DNA of 63,911 nucleotides, filler included, from Reclinomonas americana ATCC 50394 (taxonomy: Eukaryota), in the NCBI GenBank assembly GCA_048213135.1. It is 9 parts of 4 records of this genome, joined end to end, with 100 filler letters (N's around TTAATTAATTAA, not from the genome) between each part and the next. Parts side by side here need not be neighbours in the genome. Positions count along the whole stretch, not along the records: positions 43,113 to 52,653 come from PS015358.1; 8 more parts are not named here. One strand, given 5' to 3'. The notes beneath the pieces were generated by a model. It did no database searches, had not been told where the DNA came from, and saw only the letters and a program-made list of their open reading frames with translations. This document shows positions 1 through 63,911 of this stretch, piece by piece; position 1 is the stretch's first letter; each line of letters begins with the position of its first letter. The translations under genes and the position numbers were made by a program.

Positions 1-86
1 ATGATCGCTCGCTCACACCACGATGCAGAGAAAAAACACGGCGTCTGAAAAGCTGCGGAACCAATCGACTTGTTTTTCCTTGGCTT

Positions 87-1024
87 TTATTTCTCGTCGG
101 GAGCGTCCGTGTCTGCAGACTCGGCGTGCGTTCTCTTTTTGGACGAGCCGGCTGCGCTGCTATCGCCCGCTGCGGCCTCTCCTGCATCGTCGCCGGTCGC
201 TGCTGCCGTGACGACAACACTGTCGCCAGTGGCGCCAGTGCGACGCTTCTTGCTGGCAAACGTGCCGAGCTGGATGACGGGCAACCGTGCAGATTCGGCC
301 TCGCGACGCGCCTTCTCGGCGGCCTCGGCCTCGCGCTGACGCCGCAGCTGCTCTTCAATGGCGATGGCCGACTGTGTCGACGCAATGGTCTCCCGCAGGT
401 CCACAATCACCGCCTCCAGATCCTCAATCTCGGCCGTGTCGTCGGCCTCCGGTGCCTCCATGGCTGTGCACGTCCGGTCGGTGAACATCAGAGGTCAGCA
501 AAGACAAGAGGCTGCGCGCGAACCTTTCAGCTCGGCAAGCCGCGCACTGAGAATACCCTGAGCGGAGGTAAAGTGCTCGGCGGCTGCGGCGCTGCGCTTG
601 GCGGTGGCGAGAGCCAGAGCGATCTGGTAGTGTCTGTGTGATGCGTGGCGCGCGTGTGGGTATACAGTGCATCGGTGTGTGGTTTCTCTTTATTGACAGC
701 GAGAGACGCAACGACTCGGCCAGCAATCGGCTGCTGGGCGGCAGCAATTGTTCGCGAATGGCCAGACCACGCTTGTACTCCTCGACGGCGGCCACCTCAT
801 TATCTGCAGCAACGGTATTCAGCACATGCGCGTCACTGGAGTTCAAGTCGCAGCCGTTCACGCAACTGCCGAGCACCAAACAATCGCCCTCGCGAACATA
901 CACCTGCGCCAGCAGCAGACGCAGCTTGCGCAAGTCGTCGGCATTGCTCAAGTCGTACAGTTTGGGCCGCGACGCATCGTCGACAGCCTCGCCACTCGCC
1001 GCTGCTCCACTGCCACTGCCACTC
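87..1024 (-). CDS. Eukaryotic NASP/Sim3/Hif1-family histone chaperone (SHNi-TPR), 5' end in gap; introns 804-866, 634-712, 464-523
   Basis: Splicing three GT-AG introns gives ...LAQVYVREGDCLVLGNNEVAAVEEYKRGLAIREQLLPPSSRLLAESHYQIALAL...EIEDLEAVIVDLRETI...KKRR. This matches the NASP TPR pattern, coiled coil and basic NLS. Confidence 0.8.
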
Positions 1025-2090
1025 NNNNNNNNNNNNNNNNNNNNNNNNNNNNNNNNNNNNNNNNNNNNNNNNNNNNNNNNNNNNNNNNNNNNNNNNNNNN
1101 NNNNNNNNNNNNNNNNNNNNNNNNNNNNNNNNNNNNNNNNNNNNNNNNNNNNNNNNNNNNNNNNNNNNNNNNNNNNNNNNNNNNNNNNNNNNNNNNNNNN
1201 NNNNNNNNNNNNNNNNNNNNNNNNNNNNNNNNNNNNNNNNNNNNNNNNNNNNNNNNNNNNNNNNNNNNNNNNNNNNNNNNNNNNNNNNNNNNNNNNNNNN
1301 NNNNNNNNNNNNNNNNNNNNNNNNNNNNNNNNNNNNNNNNNNNNNNNNNNNNNNNNNNNNNNNNNNNNNNNNNNNNNNNNNNNNNNNNNNNNNNNNNNNN
1401 NNNNNNNNNNNNNNNNNNNNNNNNNNNNNNNNNNNNNNNNNNNNNNNNNNNNNNNNNNNNNNNNNNNNNNNNNNNNNNNNNNNNNNNNNNNNNNNNNNNN
1501 NNNNNNNNNNNNNNNNNNNNNNNNNNNNNNNNNNNNNNNNNNNNNNNNNNNNNNNNNNNNNNNNNNNNNNNNNNNNNNNNNNNNNNNNNNNNNNNNNNNN
1601 NNNNNNNNNNNNNNNNNNNNNNNNNNNNNNNNNNNNNNNNNNNNNNNNNNNNNNNNNNNNNNNNNNNNNNNNNNNNNNNNNNNNNNNNNNNNNNNNNNNN
1701 NNNNNNNNNNNNNNNNNNNNNNNNNNNNNNNNNNNNNNNNNNNNNNNNNNNNNNNNNNNNNNNNNNNNNNNNNNNNNNNNNNNNNNNNNNNNNNNNNNNN
1801 NNNNNNNNNNNNNNNNNNNNNNNNNNNNNNNNNNNNNNNNNNNNNNNNNNNNNNNNNNNNNNNNNNNNNNNNNNNNNNNNNNNNNNNNNNNNNNNNNNNN
1901 NNNNNNNNNNNNNNNNNNNNNNNNNNNNNNNNNNNNNNNNNNNNNNNNNNNNNNNNNNNNAGCATTCCATCATCAGTTTGTAATCACAGTCCAAATGAGA
2001 TGATGGCGGAGAGAGAGAAGGAGGGAGAGGAGAGACAGAGGAGAGGGAGAGAGAGAGGAGAGTGTGTGTGCGTGTGTGTTTGAAACGCAC

Positions 2091-2357
2091 TGTGACATTG
2101 CGCCATGACCCCGGCTCCAGCACACTCGGCGCAATGCCAGTCGTGCTTGCTGTGAGTGGCGCTGCTGTGGGAGCAACTGCGGGCTCATACACCACTGTGT
2201 CGCCTGGCGAGGAGTGTGTGAGTGTGAGAGAGTGTGTGTGTGTGTTCGTGCGCGTGCGAGAATGCAACTGCTTTGTGCGTCGCGAGGCGACTGAGGATGC
2301 CATGGAGAGTGCCACGCACACCAGCAGCACGAGCACCAGCTGCAGTCGACGGTGCAT
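2091..2357 (-). CDS. Signal-peptide-bearing N-terminal exon(s), probably of the adjacent repeat surface protein, on an inverted contig
   Basis: MHRRLQLVLVLLVCVALSMASS is a signal peptide. The exon ends ...GIAPSVLEPGSWRNVT at a phase-0 GTGCGT donor (2090), compatible with the phase-0 acceptor at 2396 (ISGSGLT...). Confidence 0.6.
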
Positions 2358-2396
2358 GGNNNNNNNNNNNNNNNNNNNNCACGCACGCACGCGCAG

Positions 2397-5300
2397 ATCT
2401 CGGGCTCCGGTTTGACCAACAAGGACACACTGCACATTGTGGCCAAGAGCGACGCGTGCGACACAGGCACACCTCTCACGTGGTTCACACAGGAGGCCGG
2501 CAGTGAGTTCGCCTCTGTCGATGGCGCCACACTGCGTGTGTCGGTGCGCGCCACGCAGCCCGGATCAGCCTTGTTTTGTATTCGGTTTGATNNNNNNNNN
2601 NNNNNNNNNNNNNNNNNNNNNNNNNNNNNNNNNNNNNNNNNNNNNNNNNNNNNNNNNNNNNNNNNNNNNNNNNNNNNNNNNNNNNNNNNNNNNNNNNNNN
2701 NNNNNNNNNNNNNNNNNNNNNNNNNNNNNNNNNNNNNNNNNNNNNNNNNNNNNNNNNNNNNNNNNNNNNNNNNNNGGGCAGCCGGCGTTTGTGGCGGTGA
2801 CCAATGGCGGTGTCGTTGCGCGCGGTGCGACGGGATTCTCGCCGGCGTTGATGCACCCGAGTGGCTCCACGCTGTCGGTCACGGGCTTTGGGTTGACGGG
2901 CGAGTCGGCATCGCTGCAGGTGGTGAGCTCGGGTGCTGCGGGCGGTTGTGCCACGGGTGCGCCGGCTACCGGCTGGACGCTGGCTGTGGAGATGCAGACG
3001 GATGAGGTGATCACCGCCAAGGTCACGTTTGCGGAGACGGCGGCGCCTGGCACATATCTGGTGTGCCTGCAAAAGGCGCAAGTAGGAGCGACGATGCTGT
3101 CGTTGCAGGGCACGACGGGAGTGACGCCGACGCTGGTCAAGTCGGCGAACACCGCGCTGGAGNNNNNNNNNNNNNNNNNNNNNNNNNNNNNNNNNNNNNN
3201 NNNNNNNNNNNNNNNNNNNNNNNNNNNNNNNNNNNNNNNNNNNNNNNNNNNNNNNNNNNNNNNNNNNNNNNNNNNNNNNNNNNNNNNNNNNNNNNNNNNN
3301 NNNNNNNNNNNNNNNNNNNNNNNNNNNNNNNNNNNNNNNNNNNNNNNNNNNNNNNNNNNNNNNNNNNNNNNNNNNNNNNNNNNNNNNNNNNNNNNNNNNN
3401 NNNNNNNNNNNNNNNNNNNNNNNNNNNNNNNNNNNNNNNNNNNNNNNNNNNNNNNNNNNNNNNNNNNNNNNNNNNNNNNNNNNNNNNNNNNNNNNNNNNN
3501 NNNNNNNNNNNNNNNNNNNNNNNNNNNNNNNNNNNNNNNNNNNNNNNNNNNNNNNNNNNNNNNNNNNNNNNNNNNNNNNNNNNNNNNNNNNNNNNNNNNN
3601 NNNNNNNNNNNNNNNNNNNNNNNNNNNNNNNNNNNNNNNNNNNNNNNNNNNNNNNNNNNNNNNNNNNNNNNNNNNNNNNNNNNNNNNNNNNNNNNNNNNN
3701 NNNNNNNNNNNNNNNNNNNNNNNNNNNNNNNNNNNNNNNNNNNNNNNNNNNNNNNNNNNNNNNNNNNNNNNNNNNNNNNNNNNNNNNNNNNNNNNNNNNN
3801 NNNNNNNNNNNNNNNNNNNNNNNNNNNNNNNATCGTGGGTGTCGGTCTCACCAACACCACCGACGTGCACGTGGTGGCACCAGGTGCGACGTGCGCCGCC
3901 GGAGCCATCGACATGGACGTGAAAATCACACTCGGCACAGTCACCGACGGCAAGGTCACGGTGACTGCCACCTCTGTGGCTCCCAACGCCGGCTACACGT
4001 TGTGCATTGGTCTGTACGGCAACGCTGGCGGCCCGGTTCCGGTCACTGGCGGCACCCTCACGGTGCAGGGTCCGAATGCGGCGACTCCGCTGCAACCCAA
4101 CACGTTCGACACGAATCAGCCACTGGCACCGATGACGTTTACTGGTTTCGGTGTGGATGGTGGCGAGCAATTCAAGTTTGTGCCACCAGGCTCCGATTGT
4201 GCCGCCACAGCACAGCCGGCGTACATTACGTCGAACCTGGGCGCACACACTGCCACGACACTGGTGGTGAACACGCAGAGCACGACTCCCGGCCCCTTCG
4301 ACACGTGCATCCTCTTTGCCGGCACCACCCACTGGTTCTCCGCCGGGACCGTCAGCTTCCGCGGCTCCTCTGCCGTGACGCCATTGGCTCTGGGCATCAC
4401 GGCGGCCCAGCAGATCACGATCAGCGGCTACGGCTTCAGCACCGGCGACGCCGTCAAGGTCATTGCCACGGGAGGCACCAACAGCTGCGCTGCAACGCCG
4501 CAATCGGCGAATGTGCCAGTGACCAACGTGAATGTGGTCAATGCTTCGCGCTTGCTGGCCACGCTCACTCCGTCGGCCGTCGGTCAGTACCAGGTGTGTG
4601 TCGCGTTCTCGGCGACACCCACAGTGTTTGTGGCGGTGCCGAATGGACAGATTGGTGTATTCAGTTGCGGCGTTGCTCGAAATCACCGTGGTGTCTCGCA
4701 CATTTCTCATTAATCCGCCCCGTGCACAGACGCCGTCACCTACGGCATCTATCCGAGTCTGTTGGCCACCGACTCAATGAGCACCGTGTACATCAGCGGC
4801 CAGAACCTGCAGCCGAGCAACGAGCTGCGCGTGATTGCGGCCGCCGGCAACTGCCAGGTGGAGGAACCTGTGGAATTGGCGGCAGTGAAGCTCGGCACCG
4901 TCACCGGCACCGCAGCGTTGCTGACTGTGCCGGTGTACACGAACTCTACCACTGTCGACGGCAAGCTGTGCATCAAGTATACGGACGCACCGACATTTGA
5001 GCCGGTGACCAACGGAGCGGTGCAGGTCAGCAACACGGTCGCACCAACGACCACCGGGGTGCAGCCGACCACACTACCGCAGTACATTGGCGAGATGGTG
5101 ACGGTAACGGGCACACAACTGAATGCCATTGAGCAGGTGACGCATGAGAGTGTGTATGTGCATGCGTTGAAGGGTGCGTCGGCACTGACGCAGTGTCTTG
5201 CAGATTATTCCGGTGGCGGCGGGGACATTGTGCACACAAAAACCGATGCCTACTCCAGCACCGGCCACCACGTTGACGTCACTGACTGTGGTGTCACCGA

Positions 5301-7901
5301 CGTCGTTGCATGTGGCTCTTGTCACCACCGGCACAGTTGGTTTCAAGTTGTGCGCGCTGTTCTCTGGCGCGGCGACATTTGCCGACGTGACTGGCAGCAC
5401 CATTACCGTGCTGAGTCCCACGCTCGCCTCGTTTGCGCCGACGTCCATGCCGCCGTCGTTGGAGACAATGGTGATTTTCCAAGGATCCAATCTGCAGCAA
5501 TTCGGCAATCAAATTGTGGCTCTGACGCCGCAAACGAAAACGTGCGTGCCGGGCTCCACCAGCGACGCCAGCATCACCGTAGGCGCCATCACAGTCAACA
5601 ATGCCTTCAACCAGCTCTCGGTGCCGCTGACATCGACTGCTCCCAGCAGCACGCAGTATCGCCTGTGCGTGCAATTTGCTGGTGGTGCATTGCAGGATGC
5701 CACACCTGCACCCGTCCTGCTCATCCAAGGTGAGAGTCGAGCGAACGAAAGGAGAACGTCTTGTCAGCTTACCTCGCACTTCCTGCATTCCCTACCTCAC
5801 AGCGGCCTCGGCAACCAGCATGTCACCGAACACCATGGCAGTTGCACAGCCGACGACATTGACAGTGAACGGCGTGGTGTTGAGTGCGAGCAACCTGCTG
5901 CGCTTGGTCGACGCCACCACGGACTGCGCGCAGGAGATGCCGCCGATTCCGGTGAGTTGCCTGGAGTGTGTGTGTGTGTGTCACTCTGTGCAAATCAACT
6001 GCGTGCACTTACCCTCCATGCACGCAGGGCGTTGTCCAAATGACCAACTTTAACGTGGTCTCGACCTCCCGGCTCACGGTCGACGTGACAGTGACCGCGG
6101 CCGGCGACTACAAGATGTGTATTCTGCTCAGTGGCACCACGTACTCCAACGTCCTCAACGGCTTCCTCACTGTCAATGGTGAGCCCGTACCGACGGCGCC
6201 TCTGTGTGTTTGTCGATGTAGGCCAGACTCTCACTCCCTGTGCTCCGTTGTCACAGGCGGCTCGTTGGGCGGGTTTGGCTTCCCGCTTGTCCTCGGTGTT
6301 GGAGCCACCACTACTTTTACCATCAACGGATCTAGCCTGGCGGCTCCGGGCACCGTCTTCCGCGTGCTCTCTCCTGGCGCCGCATGCGCCACGGCCCCGT
6401 CGCCCGTCAACGACAATAGTTTCACCGTCGGTGATATCGCCGGCAGCGCCGATGGTCTCACGCTGACCGTGTCAGTGACTGGCACTATGGCGGGCATGGG
6501 CTTCATTCCGTGCATTCGCATGAGTGGCCAGGCGGCGTTCCAGGCAGTGCCAGGCGGCACGTTCCGCGTCACCAGTTACGAGTTGTCGCCATTTTCCCAC
6601 TTGCGAAAAGTCGATTGTTGCTCACTTTATGCCATGTATGCGTGTGTAGCGCCTACGTTGACCTCCATTTCGGCTCCGCCAATGGTGGTTGGTGTCTTCA
6701 ATAACGTGATGCTCACCGGCGACGCATTGTCGGCGTACGAGAAGGTCCTGGTTATCGACGCACCGGCTGCCACAAGCGTACGCGACGCCCGCGTGGTGGC
6801 GGCGGAGACATGCGCCACAGCCACGGCAAACTCGAACAATGTTCTCGTCAATCCGGCAACCCTCAACGAATCCAACTACGCTCTTGTGGTGCCGACGAAT
6901 CCGCTCATGGAGGGCCTCAATTTTGTTTTTTGTGTCAAGTTCAGTGGCACCGGTGTGTCGCCGACGCCAGAGCCAGTACCCGGCTCGCTCCCCTCCATTG
7001 GTCAGTCGCGCGTACCCAATGTGCATCTCTCTCTCTCTCTCACACACACACACACGCATCTTGTTCCTCGGGCACAGTGTCCTCGGCTACGGGCTTTTCA
7101 CCGCTCCGCATTATTGCCGCAGCCGGTGTTTCGCAGTACATGAGCGTCGTCGGGCAGGGATTCCGCACCGGTGACGGTGTGGTGATTGTGGAAGGCAATT
7201 CGCTCTGCACCGGCCAGCCGACCAACGCTGACGGTATCACCATTGCGTCGCTAACGGCGTCGGATGATGGGCAATCGTTGGTGTTCAGGGTGACGGCAGA
7301 TCTGGCGGGCCAGTACACACTGTGCGTGCGTTTGACGCCGTCGACCTCGTACCACGTTGTACCCGGTGGCACGCTCTCAGTCGTGGCAGTCACCACCGAC
7401 GGCTTCAACCCCAACACCGTGATTATCAATGCGGCCACCACAGTCACCATTGCTGGCAGCGGGTTCTCCGACAACGATCAAGTGCGTGTTGTGCGTTGGA
7501 TTGACGTTTGCGTCGGAACCAACGTGCAGAACGCGGCCGGCGTCGAACTCGGTGCGATCTCACACGACGCAGCGTATGCGGAGACGTACTTTGATATTAC
7601 GCCGAGCAATGCTGGCGACTACCGCATCTGCATCTTGTTTGACGGCCTGCCGTCGTACAGTCGCGTCACCGGTGGCAAGCTGACGGTCAACCATTCGGGA
7701 TGTTGCGTGACAAATGAGAATGGAGAAGAGGAGTATCGCTGTTGCTGATACGTGTCGTTGTTCGCAGCGGGCGGCATTCATACATGGGCCATTGCTCTCA
7801 TTGTAATCTTCTCGGGAATTGCCCTTGCCGGCATTGTGCTGTTGATCGTCGGTTGCAAGCGAGGCTGGTTCACACACCGCGGCAAGTATCGCTCTCTATA
7901 A
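2397..7901 (+). CDS. Eukaryotic multi-exon type I membrane protein with >=13 ~100-aa two-Cys IPT/TIG-like repeats, C-terminal TM helix and short YRSL tail
   Basis: Introns 4664-4729, 5137-5203, 5730-5802, 5952-6027, 6179-6256, 6575-6649, 7001-7077 and 7702-7767 join successive ORFs. Recurrent motif P..(V/I)xGxG(L/F)..V.V...C...G.Y.LC(I/V).F...VPGG.L.V. Last exon WAIALIVIFSGIALAGIVLLIVGCKRGWFTHRGKYRSL*, followed by AATAAA at 7902. Confidence 0.8.
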
Positions 7902-7995
7902 AATAAACAATCCTACTATCTGTGTATTCACAACAAAGCAACAAAAAACAACACGAGCAAAACAAGACGCAAACAGCAAACAATAACACACATAC

Positions 7996-9536
7996 TCATG
8001 CAGATGAGACGTCATCGCTCACAAGTCTCATCTTCATCTCTTCGGCACCGTCAGCGCTCCCCACCTCCTCCCCGGCCGGTGCCTTTGATCGACACAGCGA
8101 CACGAACGTCACCAGCAACGCCAACCCGGCTGCGGTCTGACCGGCGGCCAGAAGAATGAAAACGGAGCGCATGGAAGCGAGGCGATCCATGGCCAGCTGC
8201 AGCGAGGTCTGCAGGATCACCGATGCCGCCAGACCAAGGGCAAACCACGCGCCAAGCCGCTCCTTGATGCGCTTCGCCACACCTGCGTAGGCCGCACTCA
8301 CGCAACACGACGCCACGCCGTAGTACAACGCAAAGGCCGCATACGACGACACGAGGGCGGTGGCGAAACTGGCCCACAGCAGCAGCGCACTACCGGCCAG
8401 TGACGCAATAAAGAGTGTGACACACAGTTGCAGAGTGGCCCGTCGTGTGACAGCTTTCTCGAAGAACAGTCCAGGCACAAGTGCACCGACGGCAGCCAGC
8501 GCACGACCCACGGCCATGGCGTACCCGTTATCGTCGTGCTTGGCATCCACGGCGTCCCACAAAGAGCTGGCGTAGTTGAGCACGAGCATCAGCACGGCCA
8601 GCTGTGCCGACCAGAACAAGTACACGCCCACAAAGCGTGCATCCCACTGAAGCCACGCACAACACCGCTGCGACGAGTAAGGCGACTGTCTAGTCAGCCT
8701 TCTCTTGTTGTCGACATTGATGCTGCCGCGATGCAGCGGATCGGATTCAGTCGGAACTCTGTCGGCTGCCGGGCGCACCCACCGTGGCAAACACGTTGCG
8801 ATGATGAGGAGCAACACGGCACCCGTCGTCACCGTGCACAGCGAAATGACAAACAGGTCTGCGAGCGCGTGAGAGAGACATGGCATCGGAGAGCACAAAG
8901 AGACAGCACACAAACCTGTTAGTGGTGCATGCGCAACATCGAGCAGCAGCTGGCCCAGGAGGCCGCCGACCACATGCCCAACCAATGTCGATGCCAGCAG
9001 GTAACCAGTCGCCCGCTGATACATGTCAGCGCCAATCTGCATCACAACAAGAGTGAGCACGTACACACACAGAAACGCCACACAATACACAGAGACAACT
9101 CGACGTGCGTGCCTCCTGGAAGAGCCACACATTGAGGTACGGCTCTGTGGCAGTGACGAGCCCAAACGACACTTGCGTGAGTTGCATACACCACAGCGCA
9201 CTCGTCAACAGAAGCACCAGCCGCGTCGCCTCCCGAGCAAAGGCGCCTCCGATTGACACCCACCTTGGTGCATCAGTGTGCGGAGTGAGACAACACCAAG
9301 GAATGTAGAAGAGAGAACAGAGAGAACCTGGCGCCACCCTTGATCCACACACTGAGGAGAGCCACGGGCACCGCAAACGCTGCATACGAGTACGTCCACA
9401 CAGGATACACCTCAAAGTTGATCTGATCCGCGGTGAGGTGCTTGACGTCGCGCAGGAATGGCGTGAGGAACGGCTCACTTGGCTTGAGGTTGAGCAGGAA
9501 GGCGGCGAGGCACAGGAGAGCAACCACGCGCCTTGT
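7996..9536 (-). CDS. SLC19-family reduced folate/thiamine carrier, first exon missing; introns 9264-9327, 9037-9112 (GC-AG), 8859-8915
   Basis: Family motifs LKPSEPFLTPFL, EVYPVWTYSY, MQLTQVSFGLVTATE and YQRATGY; multiple TM helices. Confidence 0.85.
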
Positions 9537-9834
9537 CTGCAAATGCGTCGGGGGGNNNNNNNNNNNNNNNNNNNNNNNNNNNNNNNNNNNNNNNNNNNNN
9601 NNNNNNNNNNNNNNNNNNNNNNNNNNNNNNNNNNNNNNNNNNNNNNNNNNNNNNNNNNNNNNNNNNNNNNNNNNNNNNNNNNNNNNNNNNNNNNNNNNNN
9701 NNNNNNNNNNNNNNNNNNNNNNNNNNNNNNNNNNNNNNNNNNNNNNNNNNNNNNNNNNNNNNNNNNNNNNNNNNNNNNNNNNNNNNNNNNNNNNNNNNNN
9801 NNNNNNNNNNNNNNNNTGGCGACGTCCGGTGCGC

Positions 9835-10878
9835 TCAATTGCCGAACACGGTGTTGAGCTGGCTGCCGACCATGATGAAGGTGGTGCGCTTCGGCATCTC
9901 CTTGAGCCGGACCGCGCCGATATAGGTCATCGCCGAGCGCACCCCGCCCATGATCTCCTGCATCGTGCCCTCGACCGGGCCGCGATAGGGCACCTCGACG
10001 GTCTTGCCCTCGGAGGCCCGGTATTTGGCGACGCCGCCGGAATATTTCTTCATCGCCGTGTCCGAGGACATGCCGTAGAACACCATCGCGACCGGCACGG
10101 TCTCGCCGTCATGGGTCTCGTAGCGGATTTCGCCCTCGCATTCGTCATGGCCGGCGAGCATGCCGCCCATCATCACGAAGTCGGAGCCGCCGCCATAGGC
10201 CTTGGCGACATCGCCCGGCACGGTCAAACCGCCATCGCCGCAGACCAGGCCCTTCAGGCCATGGGCGGCGTCGGCGCATTCGATGATTGCCGAGAGCTGC
10301 GGATAGCCGACGCCGGTCATCTTGCGGGTGGTGCAGACCGAGCCCGGACCGATGCCGACCTTGACGATATCCGCGCCGGCCAGGATCAGCGCCTCCGTCA
10401 TGTCGCCGGTGACGACGTTGCCGGCCATGATCGCTGCGTTCGGGAAGGCCTCGCGCGTCGCCTTGACGGTGTCGACGAATTTTTCGGTGTAGCCATTGGC
10501 GACGTCGAGGCAGATCTTGTCGATCGGCGCCTTGGCATGCACCGCCTTGAGCTTGTCATGGTCGGAATCGGTGGTGCCCAGCGAATAGAAGGCGTTGGCC
10601 GATCCCTCCTCCTTGAAGAAGGCAATCAGCTCGTCGGCGTCGTAGTGCTTGTGCAGGGCGACCATGGCGCCGTGCTTCAAGAGCGCGCGTGCCATCGCCA
10701 TGGTGCCGACCACGTCCATGTTCGCGGCGATCAGCGGAAAGCCGCTCCATTCGCGGCCGGTATGCGCGAAGCGGAAGCTCCGGTTGACGTCGACCTCGGC
10801 GCGGCTGCCGAGCGTCGAGCGCTTCGGCCGGATCAGCACGTCGCGGAAGTCGAGTTTCGGATCGTTCTCGATGCGCAT
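9835..10878 (-). CDS. guaC: GMP reductase
   Basis: [34 protein letters not shown], catalytic [20 protein letters not shown]. Confidence 0.95.
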
Positions 10879-11067
10879 GATCAAAGCTCCGGCGGCTGGC
10901 GCAGGTCAAAAAAAGCGCACGCGGCGAAAGGGAGCGTGCCGGGATTCATAGCCGGTCGGGCCCTCCTGAGCAATGTGCCGGCCGCGGACGGGTTTCTCGC
11001 GGAAGAAACTTTAGCGACCTCTAAAGTTTCTTCTGGACAGGAGGCGGGCGCCACGATACTTAAGCTC

Positions 11068-11415
11068 ATGCTTCACCAACCGGACCAGCTCGATCTCATG
11101 TTCCAGGCGCTGGCGGACCCGAACCGCCGGCAAATGGTGCAGCGGCTCTGCGAGGGGCCGGCCAGCGTCAGCGAGCTCGCAGCGCCGCTTGCGATGACGC
11201 TGTCGGCGGTGGTGCAGCACCTCGCCGTTCTCGAAGGATCCGGGCTGGTGCGCACGCAGAAGATCGGGCGGGTCCGCACCTGCCAGCTCGACACCCAGGC
11301 GCTGCGGGCGGCGGAGCGCTGGATCAGCGAGCGCCGTGCCCTCTGGGAGCGACGTTTCGACCGGCTCGGCGCTTTCCTCGCCGAGCAGGATCTGAAGGAA
11401 GGAGACGGAGCATGA
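11068..11415 (+). CDS. ArsR/SmtB-family transcriptional regulator
   Basis: FQALADPNRRQMVQRL...ASVSELA...VVQHLAVLEGSGLVRTQKIGRVR. Confidence 0.9.
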   Translation: MLHQPDQLDLMFQALADPNRRQMVQRLCEGPASVSELAAPLAMTLSAVVQHLAVLEGSGLVRTQKIGRVRTCQLDTQALRAAERWISERRALWERRFDRLGAFLAEQDLKEGDGA

Positions 11416-11885
11416 GCGAGCGGACGGCCGTCCACGCCGATTTCACCATCGAGCGCCGCTACGGAACGAGCCCGGCGCGAGTCTTCGCCGCCTTTGCCGA
11501 TCCGGTCGCAAAAAGGCGCTGGTCGACCTGCCATGACGAGGGCGGGCTCGGCGAGTACACCCTCGATTTCCGCGAGGGCGGCTTCGAGACGATGCGGGGC
11601 GCCCCAGGGCCGGATGGCATCTATGCGATGCGGGCGATCTATCACGAGATCGTGCCGCATGAGCGCCTCGTCTATTCCTACGAGATGTTTCGCAACGAAC
11701 TGCGCCTCTCGGTCTCGCTGGCGACGCTGGAATTCCGCGGCGAGGGCGCTGGCACCCGCCTCGTCTTCACCGAGCAGGCCGTCTTCCTCGACGGCCATGA
11801 CAATCCGCAGATGCGTGAGCAGGGCACCGGTATCGGCTTCGACCGGCTCGCTGAGGAATTGGCGCGGCAAGCCACCCCCTCCTGA
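11412..11885 (+). CDS. SRPBCC/AHSA1-family protein
   Basis: HADFTIERRY..SPARVFAAFADP, LDFREGG, GTRLVFTEQ; ATGA overlap with the ArsR gene. Confidence 0.88.
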   Translation: MSERTAVHADFTIERRYGTSPARVFAAFADPVAKRRWSTCHDEGGLGEYTLDFREGGFETMRGAPGPDGIYAMRAIYHEIVPHERLVYSYEMFRNELRLSVSLATLEFRGEGAGTRLVFTEQAVFLDGHDNPQMREQGTGIGFDRLAEELARQATPS

Positions 11886-11945
11886 CGTTTCCATCAGCTT
11901 TGATCTTTTCAACCCGCGCCACCCTGGGCGCAGGAAGGACCAGTC

Positions 11946-12614
11946 ATGTCTTTGACGCTCTATTTCCACCCGCTCTCCTGCTACTGCCAGAAGGTGCTGG
12001 TGGCGCTCTATGAGAACGGCACGCCGTTCACGCCGAAGTTGGTCAATCTCGGCGATCCCGGTGAGCGCGCCGACTTCCTCGCGCTCTGGCCGATGGGCAA
12101 GTTCCCGCTGCTGGCAGACGGCGCGCGGCTGGTGCCCGAGAGCAGCGTCATCATCGAATATCTCGCTCTGCACCGTGCCGGCCCGGAGGCGTTGCTGCCG
12201 GAGAATCCGGTCGCGGCGCTCGACATCCGCCGGCTCGACCGCTTCTTCGACCTCTATGTGACCAGTCCGATGCAGAAGATCGTGCTCGACCGCATCCGGC
12301 CCGCCGAGAGCAAGGATCCGCTCGGTGTCGATGAGGCGAAGGAGATGCTGAAGCGCGCCTATGGCGTGTTGGAGGCCGAGCTGGGTGATCGAAGCTGGTC
12401 CGCCGGCGAGCGCTTCACCATGGCCGACTGCTCGGCCGCGCCGGCCCTGTTCTATGCCGAGCGTTGTGTCTCCTTCCAGAGCAGCTATCCGCGCCTCGCT
12501 GCCTATTTCGAGCGCCTGCGGACAAGGCCTTCCTTTGCTCGCGTATTGGCCGAGGCCGAGCCCTTTTTCCAGTTCTTCCCGCGCAATCCCGGCGATGCCG
12601 AGCTCTCCCGCTAG
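11946..12614 (+). CDS. Glutathione S-transferase family protein
   Basis: LYFHPLSCYCQKV, PMGKFPLL, ESSVIIEYL, FTMADC. Confidence 0.92.
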   Translation: MSLTLYFHPLSCYCQKVLVALYENGTPFTPKLVNLGDPGERADFLALWPMGKFPLLADGARLVPESSVIIEYLALHRAGPEALLPENPVAALDIRRLDRFFDLYVTSPMQKIVLDRIRPAESKDPLGVDEAKEMLKRAYGVLEAELGDRSWSAGERFTMADCSAAPALFYAERCVSFQSSYPRLAAYFERLRTRPSFARVLAEAEPFFQFFPRNPGDAELSR

Positions 12615-12655
12615 GCCGGCCGCGTCACTCTCACGATCACTGAAAGGAAACGATC

Positions 12656-13095
12656 ATGACTGCCAATCCCGTCGTCCATGCCAGCTTCACCATCGAGCGC
12701 ACCTATGCCGCATCCCCGGCCCGTGTCTTCGCGGCCTTTTCCGATCCCTCCCAGAAGCGCCGCTGGTTCGCCGAGGGCGAGGGCTGGGAGGTCGAGCAGT
12801 TCGATGTCGATTTCCGCGTCGGCGGCCATGAGCGCAGCCGCTTCCGCTTCCAGGGCGGCCCGCCGATCACCAATGACAGCGTCTATCAGGTGATCCAGCC
12901 GAACGAGCGCATCATCCTCGCCTACACCATGACGATCGACGGCACACCGCTCTCGGGCTCGCTGCTGACCATGGAATTCGTGCCCGAGGGCACCGGCACG
13001 AGGTTCGTCTTCACCGAGCAGGGCGCCTATCTCGACGGCAAGGATGCTCCGATCCAGCGCGAAGAAGGCTCGCGCGAATTGCTCGAGGCGCTGGC
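12656..13095 (+). CDS. SRPBCC/AHSA1-family protein, 3' truncated at scaffold end
   Basis: Paralogous to 11412-11885 (HASFTIERTY, DFRVGG, GTRFVFTEQ). Confidence 0.85.
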
Positions 13096-13195
13096 NNNNN
13101 NNNNNNNNNNNNNNNNNNNNNNNNNNNNNNNNNNNNNNNTTAATTAATTAANNNNNNNNNNNNNNNNNNNNNNNNNNNNNNNNNNNNNNNNNNNN
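13096..13195. other. Artificial scaffold linker (44 N + TTAATTAATTAA + 44 N); identical linkers have cores at 26428, 38059, 43057, 52698, 56341, 58675 and 62788
   Basis: Six-frame stop 12-mer flanked by 44 N on each side, repeated eight times. Confidence 0.98.
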
Positions 13196-13363
13196 CGAGC
13201 CGGCGGACGCGGCGGTATGAGGCGGTGCAGGCTGAATGGAGCGCCGACTTCATTCAGCCGCAGTTCATCCCCGGCCGGCTAACCGGCATGCTGGCGGCAT
13301 CTGAACCGGGAAAACCCGGCTGGTGCCGCTTCCGATGCCGCGATCCGGGGGGATCACTCGACT

Positions 13364-13956
13364 GTGCTGAAGGCCGTCGATCCGAACACCGTGCCTGCCG
13401 GCCCGCCATCCGACTGGCAGGTCACAAAAAGCTTCGCCCGCCTCACCGGCGGCTTCTGGCGCGGCGGCACCGCCGGCCGGGCCTGGCTCTGGTCGCTGAC
13501 GCTGGCGAGCGCGATCATCCTCTCCGTCTTCGCCAACGTCACCGTCAACCGCTGGAACGGCTGGTTCTTCGATGCGCTCGAGAAGAAGGACGGCGAGAGC
13601 GCGCTGATCGCCATGGCGGTCTTCCCCGTGCTGGTGCTGATCGCGGCGGGCCTCGGCGTCATCATCCTGATCTCGCGCGAGACATTCCAGGTCCATTGGC
13701 GCGCCTATGTCACCGGAAAGCTCGCCGATGGCTGGATCGGCGAGCGCCGCTTCTACCGCCTCGGCCTCTCCGGCTACGAGCCGGCCAATCCCGAATACCG
13801 CATCGCCGACGATGTCCGCTGGGCCACCGAGCCGGTGGTCGATTTCGCCATCGGCCTGCTCTCGGCCGTCATCACCGCGATCACCTTCATCGGCATCCTC
13901 TGGTCGATCGGCGGCTCGCTCAGCGTCGAGGCCCATGGCGTCCCCTTCGAGATCCC
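13364..13956 (+). CDS. ABC transporter membrane domain (SbmA/BacA-like, YddA-type), partial
   Basis: VNRWNGWFFDALEKKD and NPEYRIADDV motifs; TM helices. Confidence 0.8.
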
Positions 13957-14935
13957 NNNNNNNNNNNNNNNNNNNNNNNNNNNNNNNNNNNNNNNNNNNN
14001 NNNNNNNNNNNNNNNNNNNNNNNNNNNNNNNNNNNNNNNNNNNNNNNNNNNNNNNNNNNNNNNNNNNNNNNNNNNNNNNNNNNNNNNNNNNNNNNNNNNN
14101 NNNNNNNNNNNNNNNNNNNNNNNNNNNNNNNNNNNNNNNNNNNNNNNNNNNNNNNNNNNNNNNNNNNNNNNNNNNNNNNNNNNNNNNNNNNNNNNNNNNN
14201 NNNNNNNNNNNNNNNNNNNNNNNNNNNNNNNNNNNNNNNNNNNNNNNNNNNNNNNNNNNNNNNNNNNNNNNNNNNNNNNNNNNNNNNNNNNNNNNNNNNN
14301 NNNNNNNNNNNNNNNNNNNNNNNNNNNNNNNNNNNNNNNNNNNNNNNNNNNNNNNNNNNNNNNNNNNNNNNNNNNNNNNNNNNNNNNNNNNNNNNNNNNN
14401 NNNNNNNNNNNNNNNNNNNNNNNNNNNNNNNNNNNNNNNNNNNNNNNNNNNNNNNNNNNNNNNNNNNNNNNNNNNNNNNNNNNNNNNNNNNNNNNNNNNN
14501 NNNNNNNNNNNNNNNNNNNNNNNNNNNNNNNNNNNNNNNNNNNNNNNNNNNNNNNNNNNNNNNNNNNNNNNNNNNNNNNNNNNNNNNNNNNNNNNNNNNN
14601 NNNNNNNNNNNNNNNNNNNNNNNNNNNNNNNNNNNNNNNNNNNNNNNNNNNNNNNNNNNNNNNNNNNNNNNNNNNNNNNNNNNNNNNNNNNNNNNNNNNN
14701 NNNNNNNNNNNNNNNNNNNNNNNNNNNNNNNNNNNNNNNNNNNNNNNNNNNNNNNNNNNNNNNNNNNNNNNNNNNNNNNNNNNNNNNNNNNNNNNNNNNN
14801 NNNNNNNNNNNNNNNNNNNNNNNNNNNNNNNNNNNNNNNNNNNNNNNNNNNNNNNNNNNNNNNNNNNNNNNNNNNNNNNNNNNNNNNNNNNNNNNNNNNN
14901 NNNNNNNNNNNNNNNNNNNNNNNNNNNNNNAACGC

Positions 14936-15500
14936 ATGCTGAACATCTGGGGACGTCTATTGGGGCCTGCGGGTCGAGCAGTGCCCCTGCGACGTGCATT
15001 TCGTCGAATGGCTGGAAGAGCAGGGCCTAACGGGCAAGCGCATCTATCATTTCGGTACCGGCGGCCATCACTATGTCGGCATCCGCTGCGCCGAGCCGGA
15101 GCTGGACAGCACCGTGCTCGGGATCACAGCTTCGCCCAAGGAGTACGAGGCCTTCGTCAAGCTCGCGATCGACAATCCGACGATCACCAAGAGCTACAGC
15201 GCCTATTTCGGCGACATCTACACCAGCAATGCCCGGCTGCTGCCGCGCTTCGACATCGTCACGCTGTTCCACTCCTGCGAGTTCCGCAGCGAGAAGAACG
15301 ACGCCTATGGCGCGCTGACAGATCTCGAGGTGATGCAGCTCTTCACCGACCAGACCGATGCCGGCGGCCATATCCTGTTCTATACCGGCTCCTTCGCCTA
15401 TGAGGCGGCCAAGCCGATCATCGAGGACTGGGCCAGGTCGCGCCCGGTCGAGGAGATCGGCGAGTTCAAGACGCTCCGGGTCTTCCGCAAGACCGCCTGA
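14936..15500 (+). CDS. Conserved hypothetical, class I SAM-methyltransferase-like; apparent +1 frameshift in a G-run at ~14949-14952
   Basis: ATG CTG AAC ATC TGG (G) GAC GTC TAT TGG... gives MLNIWDVYWGLRVEQCPCDVHF. IYHFGTGGH resembles motif I; GDIY; FDIVTLFH. Confidence 0.55.
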
Positions 15501-15569
15501 AGCGGTTGCGCCGGTCGCTGAACGGCGCTAATTCCGTCCCATCGCCCCATACCAACCAAGGAGGGCTGC

Positions 15570-15641
15570 GTGATCACGTTCTTTCGTCACCATCGTCAGC
15601 GCGGCCCCGTCCAGGCCCTGCAAGCCAGCTTGCAGGGCTGA
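15570..15641 (+). CDS. Putative 23-aa leader peptide MITFFRHHRQRGPVQALQASLQG upstream of the ABC-F gene
   Basis: AAGGAGG (15558-15564) lies 5 nt before GTG. The 3' half is sequestered in a perfect 11-bp inverted repeat (15615-15638). Confidence 0.55.
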   Translation: MITFFRHHRQRGPVQALQASLQG

Positions 15642-15827
15642 CCGCACAGGCGTTTCCTCAGGTTATCGTCCAGGTCTGCCCTTCGTGAGGGCGTAGCGTC
15701 TTCGAGCCCGGAGCTCGGTCAGCTGCGTCCATCCCCTCATCGAGCCAGGCGTTCCGCATTCGTAGTGCTCGGGGCAAGGACCCCCGGCCGAATGACGGCG
15801 CGCGGCTCGGGCAGTTCCGAGACGACC

Positions 15828-17085
15828 ATGACCCTGATCACCCTGCGCAATCTCGGCGTCACGCTGGGCGCACCCCTGTTCTCCGATCTCTCCTTCTCCC
15901 TCGTCGTCGGCGACCGCCTCGGCCTTGTCGCCGCCAATGGCCGCGGCAAGTCGACATTGCTGCGCTGCCTCGCCGGTTCGCTCGAACCATCAGCCGGCGA
16001 GATCATCCGCTCGCGCGGCCTGCGCATCGGCCATGTCGAACAGGACGCGCCGCCGCAACTGCTGCAGCAGCCCGTCGACCAAGTGCTGCTCGACCGGTTG
16101 CCGGCCGACCAGCGCGAGAGCGAGCATTGGCGCGTCGAGGTCGCCCTCGACACGCTGTCCGTACCGACGGAGTTGCGCCGCCGCCCGCTCGGGCAATTGA
16201 GTGGCGGCTGGCAACGGCTGGTCCTGCTCGCCCGCGCCGGCATCGCCGAGCCGGACCTTCTCCTGCTCGACGAGCCGACGAACCATCTCGACCTCGCGCG
16301 CATCGGCCTGCTGGAAAGCTGGCTCGCCGCGTTGCCGCGCGACGTTGCCGTAATCCTGTCGAGTCATGACCGTGCTTCCTCGACGCGACCACCAACCGCA
16401 CGCTGTTNNNNNNNNNNNNNNNNNNNNNNNNNNNNNNNNNNNNNNNNNNNNNNNNNNNNNNNNNNNNNNNNNNNNNNNNNNNNNNNNNNNNNNNNNNNNN
16501 NNNNNNNNNNNNNNNNNNNNNNNNNNNNNNNNNNNNNNNNNNNNNNNNNNNNNNNNNNNNNNNNNNNNNNNNNNNNNNNNNNNNNNNNNNNNNNNNNNNN
16601 NNNNNNNNNNNNNNNNNNNNNNNNNNNNNNNNNNNNNNNNNNNNNNNNNNNNNNNNNNNNNNNNNNNNNNNNNNNNNNNNNNNNNNNNNNNNNNNNNNNN
16701 NNNNNNNNNNNNNNNNNNNNNNNNNNNNNNNNNNNNNNNNNNNNNNNNNNNNNNNNNNNNNNNNNNNNNNNNNNNNNNNNNNNNNNNNNNNNNNNNNNNN
16801 NNNCTCTCAGGCGGGCAGAGGGCAAGGCTCGCCATGCTGGCGCTGCGCCTCGCCAGGCCGAATTTCTACCTGCTGGACGAGCCGACCAACCATCTCGACA
16901 TCGAGGGGCAGGAGGCGCTGGAGGCCGAACTGAATGCCGGCGACACCAGCTGCCTCCTGGTCTCGCATGACCGCAGCTTCGTCCGGGCCGTCGGCAACCG
17001 CTTCTGGCGGATCGAAAGGCGGCGGCTGGTCGAGATCGACGATCCCGAGGCCTTCTTCCGGGAGGCGATGGAGGCGCAGGGCTGA
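15828..17085 (+). CDS. ABC-F family ATPase (two ABC domains, no TM), interrupted by gap
   Basis: AANGRGKSTLL, LSGGW, LLLLDEPTNHLD, SHDR; second domain LSGGQRARL, DEPTNHLD, VSHDR. Confidence 0.9.
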
Positions 17086-17277
17086 CCACCATGTGACGAT
17101 CGCCACAAAGCGGCCGGCGCGTCCTGCGCCGGCCTCATGGCGCGCATTCGCCGCGTCGTCCTGTCTTGTGCATCGCGGCGAAGGCGCTATCTCTCGGGTC
17201 CGGCCGTCAGGCCAGTCGCCAGCAACCCGCCTTGCCCGCCGCATTCTGCGTGCGGGCGCAACCCGACAAGAGCATCG

Positions 17278-19137
17278 ATGTCCTTCGGCCCGCACGAGCC
17301 AGGAATGCCGCTGCGCAAGCGCAGCCGCTGGTGGTGGCTTGGTCCGCTCGCCTCTTCGGTGATCTTCGTCGCCTCGCTGGTGGTGCTCTACTACATCGTG
17401 CGCGAGATCGAGCCGGGCGAGCTCGCCCGTGCCTTCGCCAATGCCAGCCAGCGCCAGCTCCTGCTCGCGCTCGGCTTCACCGCGCTGAGCTATCTGCTGC
17501 TCACTGGCTATGATGCGCTGGCGCTGCGCCGGCTCGGCCTGTCGATTCCCTACCGGACGACGGCGCTCGCCTCCTTCACCAGCTATTCCGTCGCCTTCAC
17601 ATTGGGTTTCCCGATCGTGACTGGCGGCACCGTGCGCTACTAGGTCTATTCGGCCAAGGGCGTGCGCGCCTCGGAGGTCGCGAGCCTCACCGTCATCGCC
17701 GGCCTGACCTTCTGGCTCGGCCTCGGCATGATCCTCTGCGCCAGCCTGTTCTACGCGACGGAATCGGTCGCCGTGCTGGCGCGGACCTCGCCGCTGGTGA
17801 TCCAGGCGGTGGGCGCCGCCGTGGCGCTCGGCACGGCAGGCTATCTCTTCTGGGTCGCGACCGGCGAGCGCACCTTGCGGNNNNNNNNNNNNNNNNNNNN
17901 NNNNNNNNNNNNNNNNNNNNNNNNNNNNNNNNNNNNNNNNNNNNNNNNNNNNNNNNNNNNNNNNNNNNNNNNNNNNNNNNNNNNNNNNNNNNNNNNNNNN
18001 NNNNNNNNNNNNNNNNNNNNNNNNNNNNNNNNNNNNNNNNNNNNNNNNNNNNNNNNNNNNNNNNNNNNNNNNNNNNNNNNNNNNNNNNNNNNNNNNNNNN
18101 NNNNNNNNNNNNNNNNNNNNNNNNNNNNNNNNNNNNNNNNNNNNNNNNNNNNNNNNNNNNNNNNNNNNNNNNNNNNNNNNNNNNNNNNNNNNNNNNNNNN
18201 NNNNNNNNNNNNNNNNNNNNNNNNNNNNNNNNNNNNNNNNNNNNNNNNNNNNNNNNNNNNNNNNNNNNNNNNNNNNNNNNNNNNNNNNNNNNNNNNNNNN
18301 NNNNNNNNNNNNNNNNNNNNNNNNNNNNNNNNNNNNNNNNNNNNNNNNNNNNNNNNNNNNNNNNNNNNNNNNNNNNNNNNNNNNNNNNNNNNNNNNNNNN
18401 NNNNNNNNNNNNNNNNNNNNNNNNNNNNNNNNNNNNNNNNNNNNNNNNNNNNNNNNNNNNNNNNNNNNNNNNNNNNNNNNNNNNNNNNNNNNNNNNNNNN
18501 NNNNNNNNNNNNNNNNNNNNNNNNNNNNNNNNNNNNNNNNNNNNNNNNNNNNNNNNNNNNNNNNNNNNNNNNNNNNNNNNNNNNNNNNNNNNNNNNNNNN
18601 NNNNNNNNNNNNNNNNNNNNNNNNNNNNNNNNNNNNNNNNNNNNNNNNNNNNNNNNNNNNNNNNNNNNNNNNNNNNNNNNNNNNNNNNNNNNNNNNNNNN
18701 NNNNNNNNNNNNNNNNNNNNNNNNNNNNNNNNNNNNNNNNNNNNNNNNNNNNNNNNNNNNNNNNNNNNNNNNNNNNNNNNNNNNNNNNNNNNNGCCTGGG
18801 CGTCACGCTGGCGCAGATGCTGCTCGGCGCCGCCGAGGTCTGCGCCGCCGCCGCCGTGCTCTATGTGCTGCTGCCGGGCGGCCACAACCTGCCCTATGAG
18901 AGCTTCCTGGCGGCCTATATCTTCGCCTGCCTGATCGGCATCGCCAGCCATGCGCCGGGTGGGCTCGGCGTCTTCGAGGCGACGATGCTGATCGCGCTCA
19001 GCCGCCTGCCTTTCGAGCAGGTGCTGGGCGCGCTGCTGCTCTTCCGCATCATCTACTACATCCTGCCGTTCATCCTGGCGCTGGTGCTGCTGGCGCTGAA
19101 CGAGATGATCCGGCGCATCCGGCGGCACGAGATCTGA
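17278..19137 (+). CDS. UPF0104/lysylphosphatidylglycerol-synthase TM-domain (MprF N-terminal-like) protein; in-frame TAG at 17641-17643 and gap
   Basis: YLLLTGYDALAL, GGTVRY*VYS, SHAPGGLGVFEA, ALLLFRIIYYILP. Confidence 0.8.
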
Positions 19138-19248
19138 CGCCGCTTCACCAGCCTTGATCGGGCAAATCTCCTTGACGCGGCTGCGGGTCGGATGCCACCT
19201 CGACTCCGCCGGGCCCGTGTCGAGGAAGCTGCCGGCCCGGGGTAAGCG

Positions 19249-19742
19249 GTGGACGCGACCAACCTCATCGACGAGATCTACGAGGCTGCCGTCGTGCCGG
19301 AGCGATGGGCTGGTGTGCTCGACCACCTGGCGGCGCGCGCCGGCGGTGTCGGCACGATTCTGTTCGCGGCCTCGCCGAACCGGTTCCAGTGGACCGCGTC
19401 GCGAGCCATCCAGGATGTCACGGCCGAATGGGTCGCTTCGCCCTTCGTCGCGGACAATCTGCGGGGCAAGCGCCTGGTCCCGCTCTATGAACCGCGTTTC
19501 CTGACCGATCTCGACGCGATCGCGCCCGAAGAGCTCGAACAGGATCCGTTCTATCGCGATTTCCTCAGACCGCGCGGCTGGGGCTGGTGCGTCGGCACCT
19601 CGATCCGTTCGACCAGCGGCGACAGCATCGTCTTCTCGATCGAGCGCCTCTATGCCGACGGCCCGGTTCCGCGCGAGACGGCCGCGGCGCTCGACCAGTT
19701 CCGCCCTCATCTGGCGCGGGCCTCGATCATCGCGGCGCGCCT
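19249..19742 (+). CDS. LuxR-type HTH regulator, N-terminal sensory part (partial)
   Basis: LIDEIYEAAVVPERW...PFYRDFLRPRG...PHLARA, typical of alphaproteobacterial GAF/PAS-LuxR proteins. The HTH is not visible. Confidence 0.6.
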
Positions 19743-19768
19743 NNNNNNNNNNNNNNNNNNNNCATCTG

Positions 19769-20794
19769 ATGCGCAAACTTCTCATTCTCACGGCCGCTGC
19801 CATCGGCCTGACGGGCGCTGCCCAGGCTGCCGACATCACTGGCGCCGGCGCGACCTTTCCCTTCCCGATCTATTCGAAGTGGGCCGAGGCCTATAAGAAG
19901 GAGAGCGGCGTCGGCCTGAACTACCAGTCGATCGGCTCGGGTGGCGGCATCCGCCAGATCAAGGCGAAGACCGTCGCCTTCGGCGCCACCGACGCCCCGC
20001 TCAAGGGCGAGGAGCTGACCAAGGACGGCCTGATCCAGTTCCCGACCGTGATGGGCGGCGTCGTCCCCGCCATCAACATCGCCGGCGTCGAGCCCGGCAA
20101 GCTCAAGCTCTCGGGCGAGCTGATCGCCGAGATCTATCTCGGCAACATCAAGAAGTGGAACGATCCGAAGATCGTGGCGCTGAACGCCGACCTGAAGCTG
20201 CCCGACGCCAACATCAACCCGGTCTACCGTTCGGACGGCTCGGGCACGACGTTCGTCTTCACCGACTACCTCTCCAAGGTCTCGGCCGATTGGAAGTCGA
20301 AGATCGGCACCAACACGGCCGTTCAGTGGCCGGTCGGCATCGGCGGCAAGGGCAATGAGGGCGTCTCGGCCTCGGTCAAGCAGGTCGCCAACTCGATCGG
20401 CTATGTCGAGTATGCCTATGCCAAGCAGAACAAGCTCGCCCACGCCCTCGTCAAGAACGCCGACGGCAACTTCCCGGCGCCGGACGACAAGGCCTTCCAG
20501 GCCGCTGCCGCCAACGCCAACTGGAACGAGGCTCCCGGCTTCGGCATCTCGCTGAACAACCAGAAGGGCGCCAACGCCTGGCCGATCACCTCCGCCACCT
20601 TCCTGCTCGTGCACGCCAAGCCCGAGAAGCCGGAAGAGGTGCAGGCCGCGCTGAAGTTCGTCGACTGGGCCTATAAGAGCGGCGACCAGCTCGCGCTCGA
20701 TCTCGACTACGTGCCGCTGCCGGCCAACGTCAAGGATCAGGTCCGCAACGCCTGGAAGGGCGTGACCGACCCGGCGGGCAAGCCGATCTTCTGA
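19769..20794 (+). CDS. pstS: Phosphate ABC transporter substrate-binding protein
   Basis: GAGATFP, YQSIGSGGG, RSDGSGTT, GKGNEGV. Confidence 0.97.
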   Translation: MRKLLILTAAAIGLTGAAQAADITGAGATFPFPIYSKWAEAYKKESGVGLNYQSIGSGGGIRQIKAKTVAFGATDAPLKGEELTKDGLIQFPTVMGGVVPAINIAGVEPGKLKLSGELIAEIYLGNIKKWNDPKIVALNADLKLPDANINPVYRSDGSGTTFVFTDYLSKVSADWKSKIGTNTAVQWPVGIGGKGNEGVSASVKQVANSIGYVEYAYAKQNKLAHALVKNADGNFPAPDDKAFQAAAANANWNEAPGFGISLNNQKGANAWPITSATFLLVHAKPEKPEEVQAALKFVDWAYKSGDQLALDLDYVPLPANVKDQVRNAWKGVTDPAGKPIF

Positions 20795-20817
20795 TCGCTT
20801 CCGCGTGACGATACGGG

Positions 20818-20842
20818 GCGGGGGCCGGACAAGGGCCCCCGC
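20818..20842 (+). promoter_or_regulatory. GC-rich stem-loop between pstS and pstC (mRNA stabiliser/attenuator)
   Basis: GCGGGGGCC-ggacaag-GGCCCCCGC. Confidence 0.55.
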
Positions 20843-20905
20843 TTCCGCGACGACCAGAGCTCGTTTCGCCCCGATAGTCGCCTTTCGAGACCGGAGTAAC
20901 CACGG

Positions 20906-21874
20906 ATGTCTGCCGTGACCGATCAGTTCGCCGTGCCGAGTGCACCGGTGCGCAAGACCCCGATGGGGACCTTCGATCTCATCTTCCGCAATGCCAGCTT
21001 CCTGGCGGCGCTGTTCGTGCTGGTGCTGCTCGCCGGCATCATGCTCTCGATGGTCGTAGGCGGCTGGCCCGCCTTCCGCGAATTCGGCTTCGGCTTCATC
21101 ACCTCCAGCGTCTGGGACACTCAGAACGAGCAGTACGGTGCCTGGCCGGCCATCGTCGGTACCCTCTCGACCGCGCTGATCGCGCTCGTCGTCGGCGTTC
21201 CGCTCTCGCTGGGTATCGCCGTCTTCCTGACCCAGCTGGCCCCGCCCTGGTTCAAGCAGCCGGTCTCGACCGCGATCGAGCTGCTCGCCGCCGTGCCCTC
21301 GATCATCTACGGCATGTGGGGGCTGTTCGTCTTCGCGCCGCTGTTCGCGGCCTATGTCCAGATCCCGCTCTCGAACATCGTCGAGGGCATGCCGATCATC
21401 GGCACGGTCCTGTATTCGCGCTCGCCTTCGGGCCTGGGCATCCTGACCGCCGGGATCATCCTGGCCTTCATGATCATCCCCTTCATCGCCTCGATCACCC
21501 GTGACATGCTCGACCAGATCCCGTCGGTGCTGCGCGAGAGCGCCTACGGCATCGGCGCGACGACCTGGGAAGTGGTGCGCCATGTCCTGGTGCCGCAGGC
21601 CGGCGTCTCGATCATCGGAGCGATCATGCTCGGTCTCGGCCGGGCGCTGGGCGAGACCATGGCGGTGACCTTCGTCGTCGGCAACGCCAACCGGCTCTCT
21701 TCCTCGGTCATGGATCCCGGCTCGACCATCGCCTCGCGCATCGCCAATGAGTTCAACGAGGCGCTCGGGCTGCAGCTGAACTCGCTGATCGCGCTCGGCT
21801 GCATCCTGTTCTTCGTCACCTTCGTCGTCCTCGTCATCGCGCGCCTCCTGGTCGCGCGGGTGAAGCGCTACTGA
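20906..21874 (+). CDS. pstC: Phosphate ABC transporter permease
   Basis: ELLAAVPSIIYGMWG, ESAYGIGATTWE, LGRALGETMAV. Confidence 0.96.
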   Translation: MSAVTDQFAVPSAPVRKTPMGTFDLIFRNASFLAALFVLVLLAGIMLSMVVGGWPAFREFGFGFITSSVWDTQNEQYGAWPAIVGTLSTALIALVVGVPLSLGIAVFLTQLAPPWFKQPVSTAIELLAAVPSIIYGMWGLFVFAPLFAAYVQIPLSNIVEGMPIIGTVLYSRSPSGLGILTAGIILAFMIIPFIASITRDMLDQIPSVLRESAYGIGATTWEVVRHVLVPQAGVSIIGAIMLGLGRALGETMAVTFVVGNANRLSSSVMDPGSTIASRIANEFNEALGLQLNSLIALGCILFFVTFVVLVIARLLVARVKRY

Positions 21875-21888
21875 GCGGAGCTGGACCC

Positions 21889-22909
21889 ATGACCATGGCG
21901 ACATCCACCAAGACCATGACCGCCCCGCATGTCGAATGGGGCCGGGTGCGCCCGGCCCGCCGCACTGCCGACCGGATGATGAAGGTCATCGCGACGAGCT
22001 TTACCCTGATCGCGATCGTCGTGCTGTTCTGGATTCTCGGGATGCTGATCGTGAAGGGTCTGGGCGGGCTCTCCGCCTCGACCTTCACCCAGGTCACGCC
22101 CGGACCGGGCACCGAGGGCGGCGGTCTCGCCAACGCCATCGTCGGCTCGATCGTGCTGACCTTCCTCGGCATCGCCGTGGCGACGCCGATCGGCGTGCTC
22201 GCCGGCACCTATNNNNNNNNNNNNNNNNNNNNNNNNNNNNNNNNNNNNNNNNNNNNNNNNNNNNNNNNNNNNNNNNNNNNNNNNNNNNNNNNNNNNNNNN
22301 NNNNNNNNNNNNNNNNNNNNNNNNNNNNNNNNNNNNNNNNNNNNNNNNNNNNNNNNNNNNNNNNNNNNNNNNNNNNNNNNNNNNNNNNNNNNNNNNNNNN
22401 NNNNNNNNNNNNNNNNNNNNNNNNNNNNNNNNNNNNNNNNNNNNNNNNNNNNNNNNNNNNNNNNNNNNNNNNNNNNNNNNNNNNNNNNNNNNNNNNNNNN
22501 NNNNNNNNNNNNNNNNNNNNNNNNNNNNNNNNNNNNNNNNNNNNNNNNNNNNNNNNNNNNNNNNNNNNNNNNNNNNNNNNNNNNNNNNNNNNNNNNNNNN
22601 NNNNCGGTCGTCATCACCTCGGTGACCTGGCGCGCCGCCAAGTCGGGCATGGTCACCGGCATCCTGCTGGCGCTCGCCCGCATCGCCGGCGAAACCGCGC
22701 CGCTGATCTTCACCGCGCTCAACAACAATTTCTGGTTCTCGCCCAACCTGATCGGCGGCGTCTCCAATCTGCCGGTGACGATCTACCAGTTCGCCTCCGC
22801 CCCTTACGAGAACTGGCAGCAGCTCGCCTGGGCGGGATCGCTGATCATCACCGTCTCAATCCTCGTGCTTTCCATCATCGCCCGGCGCATCGTGCGCGGC
22901 GGCAAGTGA
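21889..22909 (+). CDS. pstA: Phosphate ABC transporter permease (gap in middle)
   Basis: [28 protein letters not shown]; position in operon. Confidence 0.93.
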
Positions 22910-22931
22910 ACAGCGTCCGATCGGAAGGACC

Positions 22932-23738
22932 ATGCAGATGCTTTCGACCCTTGAACTGAGCCCGCAGACGCTGGACGCCGAAGCTCCCGTTCGCATCGCC
23001 GTCAAGAACCTCGATTTCTATTACGGCGAGCACAAGGCGCTGAAGAACATCAATCTCGACTTCCGTGACCGCCACGTCACCGCGCTGATCGGCCCCTCGG
23101 GCTGCGGCAAGTCGACCCTGCTGCGCATCTTCAACCGCATCTATTCGCTCTATCCCGAGCAGAAGGCCACCGGCGAGATCCTGCTCGACGGCCGCAACAT
23201 CATCGGCAACGACGTCGACGTGAACGAATTGCGCTCGCGCGTCGGCATGGTCTTCCAGAAGCCGACGCCGTTCCCGATGTCGATCTACGACAATGTCGCC
23301 TTCGGCATCCGCCTCTACGAGAAGCCGCCGAAGTCCGAGCTCGACGATCGTGTCGAGGGCGCGCTGCGCCGCTCCGCGCTCTGGGACGAGGTCAAGGACA
23401 AGCTGAAGAGCTCCGGCATGGGCCTCTCCGGCGGCCAGCAGCAGCGCCTGTGCATCGCCCGCACCATCGCCCAGAAGCCCGAGGTCATCCTGTTCGACGA
23501 GCCGACCTCGGCGCTCGACCCGATCTCGACCGGCAAGATCGAAGACCTGCTCGAGCAGCTGAAGAGCGACTTCACCATCGTCATCGTCACCCACAACATG
23601 CAGCAGGCGGCGCGCATCTCGCAGTACACCGCCTTCATGTATCTCGGTGAGGTCATCGAGTTCGACGCCACCAACACCATCTTCATGAACCCGCACAAGA
23701 AGCAGACGCAGGACTACGTCACCGGCCGTTTCGGCTGA
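22932..23738 (+). CDS. pstB: Phosphate ABC transporter ATPase
   Basis: [40 protein letters not shown]. Confidence 0.97.
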
Positions 23739-23778
23739 CGTCCTGAAATCGTCGGCCAGCCCCGAAGGATACGCCCCG

Positions 23779-24501
23779 ATGTCCGACCATATCGTCCGCT
23801 CCTATGATGCCGATCTCGAAGGGCTGCGTCGCAGCATCGCCGAGATGGGCGGCATGTCCGAGCGCATGCTCGGCGACTCCACCGTGGCGCTGGTGCGCCG
23901 CGACACCGCGCTGGCCCAGAAGATCATCAGCGCCGACCAGCGCCTCGACAATCTCCAGCGCGAGGTCGAGGAGAAGGCGGTGCTGACCATCGCCCGGCGC
24001 CAGCCGCTCGCCAACGACTTGCGCGAGCTGATCTCGGCGATCCGCATCGCCGCCGACATCGAGCGCGTCGGCGATCTCGCCAAGAACATCGCCAAGCGCG
24101 CCGTCGCGATCTCCGGCCAGTTCTCGCCGCCCCATCGCGCCGTCGTCGGCCTCGAGCATATGAGCCGCCTGGTCCAGGCCCAGCTCAAGGACGTGCTCGA
24201 CGCCTATGCCGCCAGCAATGAGCAGAAGGCCATGGAGGTCTGGCGCCGCGACGACGAGATCGACGCGCTCTACACCTCGCTGTTCCGCGAGCTCCTGACC
24301 TATATGATGGAGGATCCGCGCAACATCACCTTCTGCACGCACCTGCTGTTCTGCGCCAAGAACGTCGAGCGCATCGGCGACCACACCACCAACATCGCCG
24401 AGACCATCCACTACCTCGTCACCGGCCAGTCCATGGACGAGAACCGGCCGAAGCTCGACACCACCAACATCCTCGTCGACCTGCCGGCAGCCAATGGCTG
24501 A
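23779..24501 (+). CDS. phoU: Phosphate signalling protein PhoU
   Basis: RRQPLANDLR, ERVGDLAKNIA, ERIGDHTTNIAE. Confidence 0.97.
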   Translation: MSDHIVRSYDADLEGLRRSIAEMGGMSERMLGDSTVALVRRDTALAQKIISADQRLDNLQREVEEKAVLTIARRQPLANDLRELISAIRIAADIERVGDLAKNIAKRAVAISGQFSPPHRAVVGLEHMSRLVQAQLKDVLDAYAASNEQKAMEVWRRDDEIDALYTSLFRELLTYMMEDPRNITFCTHLLFCAKNVERIGDHTTNIAETIHYLVTGQSMDENRPKLDTTNILVDLPAANG

Positions 24502-24533
24502 ACCGGCGGGCGGTTGAGCGAAAGCGAGACGCA

Positions 24534-24571
24534 ATGCCTGCACGCATCCTGATCGTCGAGGACGAGGAGCC
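24534..24571 (+). CDS. phoB: Response regulator PhoB, first 12 codons
   Basis: MPARILIVEDEE directly after phoU. Confidence 0.8.
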
Positions 24572-24978
24572 NNNNNNNNNNNNNNNNNNNNNNNNNNNNN
24601 NNNNNNNNNNNNNNNNNNNNNNNNNNNNNNNNNNNNNNNNNNNNNNNNNNNNNNNNNNNNNNNNNNNNNNNNNNNNNNNNNNNNNNNNNNNNNNNNNNNN
24701 NNNNNNNNNNNNNNNNNNNNNNNNNNNNNNNNNNNNNNNNNNNNNNNNNNNNNNNNNNNNNNNNNNNNNNNNNNNNNNNNNNNNNNNNNNNNNNNNNNNN
24801 NNNNNNNNNNNNNNNNNNNNNNNNNNNNNNNNNNNNNNNNNNNNNNNNNNNNNNNNNNNNNNNNNNNNNNNNNNNNNNNNNNNNNNNNNNNNNNNNNNNN
24901 NNNNNNNNNNNNNNNNNNNNNNNNNNNNNNNNNNNNNNNNNNNNNNNNNNNNNNNNNNNNNNNNNNNNNNNNNNNNNN

Positions 24979-25104
24979 CCCGATGACGGCGTTACGCGTG
25001 ACATTGCCGAGCTCGGCGGCGATCTGGCTCGCGCTCAGGCCGTCATTCCAGAGCTTCTTGAGCAGTCCGACGCGTTCGTCGGTCCAGGCTCCGGCTTCGG
25101 TCAT
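24979..25104 (-). CDS. gcrA: Cell-cycle regulator GcrA, N-terminal part
   Basis: WTDERVGLLKKLWNDGLSASQIAAELGNVTRNAVIG; conserved phoB-gcrA-argD synteny. Confidence 0.93.
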
Positions 25105-25765
25105 GGGGTTGCACCTGTCTTCGTCATGCTTCGCCAGCGGGCCGGCGAGGCATAGGGAGAGATCATGGCGGAATCCGATACCGGCAGCGTCCGTCACAAA
25201 ACGGAAGCCGTTACGCCCGGAACTGACGATACTGGAGACGCCGCACGAGATGTCGTATCTGACGAAAAAGACCATACAAGATGGCCTGACTCGGCCACAA
25301 GAGTCACCGAATCCTAATTCGGCTTTTCCCCAGCCAATCGCCGCAGATGGTCCGGCAGTGAGTCCAATCGGCAACGCTGCCGCGAGAGCCGGATCCGATC
25401 AGGGGCCTACACACTGATCGGTGAATCCGTCTCTCGCTTTTAGAATGGAGGCCGTTTTATCCCAACGGCTTGCGGGGCAAGGCCGTTGGGACGGGCTCCA
25501 GGTCAGGCGCAATTGACAGGGCCGGGCCGGTTTTGCATAGTCGCGCGACGCAGCCGCCCCCAATGGGCGGCGCTTATGTTTTTGAGCGATCGGGATTTTC
25601 CTTCGATGCGGCTTGACGCGCGACGAGACGGCGGGAACGGCCAGCGACGATAATGTCGCCGGCGGGTCGCATCGTGCCGGCATCATGCCGCCTTGCGTCC
25701 CACCCTGCCGTTCCCGGCCCGAGATTCCGCGCTACCCTCCTGTCTCGCCGCAAGGATTTCGCTCC

Positions 25766-26383
25766 ATGAGCACCGCTTCCGCTTCTTCCGTTCTCCTGCC
25801 GACCTATGCCCGGGCCCCGATCGCGCTCGAGCGCGGCGAAGGCGCCTGGGCGATCACCGCCGACGGCACTCGCTATCTCGATTTCGGCGCCGGCATCGCC
25901 GTCAATGCGCTCGGTCACGCCCATCCGCATCTGGTCGAGGCGCTGACCCAGCAGGCTCAGCGGATCTGGCACACCTCGAACCTCTACACGATGCCCGACG
26001 GCGAGAAGCTCGCGCGCCGGCTCTGCGAGGCGACCTTCGCCGAACGCGTCTTCTTCACCAATTCGGGCGCCGAGGCGAACGAGTGCGCGATCAAGATGGC
26101 GCGCAAGTACCACGCCGCTAAGGGCCATCCCGAGCGCTACCGGATCGTCACCTTCGAGGGCGCCTTCCATGGCCGCACCCTCGCGACCATCGCCGCCGGC
26201 GGCCAGCAGAAATACATCGACGGCTTCGGCCCCAAGGTCGACGGCTTCGACCAGGTGCCCTTCGACGACGAGGCCGCGCTGAAGGCCGCGATCGGCCCTG
26301 AGACCGCCGCGCTGATGATCGAGCCGATCCAGGGCGAGGGCGGCCTGCGCTCGGTGCCGATGCGCTTCCTGAAGCGCCTGCGC
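25766..26383 (+). CDS. argD: Acetylornithine aminotransferase, partial
   Basis: [46 protein letters not shown]. Confidence 0.93.
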
Positions 26384-26483
26384 NNNNNNNNNNNNNNNNN
26401 NNNNNNNNNNNNNNNNNNNNNNNNNNNTTAATTAATTAANNNNNNNNNNNNNNNNNNNNNNNNNNNNNNNNNNNNNNNNNNNN

Positions 26484-26646
26484 GGCCGAGCTGGAGATCG
26501 CCGCTATCCGGCGGCGGCGCATTCCGCACCACCCGTGTGCGCATCACCGGAGCGGGCTCGGAAACGGACACGGGCTCCTCGCGCGAGACGCAGCCACCGA
26601 GCAGGGTGACGAGGATGGCGGCCGCGCCGACATGATAGCGGTTCAT
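26484..26646 (-). CDS. Putative lipoprotein, N-terminal fragment
   Basis: MNRYHVGAAAILVTLLGGC lipobox. Confidence 0.55.
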
Positions 26647-26743
26647 GGTTTTTCCAATGCGGGAGGCGCGGGCGACCGCAGCCGGACAGATGCGCCGCAA
26701 CCTGCATGAGCCGCGCGATCCGCGCAAGCTCCTGAAGCGAGCC

Positions 26744-27487
26744 TCAGCGGTGCGTCAGCCGCCGGTCGAAGCGCATCATCAGCGCGTTGCAGGTCACCGC
26801 GAAGACGGTCAGCAGCAACGCGATCGCCATGATCGTGTCGATCTGGCCGAGATTGATCGCGCCGGTCAGCAGGAAGCCGAGGCCGCGCTGCGATGCGAAC
26901 ATCTCGCCGATCAGCACGCCGAGCAGCGTAAGCGAGAAGCCGAGCCGCACCCCCGAGATGATCTCGGGCAGGATTGCCGGCATGATCACGGTGAAGGCAT
27001 TTTGCGCGGGCGAGAGCCGCATCACCTGCGAGGTCCGGCGATAGACCGGCTTCATCTGGCGGATGGCGTTCATCGAAAACAGCGTGATCGGGATCAGCCC
27101 GTGCATCACGCCGAAGGCGATCTTGGCGGAGATGCCGAGGCCGAAGCCGAGCAGCACCAGGGGATAGAGCACGACCTTGGGGATCGAATAGAGCGTCGTC
27201 AGGATCGGCTCGGCGACATTGCCGGCGAGCTTGCGCACGCCGAGCACGATGCCGAGCGCGATCCCGCCGAAAAGCGAGATCGCGAAGGCTGCGACGAAGG
27301 CCCGCATCGTCTCGGAAATGTTGAGCCAGAACTCGCCGCTCGCGAGCAGGGCGGCAAGCTTCGTGACCGTCTGCAGGGGTGAGGCCAGCGAGGAGGCGCC
27401 GACCAGCAGATGCAGGCCCTGCCAGAGAACGAGCAGCGCGAGCAGAACGAGCAGCGTGCCGGCGGAGCGTGGCATGAGAGCTGTCAT
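26744..27487 (-). CDS. ABC transporter permease (SsuC/TauC type)
   Basis: YSIPKVVLYPL, LIGEMFASQRGLG. Confidence 0.9.
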   Translation of the reverse strand: MTALMPRSAGTLLVLLALLVLWQGLHLLVGASSLASPLQTVTKLAALLASGEFWLNISETMRAFVAAFAISLFGGIALGIVLGVRKLAGNVAEPILTTLYSIPKVVLYPLVLLGFGLGISAKIAFGVMHGLIPITLFSMNAIRQMKPVYRRTSQVMRLSPAQNAFTVIMPAILPEIISGVRLGFSLTLLGVLIGEMFASQRGLGFLLTGAINLGQIDTIMAIALLLTVFAVTCNALMMRFDRRLTHR

Positions 27488-27491
27488 GGCG

Positions 27492-28238
27492 TCACCGCTG
27501 CCTGCGCGCCTGGAGGCGCCGGTCGATCACATTGAGGAAGGTGTTCACGATGGTGACGACGATGAGAACGAGCAGCATCAGGGCGTACATGTGCCCGTTC
27601 TCGAAGAGGTTGTAGGCATAGGCGATGGCGTAACCGACGCCGGCGCCCGACAGAATGAATTCCGAGGCGATGACGCCGATGAAGGAATAGGCGACCGAGA
27701 GCTTGACCCCGGTGAAGAGATAGGGCGTTGCCGCTGGCAGCTCGATCAGCAGTGCCGTCTTGACCCGCGACATCCGGTAGATCTGCCCGGTCTTGCGCAG
27801 CACGCGCGGGATGCGGTCGAGCCCGTTCAGCGTGGCTGTCACCATCGAGACGACGGCGAGCAGCACGGCGATCGCGATGATCGAGGCCGAGCCGACCCCG
27901 AACAGAGTGATGAAGATCGGATAGAAGACGAAAGTCGGGACGGCGTAGTAGCTCGCCAGCAGCGGCTCGATCGCGTTGCGCAGGCCGGGCAGCGAATAGA
28001 TGACGACACCGGCGGCGAAGCCGAGCAGCACCGAGAGCACGGTCGAGATCGCGATATTCGTGAAGGTGATCCTGATATCGGCGGAGAACTGACCGGAGGC
28101 GAGGATCTTGCCGAGCTCGACCACCATGTCGGAGGGGGCGATCATCACCATGCGCGGGATGATGCCGAAGCGGCAGAGCGCTTCGACCAGCAGGATCATC
28201 GCGACGACAACGATGACCCGCAGCAGCTTCTCGGACAT
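27492..28238 (-). CDS. ABC transporter permease (SsuC/TauC type)
   Basis: YYAVPTFVFYP, IASEFILSGAGVG. Confidence 0.9.
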   Translation of the reverse strand: MSEKLLRVIVVVAMILLVEALCRFGIIPRMVMIAPSDMVVELGKILASGQFSADIRITFTNIAISTVLSVLLGFAAGVVIYSLPGLRNAIEPLLASYYAVPTFVFYPIFITLFGVGSASIIAIAVLLAVVSMVTATLNGLDRIPRVLRKTGQIYRMSRVKTALLIELPAATPYLFTGVKLSVAYSFIGVIASEFILSGAGVGYAIAYAYNLFENGHMYALMLLVLIVVTIVNTFLNVIDRRLQARRQR

Positions 28239-28241
28239 GGC

Positions 28242-29406
28242 TCAGCCCTTCCCGGCCGACATGATCTTCAGCGCCTCGATCCGGAGCTTCTCCCAGAGGC
28301 GGGCGGTGATGTCGCCGAAATGCGGGGTCGAGACGACGCGGCTGTCGCGATCCTTCTCCCAGCCGGTCTCGACGAAATCGATGAAGATGCCGGGCCGGGT
28401 CGACATCACGCCGACCCGGTCGGAGAGCATCGCCGCTTCGTCGAGAGCGTGGGTGATCAGGAGGATCGTCGCAGAGGTCTCGCGCCAGAGCCGCAGCAGT
28501 TCGTCCCCCATCAGCAGCCGGGTCTGCTGGTCGAGCGCGCCGAAGGGCTCGTCGAGCAGGATCAGCCGGGGCTGCATCACCAGGGTCCGGGCGATGCAGA
28601 CGCGCTGGCGCATGCCGCCGGAGAGCTGGACCGGATAGGACGCCGCGAAGTCCTTCAAGCCCATGAAGCCGACGGCGTAGTCGACGCGCCTTGCGATCTC
28701 AGCCGGGTCGACCCCGGCCCGGCGCAAACCGAAGGCGACGTTGTCGCGGACATTGAGCCAGGGAAAGGAGGCGTCTTCCTGGAAGACGACGCCGACGCCG
28801 TCGGGCACGCCCTGGATCGGCTTGCCCTCGAATTCGGCAGTGCCCGATTGCGGGGCGCTGAGGCCGGCGAGGATGTCGAGCAGGGTCGACTTGCCGCAGC
28901 CGGAGGGGCCGACCACCGAGAAGAACTCGCCCTTGGCCAGGTCGAGATCGACCGGACCGAGCGCATGCAGGGTCGATTTCGGGAGATCGAAGACCCGGGT
29001 GACCGCCGCGCGAGCCGTGGCATGGGCCGTGGGCGGCGGCGTGGGGCGCGGAGCGGCACGACCGTTGGCNNNNNNNNNNNNNNNNNNNNNNNNNNNNNNN
29101 NNNNNNNNNNNNNNNNNNNNNNNNNNNNNNNNNNNNNNNNNNNNNNNNNNNNNNNNNNNNNNNNNNNNNNNNNNNNNNNNNNNNNNNNNNNNNNNNNNNN
29201 NNNNNNNNNNNNNNNNNNNNNNNNNNNNNNNNNNNNNNNNNNNNNNNNNNNNNNNNNNNNNNNNNNNNNNNNNNNNNNNNNNNNNNNNNNNNNNNNNNNN
29301 NNNNNNNNNNNNNNNNNNNNNNNNNNNNNNNNNNNNNNNNNCGTTGGGCCTGGGCGGCGGCGTGGGGCGCGAGCGGCACGACCTTGGCCCCTGACGCCGC
29401 GGTCAT
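28242..29406 (-). CDS. ABC transporter ATPase (SsuB/TauB type); internal gap is a false gap
   Basis: [25 protein letters not shown]. The start MTAASGAKVVP overlaps the SBP stop. The flanks of gap 29070-29341 are near-duplicate. Confidence 0.88.
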
Positions 29407-30392
29407 TGCTTGGCCTGGAGGTCGGCGGGCAGATAGGTCTTGTCGAGCACGGTCGACCAGTCGACGTCGCTCTTGACCTCGCCGATCAGCTTCAGGCCCT
29501 CGACCATGCGGTTGAGCTCCTCGACGTTGAACTCGCCCTCGCTCCACATCTTCGGCGGGATCATGTTGTCGACCGCTTCCTTGGCGATCGGCGCGTCGAG
29601 CTTGTAGAGCTTCTCGATGATCTTGGCGGTCTCGGCCGGATCCTTGTAGATCGCCTGCACGCCGGCGCGGCGCCCGGCGATGATCGCCTTGAGCTTCTCC
29701 GGGTTCTCCTGGGCGAACTTGCGCGTGGTGATGCCGACCGAGGTCGTCATCGGCTTCAGGATGTCGCCGGCCTTGTAGAGCGTGCGGTACTTGTCCTTGC
29801 GGATGATCGAGAGCGGCTCGATCAGCACCGAGCCGACGACGGCGTTCTGCTCGAGCATGGTCAGCGCCGGAACATAGCCGCCGGCGGCGACGCGCTGGAC
29901 CTTGCTCTGGTCGACGCCCTTCTCGCGCAGCACCATCAGCAGCAGCATCTCGGAGACCGATTTCGGCGAGGTGATCGCGACCTTCTTGCCGGCCAGGTCC
30001 TCGACGCCCTTGAGCTCGGAATTCGGCATCACGACCATCGAGGCCTCGGCGACGCTGCGCGTCCCGGTATTGACGATGATCAGGTCGAGCCCCTGGGCCT
30101 TGGCAGCGAGCGCAGCCGAGACGGCGACTTCGCCATAGGGCGTCGCGCTGGCGAGGATGTTGCGCACCGTGGTGCCGCCGCCGCCGGAGCCGATGATGCC
30201 GGTGATGTCGATGCCGGCCTGCTTGAACAGGCCCTTCTCCATCGCCACCGCATAGGGCGCGCCATAGAGGCTTGCGCCCCATTGGGTGACGGAAATCTCC
30301 TCGGCGCGTGCCGGCGCCTGCACGGTGAGGACCGCTGCAGCGGCAATGGCCGCGAGACGATTGAACGAGGTCAGGCCAAGCCAGGCGGTCAT
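29403..30392 (-). CDS. ABC substrate-binding protein (NMT1/SsuA-like)
   Basis: Signal peptide, AMEKGLFKQAGID, GGGTTVR, DLAGKKVAIT. Confidence 0.88.
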   Translation of the reverse strand: MTAWLGLTSFNRLAAIAAAAVLTVQAPARAEEISVTQWGASLYGAPYAVAMEKGLFKQAGIDITGIIGSGGGGTTVRNILASATPYGEVAVSAALAAKAQGLDLIIVNTGTRSVAEASMVVMPNSELKGVEDLAGKKVAITSPKSVSEMLLLMVLREKGVDQSKVQRVAAGGYVPALTMLEQNAVVGSVLIEPLSIIRKDKYRTLYKAGDILKPMTTSVGITTRKFAQENPEKLKAIIAGRRAGVQAIYKDPAETAKIIEKLYKLDAPIAKEAVDNMIPPKMWSEGEFNVEELNRMVEGLKLIGEVKSDVDWSTVLDKTYLPADLQAKQ

Positions 30393-30460
30393 GTCACTCT
30401 CCCATTGTGCCACGCCGCCGATCGTTATCGTTGCAGCGGATCGGACGCTCGCGTCCAAAT

Positions 30461-30777
30461 TTCATTTGTATGCAAACAACGATCTCAACGGATTTCAAGC
30501 TTGTCAAGCGATTTGAGATCGACCATTTGCAAACTGCCGACGGCAGTCGGGGAGCGAGACTATCGCGCTCGAATCCGTTCGCAACTGCGAAATGAGATTG
30601 GGTTCAACGGCCGTCGCTGGGCGCAGATTCGACGAAAAGTGAAAGAGTTCGATCGGACGTAGACCAATCCGTGGCGCGGCACAAAGCGCAGGCCGGCCCC
30701 AACCGACTCGCGCCATCGCCGGCAATCCGACAACTGCCGCTGGAAAGGGCACGGCGGCTTCATTTGTATGCAAATGA
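30461..30777. promoter_or_regulatory. Two copies of a GntR/FadR-type operator TTCATTTGTATGCAAA (30461-30476, 30759-30774)
   Basis: Exact 16-bp repeat; the second copy extends to the near-palindrome TCATTTGTATGCAAATGA. Confidence 0.65.
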
Positions 30778-31705
30778 TATCGGAGGCATCTATCATCCGN
30801 NNNNNNNNNNNNNNNNNNNNNNNNNNNNNNNNNNNNNNNNNNNNNNNNNNNNNNNNNNNNNNNNNNNNNNNNNNNNNNNNNNNNNNNNNNNNNNNNNNNN
30901 NNNNNNNNNNNNNNNNNNNNNNNNNNNNNNNNNNNNNNNNNNNNNNNNNNNNNNNNNNNNNNNNNNNNNNNNNNNNNNNNNNNNNNNNNNNNNNNNNNNN
31001 NNNNNNNNNNNNNNNNNNNNNNNNNNNNNNNNNNNNNNNNNNNNNNNNNNNNNNNNNNNNNNNNNNNNNNNNNNNNNNNNNNNNNNNNNNNNNNNNNNNN
31101 NNNNNNNNNNNNNNNNNNNNNNNNNNNNNNNNNNNNNNNNNNNNNNNNNNNNNNNNNNNNNNNNNNNNNNNNNNNNNNNNNNNNNNNNNNNNNNNNNNNN
31201 NNNNNNNNNNNNNNNNNNNNNNNNNNNNNNNNNNNNNNNNNNNNNNNNNNNNNNNNNNNNNNNNNNNNNNNNNNNNNNNNNNNNNNNNNNNNNNNNNNNN
31301 NNNNNNNNNNNNNNNNNNNNNNNNNNNNNNNNNNNNNNNNNNNNNNNNNNNNNNNNNNNNNNNNNNNNNNNNNNNNNNNNNNNNNNNNNNNNNNNNNNNN
31401 NNNNNNNNNNNNNNNNNNNNNNNNNNNNNNNNNNNNNNNNNNNNNNNNNNNNNNNNNNNNNNNNNNNNNNNNNNNNNNNNNNNNNNNNNNNNNNNNNNNN
31501 NNNNNNNNNNNNNNNNNNNNNNNNNNNNNNNNNNNNNNNNNNNNNNNNNNNNNNNNNNNNNNNNNNNNNNNNNNNNNNNNNNNNNNNNNNNNNNNNNNNN
31601 NNNNNNNNNNNNNNNNNNNNNNNNNNNNNNNNNNNNNNNNNNNNNNNNNNNNNNNNNNNNNNNNNNNNNNNNNNNNNNNNNNNNNNNNNNNNNNNNNNNN
31701 NNNNN

Positions 31706-33130
31706 GCCCGCACCGGCACGAACTGGCTGCAGAAGGCGCTTGCCTTCATCCTGGTCGCGGTTCTGTCCGTGACCGGCACGCTCGCGCCGACGCTGACCCT
31801 GGTCGGCGTGATGCTGACGCTGGGGCCGGTCTTTTTCGGCGCCGTGATCCTGCGGCTCGCGGCGCTGATGGAGCGGCCGACCATCGATCTTTGGCGCGAG
31901 CATCGCTGGCAGATCGATGACAGCCGCCTTCCCGTCTACACCGTCGCCGTCCCGATCTTCGGCGAAGAGGCCGTGCTGGATCAGCTGATCGACGCCCTGG
32001 CGGCCATCGACTATCCCGCCGCCAAGCTCGACATCCGCATTCTCGTCGAGGAGATCGACTGGGGCCTGCGCCGTGCCCTCGCGGCTCGCGAGCTGCCGCC
32101 CTTCATGCAGGTCGTGATCGTGCCGCGCGGGGCTCCGCAGACCAAGCCCCGCGCGCTCAACGTCGCGCTGGCCGAGGCGCGCGGCGAACTCTTCACCATC
32201 TTCGATGCCGAAGACATTCCCGATCCCCGCCAGCTGCGCCTGGCGGCGGCGCGCTTCCTGCGCTCCGATGCCGATCTCGTCTGCCTTCAGGCCCATCTCG
32301 TCATCGACAACACCGAGGATGGCTGGCTCGCCGGCTGCTTCGCGCTCGAATATGCCGGGCTGTTCGACGTGCTGAATCCCGGCTTGCTGCAATCGGGCCT
32401 GCCGATCATGCTGGGTGGCACCTCGAACCATTTCCGGACGCAAGCGCTGCGGCGCGTCGGCGGCTGGGACCCCTGGAATGTCACCGAGGATGCCGATATC
32501 GGTTTCAGGCTGGTGCGCACTGGCGGCTACATCGCCGATCTGCCGAGCCGCACCCTCGAGGAGGCGCCATCAAAGCTGCGGGCCTGGCTCAAGCAGCGCA
32601 CCCGCTGGTACAAGGGCTATCTGCAGACGCTGATCAGCCATCTGCTGCTGCCTGGCAGGCTGCTGAGCGAAGCCGGCCTCCTCAGCACGCTGACCTTCCT
32701 GGTGTTGACGCTGGGTACCTTGCTGGGAACCTTCTTCTACCCCGTCTTCGCGGCAGTAACGGGGACAGCCATACTGAGCGGTTCGCTGCTGTCGCCGGAC
32801 GGCCCGCTGGAGCTCCTGCTTTCCGCCGCGGCCTTGGCGCTGGCCTGCGGCGGAATCTGCGTGGTCTTCCTGATACCGGCGCTCGGCGCCTGGCGGCGTG
32901 GCGCGATCGGGCTATGGCGCTGGCTGCCGCTTCTGCCCATCTATCACCTGCTGGCCTCGCTGGCAGCGTGGCTTGCCCTGTACGAATATCTCAATGACCG
33001 CTTCGCCTGGAACAAGACGGCGCACGGCCTCGCACGGTCGTCGCGCTATCGCGATCGGGCGCGGTCCCCGGCCCTCACAGATGCCGCAGCCATTCCTGCG
33101 CCGCTTCCGCCGGCGGACGCTCGATATTGA
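31706..33130 (+). CDS. Family 2 processive-type glycosyltransferase, 5' truncated
   Basis: PQTKPRALN, IFDAED, LGGTSNHFR, NVTEDAD, KQRTRW (D,D,D,QxxRW). Confidence 0.9.
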   Translation, partial: ARTGTNWLQKALAFILVAVLSVTGTLAPTLTLVGVMLTLGPVFFGAVILRLAALMERPTIDLWREHRWQIDDSRLPVYTVAVPIFGEEAVLDQLIDALAAIDYPAAKLDIRILVEEIDWGLRRALAARELPPFMQVVIVPRGAPQTKPRALNVALAEARGELFTIFDAEDIPDPRQLRLAAARFLRSDADLVCLQAHLVIDNTEDGWLAGCFALEYAGLFDVLNPGLLQSGLPIMLGGTSNHFRTQALRRVGGWDPWNVTEDADIGFRLVRTGGYIADLPSRTLEEAPSKLRAWLKQRTRWYKGYLQTLISHLLLPGRLLSEAGLLSTLTFLVLTLGTLLGTFFYPVFAAVTGTAILSGSLLSPDGPLELLLSAAALALACGGICVVFLIPALGAWRRGAIGLWRWLPLLPIYHLLASLAAWLALYEYLNDRFAWNKTAHGLARSSRYRDRARSPALTDAAAIPAPLPPADARY

Positions 33131-33668
33131 AGGCACCGACGAAGCCGCCATTCTTGTCCATCAGATAGACCAAAGCGGTGTGGTCCATGGTGTAGTCGCC
33201 GTCCTTGAGCGGCACCTTGCGGGCATAGGCGCGATAGGCCTTGATCGTGGCGTCGACCGCGGCCCGGTCGCCGGTCAAGCCGACGATGCGCGGATCGAAG
33301 GAGCCGAGATAGCTCTTCATCGTCTCGGCCGTGTCGCGCTCTGGATCGACCGTGACGAAGAGCGCCTTGAGTGTCTCACCCTTTGGCCCCGCCGCGCGCA
33401 GCACCTCCGAGATCTCGAACAGCTTGGTCGGGCAGATGTCGGGACAATGGGTGAAGCCGAAGAAGACCAGAAACGGCGCGCCGCGCAGGTCCTTGTCGGT
33501 CAAGATTCTGCCCTCGGCGGTGGTGAGGGTGAACGGCCCGCCGACGCTGGAAGCGAGGCTCTGCCCGCCCTGGCGGGAGGCCGGCGCGAAGGTGATGAAA
33601 GCGGCAGCGGCGAGCGCGGCGGCGCCGAGCACGAAGACCAGCAGGGGCAGGAGCAGGCGGCGATTCAC
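33075..33668 (-). CDS. SCO1/SenC copper chaperone
   Basis: FGFTHCPDICP, TVDPERD, YTMDHT. Confidence 0.93.
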   Translation of the reverse strand: MNRRLLLPLLVFVLGAAALAAAAFITFAPASRQGGQSLASSVGGPFTLTTAEGRILTDKDLRGAPFLVFFGFTHCPDICPTKLFEISEVLRAAGPKGETLKALFVTVDPERDTAETMKSYLGSFDPRIVGLTGDRAAVDATIKAYRAYARKVPLKDGDYTMDHTALVYLMDKNGGFVGAFNIERPPAEAAQEWLRHL

Positions 33669-33700
33669 GGGTAGACCCTCGAAGGCGGACGGAATGCCGC

Positions 33701-33877
33701 TCAGAAGCAGGCGAGGAGCGCGGCGATCAGCCCATCGGTGAACAGCCTGTCACCCTCGCGCCACCAGAGCAGCAGGCCGGCCGCCAGCAGGAGGCCAAAG
33801 CCGCCGGCGAGCAACCAGAGGCCGGGCCTATAGGCCGGGGCGGTGTCCTGCGTATCGGTCTGCGGAGCTACGCTCAT
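33701..33877 (-). CDS. Small 58-aa membrane protein upstream of the SCO gene (absent from ORF track)
   Basis: MSVAPQTDTQDTAPAYRPGLWLLAGGFGLLLAAGLLLWWREGDRLFTDGLIAALLACF*; GC3-rich codons. Confidence 0.6.
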   Translation of the reverse strand: MSVAPQTDTQDTAPAYRPGLWLLAGGFGLLLAAGLLLWWREGDRLFTDGLIAALLACF

Positions 33878-34115
33878 CGGAGCAATCTAGCGCTGGAGGT
33901 CATCAACCGGAAGCTGCGTTCATGCCGCAGGGATACTCCGACTTCCCTCCGCACGATGCCACTTGGCGATCCCTCTTGGCCACCCCACATGAGATCATAG
34001 GCGCACAGGCTGGCGCCCATCTCTGGCGTCGACGCGAAGAGATGAGTTGAGGACGGTTCGCGTTTGCGTCGGGGGCAGGGCCCGGATGCCCGGCAGTCAT
34101 CAAAGCGCCCCCTTT

Positions 34116-34131
34116 CGGCCAGGAACTTGCA
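34116..34131 (+). promoter_or_regulatory. Putative sigma54 -24/-12 promoter of the prkA operon
   Basis: CGGCCAGGAACTTGCA has GG-N10-GC spacing with TTGCA, about 70 nt before the ATG. Confidence 0.55.
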
Positions 34132-34199
34132 AGTCTGTCTGCGGTTGAATGTTCAGGGGCACTGTCGGCGAGGCCGGCTTGCGCTGGAGGGCTACCACG

Positions 34200-36146
34200 A
34201 TGGAACGAGACGGCGAGGTCTTCCGCTTATTTTCCGAGGATTATCGAAGCTATTCGCAGGAAGAGATGAGCCTGCAGGAATACCTGCTGGCCTGTCGCGA
34301 AGACAAGTCGATGTACGCTTCCGCCGCCGAGCGCATGCTCGACGCGATCGGCAAGCCGAAACTGTTCGACACCAGCCAGGACGAGCGCCTGGGCAGGATT
34401 TTTTCCAACCGGACGATCAAGATCTACCCGTCCTTCGCCGATTTCTTCGGCATGGAGGATACGATCGAGCGGATCGCCGGCTATTTCCGCTACGCCTCGC
34501 AAGGGCTGGAGGAGCGCAAGCAGATCCTCTATCTGCTCGGCCCCGTCGGCGGCGGCAAGTCGTCGCTGGCCGAGCGGCTGAAGAAGCTGATGGAGGAGCG
34601 GCCCTTCTACACGCTCAAGGTCGGCGACCGGATCAGTCCGGTCTTCGAATCGCCACTGGGCCTGTTCCGGCCCGACCGCATGGGCGATCTCTTCGAAGAC
34701 AAGTACGGCATCGCCCGCAGGCGCCTGACCGGGCTGATCTCGCCTTGGGCGTCGAAGCGGCTCGACGAGCTCTCGGGCGACATCGCCAAGTTCAAGGTGG
34801 TCAAGCTGATGCCCTCACGCCTGCGGCAGATCGGCATCGCCAAGACCGAGCCGGGCGACGAGAACAACCAGGATGTCTCGACGCTCGTCGGCAAGGTCGA
34901 TATCCGCCAGCTCGAGAATTTCAGCCAGTCGGACCCGGATGCCTATTCCTATAGCGGCGGGCTGAACCGGACGACGCAGGGCCTGCTCGAATTCGTCGAG
35001 ATGTTCAAGGCGCCGATCAAGGTGCTGCACCCGTTGCTGACCGCGACGCAGGAGGGCAGCTACAACGGCACCGAGAATTTCGGCGGCTTTCCCTATCAGG
35101 GCATCGTGCTGGCGCACTCCAACGAGTCGGAATGGCTCCAGTTCAAGAACAACAAGAACAACGAGGCGTTCCTTGACCGCATCCTGGTGGTCAAGGTGCC
35201 CTATTGCCTGCGCGTCACCGAAGAGCGGCAGATCTACGAGAAGCTGCTGCGCGAGAGCGAGCTGGCGGGCAGCCCGTGCGCGCCGGAGGTGCTCGACCTC
35301 CTCAGCCGCTTCTCGGTCTCGACCCGGCTGGCCGAGTTCGAGAATTCGCCGCTCTACACCAAGATGCGCGTCTATGACGGCGAGAACCTGAAGGAGGTCG
35401 AGCCCAAGGCCAAGGCCATGCAGGAGTATCGCGACGCCGCCGGGGTCGACGAGGGCATGACCGGCGTCAGCACGCGTTTCGCCTTCAAGATCCTGTCGCA
35501 GACCTTCAATTACGATACCGAAGAGCTCGCCGCCGACCCCGTGCACCTGATGTACATCCTGGAAGGGGCGATCAAGCGCGAGCAGTTCCCGAAGGAGACG
35601 GAAGCGGCCTATCTCGACTTCATCAAGTCCGAGCTGGCGACGCGCTATGCCGAGTTCATCGGCCACGAGATCCAGAAGGCCTATCTGGAATCCTATGGCG
35701 AGTACGGCCAGAACCTGTTCGACCGCTACATCGCCTATGCCGACGCCTGGGTCGAGGACCAGGACTACAAGGATCCAGACACCGGCCAGATCCTCAACCG
35801 GCAGGTCCTCGACAACGAATTGTCGCAGATCGAGAAGCCGGCCGGCATCGCCAACCCCAAGGACTTCCGCAACGAGGTGGTGAAGTTCACCTTGCGCGCC
35901 AGGGCCAGGAACAACGGCCGCAACCCGTCCTGGACCAGCTATGAGAAGCTGCGCGAAGTGATCGAGAAGCGGATGTTCGGCCAGGTCGAGGACCTGTTGC
36001 CGGTGATCAGCTTCGGCTCGAAGCAGGACAGCGTGACCGAGAAGCGCCATCACGGCTTCGTGCAGCGCATGGTCGAGCGCGGCTATACCGAGCGCCAGGT
36101 CCGGCGCCTGGTCGACTGGTACATGCGCGTCAACAAGGCGGGCTAG
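34200..36146 (+). CDS. prkA: PrkA/YeaG serine kinase/AAA+ ATPase
   Basis: GLEERKQILYLLGPVGGGKSS, EPGDENNQD, EFVEMFKAPIK. Confidence 0.96.
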   Translation: MERDGEVFRLFSEDYRSYSQEEMSLQEYLLACREDKSMYASAAERMLDAIGKPKLFDTSQDERLGRIFSNRTIKIYPSFADFFGMEDTIERIAGYFRYASQGLEERKQILYLLGPVGGGKSSLAERLKKLMEERPFYTLKVGDRISPVFESPLGLFRPDRMGDLFEDKYGIARRRLTGLISPWASKRLDELSGDIAKFKVVKLMPSRLRQIGIAKTEPGDENNQDVSTLVGKVDIRQLENFSQSDPDAYSYSGGLNRTTQGLLEFVEMFKAPIKVLHPLLTATQEGSYNGTENFGGFPYQGIVLAHSNESEWLQFKNNKNNEAFLDRILVVKVPYCLRVTEERQIYEKLLRESELAGSPCAPEVLDLLSRFSVSTRLAEFENSPLYTKMRVYDGENLKEVEPKAKAMQEYRDAAGVDEGMTGVSTRFAFKILSQTFNYDTEELAADPVHLMYILEGAIKREQFPKETEAAYLDFIKSELATRYAEFIGHEIQKAYLESYGEYGQNLFDRYIAYADAWVEDQDYKDPDTGQILNRQVLDNELSQIEKPAGIANPKDFRNEVVKFTLRARARNNGRNPSWTSYEKLREVIEKRMFGQVEDLLPVISFGSKQDSVTEKRHHGFVQRMVERGYTERQVRRLVDWYMRVNKAG

Positions 36147-36193
36147 AGCGTCGGCCCGAAAAGTGGGGTCCGGTTTTCGGACGAAGCCGATGC
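36143..36193 (+). repeat. CTAG-anchored palindromic intergenic repeat (rhizobial RIME/BRU-RS-like)
   Basis: CTAGAGCGTCGGCCCGAAAAGTGGGGTCCGGTTTTCGGACGAAGCCGATGC; a related copy lies at 49072-49142 (-). Confidence 0.65.
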
Positions 36194-36223
36194 AAGAGTA
36201 AGAGTCCCGGCGGGGAGCCTGCC

Positions 36224-37528
36224 ATGCCGATCTTCATCGACCGCCGCCTGAACCCGAAGGACAAGAGCCTGGGCAACCGCCAGCGCTTCCTGCACCGGGT
36301 CCGGGCGGAGCTGAAGCGCAGCGTCCAGGAGCAGATCCGCTCCGGCAAGATCGCCGATGCGGATGGCGAGCATGCCGTCTCGATCCCGGCCAAGGGCACG
36401 AGCGAGCCGAGCTTCCGCGCCGCCGGGGACAGCGGCCGGCGCCAGCATGTCCTACCGGGTAACAAGCAATTTTCGCCGGGGGACAAGGTGCCGAAGCCCG
36501 GCCAGGGCAGCGGAGCGGGCTCGTCCCCCGGCTTGCAGGATTCCGAGGACGATTTCCGCTTCGTACTCTCGCGCGAGGAGGTGCTCGACCTGTTCTTCGA
36601 GGATCTCGAGCTGCCGGACATGGTCAAGCTCAATCTGAAGGAAATCCTCACCGCCAAGCCGCGACGGGCGGGCTTCGCGTCGAGCGGCTCGCCGACCAAC
36701 ATCAATGTCTCGCGCACTATGCGCAACAGCCATGGCCGCCGCATCGCCCTGCAGCGGCCCAAGCGCGCCGAGGTCGAGGCCATCCTCGCCGAGCTGGCGA
36801 AGATCGAGGCCGAGGGAACGGATATGGCGCGCGCCAGGGCGGCTGCCCTGCGCGCCGAGCTCGACCGGCTGGAGCGCCGGCGCCGGGTGATCGCGTTCGT
36901 CGACCCCGTCGACATCCGCTTCAATCGCTTCGAGGCACAGCCGCTGCCGAATGCGAATGCGGTAATGTTCTGTCTGATGGACGTCTCCGGCTCGATGGGC
37001 GAGCGCGAGAAGGACCTGGCCAAGCGCTTCTTCGTGCTGCTGCATCTGTTCCTGAAGCGGCGCTATGACCGTACCGACATCGTCTTCATCCGCCATACTC
37101 ATGTCGCGCAGGAGGTCGACGAGGACACTTTCTTCCTGAGCACGCAGAGCGGCGGCACCGTCGTCTCCACCGCGCTGGAGGAGATGCAGCGCGTCATCGC
37201 GCAGCGCTATCCCAGCAAGGACTGGAACATTTATGTCGCGCAGGCCTCGGACGGCGACAATTTCGCCAGCGATTCCGAGCGCTGCCTGCGCCTGCTCGAC
37301 AGCGAGATCATGCGCCTGTGCCAGTATTTCGCCTATGTCGAGATCATCGACGAGCGCGAGAGCGAGATCTTCGGCTCGACCGACAACGGCACCTCGCTCT
37401 GGCGCGCCTATCTCACTGTCAAGGAACGCTGGCCGAATTTCGACATGACCCGCATCGCCCGGGCCGCCGACATCTACCCGGTCTTCCGCCAGCTCTTCAC
37501 CCGGCAGCCGGCGCGGCCGCGCAACTGA
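36224..37528 (+). CDS. yeaH: YeaH/YhbH (UPF0229) vWA-like protein
   Basis: IDRRLNPKDKSLGNRQRF, MDVSGSM, QASDGDN. Confidence 0.93.
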   Translation: MPIFIDRRLNPKDKSLGNRQRFLHRVRAELKRSVQEQIRSGKIADADGEHAVSIPAKGTSEPSFRAAGDSGRRQHVLPGNKQFSPGDKVPKPGQGSGAGSSPGLQDSEDDFRFVLSREEVLDLFFEDLELPDMVKLNLKEILTAKPRRAGFASSGSPTNINVSRTMRNSHGRRIALQRPKRAEVEAILAELAKIEAEGTDMARARAAALRAELDRLERRRRVIAFVDPVDIRFNRFEAQPLPNANAVMFCLMDVSGSMGEREKDLAKRFFVLLHLFLKRRYDRTDIVFIRHTHVAQEVDEDTFFLSTQSGGTVVSTALEEMQRVIAQRYPSKDWNIYVAQASDGDNFASDSERCLRLLDSEIMRLCQYFAYVEIIDERESEIFGSTDNGTSLWRAYLTVKERWPNFDMTRIARAADIYPVFRQLFTRQPARPRN

Positions 37529-37539
37529 AGGGAGCGCCG

Positions 37540-38014
37540 ATGGCCAGGCATGCGCACCGACCCGATCTGCTGTTCACCGGCTCGGACTGGAATTTCGGAA
37601 CCCTGTCGCACACCTATGACGTCATCGAGGCGGTGGCGAAGGAGGAGCTGCGGCTCGACATCTATCCGGTGCAGATGGAGGTGATCTCCTCCGAGCAGAT
37701 GCTCGACGCCTATTCCTCGATCGGCATGCCGCTGATGTATCGCCACTGGTCCTTCGGCAAGCACTTCCTCCATCACGAACTGCACTACCGCAAGGGCGGC
37801 CGCGGCCTCGCCTATGAGATCGTCATCAATTCCGACCCCTGCATCGTCTATCTGATGGAAGAGAACACCATGGCCCTGCAGGCCCTGGTGACGGCGCATG
37901 CGGCACTCGGGCACAACCATTTCTTCAAGAACAACTATCTGTTCCGGCAATGGACCGACGCCGATGCGATCCTGGGCTATCTCGATTTCGCCAAGGGCTA
38001 CATCACCCGCTGCG
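37540..38014 (+). CDS. SpoVR/YcgB family protein, partial
   Basis: GMPLMYRHWSFGK, LAYEIVINSDPC, HAALGHNHFFKNN. Confidence 0.93.
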
Positions 38015-38114
38015 NNNNNNNNNNNNNNNNNNNNNNNNNNNNNNNNNNNNNNNNNNNNTTAATTAATTAANNNNNNNNNNNNNNNNNNNNNNNNNNNNNN
38101 NNNNNNNNNNNNNN

Positions 38115-38205
38115 GGGCCGGCACCCAGTGGCGCCGCATCAACTGGCCCATGGGCGCATCGCCCTCGACACGGCATAGCAATTGGTTTTCTTCGTGCGTC
38201 AGCAT
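38115..38205 (-). CDS. ophA2: Phthalate 4,5-dioxygenase oxygenase subunit, first 30 codons (absent from ORF track)
   Basis: MLTHEENQLLCRVEGDAPMGQLMRRHWVPA closely resembles the OphA2/Pht3 N-terminus; GGAGG RBS; divergent from the reductase. Confidence 0.8.
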
Positions 38206-38251
38206 TGGCTTCCCTCCATCCATCGGCCGGGGCTAGCCAGCCGGATAATAC

Positions 38252-38263
38252 TTAGATATCTAA
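38252..38263. promoter_or_regulatory. Palindromic operator TTAGATATCTAA between divergent oph genes
   Basis: Perfect AT-rich 12-bp palindrome; TTAG-N4-CTAA recurs at 41954-41965. Confidence 0.6.
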
Positions 38264-38320
38264 TCCTCACATTAGTCTGGATGCAAGCTCCTGTCGAGCG
38301 GGGGCAGGCTGAGGGTGAAA

Positions 38321-39280
38321 ATGGCCGAGGAAAATCAGACCTTTAATGTCAAAATCGTCGAGAAGCGGGCGATCGCGGACGACATTGTGATGTTCGAACT
38401 GCAGACCGTCGACGGCAGCCCGCTGCCGCCTTTCACGCCGGGCGCGCATTTGGGCGTGCAGGTGCCCAATGGCGAGCTCCGCAAATATTCGCTCTGCAAC
38501 GGGCCTGACGAACTCGACCGCTACGTCATCGCGGTGAAGAAGGAGCATGGCGGGCGCGGCGGGTCGATCAGCTTGATCGAGGGCACCGAGATCGGCGACG
38601 AACTTCCGATCACGCCCCCGCGCAACGACTTCTCCCTGAAGGAGGGTCCGTCGAGCTACATCTTCATCGCCGGGGGCATCGGGATCACGCCGATCCGGTC
38701 GATGATCCGCCATCTGATGGCGACGCGGGGCAGGCCGTTCAAGCTCTATTACTTCACACGGACGCCGGCGATGATGGCGTTTCGCGAGGAATTTGCCGGC
38801 CCGGAATTCCGCGGCAAGGTCGTCATCCACCACGACAACGGCGACCCGGAACAGGCCTATGACCTCTGGCCCGTGTTGGAGGAGCCGAAGGGCGCCCATC
38901 TCTACTGCTGTGGCCCGCGCGGCCTGATGGAGGCCGTGCGCGACATGACCGGCCACTGGTCGTCGGCTGCGGTGCATTTCGAGGATTTCGGCGCCGCCAG
39001 GGCTCGCCCGGAGGACAACACGCCCTTTACCGTCGTTCTGGCCAAGAGCGGCGAGCGCTACGAGATCCCGGTCGACAAGACGATCCTCGAGGTGCTCCGC
39101 GCCGCGGGCAAGACATTGCCGAGCTCCTGCGAGAGCGGCACCTGCGGCACCTGCAAGACGCGGCTCGTCGGCGGCGAACCCGATCACCGTGATCTGGCCC
39201 TTTCCGAGCAGGAACGCGCGCGCAACATCATGATCTGCGTCTCGCGCGCGAAATCCGACGAACTTGTGCTCGATCTCTGA
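38321..39280 (+). CDS. ophA1: Phthalate dioxygenase reductase (PDR/VanB family)
   Basis: RKYSLCN, GRGGS, AGGIGITP, IHHDNGDP, VRDMTGHW, SSCESGTCGTCKT, CVSRAKSDELVLDL. Confidence 0.9.
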   Translation: MAEENQTFNVKIVEKRAIADDIVMFELQTVDGSPLPPFTPGAHLGVQVPNGELRKYSLCNGPDELDRYVIAVKKEHGGRGGSISLIEGTEIGDELPITPPRNDFSLKEGPSSYIFIAGGIGITPIRSMIRHLMATRGRPFKLYYFTRTPAMMAFREEFAGPEFRGKVVIHHDNGDPEQAYDLWPVLEEPKGAHLYCCGPRGLMEAVRDMTGHWSSAAVHFEDFGAARARPEDNTPFTVVLAKSGERYEIPVDKTILEVLRAAGKTLPSSCESGTCGTCKTRLVGGEPDHRDLALSEQERARNIMICVSRAKSDELVLDL

Positions 39281-39289
39281 GGAACGGCG

Positions 39290-40489
39290 ATGAGCGATCC
39301 GTTGCGCCTTGGCGTGGTCGGTCTCGGCCGCGCTTTCATGCTGATGCTGCCCACCTTCGCCCAGCATCCGCTGGTGCGCCTGACCGCGGCGAGCGATCCG
39401 CGCGAGGAAGCGAGGCGGCAGTTCGAAGCCGATTTTTCAACGCCCGCCTCGGCCGCGCGCTCCTACGAGACGCCCGAAGCGCTGTGCGCCGATCCCGGCG
39501 TGGAAGTGGTCTATATCGCCTCGCCCCACCAGTTCCATGTCGAGCATGTGCGGCTGGCCGCGCGCGCCGGGAAGCATATTCTCGTCGAGAAGCCGATGGC
39601 CCTTGCCCTGGCCGATTGCCGGGCCATGATCCTGGCCGCCCGCGAAAACGGCGTCCATCTCCTGGTGGGTCACAGCCACTCCTTCGACGCTCCCTATCTT
39701 CGCGCCGCCGAGCTGATCCGCTCCGGTGAATACGGCCGGCCGCGCATGATCCTGGCCGCGAATTTCACGGATTTCCTCTACAGGCCCCGAAGGCCGGAGG
39801 AGCTCGACACCAGCCAGGGCGGCGGCGTGGTGTTCAGCCAGGCCGCGCACCAGGTGGACGTCGTCAGGCTGCTGGCGGGAAGCAGGATCAGCACCGTCCG
39901 CGCCGTGACGGCACGGCTCGATCCGGCGCGCCCGACCGAGGGCGCCTACCAGGCGTTCCTGACTTTCTCCGATGGCGCGAGCGCCATGCTGACCTACAGC
40001 GGCTACGGCCGCTACGACACCGACGAGCAGCTGGGCTGGCTCGGCGAGATCGGCCAGAAGAGGGACCCGTCGCAATATGGCTCGGCGCGCCGAGCGCTCG
40101 CCAAGATCGCGACGCCGGAGGAAGAAGCCGCGCTCAAGAACAAGCGCGCCTACGGCATCTCGACAGGCGAAGCCGGTCCCTTTCCCGTCCCGGCAGGTCA
40201 CAACCATTTCGGACACGTCGTGGTCTCGTGCGACAAGGCCGATCTGCGGCCGACGGCCGAAGGGGTCCACATCTACGCCGACGAACGCAACTGGCTCGAC
40301 CGGTTGCCGGTCCCGGTGGTGCCGCGATCGGAGGTCGTGGACGAGCTCTACGCGGCCGTGCGCAATGGGGTGCCGCCGCTCCACTCCGGCGAGTGGGGCA
40401 TGGCGACGCTGGAAGCCTGCCTCGCCATCCTCGATTCGGCGGCCTCCGGCCGGGAGATCGACCTCGGCGGCTCACCTGCGGGCGTCTGA
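39290..40489 (+). CDS. ophB: Phthalate 4,5-cis-dihydrodiol dehydrogenase (Gfo/Idh/MocA)
   Basis: GLGRAFMLMLP, EKPMA, VGHSHSFD, TDFLYRPRRPEEL; follows the reductase. Confidence 0.85.
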   Translation: MSDPLRLGVVGLGRAFMLMLPTFAQHPLVRLTAASDPREEARRQFEADFSTPASAARSYETPEALCADPGVEVVYIASPHQFHVEHVRLAARAGKHILVEKPMALALADCRAMILAARENGVHLLVGHSHSFDAPYLRAAELIRSGEYGRPRMILAANFTDFLYRPRRPEELDTSQGGGVVFSQAAHQVDVVRLLAGSRISTVRAVTARLDPARPTEGAYQAFLTFSDGASAMLTYSGYGRYDTDEQLGWLGEIGQKRDPSQYGSARRALAKIATPEEEAALKNKRAYGISTGEAGPFPVPAGHNHFGHVVVSCDKADLRPTAEGVHIYADERNWLDRLPVPVVPRSEVVDELYAAVRNGVPPLHSGEWGMATLEACLAILDSAASGREIDLGGSPAGV

Positions 40490-40518
40490 GCCGTTCTCCC
40501 GACGGCGCAGACGCCGGC

Positions 40519-41762
40519 TCAGGCGCAGGCGGGCCGCTCCGGCGCGAAGCCCATGATGGCGGTGAAGCGCCGGCTGAAATCCGGCCAGGCTGCCGGATTG
40601 ACGATGCGCGGCGGCGCCCGGCCGTTCAACAGTTCGATCCACTGCTGTGCCGCCGAAACCGCCATCTGGCGCAGTGCCTNNNNNNNNNNNNNNNNNNNNN
40701 NNNNNNNNNNNNNNNNNNNNNNNNNNNNNNNNNNNNNNNNNNNNNNNNNNNNNNNNNNNNNNNNNNNNNNNNNNNNNNNNNNNNNNNNNNNNNNNNNNNN
40801 NNNNNNNNNNNNNNNTGTGCCGCCGAAACCGCCATCTGGCGCAGTGCCTCCTCGGTGATGCCGGCCGTATGCGGCGTCGCGAGGACATTGTCGAAAGCCA
40901 GCAGCGGGTGGTCCAGCGGCGGCGGCTCCTTCTGGAACACGTCGATGCCGGCTCCCGCGATGCGCCGCTCGCGCAAGGCCGCGGCGAGCGCCTCTTCGTC
41001 ATGGATTCCGCCGCGAGCGGTGTTGATGAAATAGGCGGTCTGCTTCATGAGCGCGAACTCCGACGCGCCCAGCATGTTGAGCGTTTGCTTCGAGCGCGGG
41101 CAGTGAACGGAGACGTAGTCGCTGCTGCGCAGGAGCTCGCCGAGATCGACCTTGCGTCCATGGCGGCGCGCGATCTCATCGGCATCGAGATGGGGATCGC
41201 AGGCCAGCACCGTCATGCCGAACAGCCCGTGGCAGAGTTCGGCGAAGCGGCGGCCGATCGTGCCGATGCCGATGATGCCGACCGTCTTGCCGTGGATGTC
41301 GTTGCCTTGCAGGGCATAGCGGTCGATTGCAGCGCCCGGCCGGCGCAGCAGCTTGTCGGCGAGCCCGATGCGCTTGGACAGGGCGAGCATCAGCCCCAGC
41401 GCGTGCTCGGCCACCGCCTCGGTATTGGTTCCGCCCTGGTTGCAGACCAGAACGCCGGCCGCCGTGCAGGCATCGACGTCGATATAGTCGTAGCCCGCGC
41501 CGGTCGAGCTCATCGCCAGCAGATTCGGACAGCGCGCGATCAGCGCCGCATCGCCGAACCAGGGTTCGCGCAGCTCGGTGCGTGCCTGGACCTGATAGCC
41601 ATGGGCGCCGGCCATGATCTGCCAGTTGCGGGCTTCCGGCGTGGCGTAGTCGAGCTTGACCAGCTCGAGGTCGTCGCGGTCGCGCAGCATGGTCTCGGCT
41701 ATGGAGTCGACCCAGCTGTCGAAGAAGACGAGCCGCGGCCTGTTGGTCGAAATGCCTGTCAT
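40519..41762 (-). CDS. D-2-hydroxyacid dehydrogenase (SerA-like); internal false gap
   Basis: GAGYDYID, GIIGIGTIG, INTARGG, TPHTAG. A 34-nt sequence is duplicated on both sides of gap 40680-40815. Confidence 0.88.
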
Positions 41763-41975
41763 GATCCGTCCGTCCGGGAGCTAGGCCGCATCTGCGGCGG
41801 TTCCAGTGAAGAATACGCCGCTCGATCCGCAGGAAGCCGGGATTGAGCGCGAAGCCGCAGCATGGGCGCCCGCCTGCCCGTCCGTGCTGAGGGGCACCGA
41901 CGCTTCGACCGGGAGCTTGGCCGCGAGGCGATTGCCATTCTCCGGAATGTCGCTTAGTTTTCTAACTAATAAAAG

Positions 41976-43012
41976 ATGGAAACGGCGCTGGCGAGCAGGA
42001 GGAGAGCATTGAGAATCTTGCTGAGCCTACTCGTCGGGCTGGGAATCGTCGCGGCGACATCGGTGGCCGCCGAAGGAACCAAACAGCTTCATGTCGCGAT
42101 CGTCTCGCGAACGATATTTTATCTCCCTGTCTGGCTGGCAGTGGAGAAAGGCTACTTCAAGGACGAGGGGCTCGACGTTCGCATCGACGTCTTCGACAAT
42201 GCCGAGAAAATCAACGGCGCCCTGCGTGAGAACGCCGTCCAAATCGCCGTCTCGACGCCCGAGAGCATCATCGTCGACGCGCTCAAGGGCGGCAGTTTGC
42301 GAATGGTCGCCGGGAACGCCGGTCGGCTGCCGCACTATGTGATCGCGCGCCCGGAGATCCGTTCCATCGCGGATCTGCGCGGCAAGACGATCGGCGTGCT
42401 GTCGAACGAGGAAGGCACCACGCATCTCGTGCCTGAAGTGACACGCAGCGCGGGCCTCCGGTCCTCCGACTACACGGTGAAGGCTGTGGGCGGCGCGCCG
42501 ACGCGCTGGCGGCTATTGCGTTCGGGCGAGATCGACGCCGGCCTTCAGCCGTTCCCGCTGAGCTACGAGGCTGAGGCTGCCGGCTTCAGCAATCTCGGCC
42601 CCTTGGCGAATTTCGTGCCCGACTGGCAGTTCACGAGCGTCAATGTCGACCTGCGCTGGGCGGAGCGGCATCGGGCGGAACTCGTCGGCGCCCTGCGCGC
42701 CCTGCAGCGAGGGCTCGATGCGATCGCCGGGGATCCCGCGGCCGCGGTCAAGGTCGCGGCGCGCGAGCTCCAAACCGACGAGAAGCTCGCCGAGCGCGCC
42801 ATCCGGGATACTGCCAAGCTGGGGATATTGACGCCGAAGATGGAGATCTCCGCCGCAGGCACGAGGCGGGTCCATCAGGCATTGATCGCGGCCGGGCTCG
42901 TCCGGGACGAGCCGTTCGGCCTCGAACCGCGTTTCCGATGCGCGGTTTCTGTCAGGAAAGCCGCCGATGAACGAGCCGGCGCGATCCCGGAGTTCCTCCG
43001 GCCAGGGACGAG
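41976..43012 (+). CDS. ABC substrate-binding protein (NMT1/SsuA-like); 3' end unreliable
   Basis: Signal peptide, LAVEKGYFKDEGLDV, DLRGKTIGV. Confidence 0.82.
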
Positions 43013-43262
43013 NNNNNNNNNNNNNNNNNNNNNNNNNNNNNNNNNNNNNNNNNNNNTTAATTAATTAANNNNNNNNNNNNNNNNNNNNNNNNNNNNNNNN
43101 NNNNNNNNNNNNACGCACCGGTTCGCGGGCTGTCGCGCACAGCCCTGGCCAGATGACGGATCGCAACCGTGAAGCCGTTCTGCCGCCGCCTTGAGAGAGA
43201 CTGCGCCGATCCCCGCCGGCCGGTGCCGGCGGCTCTGCGCAACTTCAGGTGGGAGGACTCGT

Positions 43263-44078
43263 TTGGCCAATGATCTCGAGATACGCGGCGTTTCGAAGCG
43301 CTATGGCGATCCGCCCGGCGGGTTGCTGGCGGTCAGCGACATCAGCCTGAATGTGCGGACGGGCGAATTCGTCTCGATCATCGGGCCGAGCGGCTGCGGC
43401 AAGTCGACCCTGTTCGGCATCATCGGTGGGCTCCTTCCCGACTACGAAGGCGAGGTGCGCGTCGGAGGGCGGCGTCATGTCGGGACGCACAAGGACATCG
43501 GCATCGTCTTTCAGGAAGAATCCACCCTGCCTTGGCGGACCGTGCTGGCCAATGTCGCGCTGCCCTTGGAGATCCAGGGGGTCCCGCGAGCGGAGCGCGA
43601 GGAGCGCGCGCGCCATTATATCGAGCTCGTCGGCCTGACCGGCTTCGAGAACAGCCGCCCTGTCGAACTGTCCGGCGGCATGCGGCAGCGGACGGCGATC
43701 GCGCGCACCCTGGCCTTCCAGCCAAAGGTGCTGCTGATGGACGAGCCCTTCGGCGCGCTTGACGAGCAGACGCGGCTGCTGCTCGGCGACCGGGTGCTCG
43801 CCATCCACAAGGAGCTGAAACAGACGACCTTGCTGATCACCCACAACATCACCGAGGCGGTCCAGCTCAGCGATCGGGTGGTGGTGATGTCCTATCGGCC
43901 GGGGCGTGTGCTGCGGATCGTCGACATCGACCTGCCGCGGCCGCGCAGCTCCGACAGCGTCACCGACGAGCGTTTCGGGCGCTACGTCGCCGAGATCTGG
44001 GGCGACCTCCGCGCGGAGGCGAGCCGCGGCATGAAGGAAGCCGAGGCGTTACGGGGAAGCGGCCGAAGAGCCGGCTGA
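43263..44078 (+). CDS. ABC transporter ATPase (SsuB/TauB type)
   Basis: GGAGG RBS with TTG start; [25 protein letters not shown]. Confidence 0.9.
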   Translation: MANDLEIRGVSKRYGDPPGGLLAVSDISLNVRTGEFVSIIGPSGCGKSTLFGIIGGLLPDYEGEVRVGGRRHVGTHKDIGIVFQEESTLPWRTVLANVALPLEIQGVPRAEREERARHYIELVGLTGFENSRPVELSGGMRQRTAIARTLAFQPKVLLMDEPFGALDEQTRLLLGDRVLAIHKELKQTTLLITHNITEAVQLSDRVVVMSYRPGRVLRIVDIDLPRPRSSDSVTDERFGRYVAEIWGDLRAEASRGMKEAEALRGSGRRAG

Positions 44079-44097
44079 ATCGAGAGGAGAGAAACGT

Positions 44098-45072
44098 ATG
44101 TCAGGACTGCCGATACGATCGTTCACGCCGTCGCGTCGCAGCGTGCTCCAGGGGGCGGGCGCCGCGCTCATCGCGTCGCGGCCGGCCAGGGCAGCCGACA
44201 GGATGCGCATCGTCAGCAGCCAAAAGGGCTTCTGGGATACGACGCTCATCCTGTTCGGCCAGCAGAAGGGCATCTTCGCCGATAACGGGCTCGAATTCGA
44301 CATCATCTGGACGGATGGCGGCGCCGACATCCAGCAATCCATCATCGCCGGGTCCACCGATTTCGGTGTGGCGCCCGGCATCCTGGGGGCGCTCAGCGCC
44401 TTCGTCAAAGGCGCCCCTGTCGCCGTCACCAACGCCGCGATGACGGGCTCGAGCGACCTGTTCTGGTATGTGCGCGCGGACAGCCCGATCCGCAGCCTCG
44501 CCGACTGCGCCGGCAAGACAGTGGCATTCTCGCGCCCGGGCGCCTCGAGCGAGCTCATTGCCGCCACCCTACTCGACCATGCCGGCGTCAAGGCCAAGCT
44601 GGTCGGCGCCGGCGGACCCGGCGCCACCCTCACCCAGGTCATGTCGGGCCAGCTCGATGTCGGCTGGTCGGCACCCACGGTCGGCCTGGCCGAAGAACGT
44701 GCCGGGCAACTGCGTGTCATCGCCCGCGGCAACGATGCCCCCGGCCTCGCCACGCAGACGGTCCGCGTCGGCATGACCAACACCCGGTTCCTGACCGAGC
44801 GGGCGGATTCGCTCCGGCGCCTTCTCAAGGGAATCCAGCAGACGATCGAATGGGCCTATTCCGGAGACGAAGCGGTGCAGATGTATGCCGATCTCAACCG
44901 CATCGATCTCGCCACCGGCCGGCAGGCGCGGGACGTCAATTATCCGAAGGCGGCGCTGGCGCTGGCCCCGATCGGCAATCTCGATCTCAGCATCGCGCAA
45001 GCCGTCAAGGACAAGCGGCTGTCCGCTCCGCTGACGCCCGAGCAGACCAGGGCCTTCACAGCCAATGTCGGC
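44098..45072 (+). CDS. ABC substrate-binding protein with Tat-like signal, 3' end in gap
   Basis: SRRSVLQG twin-arginine motif; QKGFWD; GKTVAFSRPGASS. Confidence 0.85.
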
Positions 45073-45092
45073 NNNNNNNNNNNNNNNNNNNN

Positions 45093-45588
45093 GCGCCGGC
45101 GGCTGCTGGGGCAGGCCTATGAGCCGTGGCTCGAGGCGGCTTTCGCCGCCCCGATCATCCTGCTCTATCCGCTCTTCCTGATCTTCTTCGGGCGAAGCCT
45201 GGTGACCGTGGCGGTGATGGGGTTCGTCGTGGCGGTGATCCCGGTCATCATCAAGACGCGGGAAGGAATCACCGCGGTGAGGCCGGTTCTTCACAATCTC
45301 GCGCTGTCGCTCCACATGACGCCGCTGCAAAGCCTCGCCAAGATCGTGCTGCCGGCGGCGCTTCCGACGATCTTCGTCGGTTTGCGGCTGGGATTGATCT
45401 ACGCGATGATCAACATCGTCGCGGTCGAGTTCCTCGTCGGCATCGGCGGTCTCGGCTTTGTCGTCGCCGACATGTACGACCGCTACGATATTCCCTCGAT
45501 GTATTCGGCCGTCGTCTTCGTCATTGTGCTGAGCAGCCTGTTTTTCTTGCTGATCGAGCGGGGGGAGCGATGGCTACGGCCGGTCTGA
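45093..45588 (+). CDS. ABC permease, 5' truncated
   Basis: PIILLYPLF, LPAALPTIFVGLRLG, VEFLVGIGGLG. Confidence 0.85.
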
Positions 45589-46355
45589 CTGCGTTCGCCC
45601 CGTCCCGATCCGGCGGCGTGACGGTGACCATGATCCGGATGCTGACGCTCGCCGGCCTGCTGGCCGCATATCAGGCGATCTCGTCATCGGGGCTCGTTTT
45701 CACCGGCGCCATGCCGAGCCTTTGGGCCATCGGCTCGGCGCTGCTGCGGCAGCTCGCGGATGCCGGCTTCTACGCGCATCTCGGCGTCACCGCCTATGAA
45801 GCAGGCACGGGCATCCTGATAGGCGGGAGCGTCGGCCTGCTCTGCGGGATCGCCCTGGGCGTCTCGCGACTGCTGGCCGCGGTGCTCGATCCGTGGGTGC
45901 GTGCGCTCGCCCCCGCACCCAAGATCGTTTTCCTGCCCATCCTAATGGTGCTCTTCGGAATCGATACCGGCCCGAAGATCGCGATGGCGGCGATCTCGGC
46001 TTTCTTCCCGGTGGTCGTGGCGACCTTCGGCGGCATGCGCAGCGTCAGTCCGATCTTGATCCGGGTCGTGCGCAGCTTCGACGCCTCTCTGCCGCAGCTT
46101 GTCCGGCTGGTCTATCTGCCCTCGATCGTGGTGCCCGTGCTCGGCAGCTTGCGGCTCGCCACCGGCGTGGCTCTGATCGGGGCGCTGCTGGCCGAGGTGA
46201 AGATGTCCAATCGCGGCCTGGGGTATCTGATCATCCAGGACTACAATGCTTTCCGGACGGCGGAGATGTACGCCCTGCTCATCTCCGTGTTTACCCTCGC
46301 ACTGGTCGTCAATGCAGCGCTGCGGACGTTCGGGCGCCGCTACGGTGCGGTGTGA
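45570..46355 (+). CDS. ABC permease
   Basis: PAPKIVFLPI, LLAEVKMSNRGLG. Confidence 0.88.
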   Translation: MATAGLTAFAPSRSGGVTVTMIRMLTLAGLLAAYQAISSSGLVFTGAMPSLWAIGSALLRQLADAGFYAHLGVTAYEAGTGILIGGSVGLLCGIALGVSRLLAAVLDPWVRALAPAPKIVFLPILMVLFGIDTGPKIAMAAISAFFPVVVATFGGMRSVSPILIRVVRSFDASLPQLVRLVYLPSIVVPVLGSLRLATGVALIGALLAEVKMSNRGLGYLIIQDYNAFRTAEMYALLISVFTLALVVNAALRTFGRRYGAV

Positions 46356-46418
46356 ACGATCGTTTTTCATGACGGCCCGCCTTGCGCAGACTTCCGCCTT
46401 ATCCGATTGGAAGGGACC

Positions 46419-47615
46419 ATGCCTCTCGACAACGCGATCAATATCGCGGACCTTGCTGCCCGCGCGCGACGGCGCCTGCCGCGTGTGGTCTGGGACTATC
46501 TCGACGGCGGAGCGGAGGACGAAGCGACGCTGCGCGACAATCGTGCCGCCTTCGAACGGTGGCGGCTGACGCCAAGCGTGCTGACCGGCAACAAGCAGCG
46601 CGATCAGTCGGTCGAGCTGTTCGGCAGCCGGTTCCTCGGGCCGTTCATGATCGGGCCGACCGGGCTCAACGGCCTGTTCTGGCCGGATGCGGACCTCGAA
46701 CTCGCCCGAGCCGCGGCCGATGCGGGCGTGGGTTTCGCATTGTCGACGGCATCGAACAACGCGCTCGAACAGGTGGCCGCGATCGGCGCAGGCACGCGCT
46801 GGTTCCAGCTCTACCCCTGGGGCGACGTCAGCTTCGCAAGCCGGCTGCTCGAACGCGCGCGCAACGCCGGGTATCAGGCCGTGATCGTCACCGTCGATAC
46901 GCTGACGGCCGGCAAGCGCGAGCGCGACCTGCGCAACAATTTCTCGCATGAGTTGCGCCTGACGCCCCGGGTCGTGCTCGACGGTCTCCTTCACCCCGGC
47001 TGGCTGGCCAATGTCTGGCTGAACAAAGGGATGCCGCGCTTCGAGAACCTCGCCGAGTTCCTGACGCCCGGCGCCACGGCTGCCGAGCTTGCCGACTTCA
47101 CGCGCTCGAAGCGCAATCCCGCGTTCTGCTGGGACGATATCGCACGGCTGAAGGAGCGCTGGAACGGGCCGCTGCTCGTCAAGGGAATCCTCTCCGGCGC
47201 CGATGCCCTGCGCGCCCGCGAGCACGGCGCCGACGGCGTCATCGTCTCCAACCACGGCGGTCGCCAGCTCGACGGCGCACCGGCCTCCATCGACGCCCTG
47301 CCCGAGGTGGTGCAAGCGACGGATGGTCGGATGGTCGTGCTCATGGACGGGGGCATCCGGCGCGGCTCCGACATCGTCAAGGCTGTGGCGCTCGGCGCCG
47401 ATGCCGTCCTGCTTGGGCGCGCGACTCTGTACGGCGTTGCGGCAGCGGGGCGGGCCGGGGTCGAGCGTGCGCTGGCGATACTGCGAGACGAAGTCGATCG
47501 GACCATGGCGTTGACAGGCGTGCGCACCCTCGCGGAGCTTCGCGCGAGGGACATCCTCTTCCCGCATCCGGCGTCCAGGAAGATATCCGCCCGGTCCGAA
47601 CTCGCGGCGTGCTGA
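46419..47615 (+). CDS. FMN-dependent alpha-hydroxy acid dehydrogenase, (S)-mandelate dehydrogenase MdlB-like
   Basis: DYLDGGAEDE, IGPTGLNG, LSTASN, RERDLRN, SNHGGRQLD, RRGSDIVKA. Confidence 0.85.
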   Translation: MPLDNAINIADLAARARRRLPRVVWDYLDGGAEDEATLRDNRAAFERWRLTPSVLTGNKQRDQSVELFGSRFLGPFMIGPTGLNGLFWPDADLELARAAADAGVGFALSTASNNALEQVAAIGAGTRWFQLYPWGDVSFASRLLERARNAGYQAVIVTVDTLTAGKRERDLRNNFSHELRLTPRVVLDGLLHPGWLANVWLNKGMPRFENLAEFLTPGATAAELADFTRSKRNPAFCWDDIARLKERWNGPLLVKGILSGADALRAREHGADGVIVSNHGGRQLDGAPASIDALPEVVQATDGRMVVLMDGGIRRGSDIVKAVALGADAVLLGRATLYGVAAAGRAGVERALAILRDEVDRTMALTGVRTLAELRARDILFPHPASRKISARSELAAC

Positions 47616-47716
47616 GCGCCACGATCGATGCCTCTTCCCCTCTTTGCCACGCCCGCCCGTTTCCCTCCTCATCCCGCTCGCCTGATGGCGAACCGCGTGG
47701 AAAGGTCGCCTCTCCC

Positions 47717-48643
47717 ATGACATTGCTGGCGGCGCGGCTCGGCGAGCTGTTTTCGATTCTGTCCGTCCTGGCCTTCGCCTTCGGCGGGGTCGCGATCGCC
47801 AAGGCACGCAAAAGCGGGCCGGGCGACGGAGGGGCCATTCTCTCGGTGGGTTTCACCGCGCTGCTTTCTGCAGTCCTCTGGCTGAGCATGGCGCGGGGTT
47901 CTGAGAACCTGGTCGGAAGACCTGGCGCGCTCGCAGGTCTCGCATGGTTCGCGCTTTCGGGACTTCTCGCGACGGCCCTTGCCCGCAGCCTCTATTTCCT
48001 GTCGGTACGGGATCTCGGCGCGATCCGCGGTGCCGCGGTCAAGCGTGCCATTCCCTTTTTCTCCGTGCTGTTCGGCGTCGTCTTTCTCGGCGAGATCCTG
48101 ACCTCGGCCAAGCTAGGCGGCCTCCTGCTGATCGCGATCAGCGTCGCCGCCCTGGTGGCGGTCGATCTCGCGGGCAGCGGAAAGTTTGCGGCGCCGGCCA
48201 CGGACAAGATCGAACCGCTGGGCTATGTCTGGGGAACGGCTTCGGGTCTCTGTTACGCCTCGGCCTACGTCGCGCGTAAATTCGGCCTCAACCTCATTCC
48301 GGACGGAGCGTTGGGTACCTTCGTCGGAGCCATGGCAGCCATGAGTTACTATATGCTGGCGGCGCTCGTCAGCCGACATAGTCGCAGGACGATCGTCACG
48401 GCGCTGATCGCGCGCAATGTCTGGGGCTTAGTCGCGGCGGTATGCTTCGCAGCGGGACAGATCGCCAACTTTTATGCGATACAGTACACCGCGATCTCGA
48501 CCGTCGGTGCGATCCAGTCGCTCGAAGTTTTCGTTTCGATGCTGATAGCCGCGTTCCTCCTACGAACCGAACGCGCTCCGAATCTTATCACCATCGCCGC
48601 AGCATTGGTCGCAACTGCAGGGGTGCTGCTGGTCGTCGCCTGA
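47717..48643 (+). CDS. DMT/EamA-family transporter
   Basis: About 10 hydrophobic helices in two repeats; FSVLFGVVFLGE. Confidence 0.82.
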   Translation: MTLLAARLGELFSILSVLAFAFGGVAIAKARKSGPGDGGAILSVGFTALLSAVLWLSMARGSENLVGRPGALAGLAWFALSGLLATALARSLYFLSVRDLGAIRGAAVKRAIPFFSVLFGVVFLGEILTSAKLGGLLLIAISVAALVAVDLAGSGKFAAPATDKIEPLGYVWGTASGLCYASAYVARKFGLNLIPDGALGTFVGAMAAMSYYMLAALVSRHSRRTIVTALIARNVWGLVAAVCFAAGQIANFYAIQYTAISTVGAIQSLEVFVSMLIAAFLLRTERAPNLITIAAALVATAGVLLVVA

Positions 48644-48680
48644 CGCCAGCTGCACGATTAACCGCATATCCAATCGATGC

Positions 48681-48887
48681 TTACCGCCTGTTAGGCGGTT
48701 CTTCCGGCGGGGGATTGTTCGCGGCGGCCGACAGGATCGCAATGGTATCCTGCTCGGCGGCCGCGGCGCTCTTGTAGCGCGGTGCCGTGGTCACCAGCGG
48801 CTTTTCGGCGTCGGCCGGCAGGTAGATCTCGATGGCGAAGCGGCCGGAGGCACGATCCTCGACTGGTTCAATACGGATCGTCGGCAT
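48681..48887 (-). CDS. Small hypothetical protein (68 aa)
   Basis: Strong GGAGG RBS before ATG; coding-like composition. Confidence 0.6.
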   Translation of the reverse strand: MPTIRIEPVEDRASGRFAIEIYLPADAEKPLVTTAPRYKSAAAAEQDTIAILSAAANNPPPEEPPNRR

Positions 48888-49071
48888 GTCAAATCCTCCC
48901 TATTCTCATGAGCGCGAAAGTCTCCTCTGGTATTTTTAGGATATTCGCAGGCCGGTGGTCCAAGACAAAAGCGCTTTGTCAGCCAAGCTTCATGCTCATG
49001 GTCGCTTTCGGCCGTCGCGGCCATCAGGCTTTCGATCGTAGCGGAGCAAACCGGTGTCGAACCCGCTCGCA

Positions 49072-49142
49072 GATGCTCCAGGCCTTTGATTTTGCACCGG
49101 CTCTCCCGAAAACCGCGTTACGCTTCTCGGGCCATGCTCTAG
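49072..49142 (-). repeat. CTAG-anchored palindromic intergenic repeat
   Basis: The minus strand reads CTAGAGCATGGCCCGAGAAGCGTAACGCGGTTTTCGGGAGAGCCGGTGC, similar to 36143-36193. Confidence 0.6.
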
Positions 49143-49606
49143 CTGGCCGACACCAACCGCAATGGCGCGCGCGAGGCCTCGTTGTTGGATTCGACGAGCC
49201 TGGCCAATATGCTCAGGAAGGCCTGCCGGTCATCGGGCGGCAGCGGGGCCAGGATTCGCATCTGGGCTCGCTCGACCAAGGGCTCGGCCTGCACGAGAAC
49301 CGCCTCACCCTCGGGCGTGAGCCGCAGAACCTTGACGCGCCTGTCGTTGTGATTGCCCGAACGCAGGATGAGCCGTTTCGTCTCGAGACGCTCCAGCACG
49401 TTGGCGAGCGTGGAGCGATCGAAAGCGACCAGCGCGGACAACCGCGTCGCGTCGATCCCCGGATTGTCGCGGATGGTGACGAGCGCGGCATATTGCACCG
49501 GCGTCATGTCCAGGGACGCGCATTCGTCGAGGAAGATCGAGACTGCGATCTGCTGGGCGCGCCTGATCAGATGACCGGGCATCGAATAGAGATTCTGGCT
49601 CGCCAT
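49139..49606 (-). CDS. MarR-family regulator (MobR/PcaV-like)
   Basis: PGHLIRRAQQI, TPVQYAAL, DRST, DRRVKVLRLT. Confidence 0.9.
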   Translation of the reverse strand: MASQNLYSMPGHLIRRAQQIAVSIFLDECASLDMTPVQYAALVTIRDNPGIDATRLSALVAFDRSTLANVLERLETKRLILRSGNHNDRRVKVLRLTPEGEAVLVQAEPLVERAQMRILAPLPPDDRQAFLSILARLVESNNEASRAPLRLVSAS

Positions 49607-49696
49607 TCTATGATCTTCGCCTCGCCTTCATCCCGCAACGGCGGCAACCCATGCCAGGAGCGACATCCCGCGGCAAACAGAGCCGGTCTTCCTCTT

Positions 49697-51624
49697 TCAC
49701 CTCGCCGGTCCGATCTCCTCCGGGACCAGCATGAAGGACGCGAAGAAGGCCGAGAGCGCTGCCCCGTCTGCGAGCGGCAGGATCTCCGCGACATACTGGT
49801 CTGGCCTGACGACGACGACGCAGCCGGCCTCGCGGCGGACGCCGCGCAGATCGAAGATGTCCTGCCCCGAGCGCGTATCGGCGCAGAACAGCTTTTCATA
49901 GTCCCATAGACCGTAGCGTCCCTTCGTCGGCCGCAGAAGGGCCGGGACGCGGGCCATATCGACCTCGCGATGGTTCTGCTGCAGCACCGCCAGCACGTCG
50001 ATCACGGCGTCGACATCCTGTCCCGGCGGCGTATGGCGCCGGACGGGCGACGATCCGTCGGCATCGAGGAAACGGCAGAGCTTCATCAGCTCCGATCCGG
50101 CCTCGAAAGGGTCGCCCGCATCGGCGAAGGCGACCAGGCGCCAGCGTCCGTCCGCCTTCGCACAATGGCCCAGTTCCACCGGCTTTGCGTCCGCCAGCCG
50201 TACGACCGGGGCCGAATGCAGCCGCATGCCGAGCGGAAAGCCGCTTGCCAGACCCTGGTGCCGGCCATCGCCGCAGATCAGCGAGGGCTTGTAGCGGACG
50301 GCCGTGCCGGCTGTGAACCGCCCCTGCTTGACGAAATAGCGCTGGAACTCGGCAGGATCGACGGCATCATCCTGGTTGCCGGCCCCCGTTTTGGGACGGG
50401 CGCTGAACATCCGGGCGAACTCGCGGTCGAAATCGATCAGCTCCTTTGCGACGGCATGGCGCTCGATCGAATATGTGTCGAGCAGCCGCGGCGAGGCCTG
50501 TCCCCGGATGACGGCCGCCAGCTTCCAGCCGAGATTGAAGGCATCGCCCATCGAGACGTTCATGCCCTGCCCCGCCTTGGGGCTGTGGGTGTGACAGGCA
50601 TCCCCGGCGATAAAGACGCGCGGCCGGCGATCCTCCCCGGCCGGGACGTCGTCGAACTTGTCGCATAACCGCTGGCCGATCTCGTAGACCGACCACCAGG
50701 CGATCTCCTTCACATCGAGGGAATAAGGACGGATGATGCGCCGGGCTGCCGCAACGAGCCGGTCCGCGGTGATCGCGCGGGCCGAGACCCGCTCGTTTTC
50801 GGCGAGCTTGTCGAGCTCGATATAGAAGCGCACGAGATAGCCGCCCTCGCGCGGGATGATCAGCATGCTGCCTTCCTCGGCGGAGTGGATGGCGCTCTTC
50901 AGGCGGNNNNNNNNNNNNNNNNNNNNNNNNNNNNNNNNNNNNNNNNNNNNNNNNNNNNNNNNNNNNNNNNNNNNNNNNNNNNNNNNNNNNNNNNNNNNNN
51001 NNNNNNNNNNNNNNNNNNNNNNNNNNNNNNNNNNNNNNNNNNNNNNNNNNNNNNNNNNNNNNNNNNNNNNNNNNNNNNNNNNNNNNNNNNNNNNNNNNNN
51101 NNNNNNNNNNNNNNNNNNTCTCGAGATCGACAAAGCGCAACCCATAAGTGCGGCTCGAGGCCGAGCGGCGCATGGCGCATGGTCTCGAGGAGAAAATCAT
51201 GCACGCGCGCCTGATTGAGGATGACATGCGGAAACTCGGACAGGCCGTCCTCGGTATCCTGGATGCGGCCGTGACGCATGATCTTGCCGGCATCCGCCTC
51301 ATCGGGCTTCCAGAAGGTCGTTTCGTTAACCCAGTAGGCCTCCTTCACGACACGTTCGGCAAAGCCGAAGGCCTCGAACATCTCCATCGTGCGGCAGGCG
51401 ATGCCGTCCGCCTGCCCGATCTGGAGCGGTCCGGACTTCTGCTCGACGATGCAGACGCTGAGATCGGGAAAGGCGGCGAGCTGGGCCGCCAGGACCAGCC
51501 CCGCCGGGCCGCAGCCGACGATCAGGACATCGACCTCCCGCGGCAGGCTCCGGTCGCCTCCGGACGCCGGGATCGTCCGCACCGCCGGATCCCCCGGCCT
51601 GAAACCATCGAGATGAAATTGCAC
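49697..51624 (-). CDS. FAD monooxygenase, 3-hydroxybenzoate 4-hydroxylase (MobA)/phenol hydroxylase family; gap 50907-51118
   Basis: MQFHLDGFRPGDP, VGCGPAGL, GQADGIACRT, LSEFPHVILNQARVHD, GDACHTHSPKAGQGMN, VVVRPDQYVA. Confidence 0.88.
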
Positions 51625-51657
51625 GGGCGCTTCCAGAATCTCGGAACAGTTTGCGGT

Positions 51658-52449
51658 TCAGCCGGGCACGGCCTCGCAGCGAATGCGCGCTCTCTCGAGC
51701 CAGAGATCCCAGGGCCGCTGCATCTGACCCTCGACCTTGTCGACGCAGGCGCGGCACTCGCCCTCGGTCAGGAAGGTGACCTCGCCGAGCTGCATCGCCT
51801 GCAACTGGTAGCGTGCGTTCAGCTCCGCATAGACCGCGCGATAGACGGCACGCTTGATCGAATCGCCGACGACGGTCGAACCGTGCCCCCGCATCAGCAC
51901 GATATCGCTTGAAGAGAAATGCTGGGCCAGCGCCGCGCCGATGTCGCCATTGCTGATCAGCAGATCCGTCGCCTCGCCGGCCACCTCCCGGATCTCGAAG
52001 ACCGGTGCGCCGGGCCCGATGAAGCCCGCCATATGGAACAGCGGACGCAGATGCGCGCCCTTGACGACGCTGAGCGGCACGATCGAATGCGAGTGGCTAT
52101 GGACCACCGCCTGGACGTCCGGCCGTGCCTTGAAGATCTCGGAATGGATGAAGCGTTCGAGATAGACCTTGCGCCCCTTCGCGTTCACCGCCTCGCCATC
52201 GAGCGTGAACTCCACCAGATCGTCGCGAGTGACCCTTCCCGGCGCCATGTTGCGGGCGAGGAAGAAACGGTCCGGCCGCTTGTCGTGCCGGACGCTGACA
52301 TGGCCGAAGGCATCGACGACACCCTGGTCGAACAGGATGTGATTGGCGGCCACCAGCTCGTCGAGCAAGGCAGGCGAAACGTCGCTCGACGCATCACCGA
52401 CGTCAGGAACCGCAACCGCGGCCTGGCTTTCAGACTCGTTGCGACACAT
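51658..52449 (-). CDS. Class II aldolase/adducin-fold protein of the HMPD-decarboxylase-like subgroup
   Basis: LVAANHIL..QGVVDAFGHVSVR, YLERFIHSEIFKARPDV, HSHS, LRPLFH, EATDLL, LMRGHG, RPWDLW. Confidence 0.85.
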   Translation of the reverse strand: MCRNESESQAAVAVPDVGDASSDVSPALLDELVAANHILFDQGVVDAFGHVSVRHDKRPDRFFLARNMAPGRVTRDDLVEFTLDGEAVNAKGRKVYLERFIHSEIFKARPDVQAVVHSHSHSIVPLSVVKGAHLRPLFHMAGFIGPGAPVFEIREVAGEATDLLISNGDIGAALAQHFSSSDIVLMRGHGSTVVGDSIKRAVYRAVYAELNARYQLQAMQLGEVTFLTEGECRACVDKVEGQMQRPWDLWLERARIRCEAVPG

Positions 52450-52518
52450 GGCCCGTCCTCCCTTGGAAGCTGTTCCGCCTTGTCTCTCCGTAACGGCCTC
52501 AGCGGAGGCTGAAGAATA

Positions 52519-52546
52519 TGAGAGCACTGAATATCAGCATACAGAT
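52519..52546. promoter_or_regulatory. Putative tandem MarR operators upstream of the aldolase-monooxygenase-marR operon
   Basis: TGAGAGCACTGA and ATCAGCATACAGAT, each one mismatch from a TCAG-N4-CTGA palindrome. Confidence 0.45.
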
Positions 52547-52970
52547 CAATTACAAACCTTATCGGCGCATTTTCGAGCAGAGCGGAACGCCTCCGCGTAA
52601 AAACGACGAATAAGATGCTTGGGGCGCTTTGACGGAGGTACGGAACGCAATGGNNNNNNNNNNNNNNNNNNNNNNNNNNNNNNNNNNNNNNNNNNNNTTA
52701 ATTAATTAANNNNNNNNNNNNNNNNNNNNNNNNNNNNNNNNNNNNNNNNNNNNCTCAACCAGGTCGGCGATACCCGGACCTTCCTTGCCCGCTTGTCGAT
52801 CCGGAAATGACCGCGGTGCTGAGCATGGTATTTGCCTACAACAAGCCGACCTCGTTCCTGACGCGGGAATTTGTGGGCGAGCTGCGCGCCCGCATCAAAT
52901 CGTTTTCGGAAGAGCAGGCCCGCGTGATCGCGTCGTTCGAGCGGCGATACTGACCCGGGCGGACTCCGGG

Positions 52971-55076
52971 TCAGGCGACGCGCCGCAGATGCGCCTCCTC
53001 CGCCGCGGCCGTCCGGAATTGCGCGACCAATCCGTGAAGCCGGTCGATCTGGACGGCGAGAGCCACTGCCGATGCCGAGCTCTGCTCGGCGAGCGCGGCG
53101 TTCTGCTGGGTCATCTCATCCATATGCGCCACGACCTGGCTCACCTCGTCGATTCCGCTCGCCTGCTCGTCGCAGGCGACCGAGATCTGGGACACGTTTC
53201 CGACGACCCGATCGGACGCCTCGACGATCCGCGCGAGCGTGTCGCCGGCCTGACGCACGAGCGCCACGCCCTGCTCGACCTCGCGCGTCGACGAGGAAAT
53301 CAGCGTGCCGATGTCCTTGGCGGCGTCCGCAGCGCGCTGCGCCAGCGTCCGCACTTCGGTTGCAACCACCGCGAAACCGCGGCCGGCATCGCCGGCGCGG
53401 GCGGCCTCGACCGCAGCGTTGAGGGCAAGCAGGTTCGTCTGGAACGCGATTTCCTCGATGACATTGGTGATTGCCGCCACGCGGCCAGCGGTCGTTTCGA
53501 TCTGTGACATGGCGGTGACGGCCTGGCCGATGATCGTGCCTCCCTCCGCCGCGACCGAGCGCGCCGCTTCTGCATCGGCGACCACGAGTTTGGAGGAGCG
53601 GGCCGTCGATTTCACGGAAGCGGCCAGCTGCTCCGTCGTTGCTGCTGTCTCCTCCAGGGAAGCGGCCTGCTGCTCCGTGCGCTGCGCCAGATCATCGGCG
53701 CCAGTCTTGATCTCGGTCGAGGAGACCTGCACCTCCTGCGCCGTCCTCTGAATCGTCGCCACCGCGGTGCTCAGCCTGTTCGCGGTGCGGTTGATGGCCG
53801 TCTTCAACTGATCGAGCCGCCCGCGGTAATCACGGTTCACATCCTGGACGAGATCACCTTCCGCGATGGCTTTCAGCACCCGCTCGAAATCGCCGGTGGC
53901 TTCGTCGACGACGGCATTGATCCGGTTGATGCCATCGGCGAGAGCGCGCAGNNNNNNNNNNNNNNNNNNNNCCGCCATGCGGCCGATCTCGTCGGAACGG
54001 TCGGCAAACGGGACGGCTGTGTCGAGGGAGCCGTCCGCAATCTCCGTCATCGAAGCCGCAAGGCGGCCGAACAGCGAGCGGATCACGCGGCTCACCCGCA
54101 AAGCCAGCCCCACCGCAAGCAGGATGACGACGACCGATGCCGCCCCGTAAAGCAGGAAGCTGCGATAGCTCGAGTCGAGCAGTTCCGCGGTCTGCACCGA
54201 TAAGCTGTTGCGCATCTCCTCGATCTGTTTCAGCCAGAAGGCCCGGCGCGCCTGGTCGGCCTTCGTCCAGCCGGGTGCATCCTTGGGATCGAGCTTGTCG
54301 TAGCCGGCATCGAGCAGCAGCGGCCGCACGCGGTTGATCAGCTGATAGTCGGCGGATCCGAGGAAATCCTTGTATTGGGCGATGTGCTCCGGCCGCGCGA
54401 ACGCCTCGAACTGCCGCCCGAAGATCTGCTGGAGCTCCACGCCCCGGTGCATGACGCGAAACAGCGACTGGCTCAGCTTGCCCGTCTGGAATGCGATCTC
54501 GCCGCGGCCGCCTTCGTTAAGACTGCCGGTGCTGATCTCGAGGGCCGCATGCAGGGCCAGGATCGGCCGGGCGATCTCGCTGTTGTCGACGGCGCCGGCG
54601 ATACGTCCCACGAGCTCATTGGCGAGATTGCTGCTGTTCTGCAGGAATGCGCCCATCTGCGAGCGATCCGTCTCGCGGCGCATGGCCTTCTGCCGGATCT
54701 CGCCGAGGAGCTGGCGCTGCTCGAGTATCGTCCGCAACAACCCGGCCGTTTCGGGATTGGGGATCTGCGCGGCCCCGGCAGCGAGCTCGATGCGCTGGAA
54801 GGCCTCGTCCGTCAGGGGCCATTGCGTTTCCATCTTGGCGCGCGCCTCGGCCGTACCCTGAGCGAGATAGGGATAGGCGGCCCTGCCTTCGTTCGGGATC
54901 GCGGTCGCCGAGAAGATCGTGGTCGCGTCCACGAGCGCCTGCAGATGCGAGGCTCTCCGGACCTCCTGATAGGTGCGGAAACTCTGGTAGGCGAGGATCG
55001 CGCCAAAGCACACCAGTGCCAGGAGAGGCACGAGCGTCAGGCAATGAAGCAGATTGCCAAGTCGGATTTTGTGCAT
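52971..55076 (-). CDS. Methyl-accepting chemotaxis protein (middle lost in gap)
   Basis: Two TM helices around a helical periplasmic domain; [34 protein letters not shown]. Confidence 0.93.
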
Positions 55077-55703
55077 TTTGTCCGCCCCGTTCAGAGGCGA
55101 GGATCGTTGCTTAGAAACCTAAATTTTCTCTGTGCCGCCGATGGGCGCCTTCCCACAAGCGACCTCCTCCACAGCCGCGCCCAAAGGCTCAGAACGCCGA
55201 ACGCAGCCGGCTGCCAGGATGCCGGCGGCGCGACGGCGAACCTGCTTACGCCGTTGAGCTCATTACTTTTTCTGTCGCGCAACATCGCGATTGGTAGGAC
55301 GATCGAGCGGCCGGGACAGGGACGAGCCACCCAATCGAGACAAACGACATCTTTCAGACCAAACAATTCAGTTTGACAGATATTTTCTCGCCCGGAGTCA
55401 CCGCTTCTGCACGGAAGTGAAGCGTCATCGCCGCGCTCGCTTCCGGTCATTTTTCCAGTTCGATCTCGCAAGCGTCCCAACCGGCGCACGATCGCCGACT
55501 CTTGAGAAAAACCCCTTCTTTCGGAGCGGATGGCGGGGAAACGCGCCTGAAATCACGGATCACGGCAACGGGAAGCGCGAGGTGGCTGGGAGGCGATAAC
55601 GCCCGCACCTCACGACGAGACCGCTCGGGTTCTCGTCCCGCTTGCTGGATCTGAAGCGCAGTTTCAGGAAGGCCCGAAAGCTTCGATAGCTAAGGAAATG
55701 ACC

Positions 55704-55755
55704 TTGACAAGCCGGCCGAGGGGCGAATGGTATTCGTTATGACGGTATACCATTT
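55704..55755 (+). promoter_or_regulatory. Sigma70-like promoter with GntR-type operator upstream of the amidase
   Basis: TTGACA at 55704, TGGTAT 18 nt later, palindrome GGTATACC at 55744-55751. Confidence 0.5.
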
Positions 55756-55801
55756 GGCCGCAATGAACGGTCGGGATGATAACGAGGGGAATACGCAAGA
55801 A

Positions 55802-56296
55802 ATGGTCCAACCCTGCGACCTCACGGCTTCCGAAGCCCGCTTCCTGATCGGCGCCAAACAGCTCTCCCCGGTCGAACTGCTCACGTCTTGCCTCGCCCGG
55901 ATCGAGGACGCCAACGAAGCCGTGAACGGTGTCGTCGCCATCGACGAGGAAGGGGCGCGGGCCGCCGCCGAAAGGGCTGAAAAGGCAGTCCTGGCCGGCG
56001 AGGAGTTGGGCCCGCTGCATGGCCTGCCGATCGGCATCAAAGATCTCAACGATACGGCCGGCTTGCGCACGACCTACGGCTCGCGGCTCTATGAGCAGCA
56101 TATGCCCGCCGAGGACGAGCATCTGGTCGCCAATCTGCGCCGCAAGGGCGCCATCGTCTTTGCGAAGACCAACACTCCCGAATGGGGCGCCGGCGGCAAC
56201 ACCTTCAATCCCGTCTATGGCGTCAGCGGCAACCCGTTCGATGTGAGCCTGACCTGCGGCGGCTCCTCCGGCGGCTCCGCGATCGCGCTGTCGCTC
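55802..56296 (+). CDS. Amidase signature family protein, partial
   Basis: LGPLHGLPIGIKD, KTNTPE, GGSSGGSA. Confidence 0.92.
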
Positions 56297-56396
56297 NNNN
56301 NNNNNNNNNNNNNNNNNNNNNNNNNNNNNNNNNNNNNNNNTTAATTAATTAANNNNNNNNNNNNNNNNNNNNNNNNNNNNNNNNNNNNNNNNNNNN

Positions 56397-56877
56397 GCGT
56401 GCGCACCAGCAGGTCCGTATCGCCGAATTCGTCGCGGCTGTCCCAGATGGGCACCCGCTGCCCGATCACCGCGCCGAGATGGCAGACCGGGACGATCTCG
56501 ACGCCGGCGATGCAAAAGGCGACGACCGCGGGCGCGTGATTGTGACAGACGGACATGACATCCGGGCGCGCCTTGTAGATGGCGCTGTGGATCACCCGCT
56601 CGGCGTATAGTTTCGCGCCGGTATTGCGCACCGGGCGTCCCTCGAGATCGAGCTCGACCAGATCCGCCCTCTCCACCAGAGCCGGGCTGCGCGAGCGGGA
56701 GATGAAATAGCGTTCTGGGTCAAGCGGGTGGCGGGCGCTCACATGCCCGAATCCGTCCAGGACGCCTTCGCGCGCGAGAATCCGGTTGGCCGCGACCAGA
56801 TCGTCCAGGACGTTTTCCACGTCCCCGTCGCGGCACGGCTCGTCCGCGCCAGCGTCAGAAGCGAGCGCTACGCTCAT
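56397..56877 (-). CDS. Second class II aldolase/adducin-fold (HMPD-decarboxylase-like) protein, partial
   Basis: LVAANRILAREGVLDGFGHVSARHP, YAERVIHSAIYKARPDV, HNH, GDTDLL. Confidence 0.85.
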
Positions 56878-57128
56878 CTGCAACTTTCTCCTCCCCGAAG
56901 CCGATGGCGGCTCCGCATGGCCGGGCAGCGCCTGGGCGGGGCACAGATCGGCCGTGATCGTTCTTGTCGGCCCAATTTGCTCCCTCGCGAGAGGAGGCAC
57001 AAAGGCTGTTTCCACCTGGCAGCCAGCGAAAAACAGCTCGCCAGGGCCGCAGGTCATGTGGCATCGCTTCCCGGGCGCCGCATGCTCCACCAGTCCCGGC
57101 GCAACCTCTCAAAGGAAGGGCACCGATC

Positions 57129-58058
57129 GTGCGGTTCCGCCAACTCGAATGCTTCGAACGCGTGTGCGAGTTCGGGAGCATCACCCGGGCAGCAGCCTGT
57201 CTCAACGTCGCTCAGACCGCGCTGGGGCTCCAGATCCGGCAATTGGAGGACGAGATGGGGGTCCCCCTTCTGACCCGGACGAGCCGCGGCGTCCTTCCCA
57301 CGGATGCCGGCAGGGTCTTCCTGGACTGGGTGCGGCGGACGCTCGACGGACGCCGGGACATAAAGGGCGCGCTCGCCGCGTTTCGCGACGACACGGCTCC
57401 CAGGACCGTGACGGTCGGCCTCACGCCGAGCCTTACCCTGCTCATGGGCGCGGACCTGGTTCAAGCGGTCGCGCGATCGCCGTTGAACGTGAGCCTCCGG
57501 CTCACCGAGGGCCTCAGCCACGTGATGGTGGCGAGTCTCCCCGCGGGCAAGATCGACCTGGCGTTCGCCTTCAAGCCCGAGACGGGCGGGTCCTATCGAT
57601 GCTCGCCGCTATTGAGCGATTCCTTGTTCCTGGTGCGCGCCCCGTCCGACGACGGGCGCTCGGAAAGGACCGTATCGCTACGCGAAGCGCTGAGCGACCG
57701 CTTCGCGATGCCGGATCGCGAGGACGTCGTCCGCCGCATGGTCGAGGACAGCGCCTCCGCCGAAGGGCTGACCCTGGAGGTCGCTTACGAGGTGCATTCG
57801 CTCACCGCCATAAAGCAGCTGGTTTCGCGTGGCCTGGCCTCGGCCATCCTCCCGCTGGGAAGCGTCTACGACGACGTCGCCTCAGGGAGGCTGACGGCCT
57901 CACGCATCATGGACGCATCGCTCCAGAGGACCCTGTATGCGATCCGCGGCCACGATATCGACCCTACCGTAGACGCGCTCCTGGTCTCGACCTTCCTCTC
58001 CATTTACCGGGAAAATGCCGGCGCATGGGGGATGGGCGAGGTGTTGATGTTGGCCTAG
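57129..58058 (+). CDS. LysR-family regulator
   Basis: RQLECFERVCEFGSITRAA..LNVAQTALGLQIRQLEDE..VPLLTRTSRGV. Confidence 0.9.
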   Translation: MRFRQLECFERVCEFGSITRAAACLNVAQTALGLQIRQLEDEMGVPLLTRTSRGVLPTDAGRVFLDWVRRTLDGRRDIKGALAAFRDDTAPRTVTVGLTPSLTLLMGADLVQAVARSPLNVSLRLTEGLSHVMVASLPAGKIDLAFAFKPETGGSYRCSPLLSDSLFLVRAPSDDGRSERTVSLREALSDRFAMPDREDVVRRMVEDSASAEGLTLEVAYEVHSLTAIKQLVSRGLASAILPLGSVYDDVASGRLTASRIMDASLQRTLYAIRGHDIDPTVDALLVSTFLSIYRENAGAWGMGEVLMLA

Positions 58059-58630
58059 GACCATCGGAGCTCGGTTTTCGCGCGGCGCTCCATCGGCCGG
58101 ACGACCGCGGTCAGATCGTCGATCTCCACACCCTCGGATCTGGCGCGCCGGTATGCTTTCAGCGCGCTGCGGCAGGTGTCCACAAGCGCGCCGCCAGCCG
58201 CAGCCGGCTCGGCCAGGAACAGCTCCAGGTCCTTGATCACGACGTCCAGGCTCGCTCCGAAATCGAAGGAGCCGGACAGGACATGCGCCGGGAGCTTGCC
58301 CAGGGTCGCGCTGTTCTGGCCGCTTCCGTTGTTGATCACATCCAGCATCGCGTCGGCGGGCAATCCCGCCCTGGCGCCGACGACCATGGCCTCGCAGGCC
58401 GCCACGAGGTTGACGAGCGCGATCGCGTTGTTGACGAGCTTCAGCGTCTGGGCGCGCCCCGGCGCACCATCGACCGCGACGACCTTGCGGCTGTAGAGCG
58501 CGATCGCATCGCGGACCTGCGAGAGACATTCCGGCTCGCCCGAGACGATCGAGGTCAACTCGCCCGACCGCGCCTTCGGGGGACCTCCCGTCACCGGCGC
58601 ATCGACCGTCTCGACGCCGTGGACGGCCCA
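58055..58630 (-). CDS. Beta-hydroxyacid (3-hydroxyisobutyrate) dehydrogenase family, 5' truncated
   Basis: DAPVTGGP, LKLVNN, KDL. Confidence 0.85.
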   Translation of the reverse strand, partial: WAVHGVETVDAPVTGGPPKARSGELTSIVSGEPECLSQVRDAIALYSRKVVAVDGAPGRAQTLKLVNNAIALVNLVAACEAMVVGARAGLPADAMLDVINNGSGQNSATLGKLPAHVLSGSFDFGASLDVVIKDLELFLAEPAAAGGALVDTCRSALKAYRRARSEGVEIDDLTAVVRPMERRAKTELRWS

Positions 58631-58730
58631 NNNNNNNNNNNNNNNNNNNNNNNNNNNNNNNNNNNNNNNNNNNNTTAATTAATTAANNNNNNNNNNNNNN
58701 NNNNNNNNNNNNNNNNNNNNNNNNNNNNNN

Positions 58731-59304
58731 AACCGGCGGCACGGATGGTCTGCCTGATCTCGCTGACCCGCCGCCCGCGCCGCTCCTCGATCAAAGCGGC
58801 AAGCGCGTGGCGATAGCCGGGCAGTTCCTCGCGGATGAGAGCGGCATATTCATTGTCGATGTAGACGTCCGTCCAGCAGATCGGAGCCGCCGTCTCGTCG
58901 TCGGTGCTGACGCGGATGGTCGAGATGTGGAGCCAGCGCCCTCCGGGGCGCGATTGCAGCCGTCCGGCCAGTTGATCGTCCGCGACGATGTCGTTGATCT
59001 CCAGGACCCGTCGCTCGGTCGCATCAGCGTACTGCAAGAGGTCGTCGAAGGTGCCGAGAGACTGATTGTAGCCGGCGCCGGCGGAAGGCGGGCGTCGAGC
59101 CTCCACCCGCGTCCCTGCCCCCCTGCGCCGGCTGATGATGCCGAGCTGCTGTAATTGCAGCAGCGCCGCCCGCACAGTGGACCGGCTGACCTTGTGCAGC
59201 TCGGCCAGTTCGGGCTCCGGCGGCAACAGGTCGCCGACGGGATATTCGCCCTTGGCAATCTGATCCAGGAGCGTGGTGGCCAGCAACAGATAGCGCGGGC
59301 TCAA
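58731..59304 (-). CDS. GntR-family regulator (HutC/UTRA type), 3' truncated
   Basis: GDLLPPEPELAELHKVSRSTVRAAL..GIISRRRGAGT. Confidence 0.88.
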
Positions 59305-59660
59305 ATCGAAGGTTCCGTTCTCTTTGCGGTGCGATCAATCGATCCCGTTTCGTGCAAAATCGCGGCAAATGCCAGCCGTGTTTTCCGGGAAGCGTTCGCG
59401 GGTAGAGAGAGACAGACGCCGAGGGAAACCAGTATCGCCGGCTCAAGACTTAGCGCGACGACGGTCAGACGCGTCCGACTTCGGCGCTTCGCGATGTGCT
59501 GGGGATTTCCGAGCCGCAAGGGAGCTTCACGTCGACGGCTCCGGCATTTCCTCGCAAATTTAACACTGGCGTCATTTTTGCCGAGCGCTTCCTGAGATGC
59601 GACAGCGGCGGACCCGCATTACGGCATCCGCTCCCAAGCCGCGCCGTCGCGCCGTGATTG

Positions 59661-59675
59661 ATGAGCAAACCTCAT
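59661..59675. promoter_or_regulatory. LysR-type box ATGAG-N5-CTCAT; further copies at 61622-61636 and 61721-61735
   Basis: T-N11-A palindromes. The copies at 59656 and 61716 share the extended GATTGATGAG-N6-TCATAG. Confidence 0.65.
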
Positions 59676-59856
59676 AGACCTTATCTAATCAGACAATCTA
59701 ATCACGGCTGAATTCCACGATAGCATGTGATGTCGCGAGCGAAGCCGTAAGACGACGCCGAACTTCCCCATTGCTTCCCTGTACCGATCAGCCACGAATT
59801 GATCGGTGACGGCATCGATCGAAAACTCGCAGTGGGCTTCGCCAGGAGAAGGTCGT

Positions 59857-60648
59857 ATGAAGATAATCGCCGCAACACTTTTTCTCGCCGCAACGGCCGT
59901 CCCTTCATTCGCGCAGAATGCAGACGGAAGCCAGAATGCGCCATCGAGGACGCCTCTCCTGACCGACAGCAATTTCGAGGCCGTGTCGCCGGCGCTCGAC
60001 CGCTATATTCGAGAAGCGATCCTCGGCGATCTGTGGCAGCGGCCGCAGCTGTCGCCGCGAGACCGCAGCGTCGTGACACTGGCGGTTCTGATCTCCCGCA
60101 ACCAAACCGTCGAGTTGCCGTTCCATCTTCGCCGGGCCTTAGACAATGGCGTGAAGCCCCGCGAGATCTCCGAGATCATCACGCATCTCGCCTTCTATTC
60201 CGGCCTCGGAAACGCCACTTCCGTCATCCTTCTGGCGAAGGAGGCCTTCACGGAGCGCGGCATCGGCGCTGAGCAGCTTCCGGCGGCATCGCCGCAACTC
60301 CTGCCGATCGACCAGGCGGCCGAAGCGCAACGTGCCGCGGGCGTCGAGCGAAATGTCGGTCCCGTGTCGCCTGGCCTCGTGCAGTTCACCGGCGACCTCC
60401 TCTTCAAGAATCTCTGGCTGCGCCCCGATCTCGCACCGCGAGACCGCAGCCTGATCACGGTGGCAAGCCTCATCTCCAACGGGCATGTCGGCCAGATCTC
60501 GTTCCACCTCAACAAAGCCATGGACAACGGATTGACTCGCGAACAGGTAGGCGAAGTCATCGCGCATGTCGCCTTCTATGCCGGCTGGCCGAATGCTTTC
60601 TCGGCGGTTCCGGTCGTGGCCGAGGTCTTCAAGGGCCGCCCGGGCTGA
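59857..60648 (+). CDS. Tandem-domain carboxymuconolactone decarboxylase (CMD) family protein with signal peptide
   Basis: LWQRPQLSPRDRS..HL..ALDNG..HLAFYSG occurs twice; MKIIAATLFLAATAVPSFA signal; no CxxC. Confidence 0.88.
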   Translation: MKIIAATLFLAATAVPSFAQNADGSQNAPSRTPLLTDSNFEAVSPALDRYIREAILGDLWQRPQLSPRDRSVVTLAVLISRNQTVELPFHLRRALDNGVKPREISEIITHLAFYSGLGNATSVILLAKEAFTERGIGAEQLPAASPQLLPIDQAAEAQRAAGVERNVGPVSPGLVQFTGDLLFKNLWLRPDLAPRDRSLITVASLISNGHVGQISFHLNKAMDNGLTREQVGEVIAHVAFYAGWPNAFSAVPVVAEVFKGRPG

Positions 60649-60721
60649 GCCGGCAGCGCGATCCAGACATGCCCGGGCGACCGCCCGTGCGAGCGGCGTC
60701 GTGGTATTCTGCGATTGGCTC

Positions 60722-61618
60722 CTAGCCGCGTCGGGTGCGCAAGGCGTCGACCAACAACGAGAAGGCCGGCGAGGACTGGCGCCGACTTGGATAGTAGATC
60801 TGATATCCGTCCCAGGCAGGACACCAGTCCTCGAGGACACGCACGAGCTGGCCGCTTGCGATATGGGACTCGGCGATGTCTTCCGGCATATGGGCGATGC
60901 CGAGGCCGTCCACGCATGCCCTCAGAACCTGAAAGATGCTGTTGAAGATCACCCGACCCTCGACGCGAACCCGCAATTCCCGCCCGTTCTTCTCGAATTC
61001 CCAAGCATAGATCCCGCCATGCGTCGGCAGGCGCAGGGCGATGCAGGAATGCTGGGTGAGGTCCTGGGGAACCTTCGGCCTAGGGTAGCGCTCGAAATAG
61101 GAAGGCGCCGCGACGACCGCGAAACGGACATCGGGGCCAATCCGCACCGAGATCATGTCCTTGGCCACCTGTTCGCCGAGCCGGACGCCTGCATCGAAAC
61201 GTTCGGCGACGATGTCGGTCAGGCCATAGTCGATGACGAGTTCCACCTTGATGTCGGGGTAATCGAGCAGGAACGTCTTCAGCTTCGGCCAAAGGATCGT
61301 CTCGATCGCATAATCGGTGGCCGTGATCCGGATCGTACCGGTCGGTTTCTCGCGTAGTTCGCTCAGCGCCTCGATCTCCGCTTCGATCTCTTCGAAGCGC
61401 GGCCCCAGGGTTTGAAGGAGCCGCTCCCCGGCTTCCGTCGGCGAGACGCTGCGCGTCGTGCGGGTCAGCAGACGAATGCCGAGCCTGGCTTCCAGATGCC
61501 GGATCGTATGGCTGAGCGCCGATTGGGAGACGCCGACCTTGGCCGCGGCTCTGGTGAAACTGCGTTCTCGCGCGACCGCCAGGAAGGCAAGGAAATCATT
61601 GACGTTGATACGCGACAA
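60722..61618 (-). CDS. LysR-family regulator (PgrR/YcjZ-like)
   Basis: FLAVARERSFTRAAAKVGVSQSALSH, FDAGVRLGE, YYPSRRQ. Confidence 0.92.
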   Translation of the reverse strand: MSRINVNDFLAFLAVARERSFTRAAAKVGVSQSALSHTIRHLEARLGIRLLTRTTRSVSPTEAGERLLQTLGPRFEEIEAEIEALSELREKPTGTIRITATDYAIETILWPKLKTFLLDYPDIKVELVIDYGLTDIVAERFDAGVRLGEQVAKDMISVRIGPDVRFAVVAAPSYFERYPRPKVPQDLTQHSCIALRLPTHGGIYAWEFEKNGRELRVRVEGRVIFNSIFQVLRACVDGLGIAHMPEDIAESHIASGQLVRVLEDWCPAWDGYQIYYPSRRQSSPAFSLLVDALRTRRG

Positions 61619-61864
61619 ATCATGAGTCCTCCTCATATGAGGAGGCATGATTAAGTGCAGACTGGCAAGGTGCGAGCCATTCACGCTTCGCTGAAGCGAT
61701 CATGTAACGGACCGCGATTGATGAGAACCTTTCATAGGCCCTTGCACGGCTGACCGGGTAGTTCACCGGAAAACCTGCGCCCAGAATGCCTGTAACGCGT
61801 GGAGTGTCCGGGAGACGGAGCTCTTCGCGAGCATCTCGCCCCGCCCGAAAGTGAGACATTCCTG

Positions 61865-62347
61865 ATGGACGCCGTCAAACATGGAGCTCTGGCCATAAGC
61901 AGTGCGGCCGTTTCGTTCAGCGCCCTGGCGATCGTCGGGGCCCTCAGCGCCCTTGCCGCAAACGAGCGCGTGGCCTTCCCGCAAGATTATGCGGCCGGTG
62001 TCCATTACACGACCGTCAACCGGGGCAGTGTGCGCGAGGAAATATTCACGAGCCGGGAGGCGATCGAGGCCGCCAGGAACGGCATGCCTCTGCCCGACGG
62101 CACCGTCATCGCCATGGAGGACTATCGCGGCGGCAAGCTCTACCGCTATGTCGTCATGGAGAAGCGCGCCGGCTGGGGCGAGGCCTATCCGGCCAATGTC
62201 CGGGCTGGCGACTGGGAGTTTCGCGAGTTCCGGCCCGACCGGACGCCGAACCGCGACGAGGACGGCTCGCGCTGCATGAGCTGCCATCGTCCACAGGCGA
62301 GCAAGGACTTCGTATTCACCTACGATCGGATGCAGGCGGCGCGCTGA
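61865..62347 (+). CDS. Cytochrome P460/c'-beta family protein
   Basis: Signal peptide, FPQDY, LPDGTVIAME, VVMEK, GDWEF, C-terminal CMSCH, DFVF. Confidence 0.82.
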   Translation: MDAVKHGALAISSAAVSFSALAIVGALSALAANERVAFPQDYAAGVHYTTVNRGSVREEIFTSREAIEAARNGMPLPDGTVIAMEDYRGGKLYRYVVMEKRAGWGEAYPANVRAGDWEFREFRPDRTPNRDEDGSRCMSCHRPQASKDFVFTYDRMQAAR

Positions 62348-62743
62348 TGGCGGACGGTGTCGAATGGCCACGCCGGCTTGGCTTCGTCGCGGCGGCAACT
62401 TCGCTCGTGGCGGCCTTCGCGGCATCGGCCGCTCCGATCCCGCTCTACGGCCTCTATCGCGCATCGGCGGGGCTCACCTATGGCGATCTGTCGCTGACAG
62501 CGGTCGCGTACTTTGCCGGCGCGGTGATGGCACTTCTCGTCTTCGGACGGCTGTCGAACCATCTCGGTCGTCGTCCCGTCGTCCTTCTCTCGCTCGGCTT
62601 CGCGGCGGTCGCATCCCTGATCCTTCTCGATGTCTCCATCGCAACCCCATTGGTCGTCGGAAGGGTGCTGCTGGGCCTTGCTTGTGGTCTCGCATCCAGC
62701 GCCACGGCAGCCTTCGTCGTCGACAATGCGCCCGCAAATCCGC
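62347..62743 (+). CDS. MFS transporter, partial
   Basis: APIPLYGLY; motif A GRLSNHLGRRPV. Confidence 0.85.
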
Positions 62744-62843
62744 NNNNNNNNNNNNNNNNNNNNNNNNNNNNNNNNNNNNNNNNNNNNTTAATTAATTAAN
62801 NNNNNNNNNNNNNNNNNNNNNNNNNNNNNNNNNNNNNNNNNNN

Positions 62844-63837
62844 TACAGGCCAATCAGTACATGCACATGCTGGACACAGATCTGGAGGAGTTTGAGCGGG
62901 AACTGGCGGCGGAGGGAGTCACCGAGTCACATGGGGAGACCGGATCGGAGCGTACGTCGATTCAGAGGACAGCCACGGCCACGGGAGGTGGGCGATCGGG
63001 AGCGCGCTTGCCGGCGCCGGCTATCCCGGGCACAGCGGTGATGGTCGGACCGGGCAACTATGCCATGTTGCGCAGCGTTGCTGGTTGTTGTTTTGTTTCT
63101 CGTTTGCTTGCGATCCTGACGAGTGGGGTTGCAGACCGCCATCGGCTGATGTGGCGCCGGAGGAGCAGGCGCGGTTTTGCATCTGCCAGTCGACGGGTCG
63201 TGGGCCGATGGTGGCGTGCGACAACAAACATGTTGCGTTTGGGGGGCGAGAATCGGGGTAGTGTGTGCGGTGCTGAAGCCTTGTTGCAGTGCCGCTTCGA
63301 GTGGTTCCATTTGCAATGCGTCGGACTCACCGAGGAGCCGAAGGAGGCGTGGGAGTGTCCAAGTGAGTGGATGGGGGGAGGGAGGGAAGAGAGGGAGAGG
63401 GAAAGAGAGAAGAGATAAGTGTGAGCGAAAGAGAAAAGAGGAGAGGGAGGGAGGAGAGGGAAAAGAGGGGGGAGCGGGAAAGGGGAGAAAGAAGGGGCGT
63501 GGGCGAAGTGTGTGAGAGAGATGAGAGGGAGGCACTGAGGAGAGACGGAGAGAGAGAAGGGAAAAGTGTGAGCAAAAGAGAAAAGAGGAGAGGGGGGAGA
63601 GATAGAAGAGGCGGGGGCGAAGTGTGTGAGAGAGAAAAAAAGAGAGTGAGAGAGAGAGAGAGAGAGGAAGAAGGGGAGCGCATACAGTTGTCTCGCCCTT
63701 GGCTTGTATCGGTCCGTCTCTTTCTGCATCTGTTTGTGCTCGGGTTTGATCGTCTGTGCTGACACTCTCTCCTCCCCCACGTTTTTCTCTGCGCAGCATG
63801 TCGGCAGCAGGAGAATGGTCATCCAGGCCGTCGATAA
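62844..63837 (+). CDS. Eukaryotic ING-family PHD-finger protein, 5' truncated; introns 63067-63134, 63232-63289, 63363-63796
   Basis: Spliced: LDTDLEEFEREL...RFCICQSTGRGPMVACDNKHCRFEWFHLQCVGLTEEPKEAWECPTCRQQENGHPGRR*, a complete C4HC3 finger. Confidence 0.88.
63370..63680 (+). repeat. Purine-rich GA low-complexity intronic repeat with duplicated sub-blocks
   Basis: GGGCGAAGTGTGTGAGAGAGA and GTGTGAGC.AAAGAGAAAAGAGGAGAGGG each occur twice. Confidence 0.8.
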
Positions 63838-63911
63838 TGAATCGTGTGTGTTATGTGTATGTTGCATTGCGCTGCTTGCCTCGGCAGTGTAGATGGCGAG
63901 GCAGATGAAAC

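Follow-up and report, generated by a model that had tools for sequence, protein, structure and literature searches.

An operon of Bosea, found in the window analysed here (the whole stretch of DNA, 63,911 nucleotides with filler), appears to combine a decarboxylase of the HMPDC/PhtC kind, which would make 3-hydroxybenzoate from a hydroxy-benzenedicarboxylate, with the hydroxylase MobA and a MarR regulator that would control both. We give this reading as a whole an even chance; the view of the first enzyme as a candidate new specificity of a known enzyme kind is well supported. The three closely spaced, co-oriented genes announced in the preliminary description (aldolase-fold, MobA-like and MarR) are indeed present, tightly packed on the minus strand, and their identities were upheld by Pfam, NCBIfam and PDB matches:

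51658-52449, minus strand: class II aldolase-fold gene, 263 aa plus stop, HMPDC-decarboxylase-like
49697-51624, minus strand: mobA, 3-hydroxybenzoate 4-hydroxylase gene, GTG start, broken by a scaffold gap
50907-51118, unstranded: scaffold gap of 212 N inside mobA; genome G001 has 232 bases and an open frame here
49139-49606, minus strand: MarR-family regulator gene, 155 aa, last gene of the operon
52527-52537, minus strand: inverted repeat CTGAtatTCAG (4-3-4), candidate MarR operator, part of the promoter region

The mobA start lies 33 nt past the stop of the aldolase-fold gene, and the MarR gene follows 90 nt past the mobA stop. The likely start of the first gene is the ATG at 52449, with GGGAGGA six bases upstream. 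The resulting 263 aa agree in length with its annotated homologues, which measure 258-265 aa and cover 98-100% of the protein. Both the earlier upstream end at 52546 and a mechanical GTG start at 52527 overshoot the gene on its upstream side.

Proteins of the operon and their relatives

The first protein belongs to the class II aldolase/adducin superfamily, with a match to Pfam Aldolase_II (PF00596; 7.1e-31, 108 bits against a cut-off of 22.2) over profile positions 2-183 of 183. Its best solved relative is Mlr6791 (HMPDdc) of Mesorhizobium loti, the 3-hydroxy-2-methylpyridine-4,5-dicarboxylate (HMPDC) 4-decarboxylase of EC 4.1.1.51 (2z7b; E 7e-57, 196 bits), aligned over residues 25-255 with about 42% identity as counted from the alignment. 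None of the other solved proteins of the fold in the PDB search exceeds 45 bits, be it a pyruvic oxime dioxygenase, NovR, a fuculose-phosphate aldolase or adducin. This bears out the specific likeness to HMPDC decarboxylase proposed at the outset. The motifs cited for this likeness were all recovered and align to the matching stretches of 2z7b:

residues 46-54: DAFGHVSVR
residues 96-105: YLERFIHSEI
residues 117-121: HSHSH
residues 134-139: LRPLFH
residues 161-163: TDL
residues 245-250: RPWDLW

Residues H117, H119 and H189 align with His residues of 2z7b as a metal-binding His triad and, judged from the alignment, are candidate metal ligands. The triad is equated with that of FucA by analogy (PMC11841055), and HMPDdc is described in that paper as Mn(II)-dependent. 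Among the 80 orthologues described below, 97 of the 263 positions are at least 97% conserved, as are His 117, 119, 121 and 189.

Among NCBIfam models, the best-scoring one is PhtC, 3,4-dihydroxyphthalate 2-decarboxylase (NF053537), with 76.6 bits against an NCBI cut-off of 200, so that membership of this equivalog was rejected. Sugar-phosphate aldolase and epimerase models reach 19-60 bits against cut-offs of 250-400, and no HMPDdc-specific model is found among the matches. Homologues carry several public names: one record calls a 72% homologue an HMPDC decarboxylase, another source names many of them ribulose-5-phosphate 4-epimerase/fuculose-1-phosphate aldolase, and one labels some as 'HCOMODA/2-hydroxy-3-carboxy-muconic semialdehyde decarboxylase'.

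In the pyridoxine pathway, an FAD monooxygenase takes over the product of the decarboxylase step, an order that the operon resembles; fold, motifs and His triad are shared with Mlr6791 as well. The Bosea system differs from HMPDdc in its modest identity, in its partner, which is a 648-aa MobA or a 3-hydroxybenzoate 6-hydroxylase (3HB6H), in the lack of any pyridoxine-pathway context in the loci seen, and in a substrate that is presumably benzenoid rather than pyridine. PhtC, which has the same fold, removes the carboxyl group that lies ortho to a hydroxyl on the phthalate ring and belongs to Gram-positive pht operons that also encode a 3,4-dioxygenase. Unlike the Bosea system, it gives protocatechuate directly and needs no MobA. 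Same-fold decarboxylases acting next to a hydroxyl have a precedent in PhtC, the best NCBIfam model although below its cut-off, and in DhbB.

The two pieces of the interrupted mobA match NCBIfam PRK08294 with 264 bits (N-terminal) and 616.7 bits (C-terminal; cut-off 560), the latter alone clearing the subfamily cut-off. In the near-identical Bosea genome G001, mobA is an intact frame of 648 aa with both FAD_binding_3 and Phe_hydrox_dim domains, and its product matches the Comamonas testosteroni 3-hydroxybenzoate 4-hydroxylase 2dkh over its full length (residues 1-638, E 1.5e-274). It is closer to 2dkh (916 bits) than to the phenol 2-monooxygenases 1pn0, 1foh and 8r2u (382-403 bits). Besides the gap, the window's mobA has an extra single base at 51148, 30 nt from the gap edge, which is missing from the contigs of all four public runs (4/4). 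An enzyme with merely 49-52% identity to that of C. testosteroni is still, by experiment, a 3-hydroxybenzoate 4-hydroxylase, according to PMC13653839.

The third protein matches Pfam MarR (PF01047; 4.3e-10, 39.8 bits against a cut-off of 24.6), with the winged helix of that family. It reaches no NCBIfam equivalog, the best being the Saro_0803 family with 65.6 bits against a cut-off of 200. MobR, which accompanies mobA in C. testosteroni, is also MarR-type; the Bosea operon differs from mobA-mobR in having an extra first gene, that of the aldolase fold, and a regulator that is co-oriented and last. The name MobR is on record in the title of Yoshida et al. 2007 (listed among the references of PMC3616709). 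MarR homologues were counted within 8 kb in 45 of the 80 orthologue loci. The MarR-like palindromes that had been described upstream were borne out in part: the repeat finder detected nothing, and one conserved 4-3-4 repeat stands. Each of the seven loci in the window's clade (L007-L013, among them L013 with its diverged flanks) has a single copy of CTGAtatTCAG, 80-89 nt ahead of the aldolase-fold start, and 0 of the remaining 73 orthologue loci have it upstream of that gene. The MarR protein would probably repress the operon at this site until an aromatic acid binds it.

Gene neighbourhoods of the orthologues

A genome scan confirmed 304 stretches encoding relatives. The orthologue set comprises 80 loci with 64-100% identity to the aldolase-fold protein. 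In a quick ML tree they form one group with a support of 98, apart from paralogues at 40-43% identity that occur in the same genomes. The orthologue is rare: with the threshold set at 64% identity, it was found in 3 genomes out of 401 sampled at class level and in 4 out of 301 sampled at order level, with a fifth order-level case at 63%. Its carriers include the cultured type strain of Bosea minatitlanensis (L008). Eight of the genomes searched have a homologue at 59% identity or higher, and each of them also encodes MobA or an over-cut-off 3HB6H; this is a raw count.

Conserved linkage of the aldolase-fold gene with mobA, set beforehand as a test capable of refuting the proposal, was recovered in other genomes, with mobA present in 37 of the 80 loci. 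It lies directly downstream in 33, comprising 31 with a full mobA at most 250 bp away on the same strand and 2 cut by a contig end, and elsewhere in the locus in 4. This linkage extends across Bosea, Rhizobiaceae, Acetobacteraceae, Labrys and Brucella. A further 15 of the 80 loci contain a 3HB6H and/or gentisate dioxygenase-like gene, the 3HB6H (a representative reaches 562 bits with NCBIfam NF006021, whose cut-off is 459) being at most 100 bp upstream of the orthologue in 6 of them. The earlier idea that the enzyme's product is MobA's substrate gains support from these loci: 3-hydroxybenzoate is common to the 4-hydroxylase and the 6-hydroxylase/gentisate routes, and therefore the aldolase-fold enzyme most likely supplies it, as far as gene content and homology can tell, by decarboxylating a hydroxy-benzenedicarboxylate. 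Loci of the two kinds are intermingled on the tree: the MobA label has to change at least 7 times, the gentisate label 10 times. One form of the module, in 16 Bosea loci, sets TctC and MarR beside the aldolase-fold gene and MobA; a second has the order MarR-3HB6H-aldolase-fold gene-MFS. Minimal modules consist of a regulator, a carboxylate transporter, the aldolase-fold gene and a 3-hydroxybenzoate hydroxylase, and a single-step conversion to 3-hydroxybenzoate fits them.

Several observations count against this reading, the rarity of the orthologue among them. No 3-hydroxybenzoate gene is within reach in 28 of the 80 loci, of which 8 have less than 3 kb on one side and about 20 are full-length; their contexts include genes for TAXI-TRAP transporters, hydantoinase, ornithine cyclodeaminase and radical SAM proteins. 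Moreover, homologues at 43-58% identity (12 fetched loci) have no 3-hydroxybenzoate genes nearby, and the aldolase-fold family is for that reason functionally diverse.

Given its best PDB match, an enzyme of the B6 pathway, and the HMPDC decarboxylase and epimerase/aldolase names of its homologues, the aldolase-fold enzyme might be a true vitamin-B6 HMPDC decarboxylase or a sugar-phosphate aldolase or epimerase functionally unrelated to mobA. This is highly improbable: identity to 2z7b does not go beyond about 42%, the aldolase/epimerase models score far below their cut-offs, and the gene is not placed in a pyridoxine-degradation cluster, its neighbours being MobA, MarR, EamA and an FMN-dependent dehydrogenase. 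The sole FAD monooxygenases among the annotated neighbours of the 80 loci are MobA and 3HB6H, and the immediate adjacency of mobA in 31 loci across several families is not chance.

Nor does it seem likely that the enzyme works after or beside the hydroxylases, whether on their products or by-products (protocatechuate, gentisate, 2,3-dihydroxybenzoate) or, in the manner of DhbB/CmtD, on a ring-fission product that carries a carboxyl. The class II aldolase-type DhbB does decarboxylate 2-hydroxy-3-carboxymuconate semialdehyde (PMC6362003), the semialdehyde decarboxylase names point the same way, and a 44% homologue in L097 adjoins a LigB-type dioxygenase. Against it, an extradiol dioxygenase is absent from the recurrent neighbours of the orthologue group, the gentisate-type loci have a full dioxygenase, isomerase and hydrolase set that consumes gentisate itself, and an enzyme that makes the common substrate its target is a more economical assumption than one that has to handle what each of the two hydroxylases separately produces.

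Dehydrogenase and phthalate genes near the operon

Several other genes of the window lie near the operon or on a further scaffold:

47609-48643, plus strand: EamA/DMT transporter gene (Pfam EamA, 1.1e-18), convergent neighbour, possibly associated
46407-47615, plus strand: FMN-dependent alpha-hydroxy-acid dehydrogenase gene (Pfam FMN_dh, 9.5e-139), mandelate-dehydrogenase-like family
38315-39277, plus strand: phthalate-dioxygenase-reductase (PDR)-like gene, phthalate module
39290-40486, plus strand: Gfo/Idh/MocA dihydrodiol-dehydrogenase-like gene, phthalate module
38115-38223, minus strand: first ~109 nt of a phthalate oxygenase gene, phthalate module

An EamA homologue adjoins mobA/marR in L007-L011, L016 and L024, and the FMN-dependent dehydrogenase gene is conserved in L007-L011 and L016. 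An aldehyde dehydrogenase is encoded in 18 of the 80 loci, and a benzoylformate-decarboxylase-like TPP enzyme within 8 kb in 9. Together, the FMN hydroxy-acid dehydrogenase, TPP enzyme and aldehyde dehydrogenase could make 3-hydroxybenzoate from a 3-hydroxymandelate-type compound without ring decarboxylation. CloR carries out two oxidative decarboxylations, and the aldolase-fold protein may be, like CloR/NovR or pyruvic oxime dioxygenase, an Fe(II) enzyme that depends on O2, acting in a mandelate-type pathway and oxidatively decarboxylating 3-hydroxyphenylpyruvate or 3-hydroxymandelate towards 3-hydroxybenzoate. Such an enzyme would account equally well for the pairing with both hydroxylases, the mandelate-pathway-like genes do recur, and the fold hosts oxygenases with the same His triad, namely pyruvic oxime dioxygenase (PMC11841055) and NovR (9ryg); since the triad is shared, no examined sequence feature parts a decarboxylase from a same-fold oxygenase. 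We nonetheless consider it unlikely, given the 40-44 bits of NovR and the pyruvic oxime dioxygenases against 196 bits for 2z7b, and given that no aminotransferase recurs in the orthologue clusters. More broadly, DhbB/CmtD, NovR/CloR and pyruvic oxime dioxygenase illustrate that the fold supports both decarboxylation and oxygenation of carboxylated enols and aromatics, but they are distant (45 bits or less where structures exist) and have other gene contexts.

The phthalate genes that had been placed on another scaffold were identified as the PDR-like reductase and the Gfo/Idh/MocA dehydrogenase, and in G001 this scaffold is contiguous with that of the operon. There, a phthalate 4,5-dioxygenase-like oxygenase (L087:11192-12544; E 9.6e-190 to the C. 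testosteroni phthalate dioxygenase 7fjl), the reductase and the dihydrodiol dehydrogenase lie 9-14 kb from the operon on the same contig. The aldolase-fold enzyme could be the dihydroxyphthalate decarboxylase of this pathway, in a PhtC-like role in keeping with its top NCBIfam model, with MobA merely adjacent. We regard this as very unlikely: the PhtC score is far below cut-off, the trio is within 10 kb of the orthologue in just 4 of the 80 loci (L015, L016, L024 and L051), neither hydroxyl of 4,5-dihydroxyphthalate is ortho to a carboxyl, and the pairing with MobA or 3HB6H is left unexplained. G001 also has a separate cytoplasmic periplasmic-binding-protein (PBP)-like gene (C35:3003-3986), 60% identical to one inside the L015 phthalate module, of what we take to be the classical 4,5-dihydroxyphthalate decarboxylase family. 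The phthalate genes form a separate module with its own putative decarboxylase.

A possible route to 3-hydroxybenzoate

Under the preferred reading, the aldolase-fold protein would be a divalent-metal-dependent, non-oxidative decarboxylase, whose metal would hold the ring hydroxyl and the neighbouring carboxylate of a hydroxylated benzenedicarboxylate. The carboxyl ortho to the hydroxyl would be lost as CO2, leaving 3-hydroxybenzoate, which MobA would hydroxylate at C4 to protocatechuate. 3-Hydroxyphthalate, the closest analogue of the two known substrates, is a candidate by chemical analogy, and no natural source of it is documented in this analysis, which counts against it; 4-hydroxyphthalate or 2-hydroxyterephthalate would yield 3-hydroxybenzoate too. 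The product of 4-hydroxyphthalate decarboxylation was reportedly m-hydroxybenzoate in a 1978 paper. The 4,5-dihydroxyphthalate decarboxylase of C. testosteroni NH1000 is presumably of the periplasmic-binding-protein-like family. Its decarboxylase activity on 4-hydroxyphthalate is described as unspecific in the review PMC13040137; it differs from the Bosea enzyme as a side activity of an unrelated family without mobA linkage.

More tentatively, and in our view doubtful as yet, the enzyme may be the last step of an undescribed, fairly widespread route mirroring vitamin B6 degradation in the benzene series. Its substrates would be aromatics with an adjacent hydroxyl, carboxyl and carbon side chain, for example the 6-substituted salicylates that polyketides contain as phthalide, isocoumarin or alkylsalicylate residues. 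The side chain would become a second carboxyl through a GMC oxidase or hydroxy-acid dehydrogenase, a TPP decarboxylase and an aldehyde dehydrogenase, genes for which occur in many orthologue loci, giving 3-hydroxyphthalate, and the aldolase-fold enzyme would turn this into 3-hydroxybenzoate for the protocatechuate or gentisate route.

To our knowledge, few aromatic decarboxylases of the class II aldolase fold are known (HMPDdc, PhtC, DhbB/CmtD). The catabolism of 3-hydroxybenzoate is usually drawn from 3-hydroxybenzoate onward, and the literature searched has no report tying this fold to it. That many other bacteria also pair the aldolase-fold gene with the hydroxylase gene suggests a step, as yet undescribed, making 3-hydroxybenzoate from a carboxylated phenol. 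If true, both funnels, the protocatechuate and the gentisate one, would gain a feeder branch, and a conserved group of proteins that public sources name only generically would be assigned a function. The enzyme would also be a cofactor-light decarboxylase that could prove useful for hydroxy acids derived from phthalate and terephthalate.

Organisation of the operon and its assembly state

The window is made up of draft scaffolds strung together by N44-TTAATTAATTAA-N44 linkers, and the operon, read as Bosea DNA, is located on the scaffold at 43113-52653. The preliminary description had reported three co-oriented, closely spaced genes, an observation that is confirmed at 49139-52449, where they follow one another on the minus strand:

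51658-52449, minus strand: class II aldolase-fold gene; ATG at 52449 with GGGAGGA six bases 5' of it, 263 aa
49697-51624, minus strand: mobA-like gene; GTG start, 33 nt past the aldolase-fold stop
49139-49606, minus strand: MarR gene, 90 nt past the mobA stop

The start giving 263 aa matches the lengths of the homologues (258-265 aa), which cover 98-100% of the aldolase-fold protein and include an NCBI-annotated 263-aa protein of Bosea sp. 47.2.35. The mobA gene of the window is broken by 212 N (50907-51118), and its reading frames differ across the gap. An alignment of 9,309 bases between the scaffold and contig C35 of G001, a near-identical metagenome-assembled genome of an uncultured Bosea sp., shows three differences: one substitution (47838) and two single-base indels (48933 and 51148), both indels being insertions in the window relative to G001. 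Since the lengths of the N runs differ from the base counts of G001 (212 N against 232 bases, and 20 N at 45073-45092 against 259 bases), they are read as scaffold gaps of indefinite size. In G001, mobA is an open frame of 648 codons. The extra base at 51148, which lies 30 nt from the gap and breaks the mobA of the window, may be a strain-specific frameshift, but it is absent from the contigs of four out of four public runs from four studies and is most likely an assembly error.

Near-identical DNA to 51119-52653 (91-96% of sampled words) is found in public runs; among the 24 runs listed, with 12 studies represented, 20 carry at least part of this region. The labels of these runs include fish gut, indoor, soil, lagoon, bioreactor and others, and this Bosea lineage therefore occurs in many sample kinds. 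In a soil metatranscriptome run, one contig spans the whole stretch. No transcription of the operon is claimed on this ground, as contigs from RNA libraries do not demonstrate it.

Encoded proteins and the upstream repeat

The aldolase-fold protein matches Pfam Aldolase_II (7.1e-31). Its top solved relative by far is Mlr6791, the 3-hydroxy-2-methylpyridine-4,5-dicarboxylate (HMPDC) decarboxylase of Mesorhizobium loti (PDB 2z7b; E 7e-57, 196 bits, residues 25-255), with ~42% identity as counted from the printed alignment. The aldolase-fold motifs listed in the preliminary description were all found and align to 2z7b. The remaining PDB matches reach at most 45 bits and comprise the pyruvic oxime dioxygenases 8ix6, 8iqa and 8il8 (identified from PMC11841055), NovR, fuculose-phosphate aldolases and adducin. 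With regard to NCBIfam, the top model is the actinobacterial PhtC equivalog, at 76.6 bits; this falls short of the cut-off of 200 and so does not allow the protein to be classed as PhtC, the 3,4-dihydroxyphthalate decarboxylase. The ESM Atlas lookup returned only class II aldolase clusters with generic names, and the names of homologues in public sources are either generic or transferred.

The window encodes a further class II aldolase-fold protein at 56398-57090 (minus strand), a paralogue with 42% identity to the first that is truncated at the scaffold start; its full copy is at G001:C35:46775-47470, ~20 kb from the operon. This paralogue adjoins an SsuA/NMT1-type ABC transporter and a LysR gene, and clusters on the tree with the paralogue of L013, a locus of the window's clade.

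MobA from G001 aligns end to end with 2dkh, the crystallised 3-hydroxybenzoate (3HB) 4-hydroxylase of Comamonas testosteroni (E 1.5e-274, 916 bits), whereas phenol 2-monooxygenases score 382-403 bits. According to PMC13653839, a recently characterised 3HB 4-hydroxylase is only 49-52% identical to the Comamonas enzyme; because an enzyme at that distance still has this activity, the assignment of MobA is safe, and it is very probably a 3HB 4-hydroxylase. The operon regulator is a plain MarR-family protein that reaches no equivalog model.

MarR-like palindromes had been proposed upstream of the operon. A consensus scan returned neither a sigma-70-like promoter on the minus strand nor a terminator after marR, and in G001 the repeat finder returned no inverted repeats either in the mobA-marR interval or in front of the operon. 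What stands of the proposal is a single conserved 4-3-4 inverted repeat of 11 nt, CTGAtatTCAG, at 52527-52537, 80-89 nt upstream of the start codon. All 7 loci in the window's clade have one copy of the repeat each, L013 with its diverged flanks among them, and it is found upstream of the aldolase-fold gene in 0 of the 73 other loci. It is a candidate MarR operator, and the sites of other clades are presumably different. The gene immediately upstream of the operon, 52971-55076 (minus strand), encodes a methyl-accepting chemotaxis protein with NIT sensor and HAMP domains (759 aa in G001); in other clades, its position next to the operon is not conserved.

Linkage to 3HB hydroxylases

A scan of one genome per species identified 304 stretches encoding relatives of the aldolase-fold protein. 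The best 80 of these 304 (64-100% identity) were fetched with flanks of 10 kb where contigs permitted, genes were called, proteins clustered, recurrent clusters annotated and partners placed by tblastn. The mobA gene was found at 37 of these 80 loci.

Context of the aldolase-fold gene at the best 80 of 304 loci
Full mobA at most 250 bp downstream, same strand: 31
mobA directly downstream, cut by contig end: 2 (L012, L064)
mobA elsewhere in the locus: 4 (L014, L018, L033, L060)
Gentisate route (3HB 6-monooxygenase and/or gentisate 1,2-dioxygenase-like bicupin): 15
Neither context: 28 (8 with less than 3 kb on one side)

The gentisate-route loci often add a maleylpyruvate-isomerase-like GST, a FAH-family hydrolase and an aromatic-acid/H+ symporter. 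A representative hydroxylase of this type scores 562 bits on NF006021 (cut-off 459), and the bicupin 270 bits, short of its cut-off of 442. At six loci of this type, the aldolase-fold gene is preceded by the 6-hydroxylase gene, whose end lies 59-88 bp upstream of it.

In a quick maximum-likelihood tree of the 80 orthologues and three paralogues, with zero rows dropped, the orthologues form one group, on a long branch (support 98) from the 40-43% paralogues. The contexts are interspersed on this tree, even among close Acetobacteraceae sequences; the MobA label requires at least 7 changes and the gentisate label 10. The linkage ranges over Bosea, Rhizobiaceae, Acetobacteraceae, Labrys, Brucella and unclassified Alphaproteobacteria, and in three genomes belonging to a single genus (G643, G671 and G579), independent whole-genome searches found the aldolase-fold gene adjoining the 6-hydroxylase. 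Minimal modules include TctC and MarR with the aldolase-fold gene and MobA at 16 Bosea loci, and MarR-3HB 6-hydroxylase-aldolase-fold gene-MFS in Acetobacteraceae.

Of the class-level genomes sampled, 18 of 401 encode a homologue at E 1e-30 or better (among them the unpublished G241, whose sequence was left out), and of the order-level genomes 6 of 301 encode one at E 1e-80 or better; profiling over these 401 and 301 genomes has too little power. All eight of the searched genomes with a homologue of at least 59% identity also encode MobA or the 6-hydroxylase somewhere, a plain count rather than a test. No 3HB context was found at 12 loci with 43-58% homologues, which are thus silent on the substrate, and their unrelated neighbours indicate that the wider family is functionally mixed. 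Among the best 80 of 304 loci, ~20 full-length ones carry an orthologue with no 3HB gene in reach; neighbours at such loci include TAXI-TRAP transporters, hydantoinase, ornithine cyclodeaminase and radical SAM. Two genomes with a locus of this kind, G128 and G282, encode a 6-hydroxylase above cut-off elsewhere.

Proposed reaction and its genomic setting

MobA and the 6-hydroxylase feed different ring-cleavage pathways but have one substrate in common, 3HB. On repeated recruitment beside either hydroxylase, the aldolase-fold protein most economically acts on or produces 3HB. Since its sole close characterised relative is a decarboxylase that takes off the carboxyl ortho to a ring hydroxyl, decarboxylation of a hydroxy-benzenedicarboxylate is the simplest mechanism. 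The aldolase-fold protein would release 3HB from this compound by loss of a carboxyl, and MobA would convert 3HB to protocatechuate. From known chemistry, three compounds, 3-hydroxyphthalate, 2-hydroxyterephthalate and 4-hydroxyphthalate, give 3HB on losing the carboxyl ortho or para to the hydroxyl. As argued in the preliminary description, 3-hydroxyphthalate repeats the hydroxyl/carboxyl/carboxyl pattern of HMPDC and 3,4-dihydroxyphthalate. Judging from sequence, we give roughly even chances to the aldolase-fold protein being a decarboxylase that makes 3HB, while 3-hydroxyphthalate as the specific substrate, proposed by analogy, is rated as less likely than not. Of the earlier interpretation, the linkage and the gene identities hold; the 3-hydroxyphthalate substrate and the feed from phthalate genes are not established. 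The minimal modules are consistent with import of a carboxylate and its conversion in one step. PDB lookups of the linked TctC and Peripla_BP_6 binding proteins indicated no ligand: TctC proteins binding terephthalate, adipate or amino acids scored alike, and the Peripla_BP_6 matches are structural-genomics entries.

Other genes recur beside the orthologue, including an aldehyde dehydrogenase (18 of the best 80 of 304 loci), a benzoylformate-decarboxylase-like TPP enzyme (9 of the 80, within 8 kb), GMC oxidoreductase and hydantoinase A/B, and, in the window, a FMN-dependent hydroxy-acid dehydrogenase. These genes may provide the substrate with its second carboxyl, much as in vitamin B6 catabolism. 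They may also be read as a mandelate-type route that makes 3HB without ring decarboxylation, a reading which keeps alive the possibility that the aldolase-fold protein is a CloR/NovR-like oxygenase; NovR itself scores far behind the HMPDC decarboxylase. At the gentisate-type loci L042, L044, L052 and L058 (Labrys), L038 and L050, the aldolase-fold gene has recurrent neighbours: genes of hydantoinase A/B type (resembling caprolactamase or acetophenone carboxylase), an aldehyde dehydrogenase and, in the four Labrys loci, also a GMC oxidoreductase. These neighbours point to an upper pathway.

The G001 contig with the operon also carries, at a distance of ~20-25 kb, protocatechuate-branch beta-ketoadipate genes (window 59806-60645, plus strand; L006:18235-19629, minus strand, in a fetched locus), which encode a PcaC/PcaD-like carboxymuconolactone decarboxylase and a PcaB-like cycloisomerase slightly below cut-offs. 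They are consistent with protocatechuate as a product for consumption.

The phthalate genes had been correctly noted on another scaffold, and in G001 the scaffolds 38115-43012, 43113-52653 and 52754-56296 are contiguous. Outward from the operon, the order in G001 is EamA, FMN-dependent dehydrogenase, NMT1-type ABC transporter, D-2-hydroxy-acid dehydrogenase, Gfo/Idh/MocA dehydrogenase and a phthalate-dioxygenase-reductase-like gene, followed, divergently from the latter, by an operon of Rieske oxygenase, aldehyde dehydrogenase and TPP enzyme. The Rieske oxygenase matches 7fjl, the C. testosteroni phthalate dioxygenase (PMC8649396), at E 9.6e-190. Window 38115-40486 and G001:C35:3003-13598 (L087) contain a complete-looking phthalate 4,5-dioxygenase module of oxygenase, reductase, Gfo/Idh/MocA dehydrogenase and a cytoplasmic PBP-like putative decarboxylase (G001:C35:3003-3986). 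The co-transcription of the oxygenase with the aldehyde dehydrogenase and TPP enzyme suggests that a 2-carboxyphenylglyoxylate or 2-carboxybenzaldehyde-type compound feeds into phthalate. Because this module has its own putative decarboxylase and the oxygenase trio lies near the orthologue at only 4 of the best 80 of 304 loci, the phthalate genes mark an aromatic-acid island, and a feed into the operon is not shown. The NMT1-like genes at 41976-43010 and 44098-45072 were rejected as cytoplasmic decarboxylases and read as binding proteins, because their N-termini appear signal-peptide-like by eye. A side route from phthalate dihydrodiol via 4-hydroxyphthalate to 3HB is conceivable; the review PMC13040137 records 4-hydroxyphthalate as a further substrate of the C. 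testosteroni 4,5-dihydroxyphthalate decarboxylase.

A cytoplasmic NMT1/PBP-like protein (cluster 27) is encoded directly beside the orthologue at L033:8837-9940 and L078:10425-11417, and the same kind is found in the phthalate modules of L015 and L051. We take this family to be the classical 4,5-dihydroxyphthalate decarboxylase family. Where it accompanies the aldolase-fold orthologue, two different candidates for non-oxidative decarboxylation are neighbours, a hint of successive decarboxylations in a stepwise trimming of a polycarboxylated phenol.

Searches of PMC Creative Commons papers and bioRxiv found no paper on 3HB together with a class II aldolase fold and none describing a hydroxyphthalate or hydroxyterephthalate decarboxylase; the HMPDC decarboxylase appears there solely as a structural comparison. 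The fold, the reaction type and the MobA/MarR pair are already known, while the pairing of the aldolase-fold protein with 3HB hydroxylases, the wide spread of this linkage and the probable product of the protein are rated as new within these searches.
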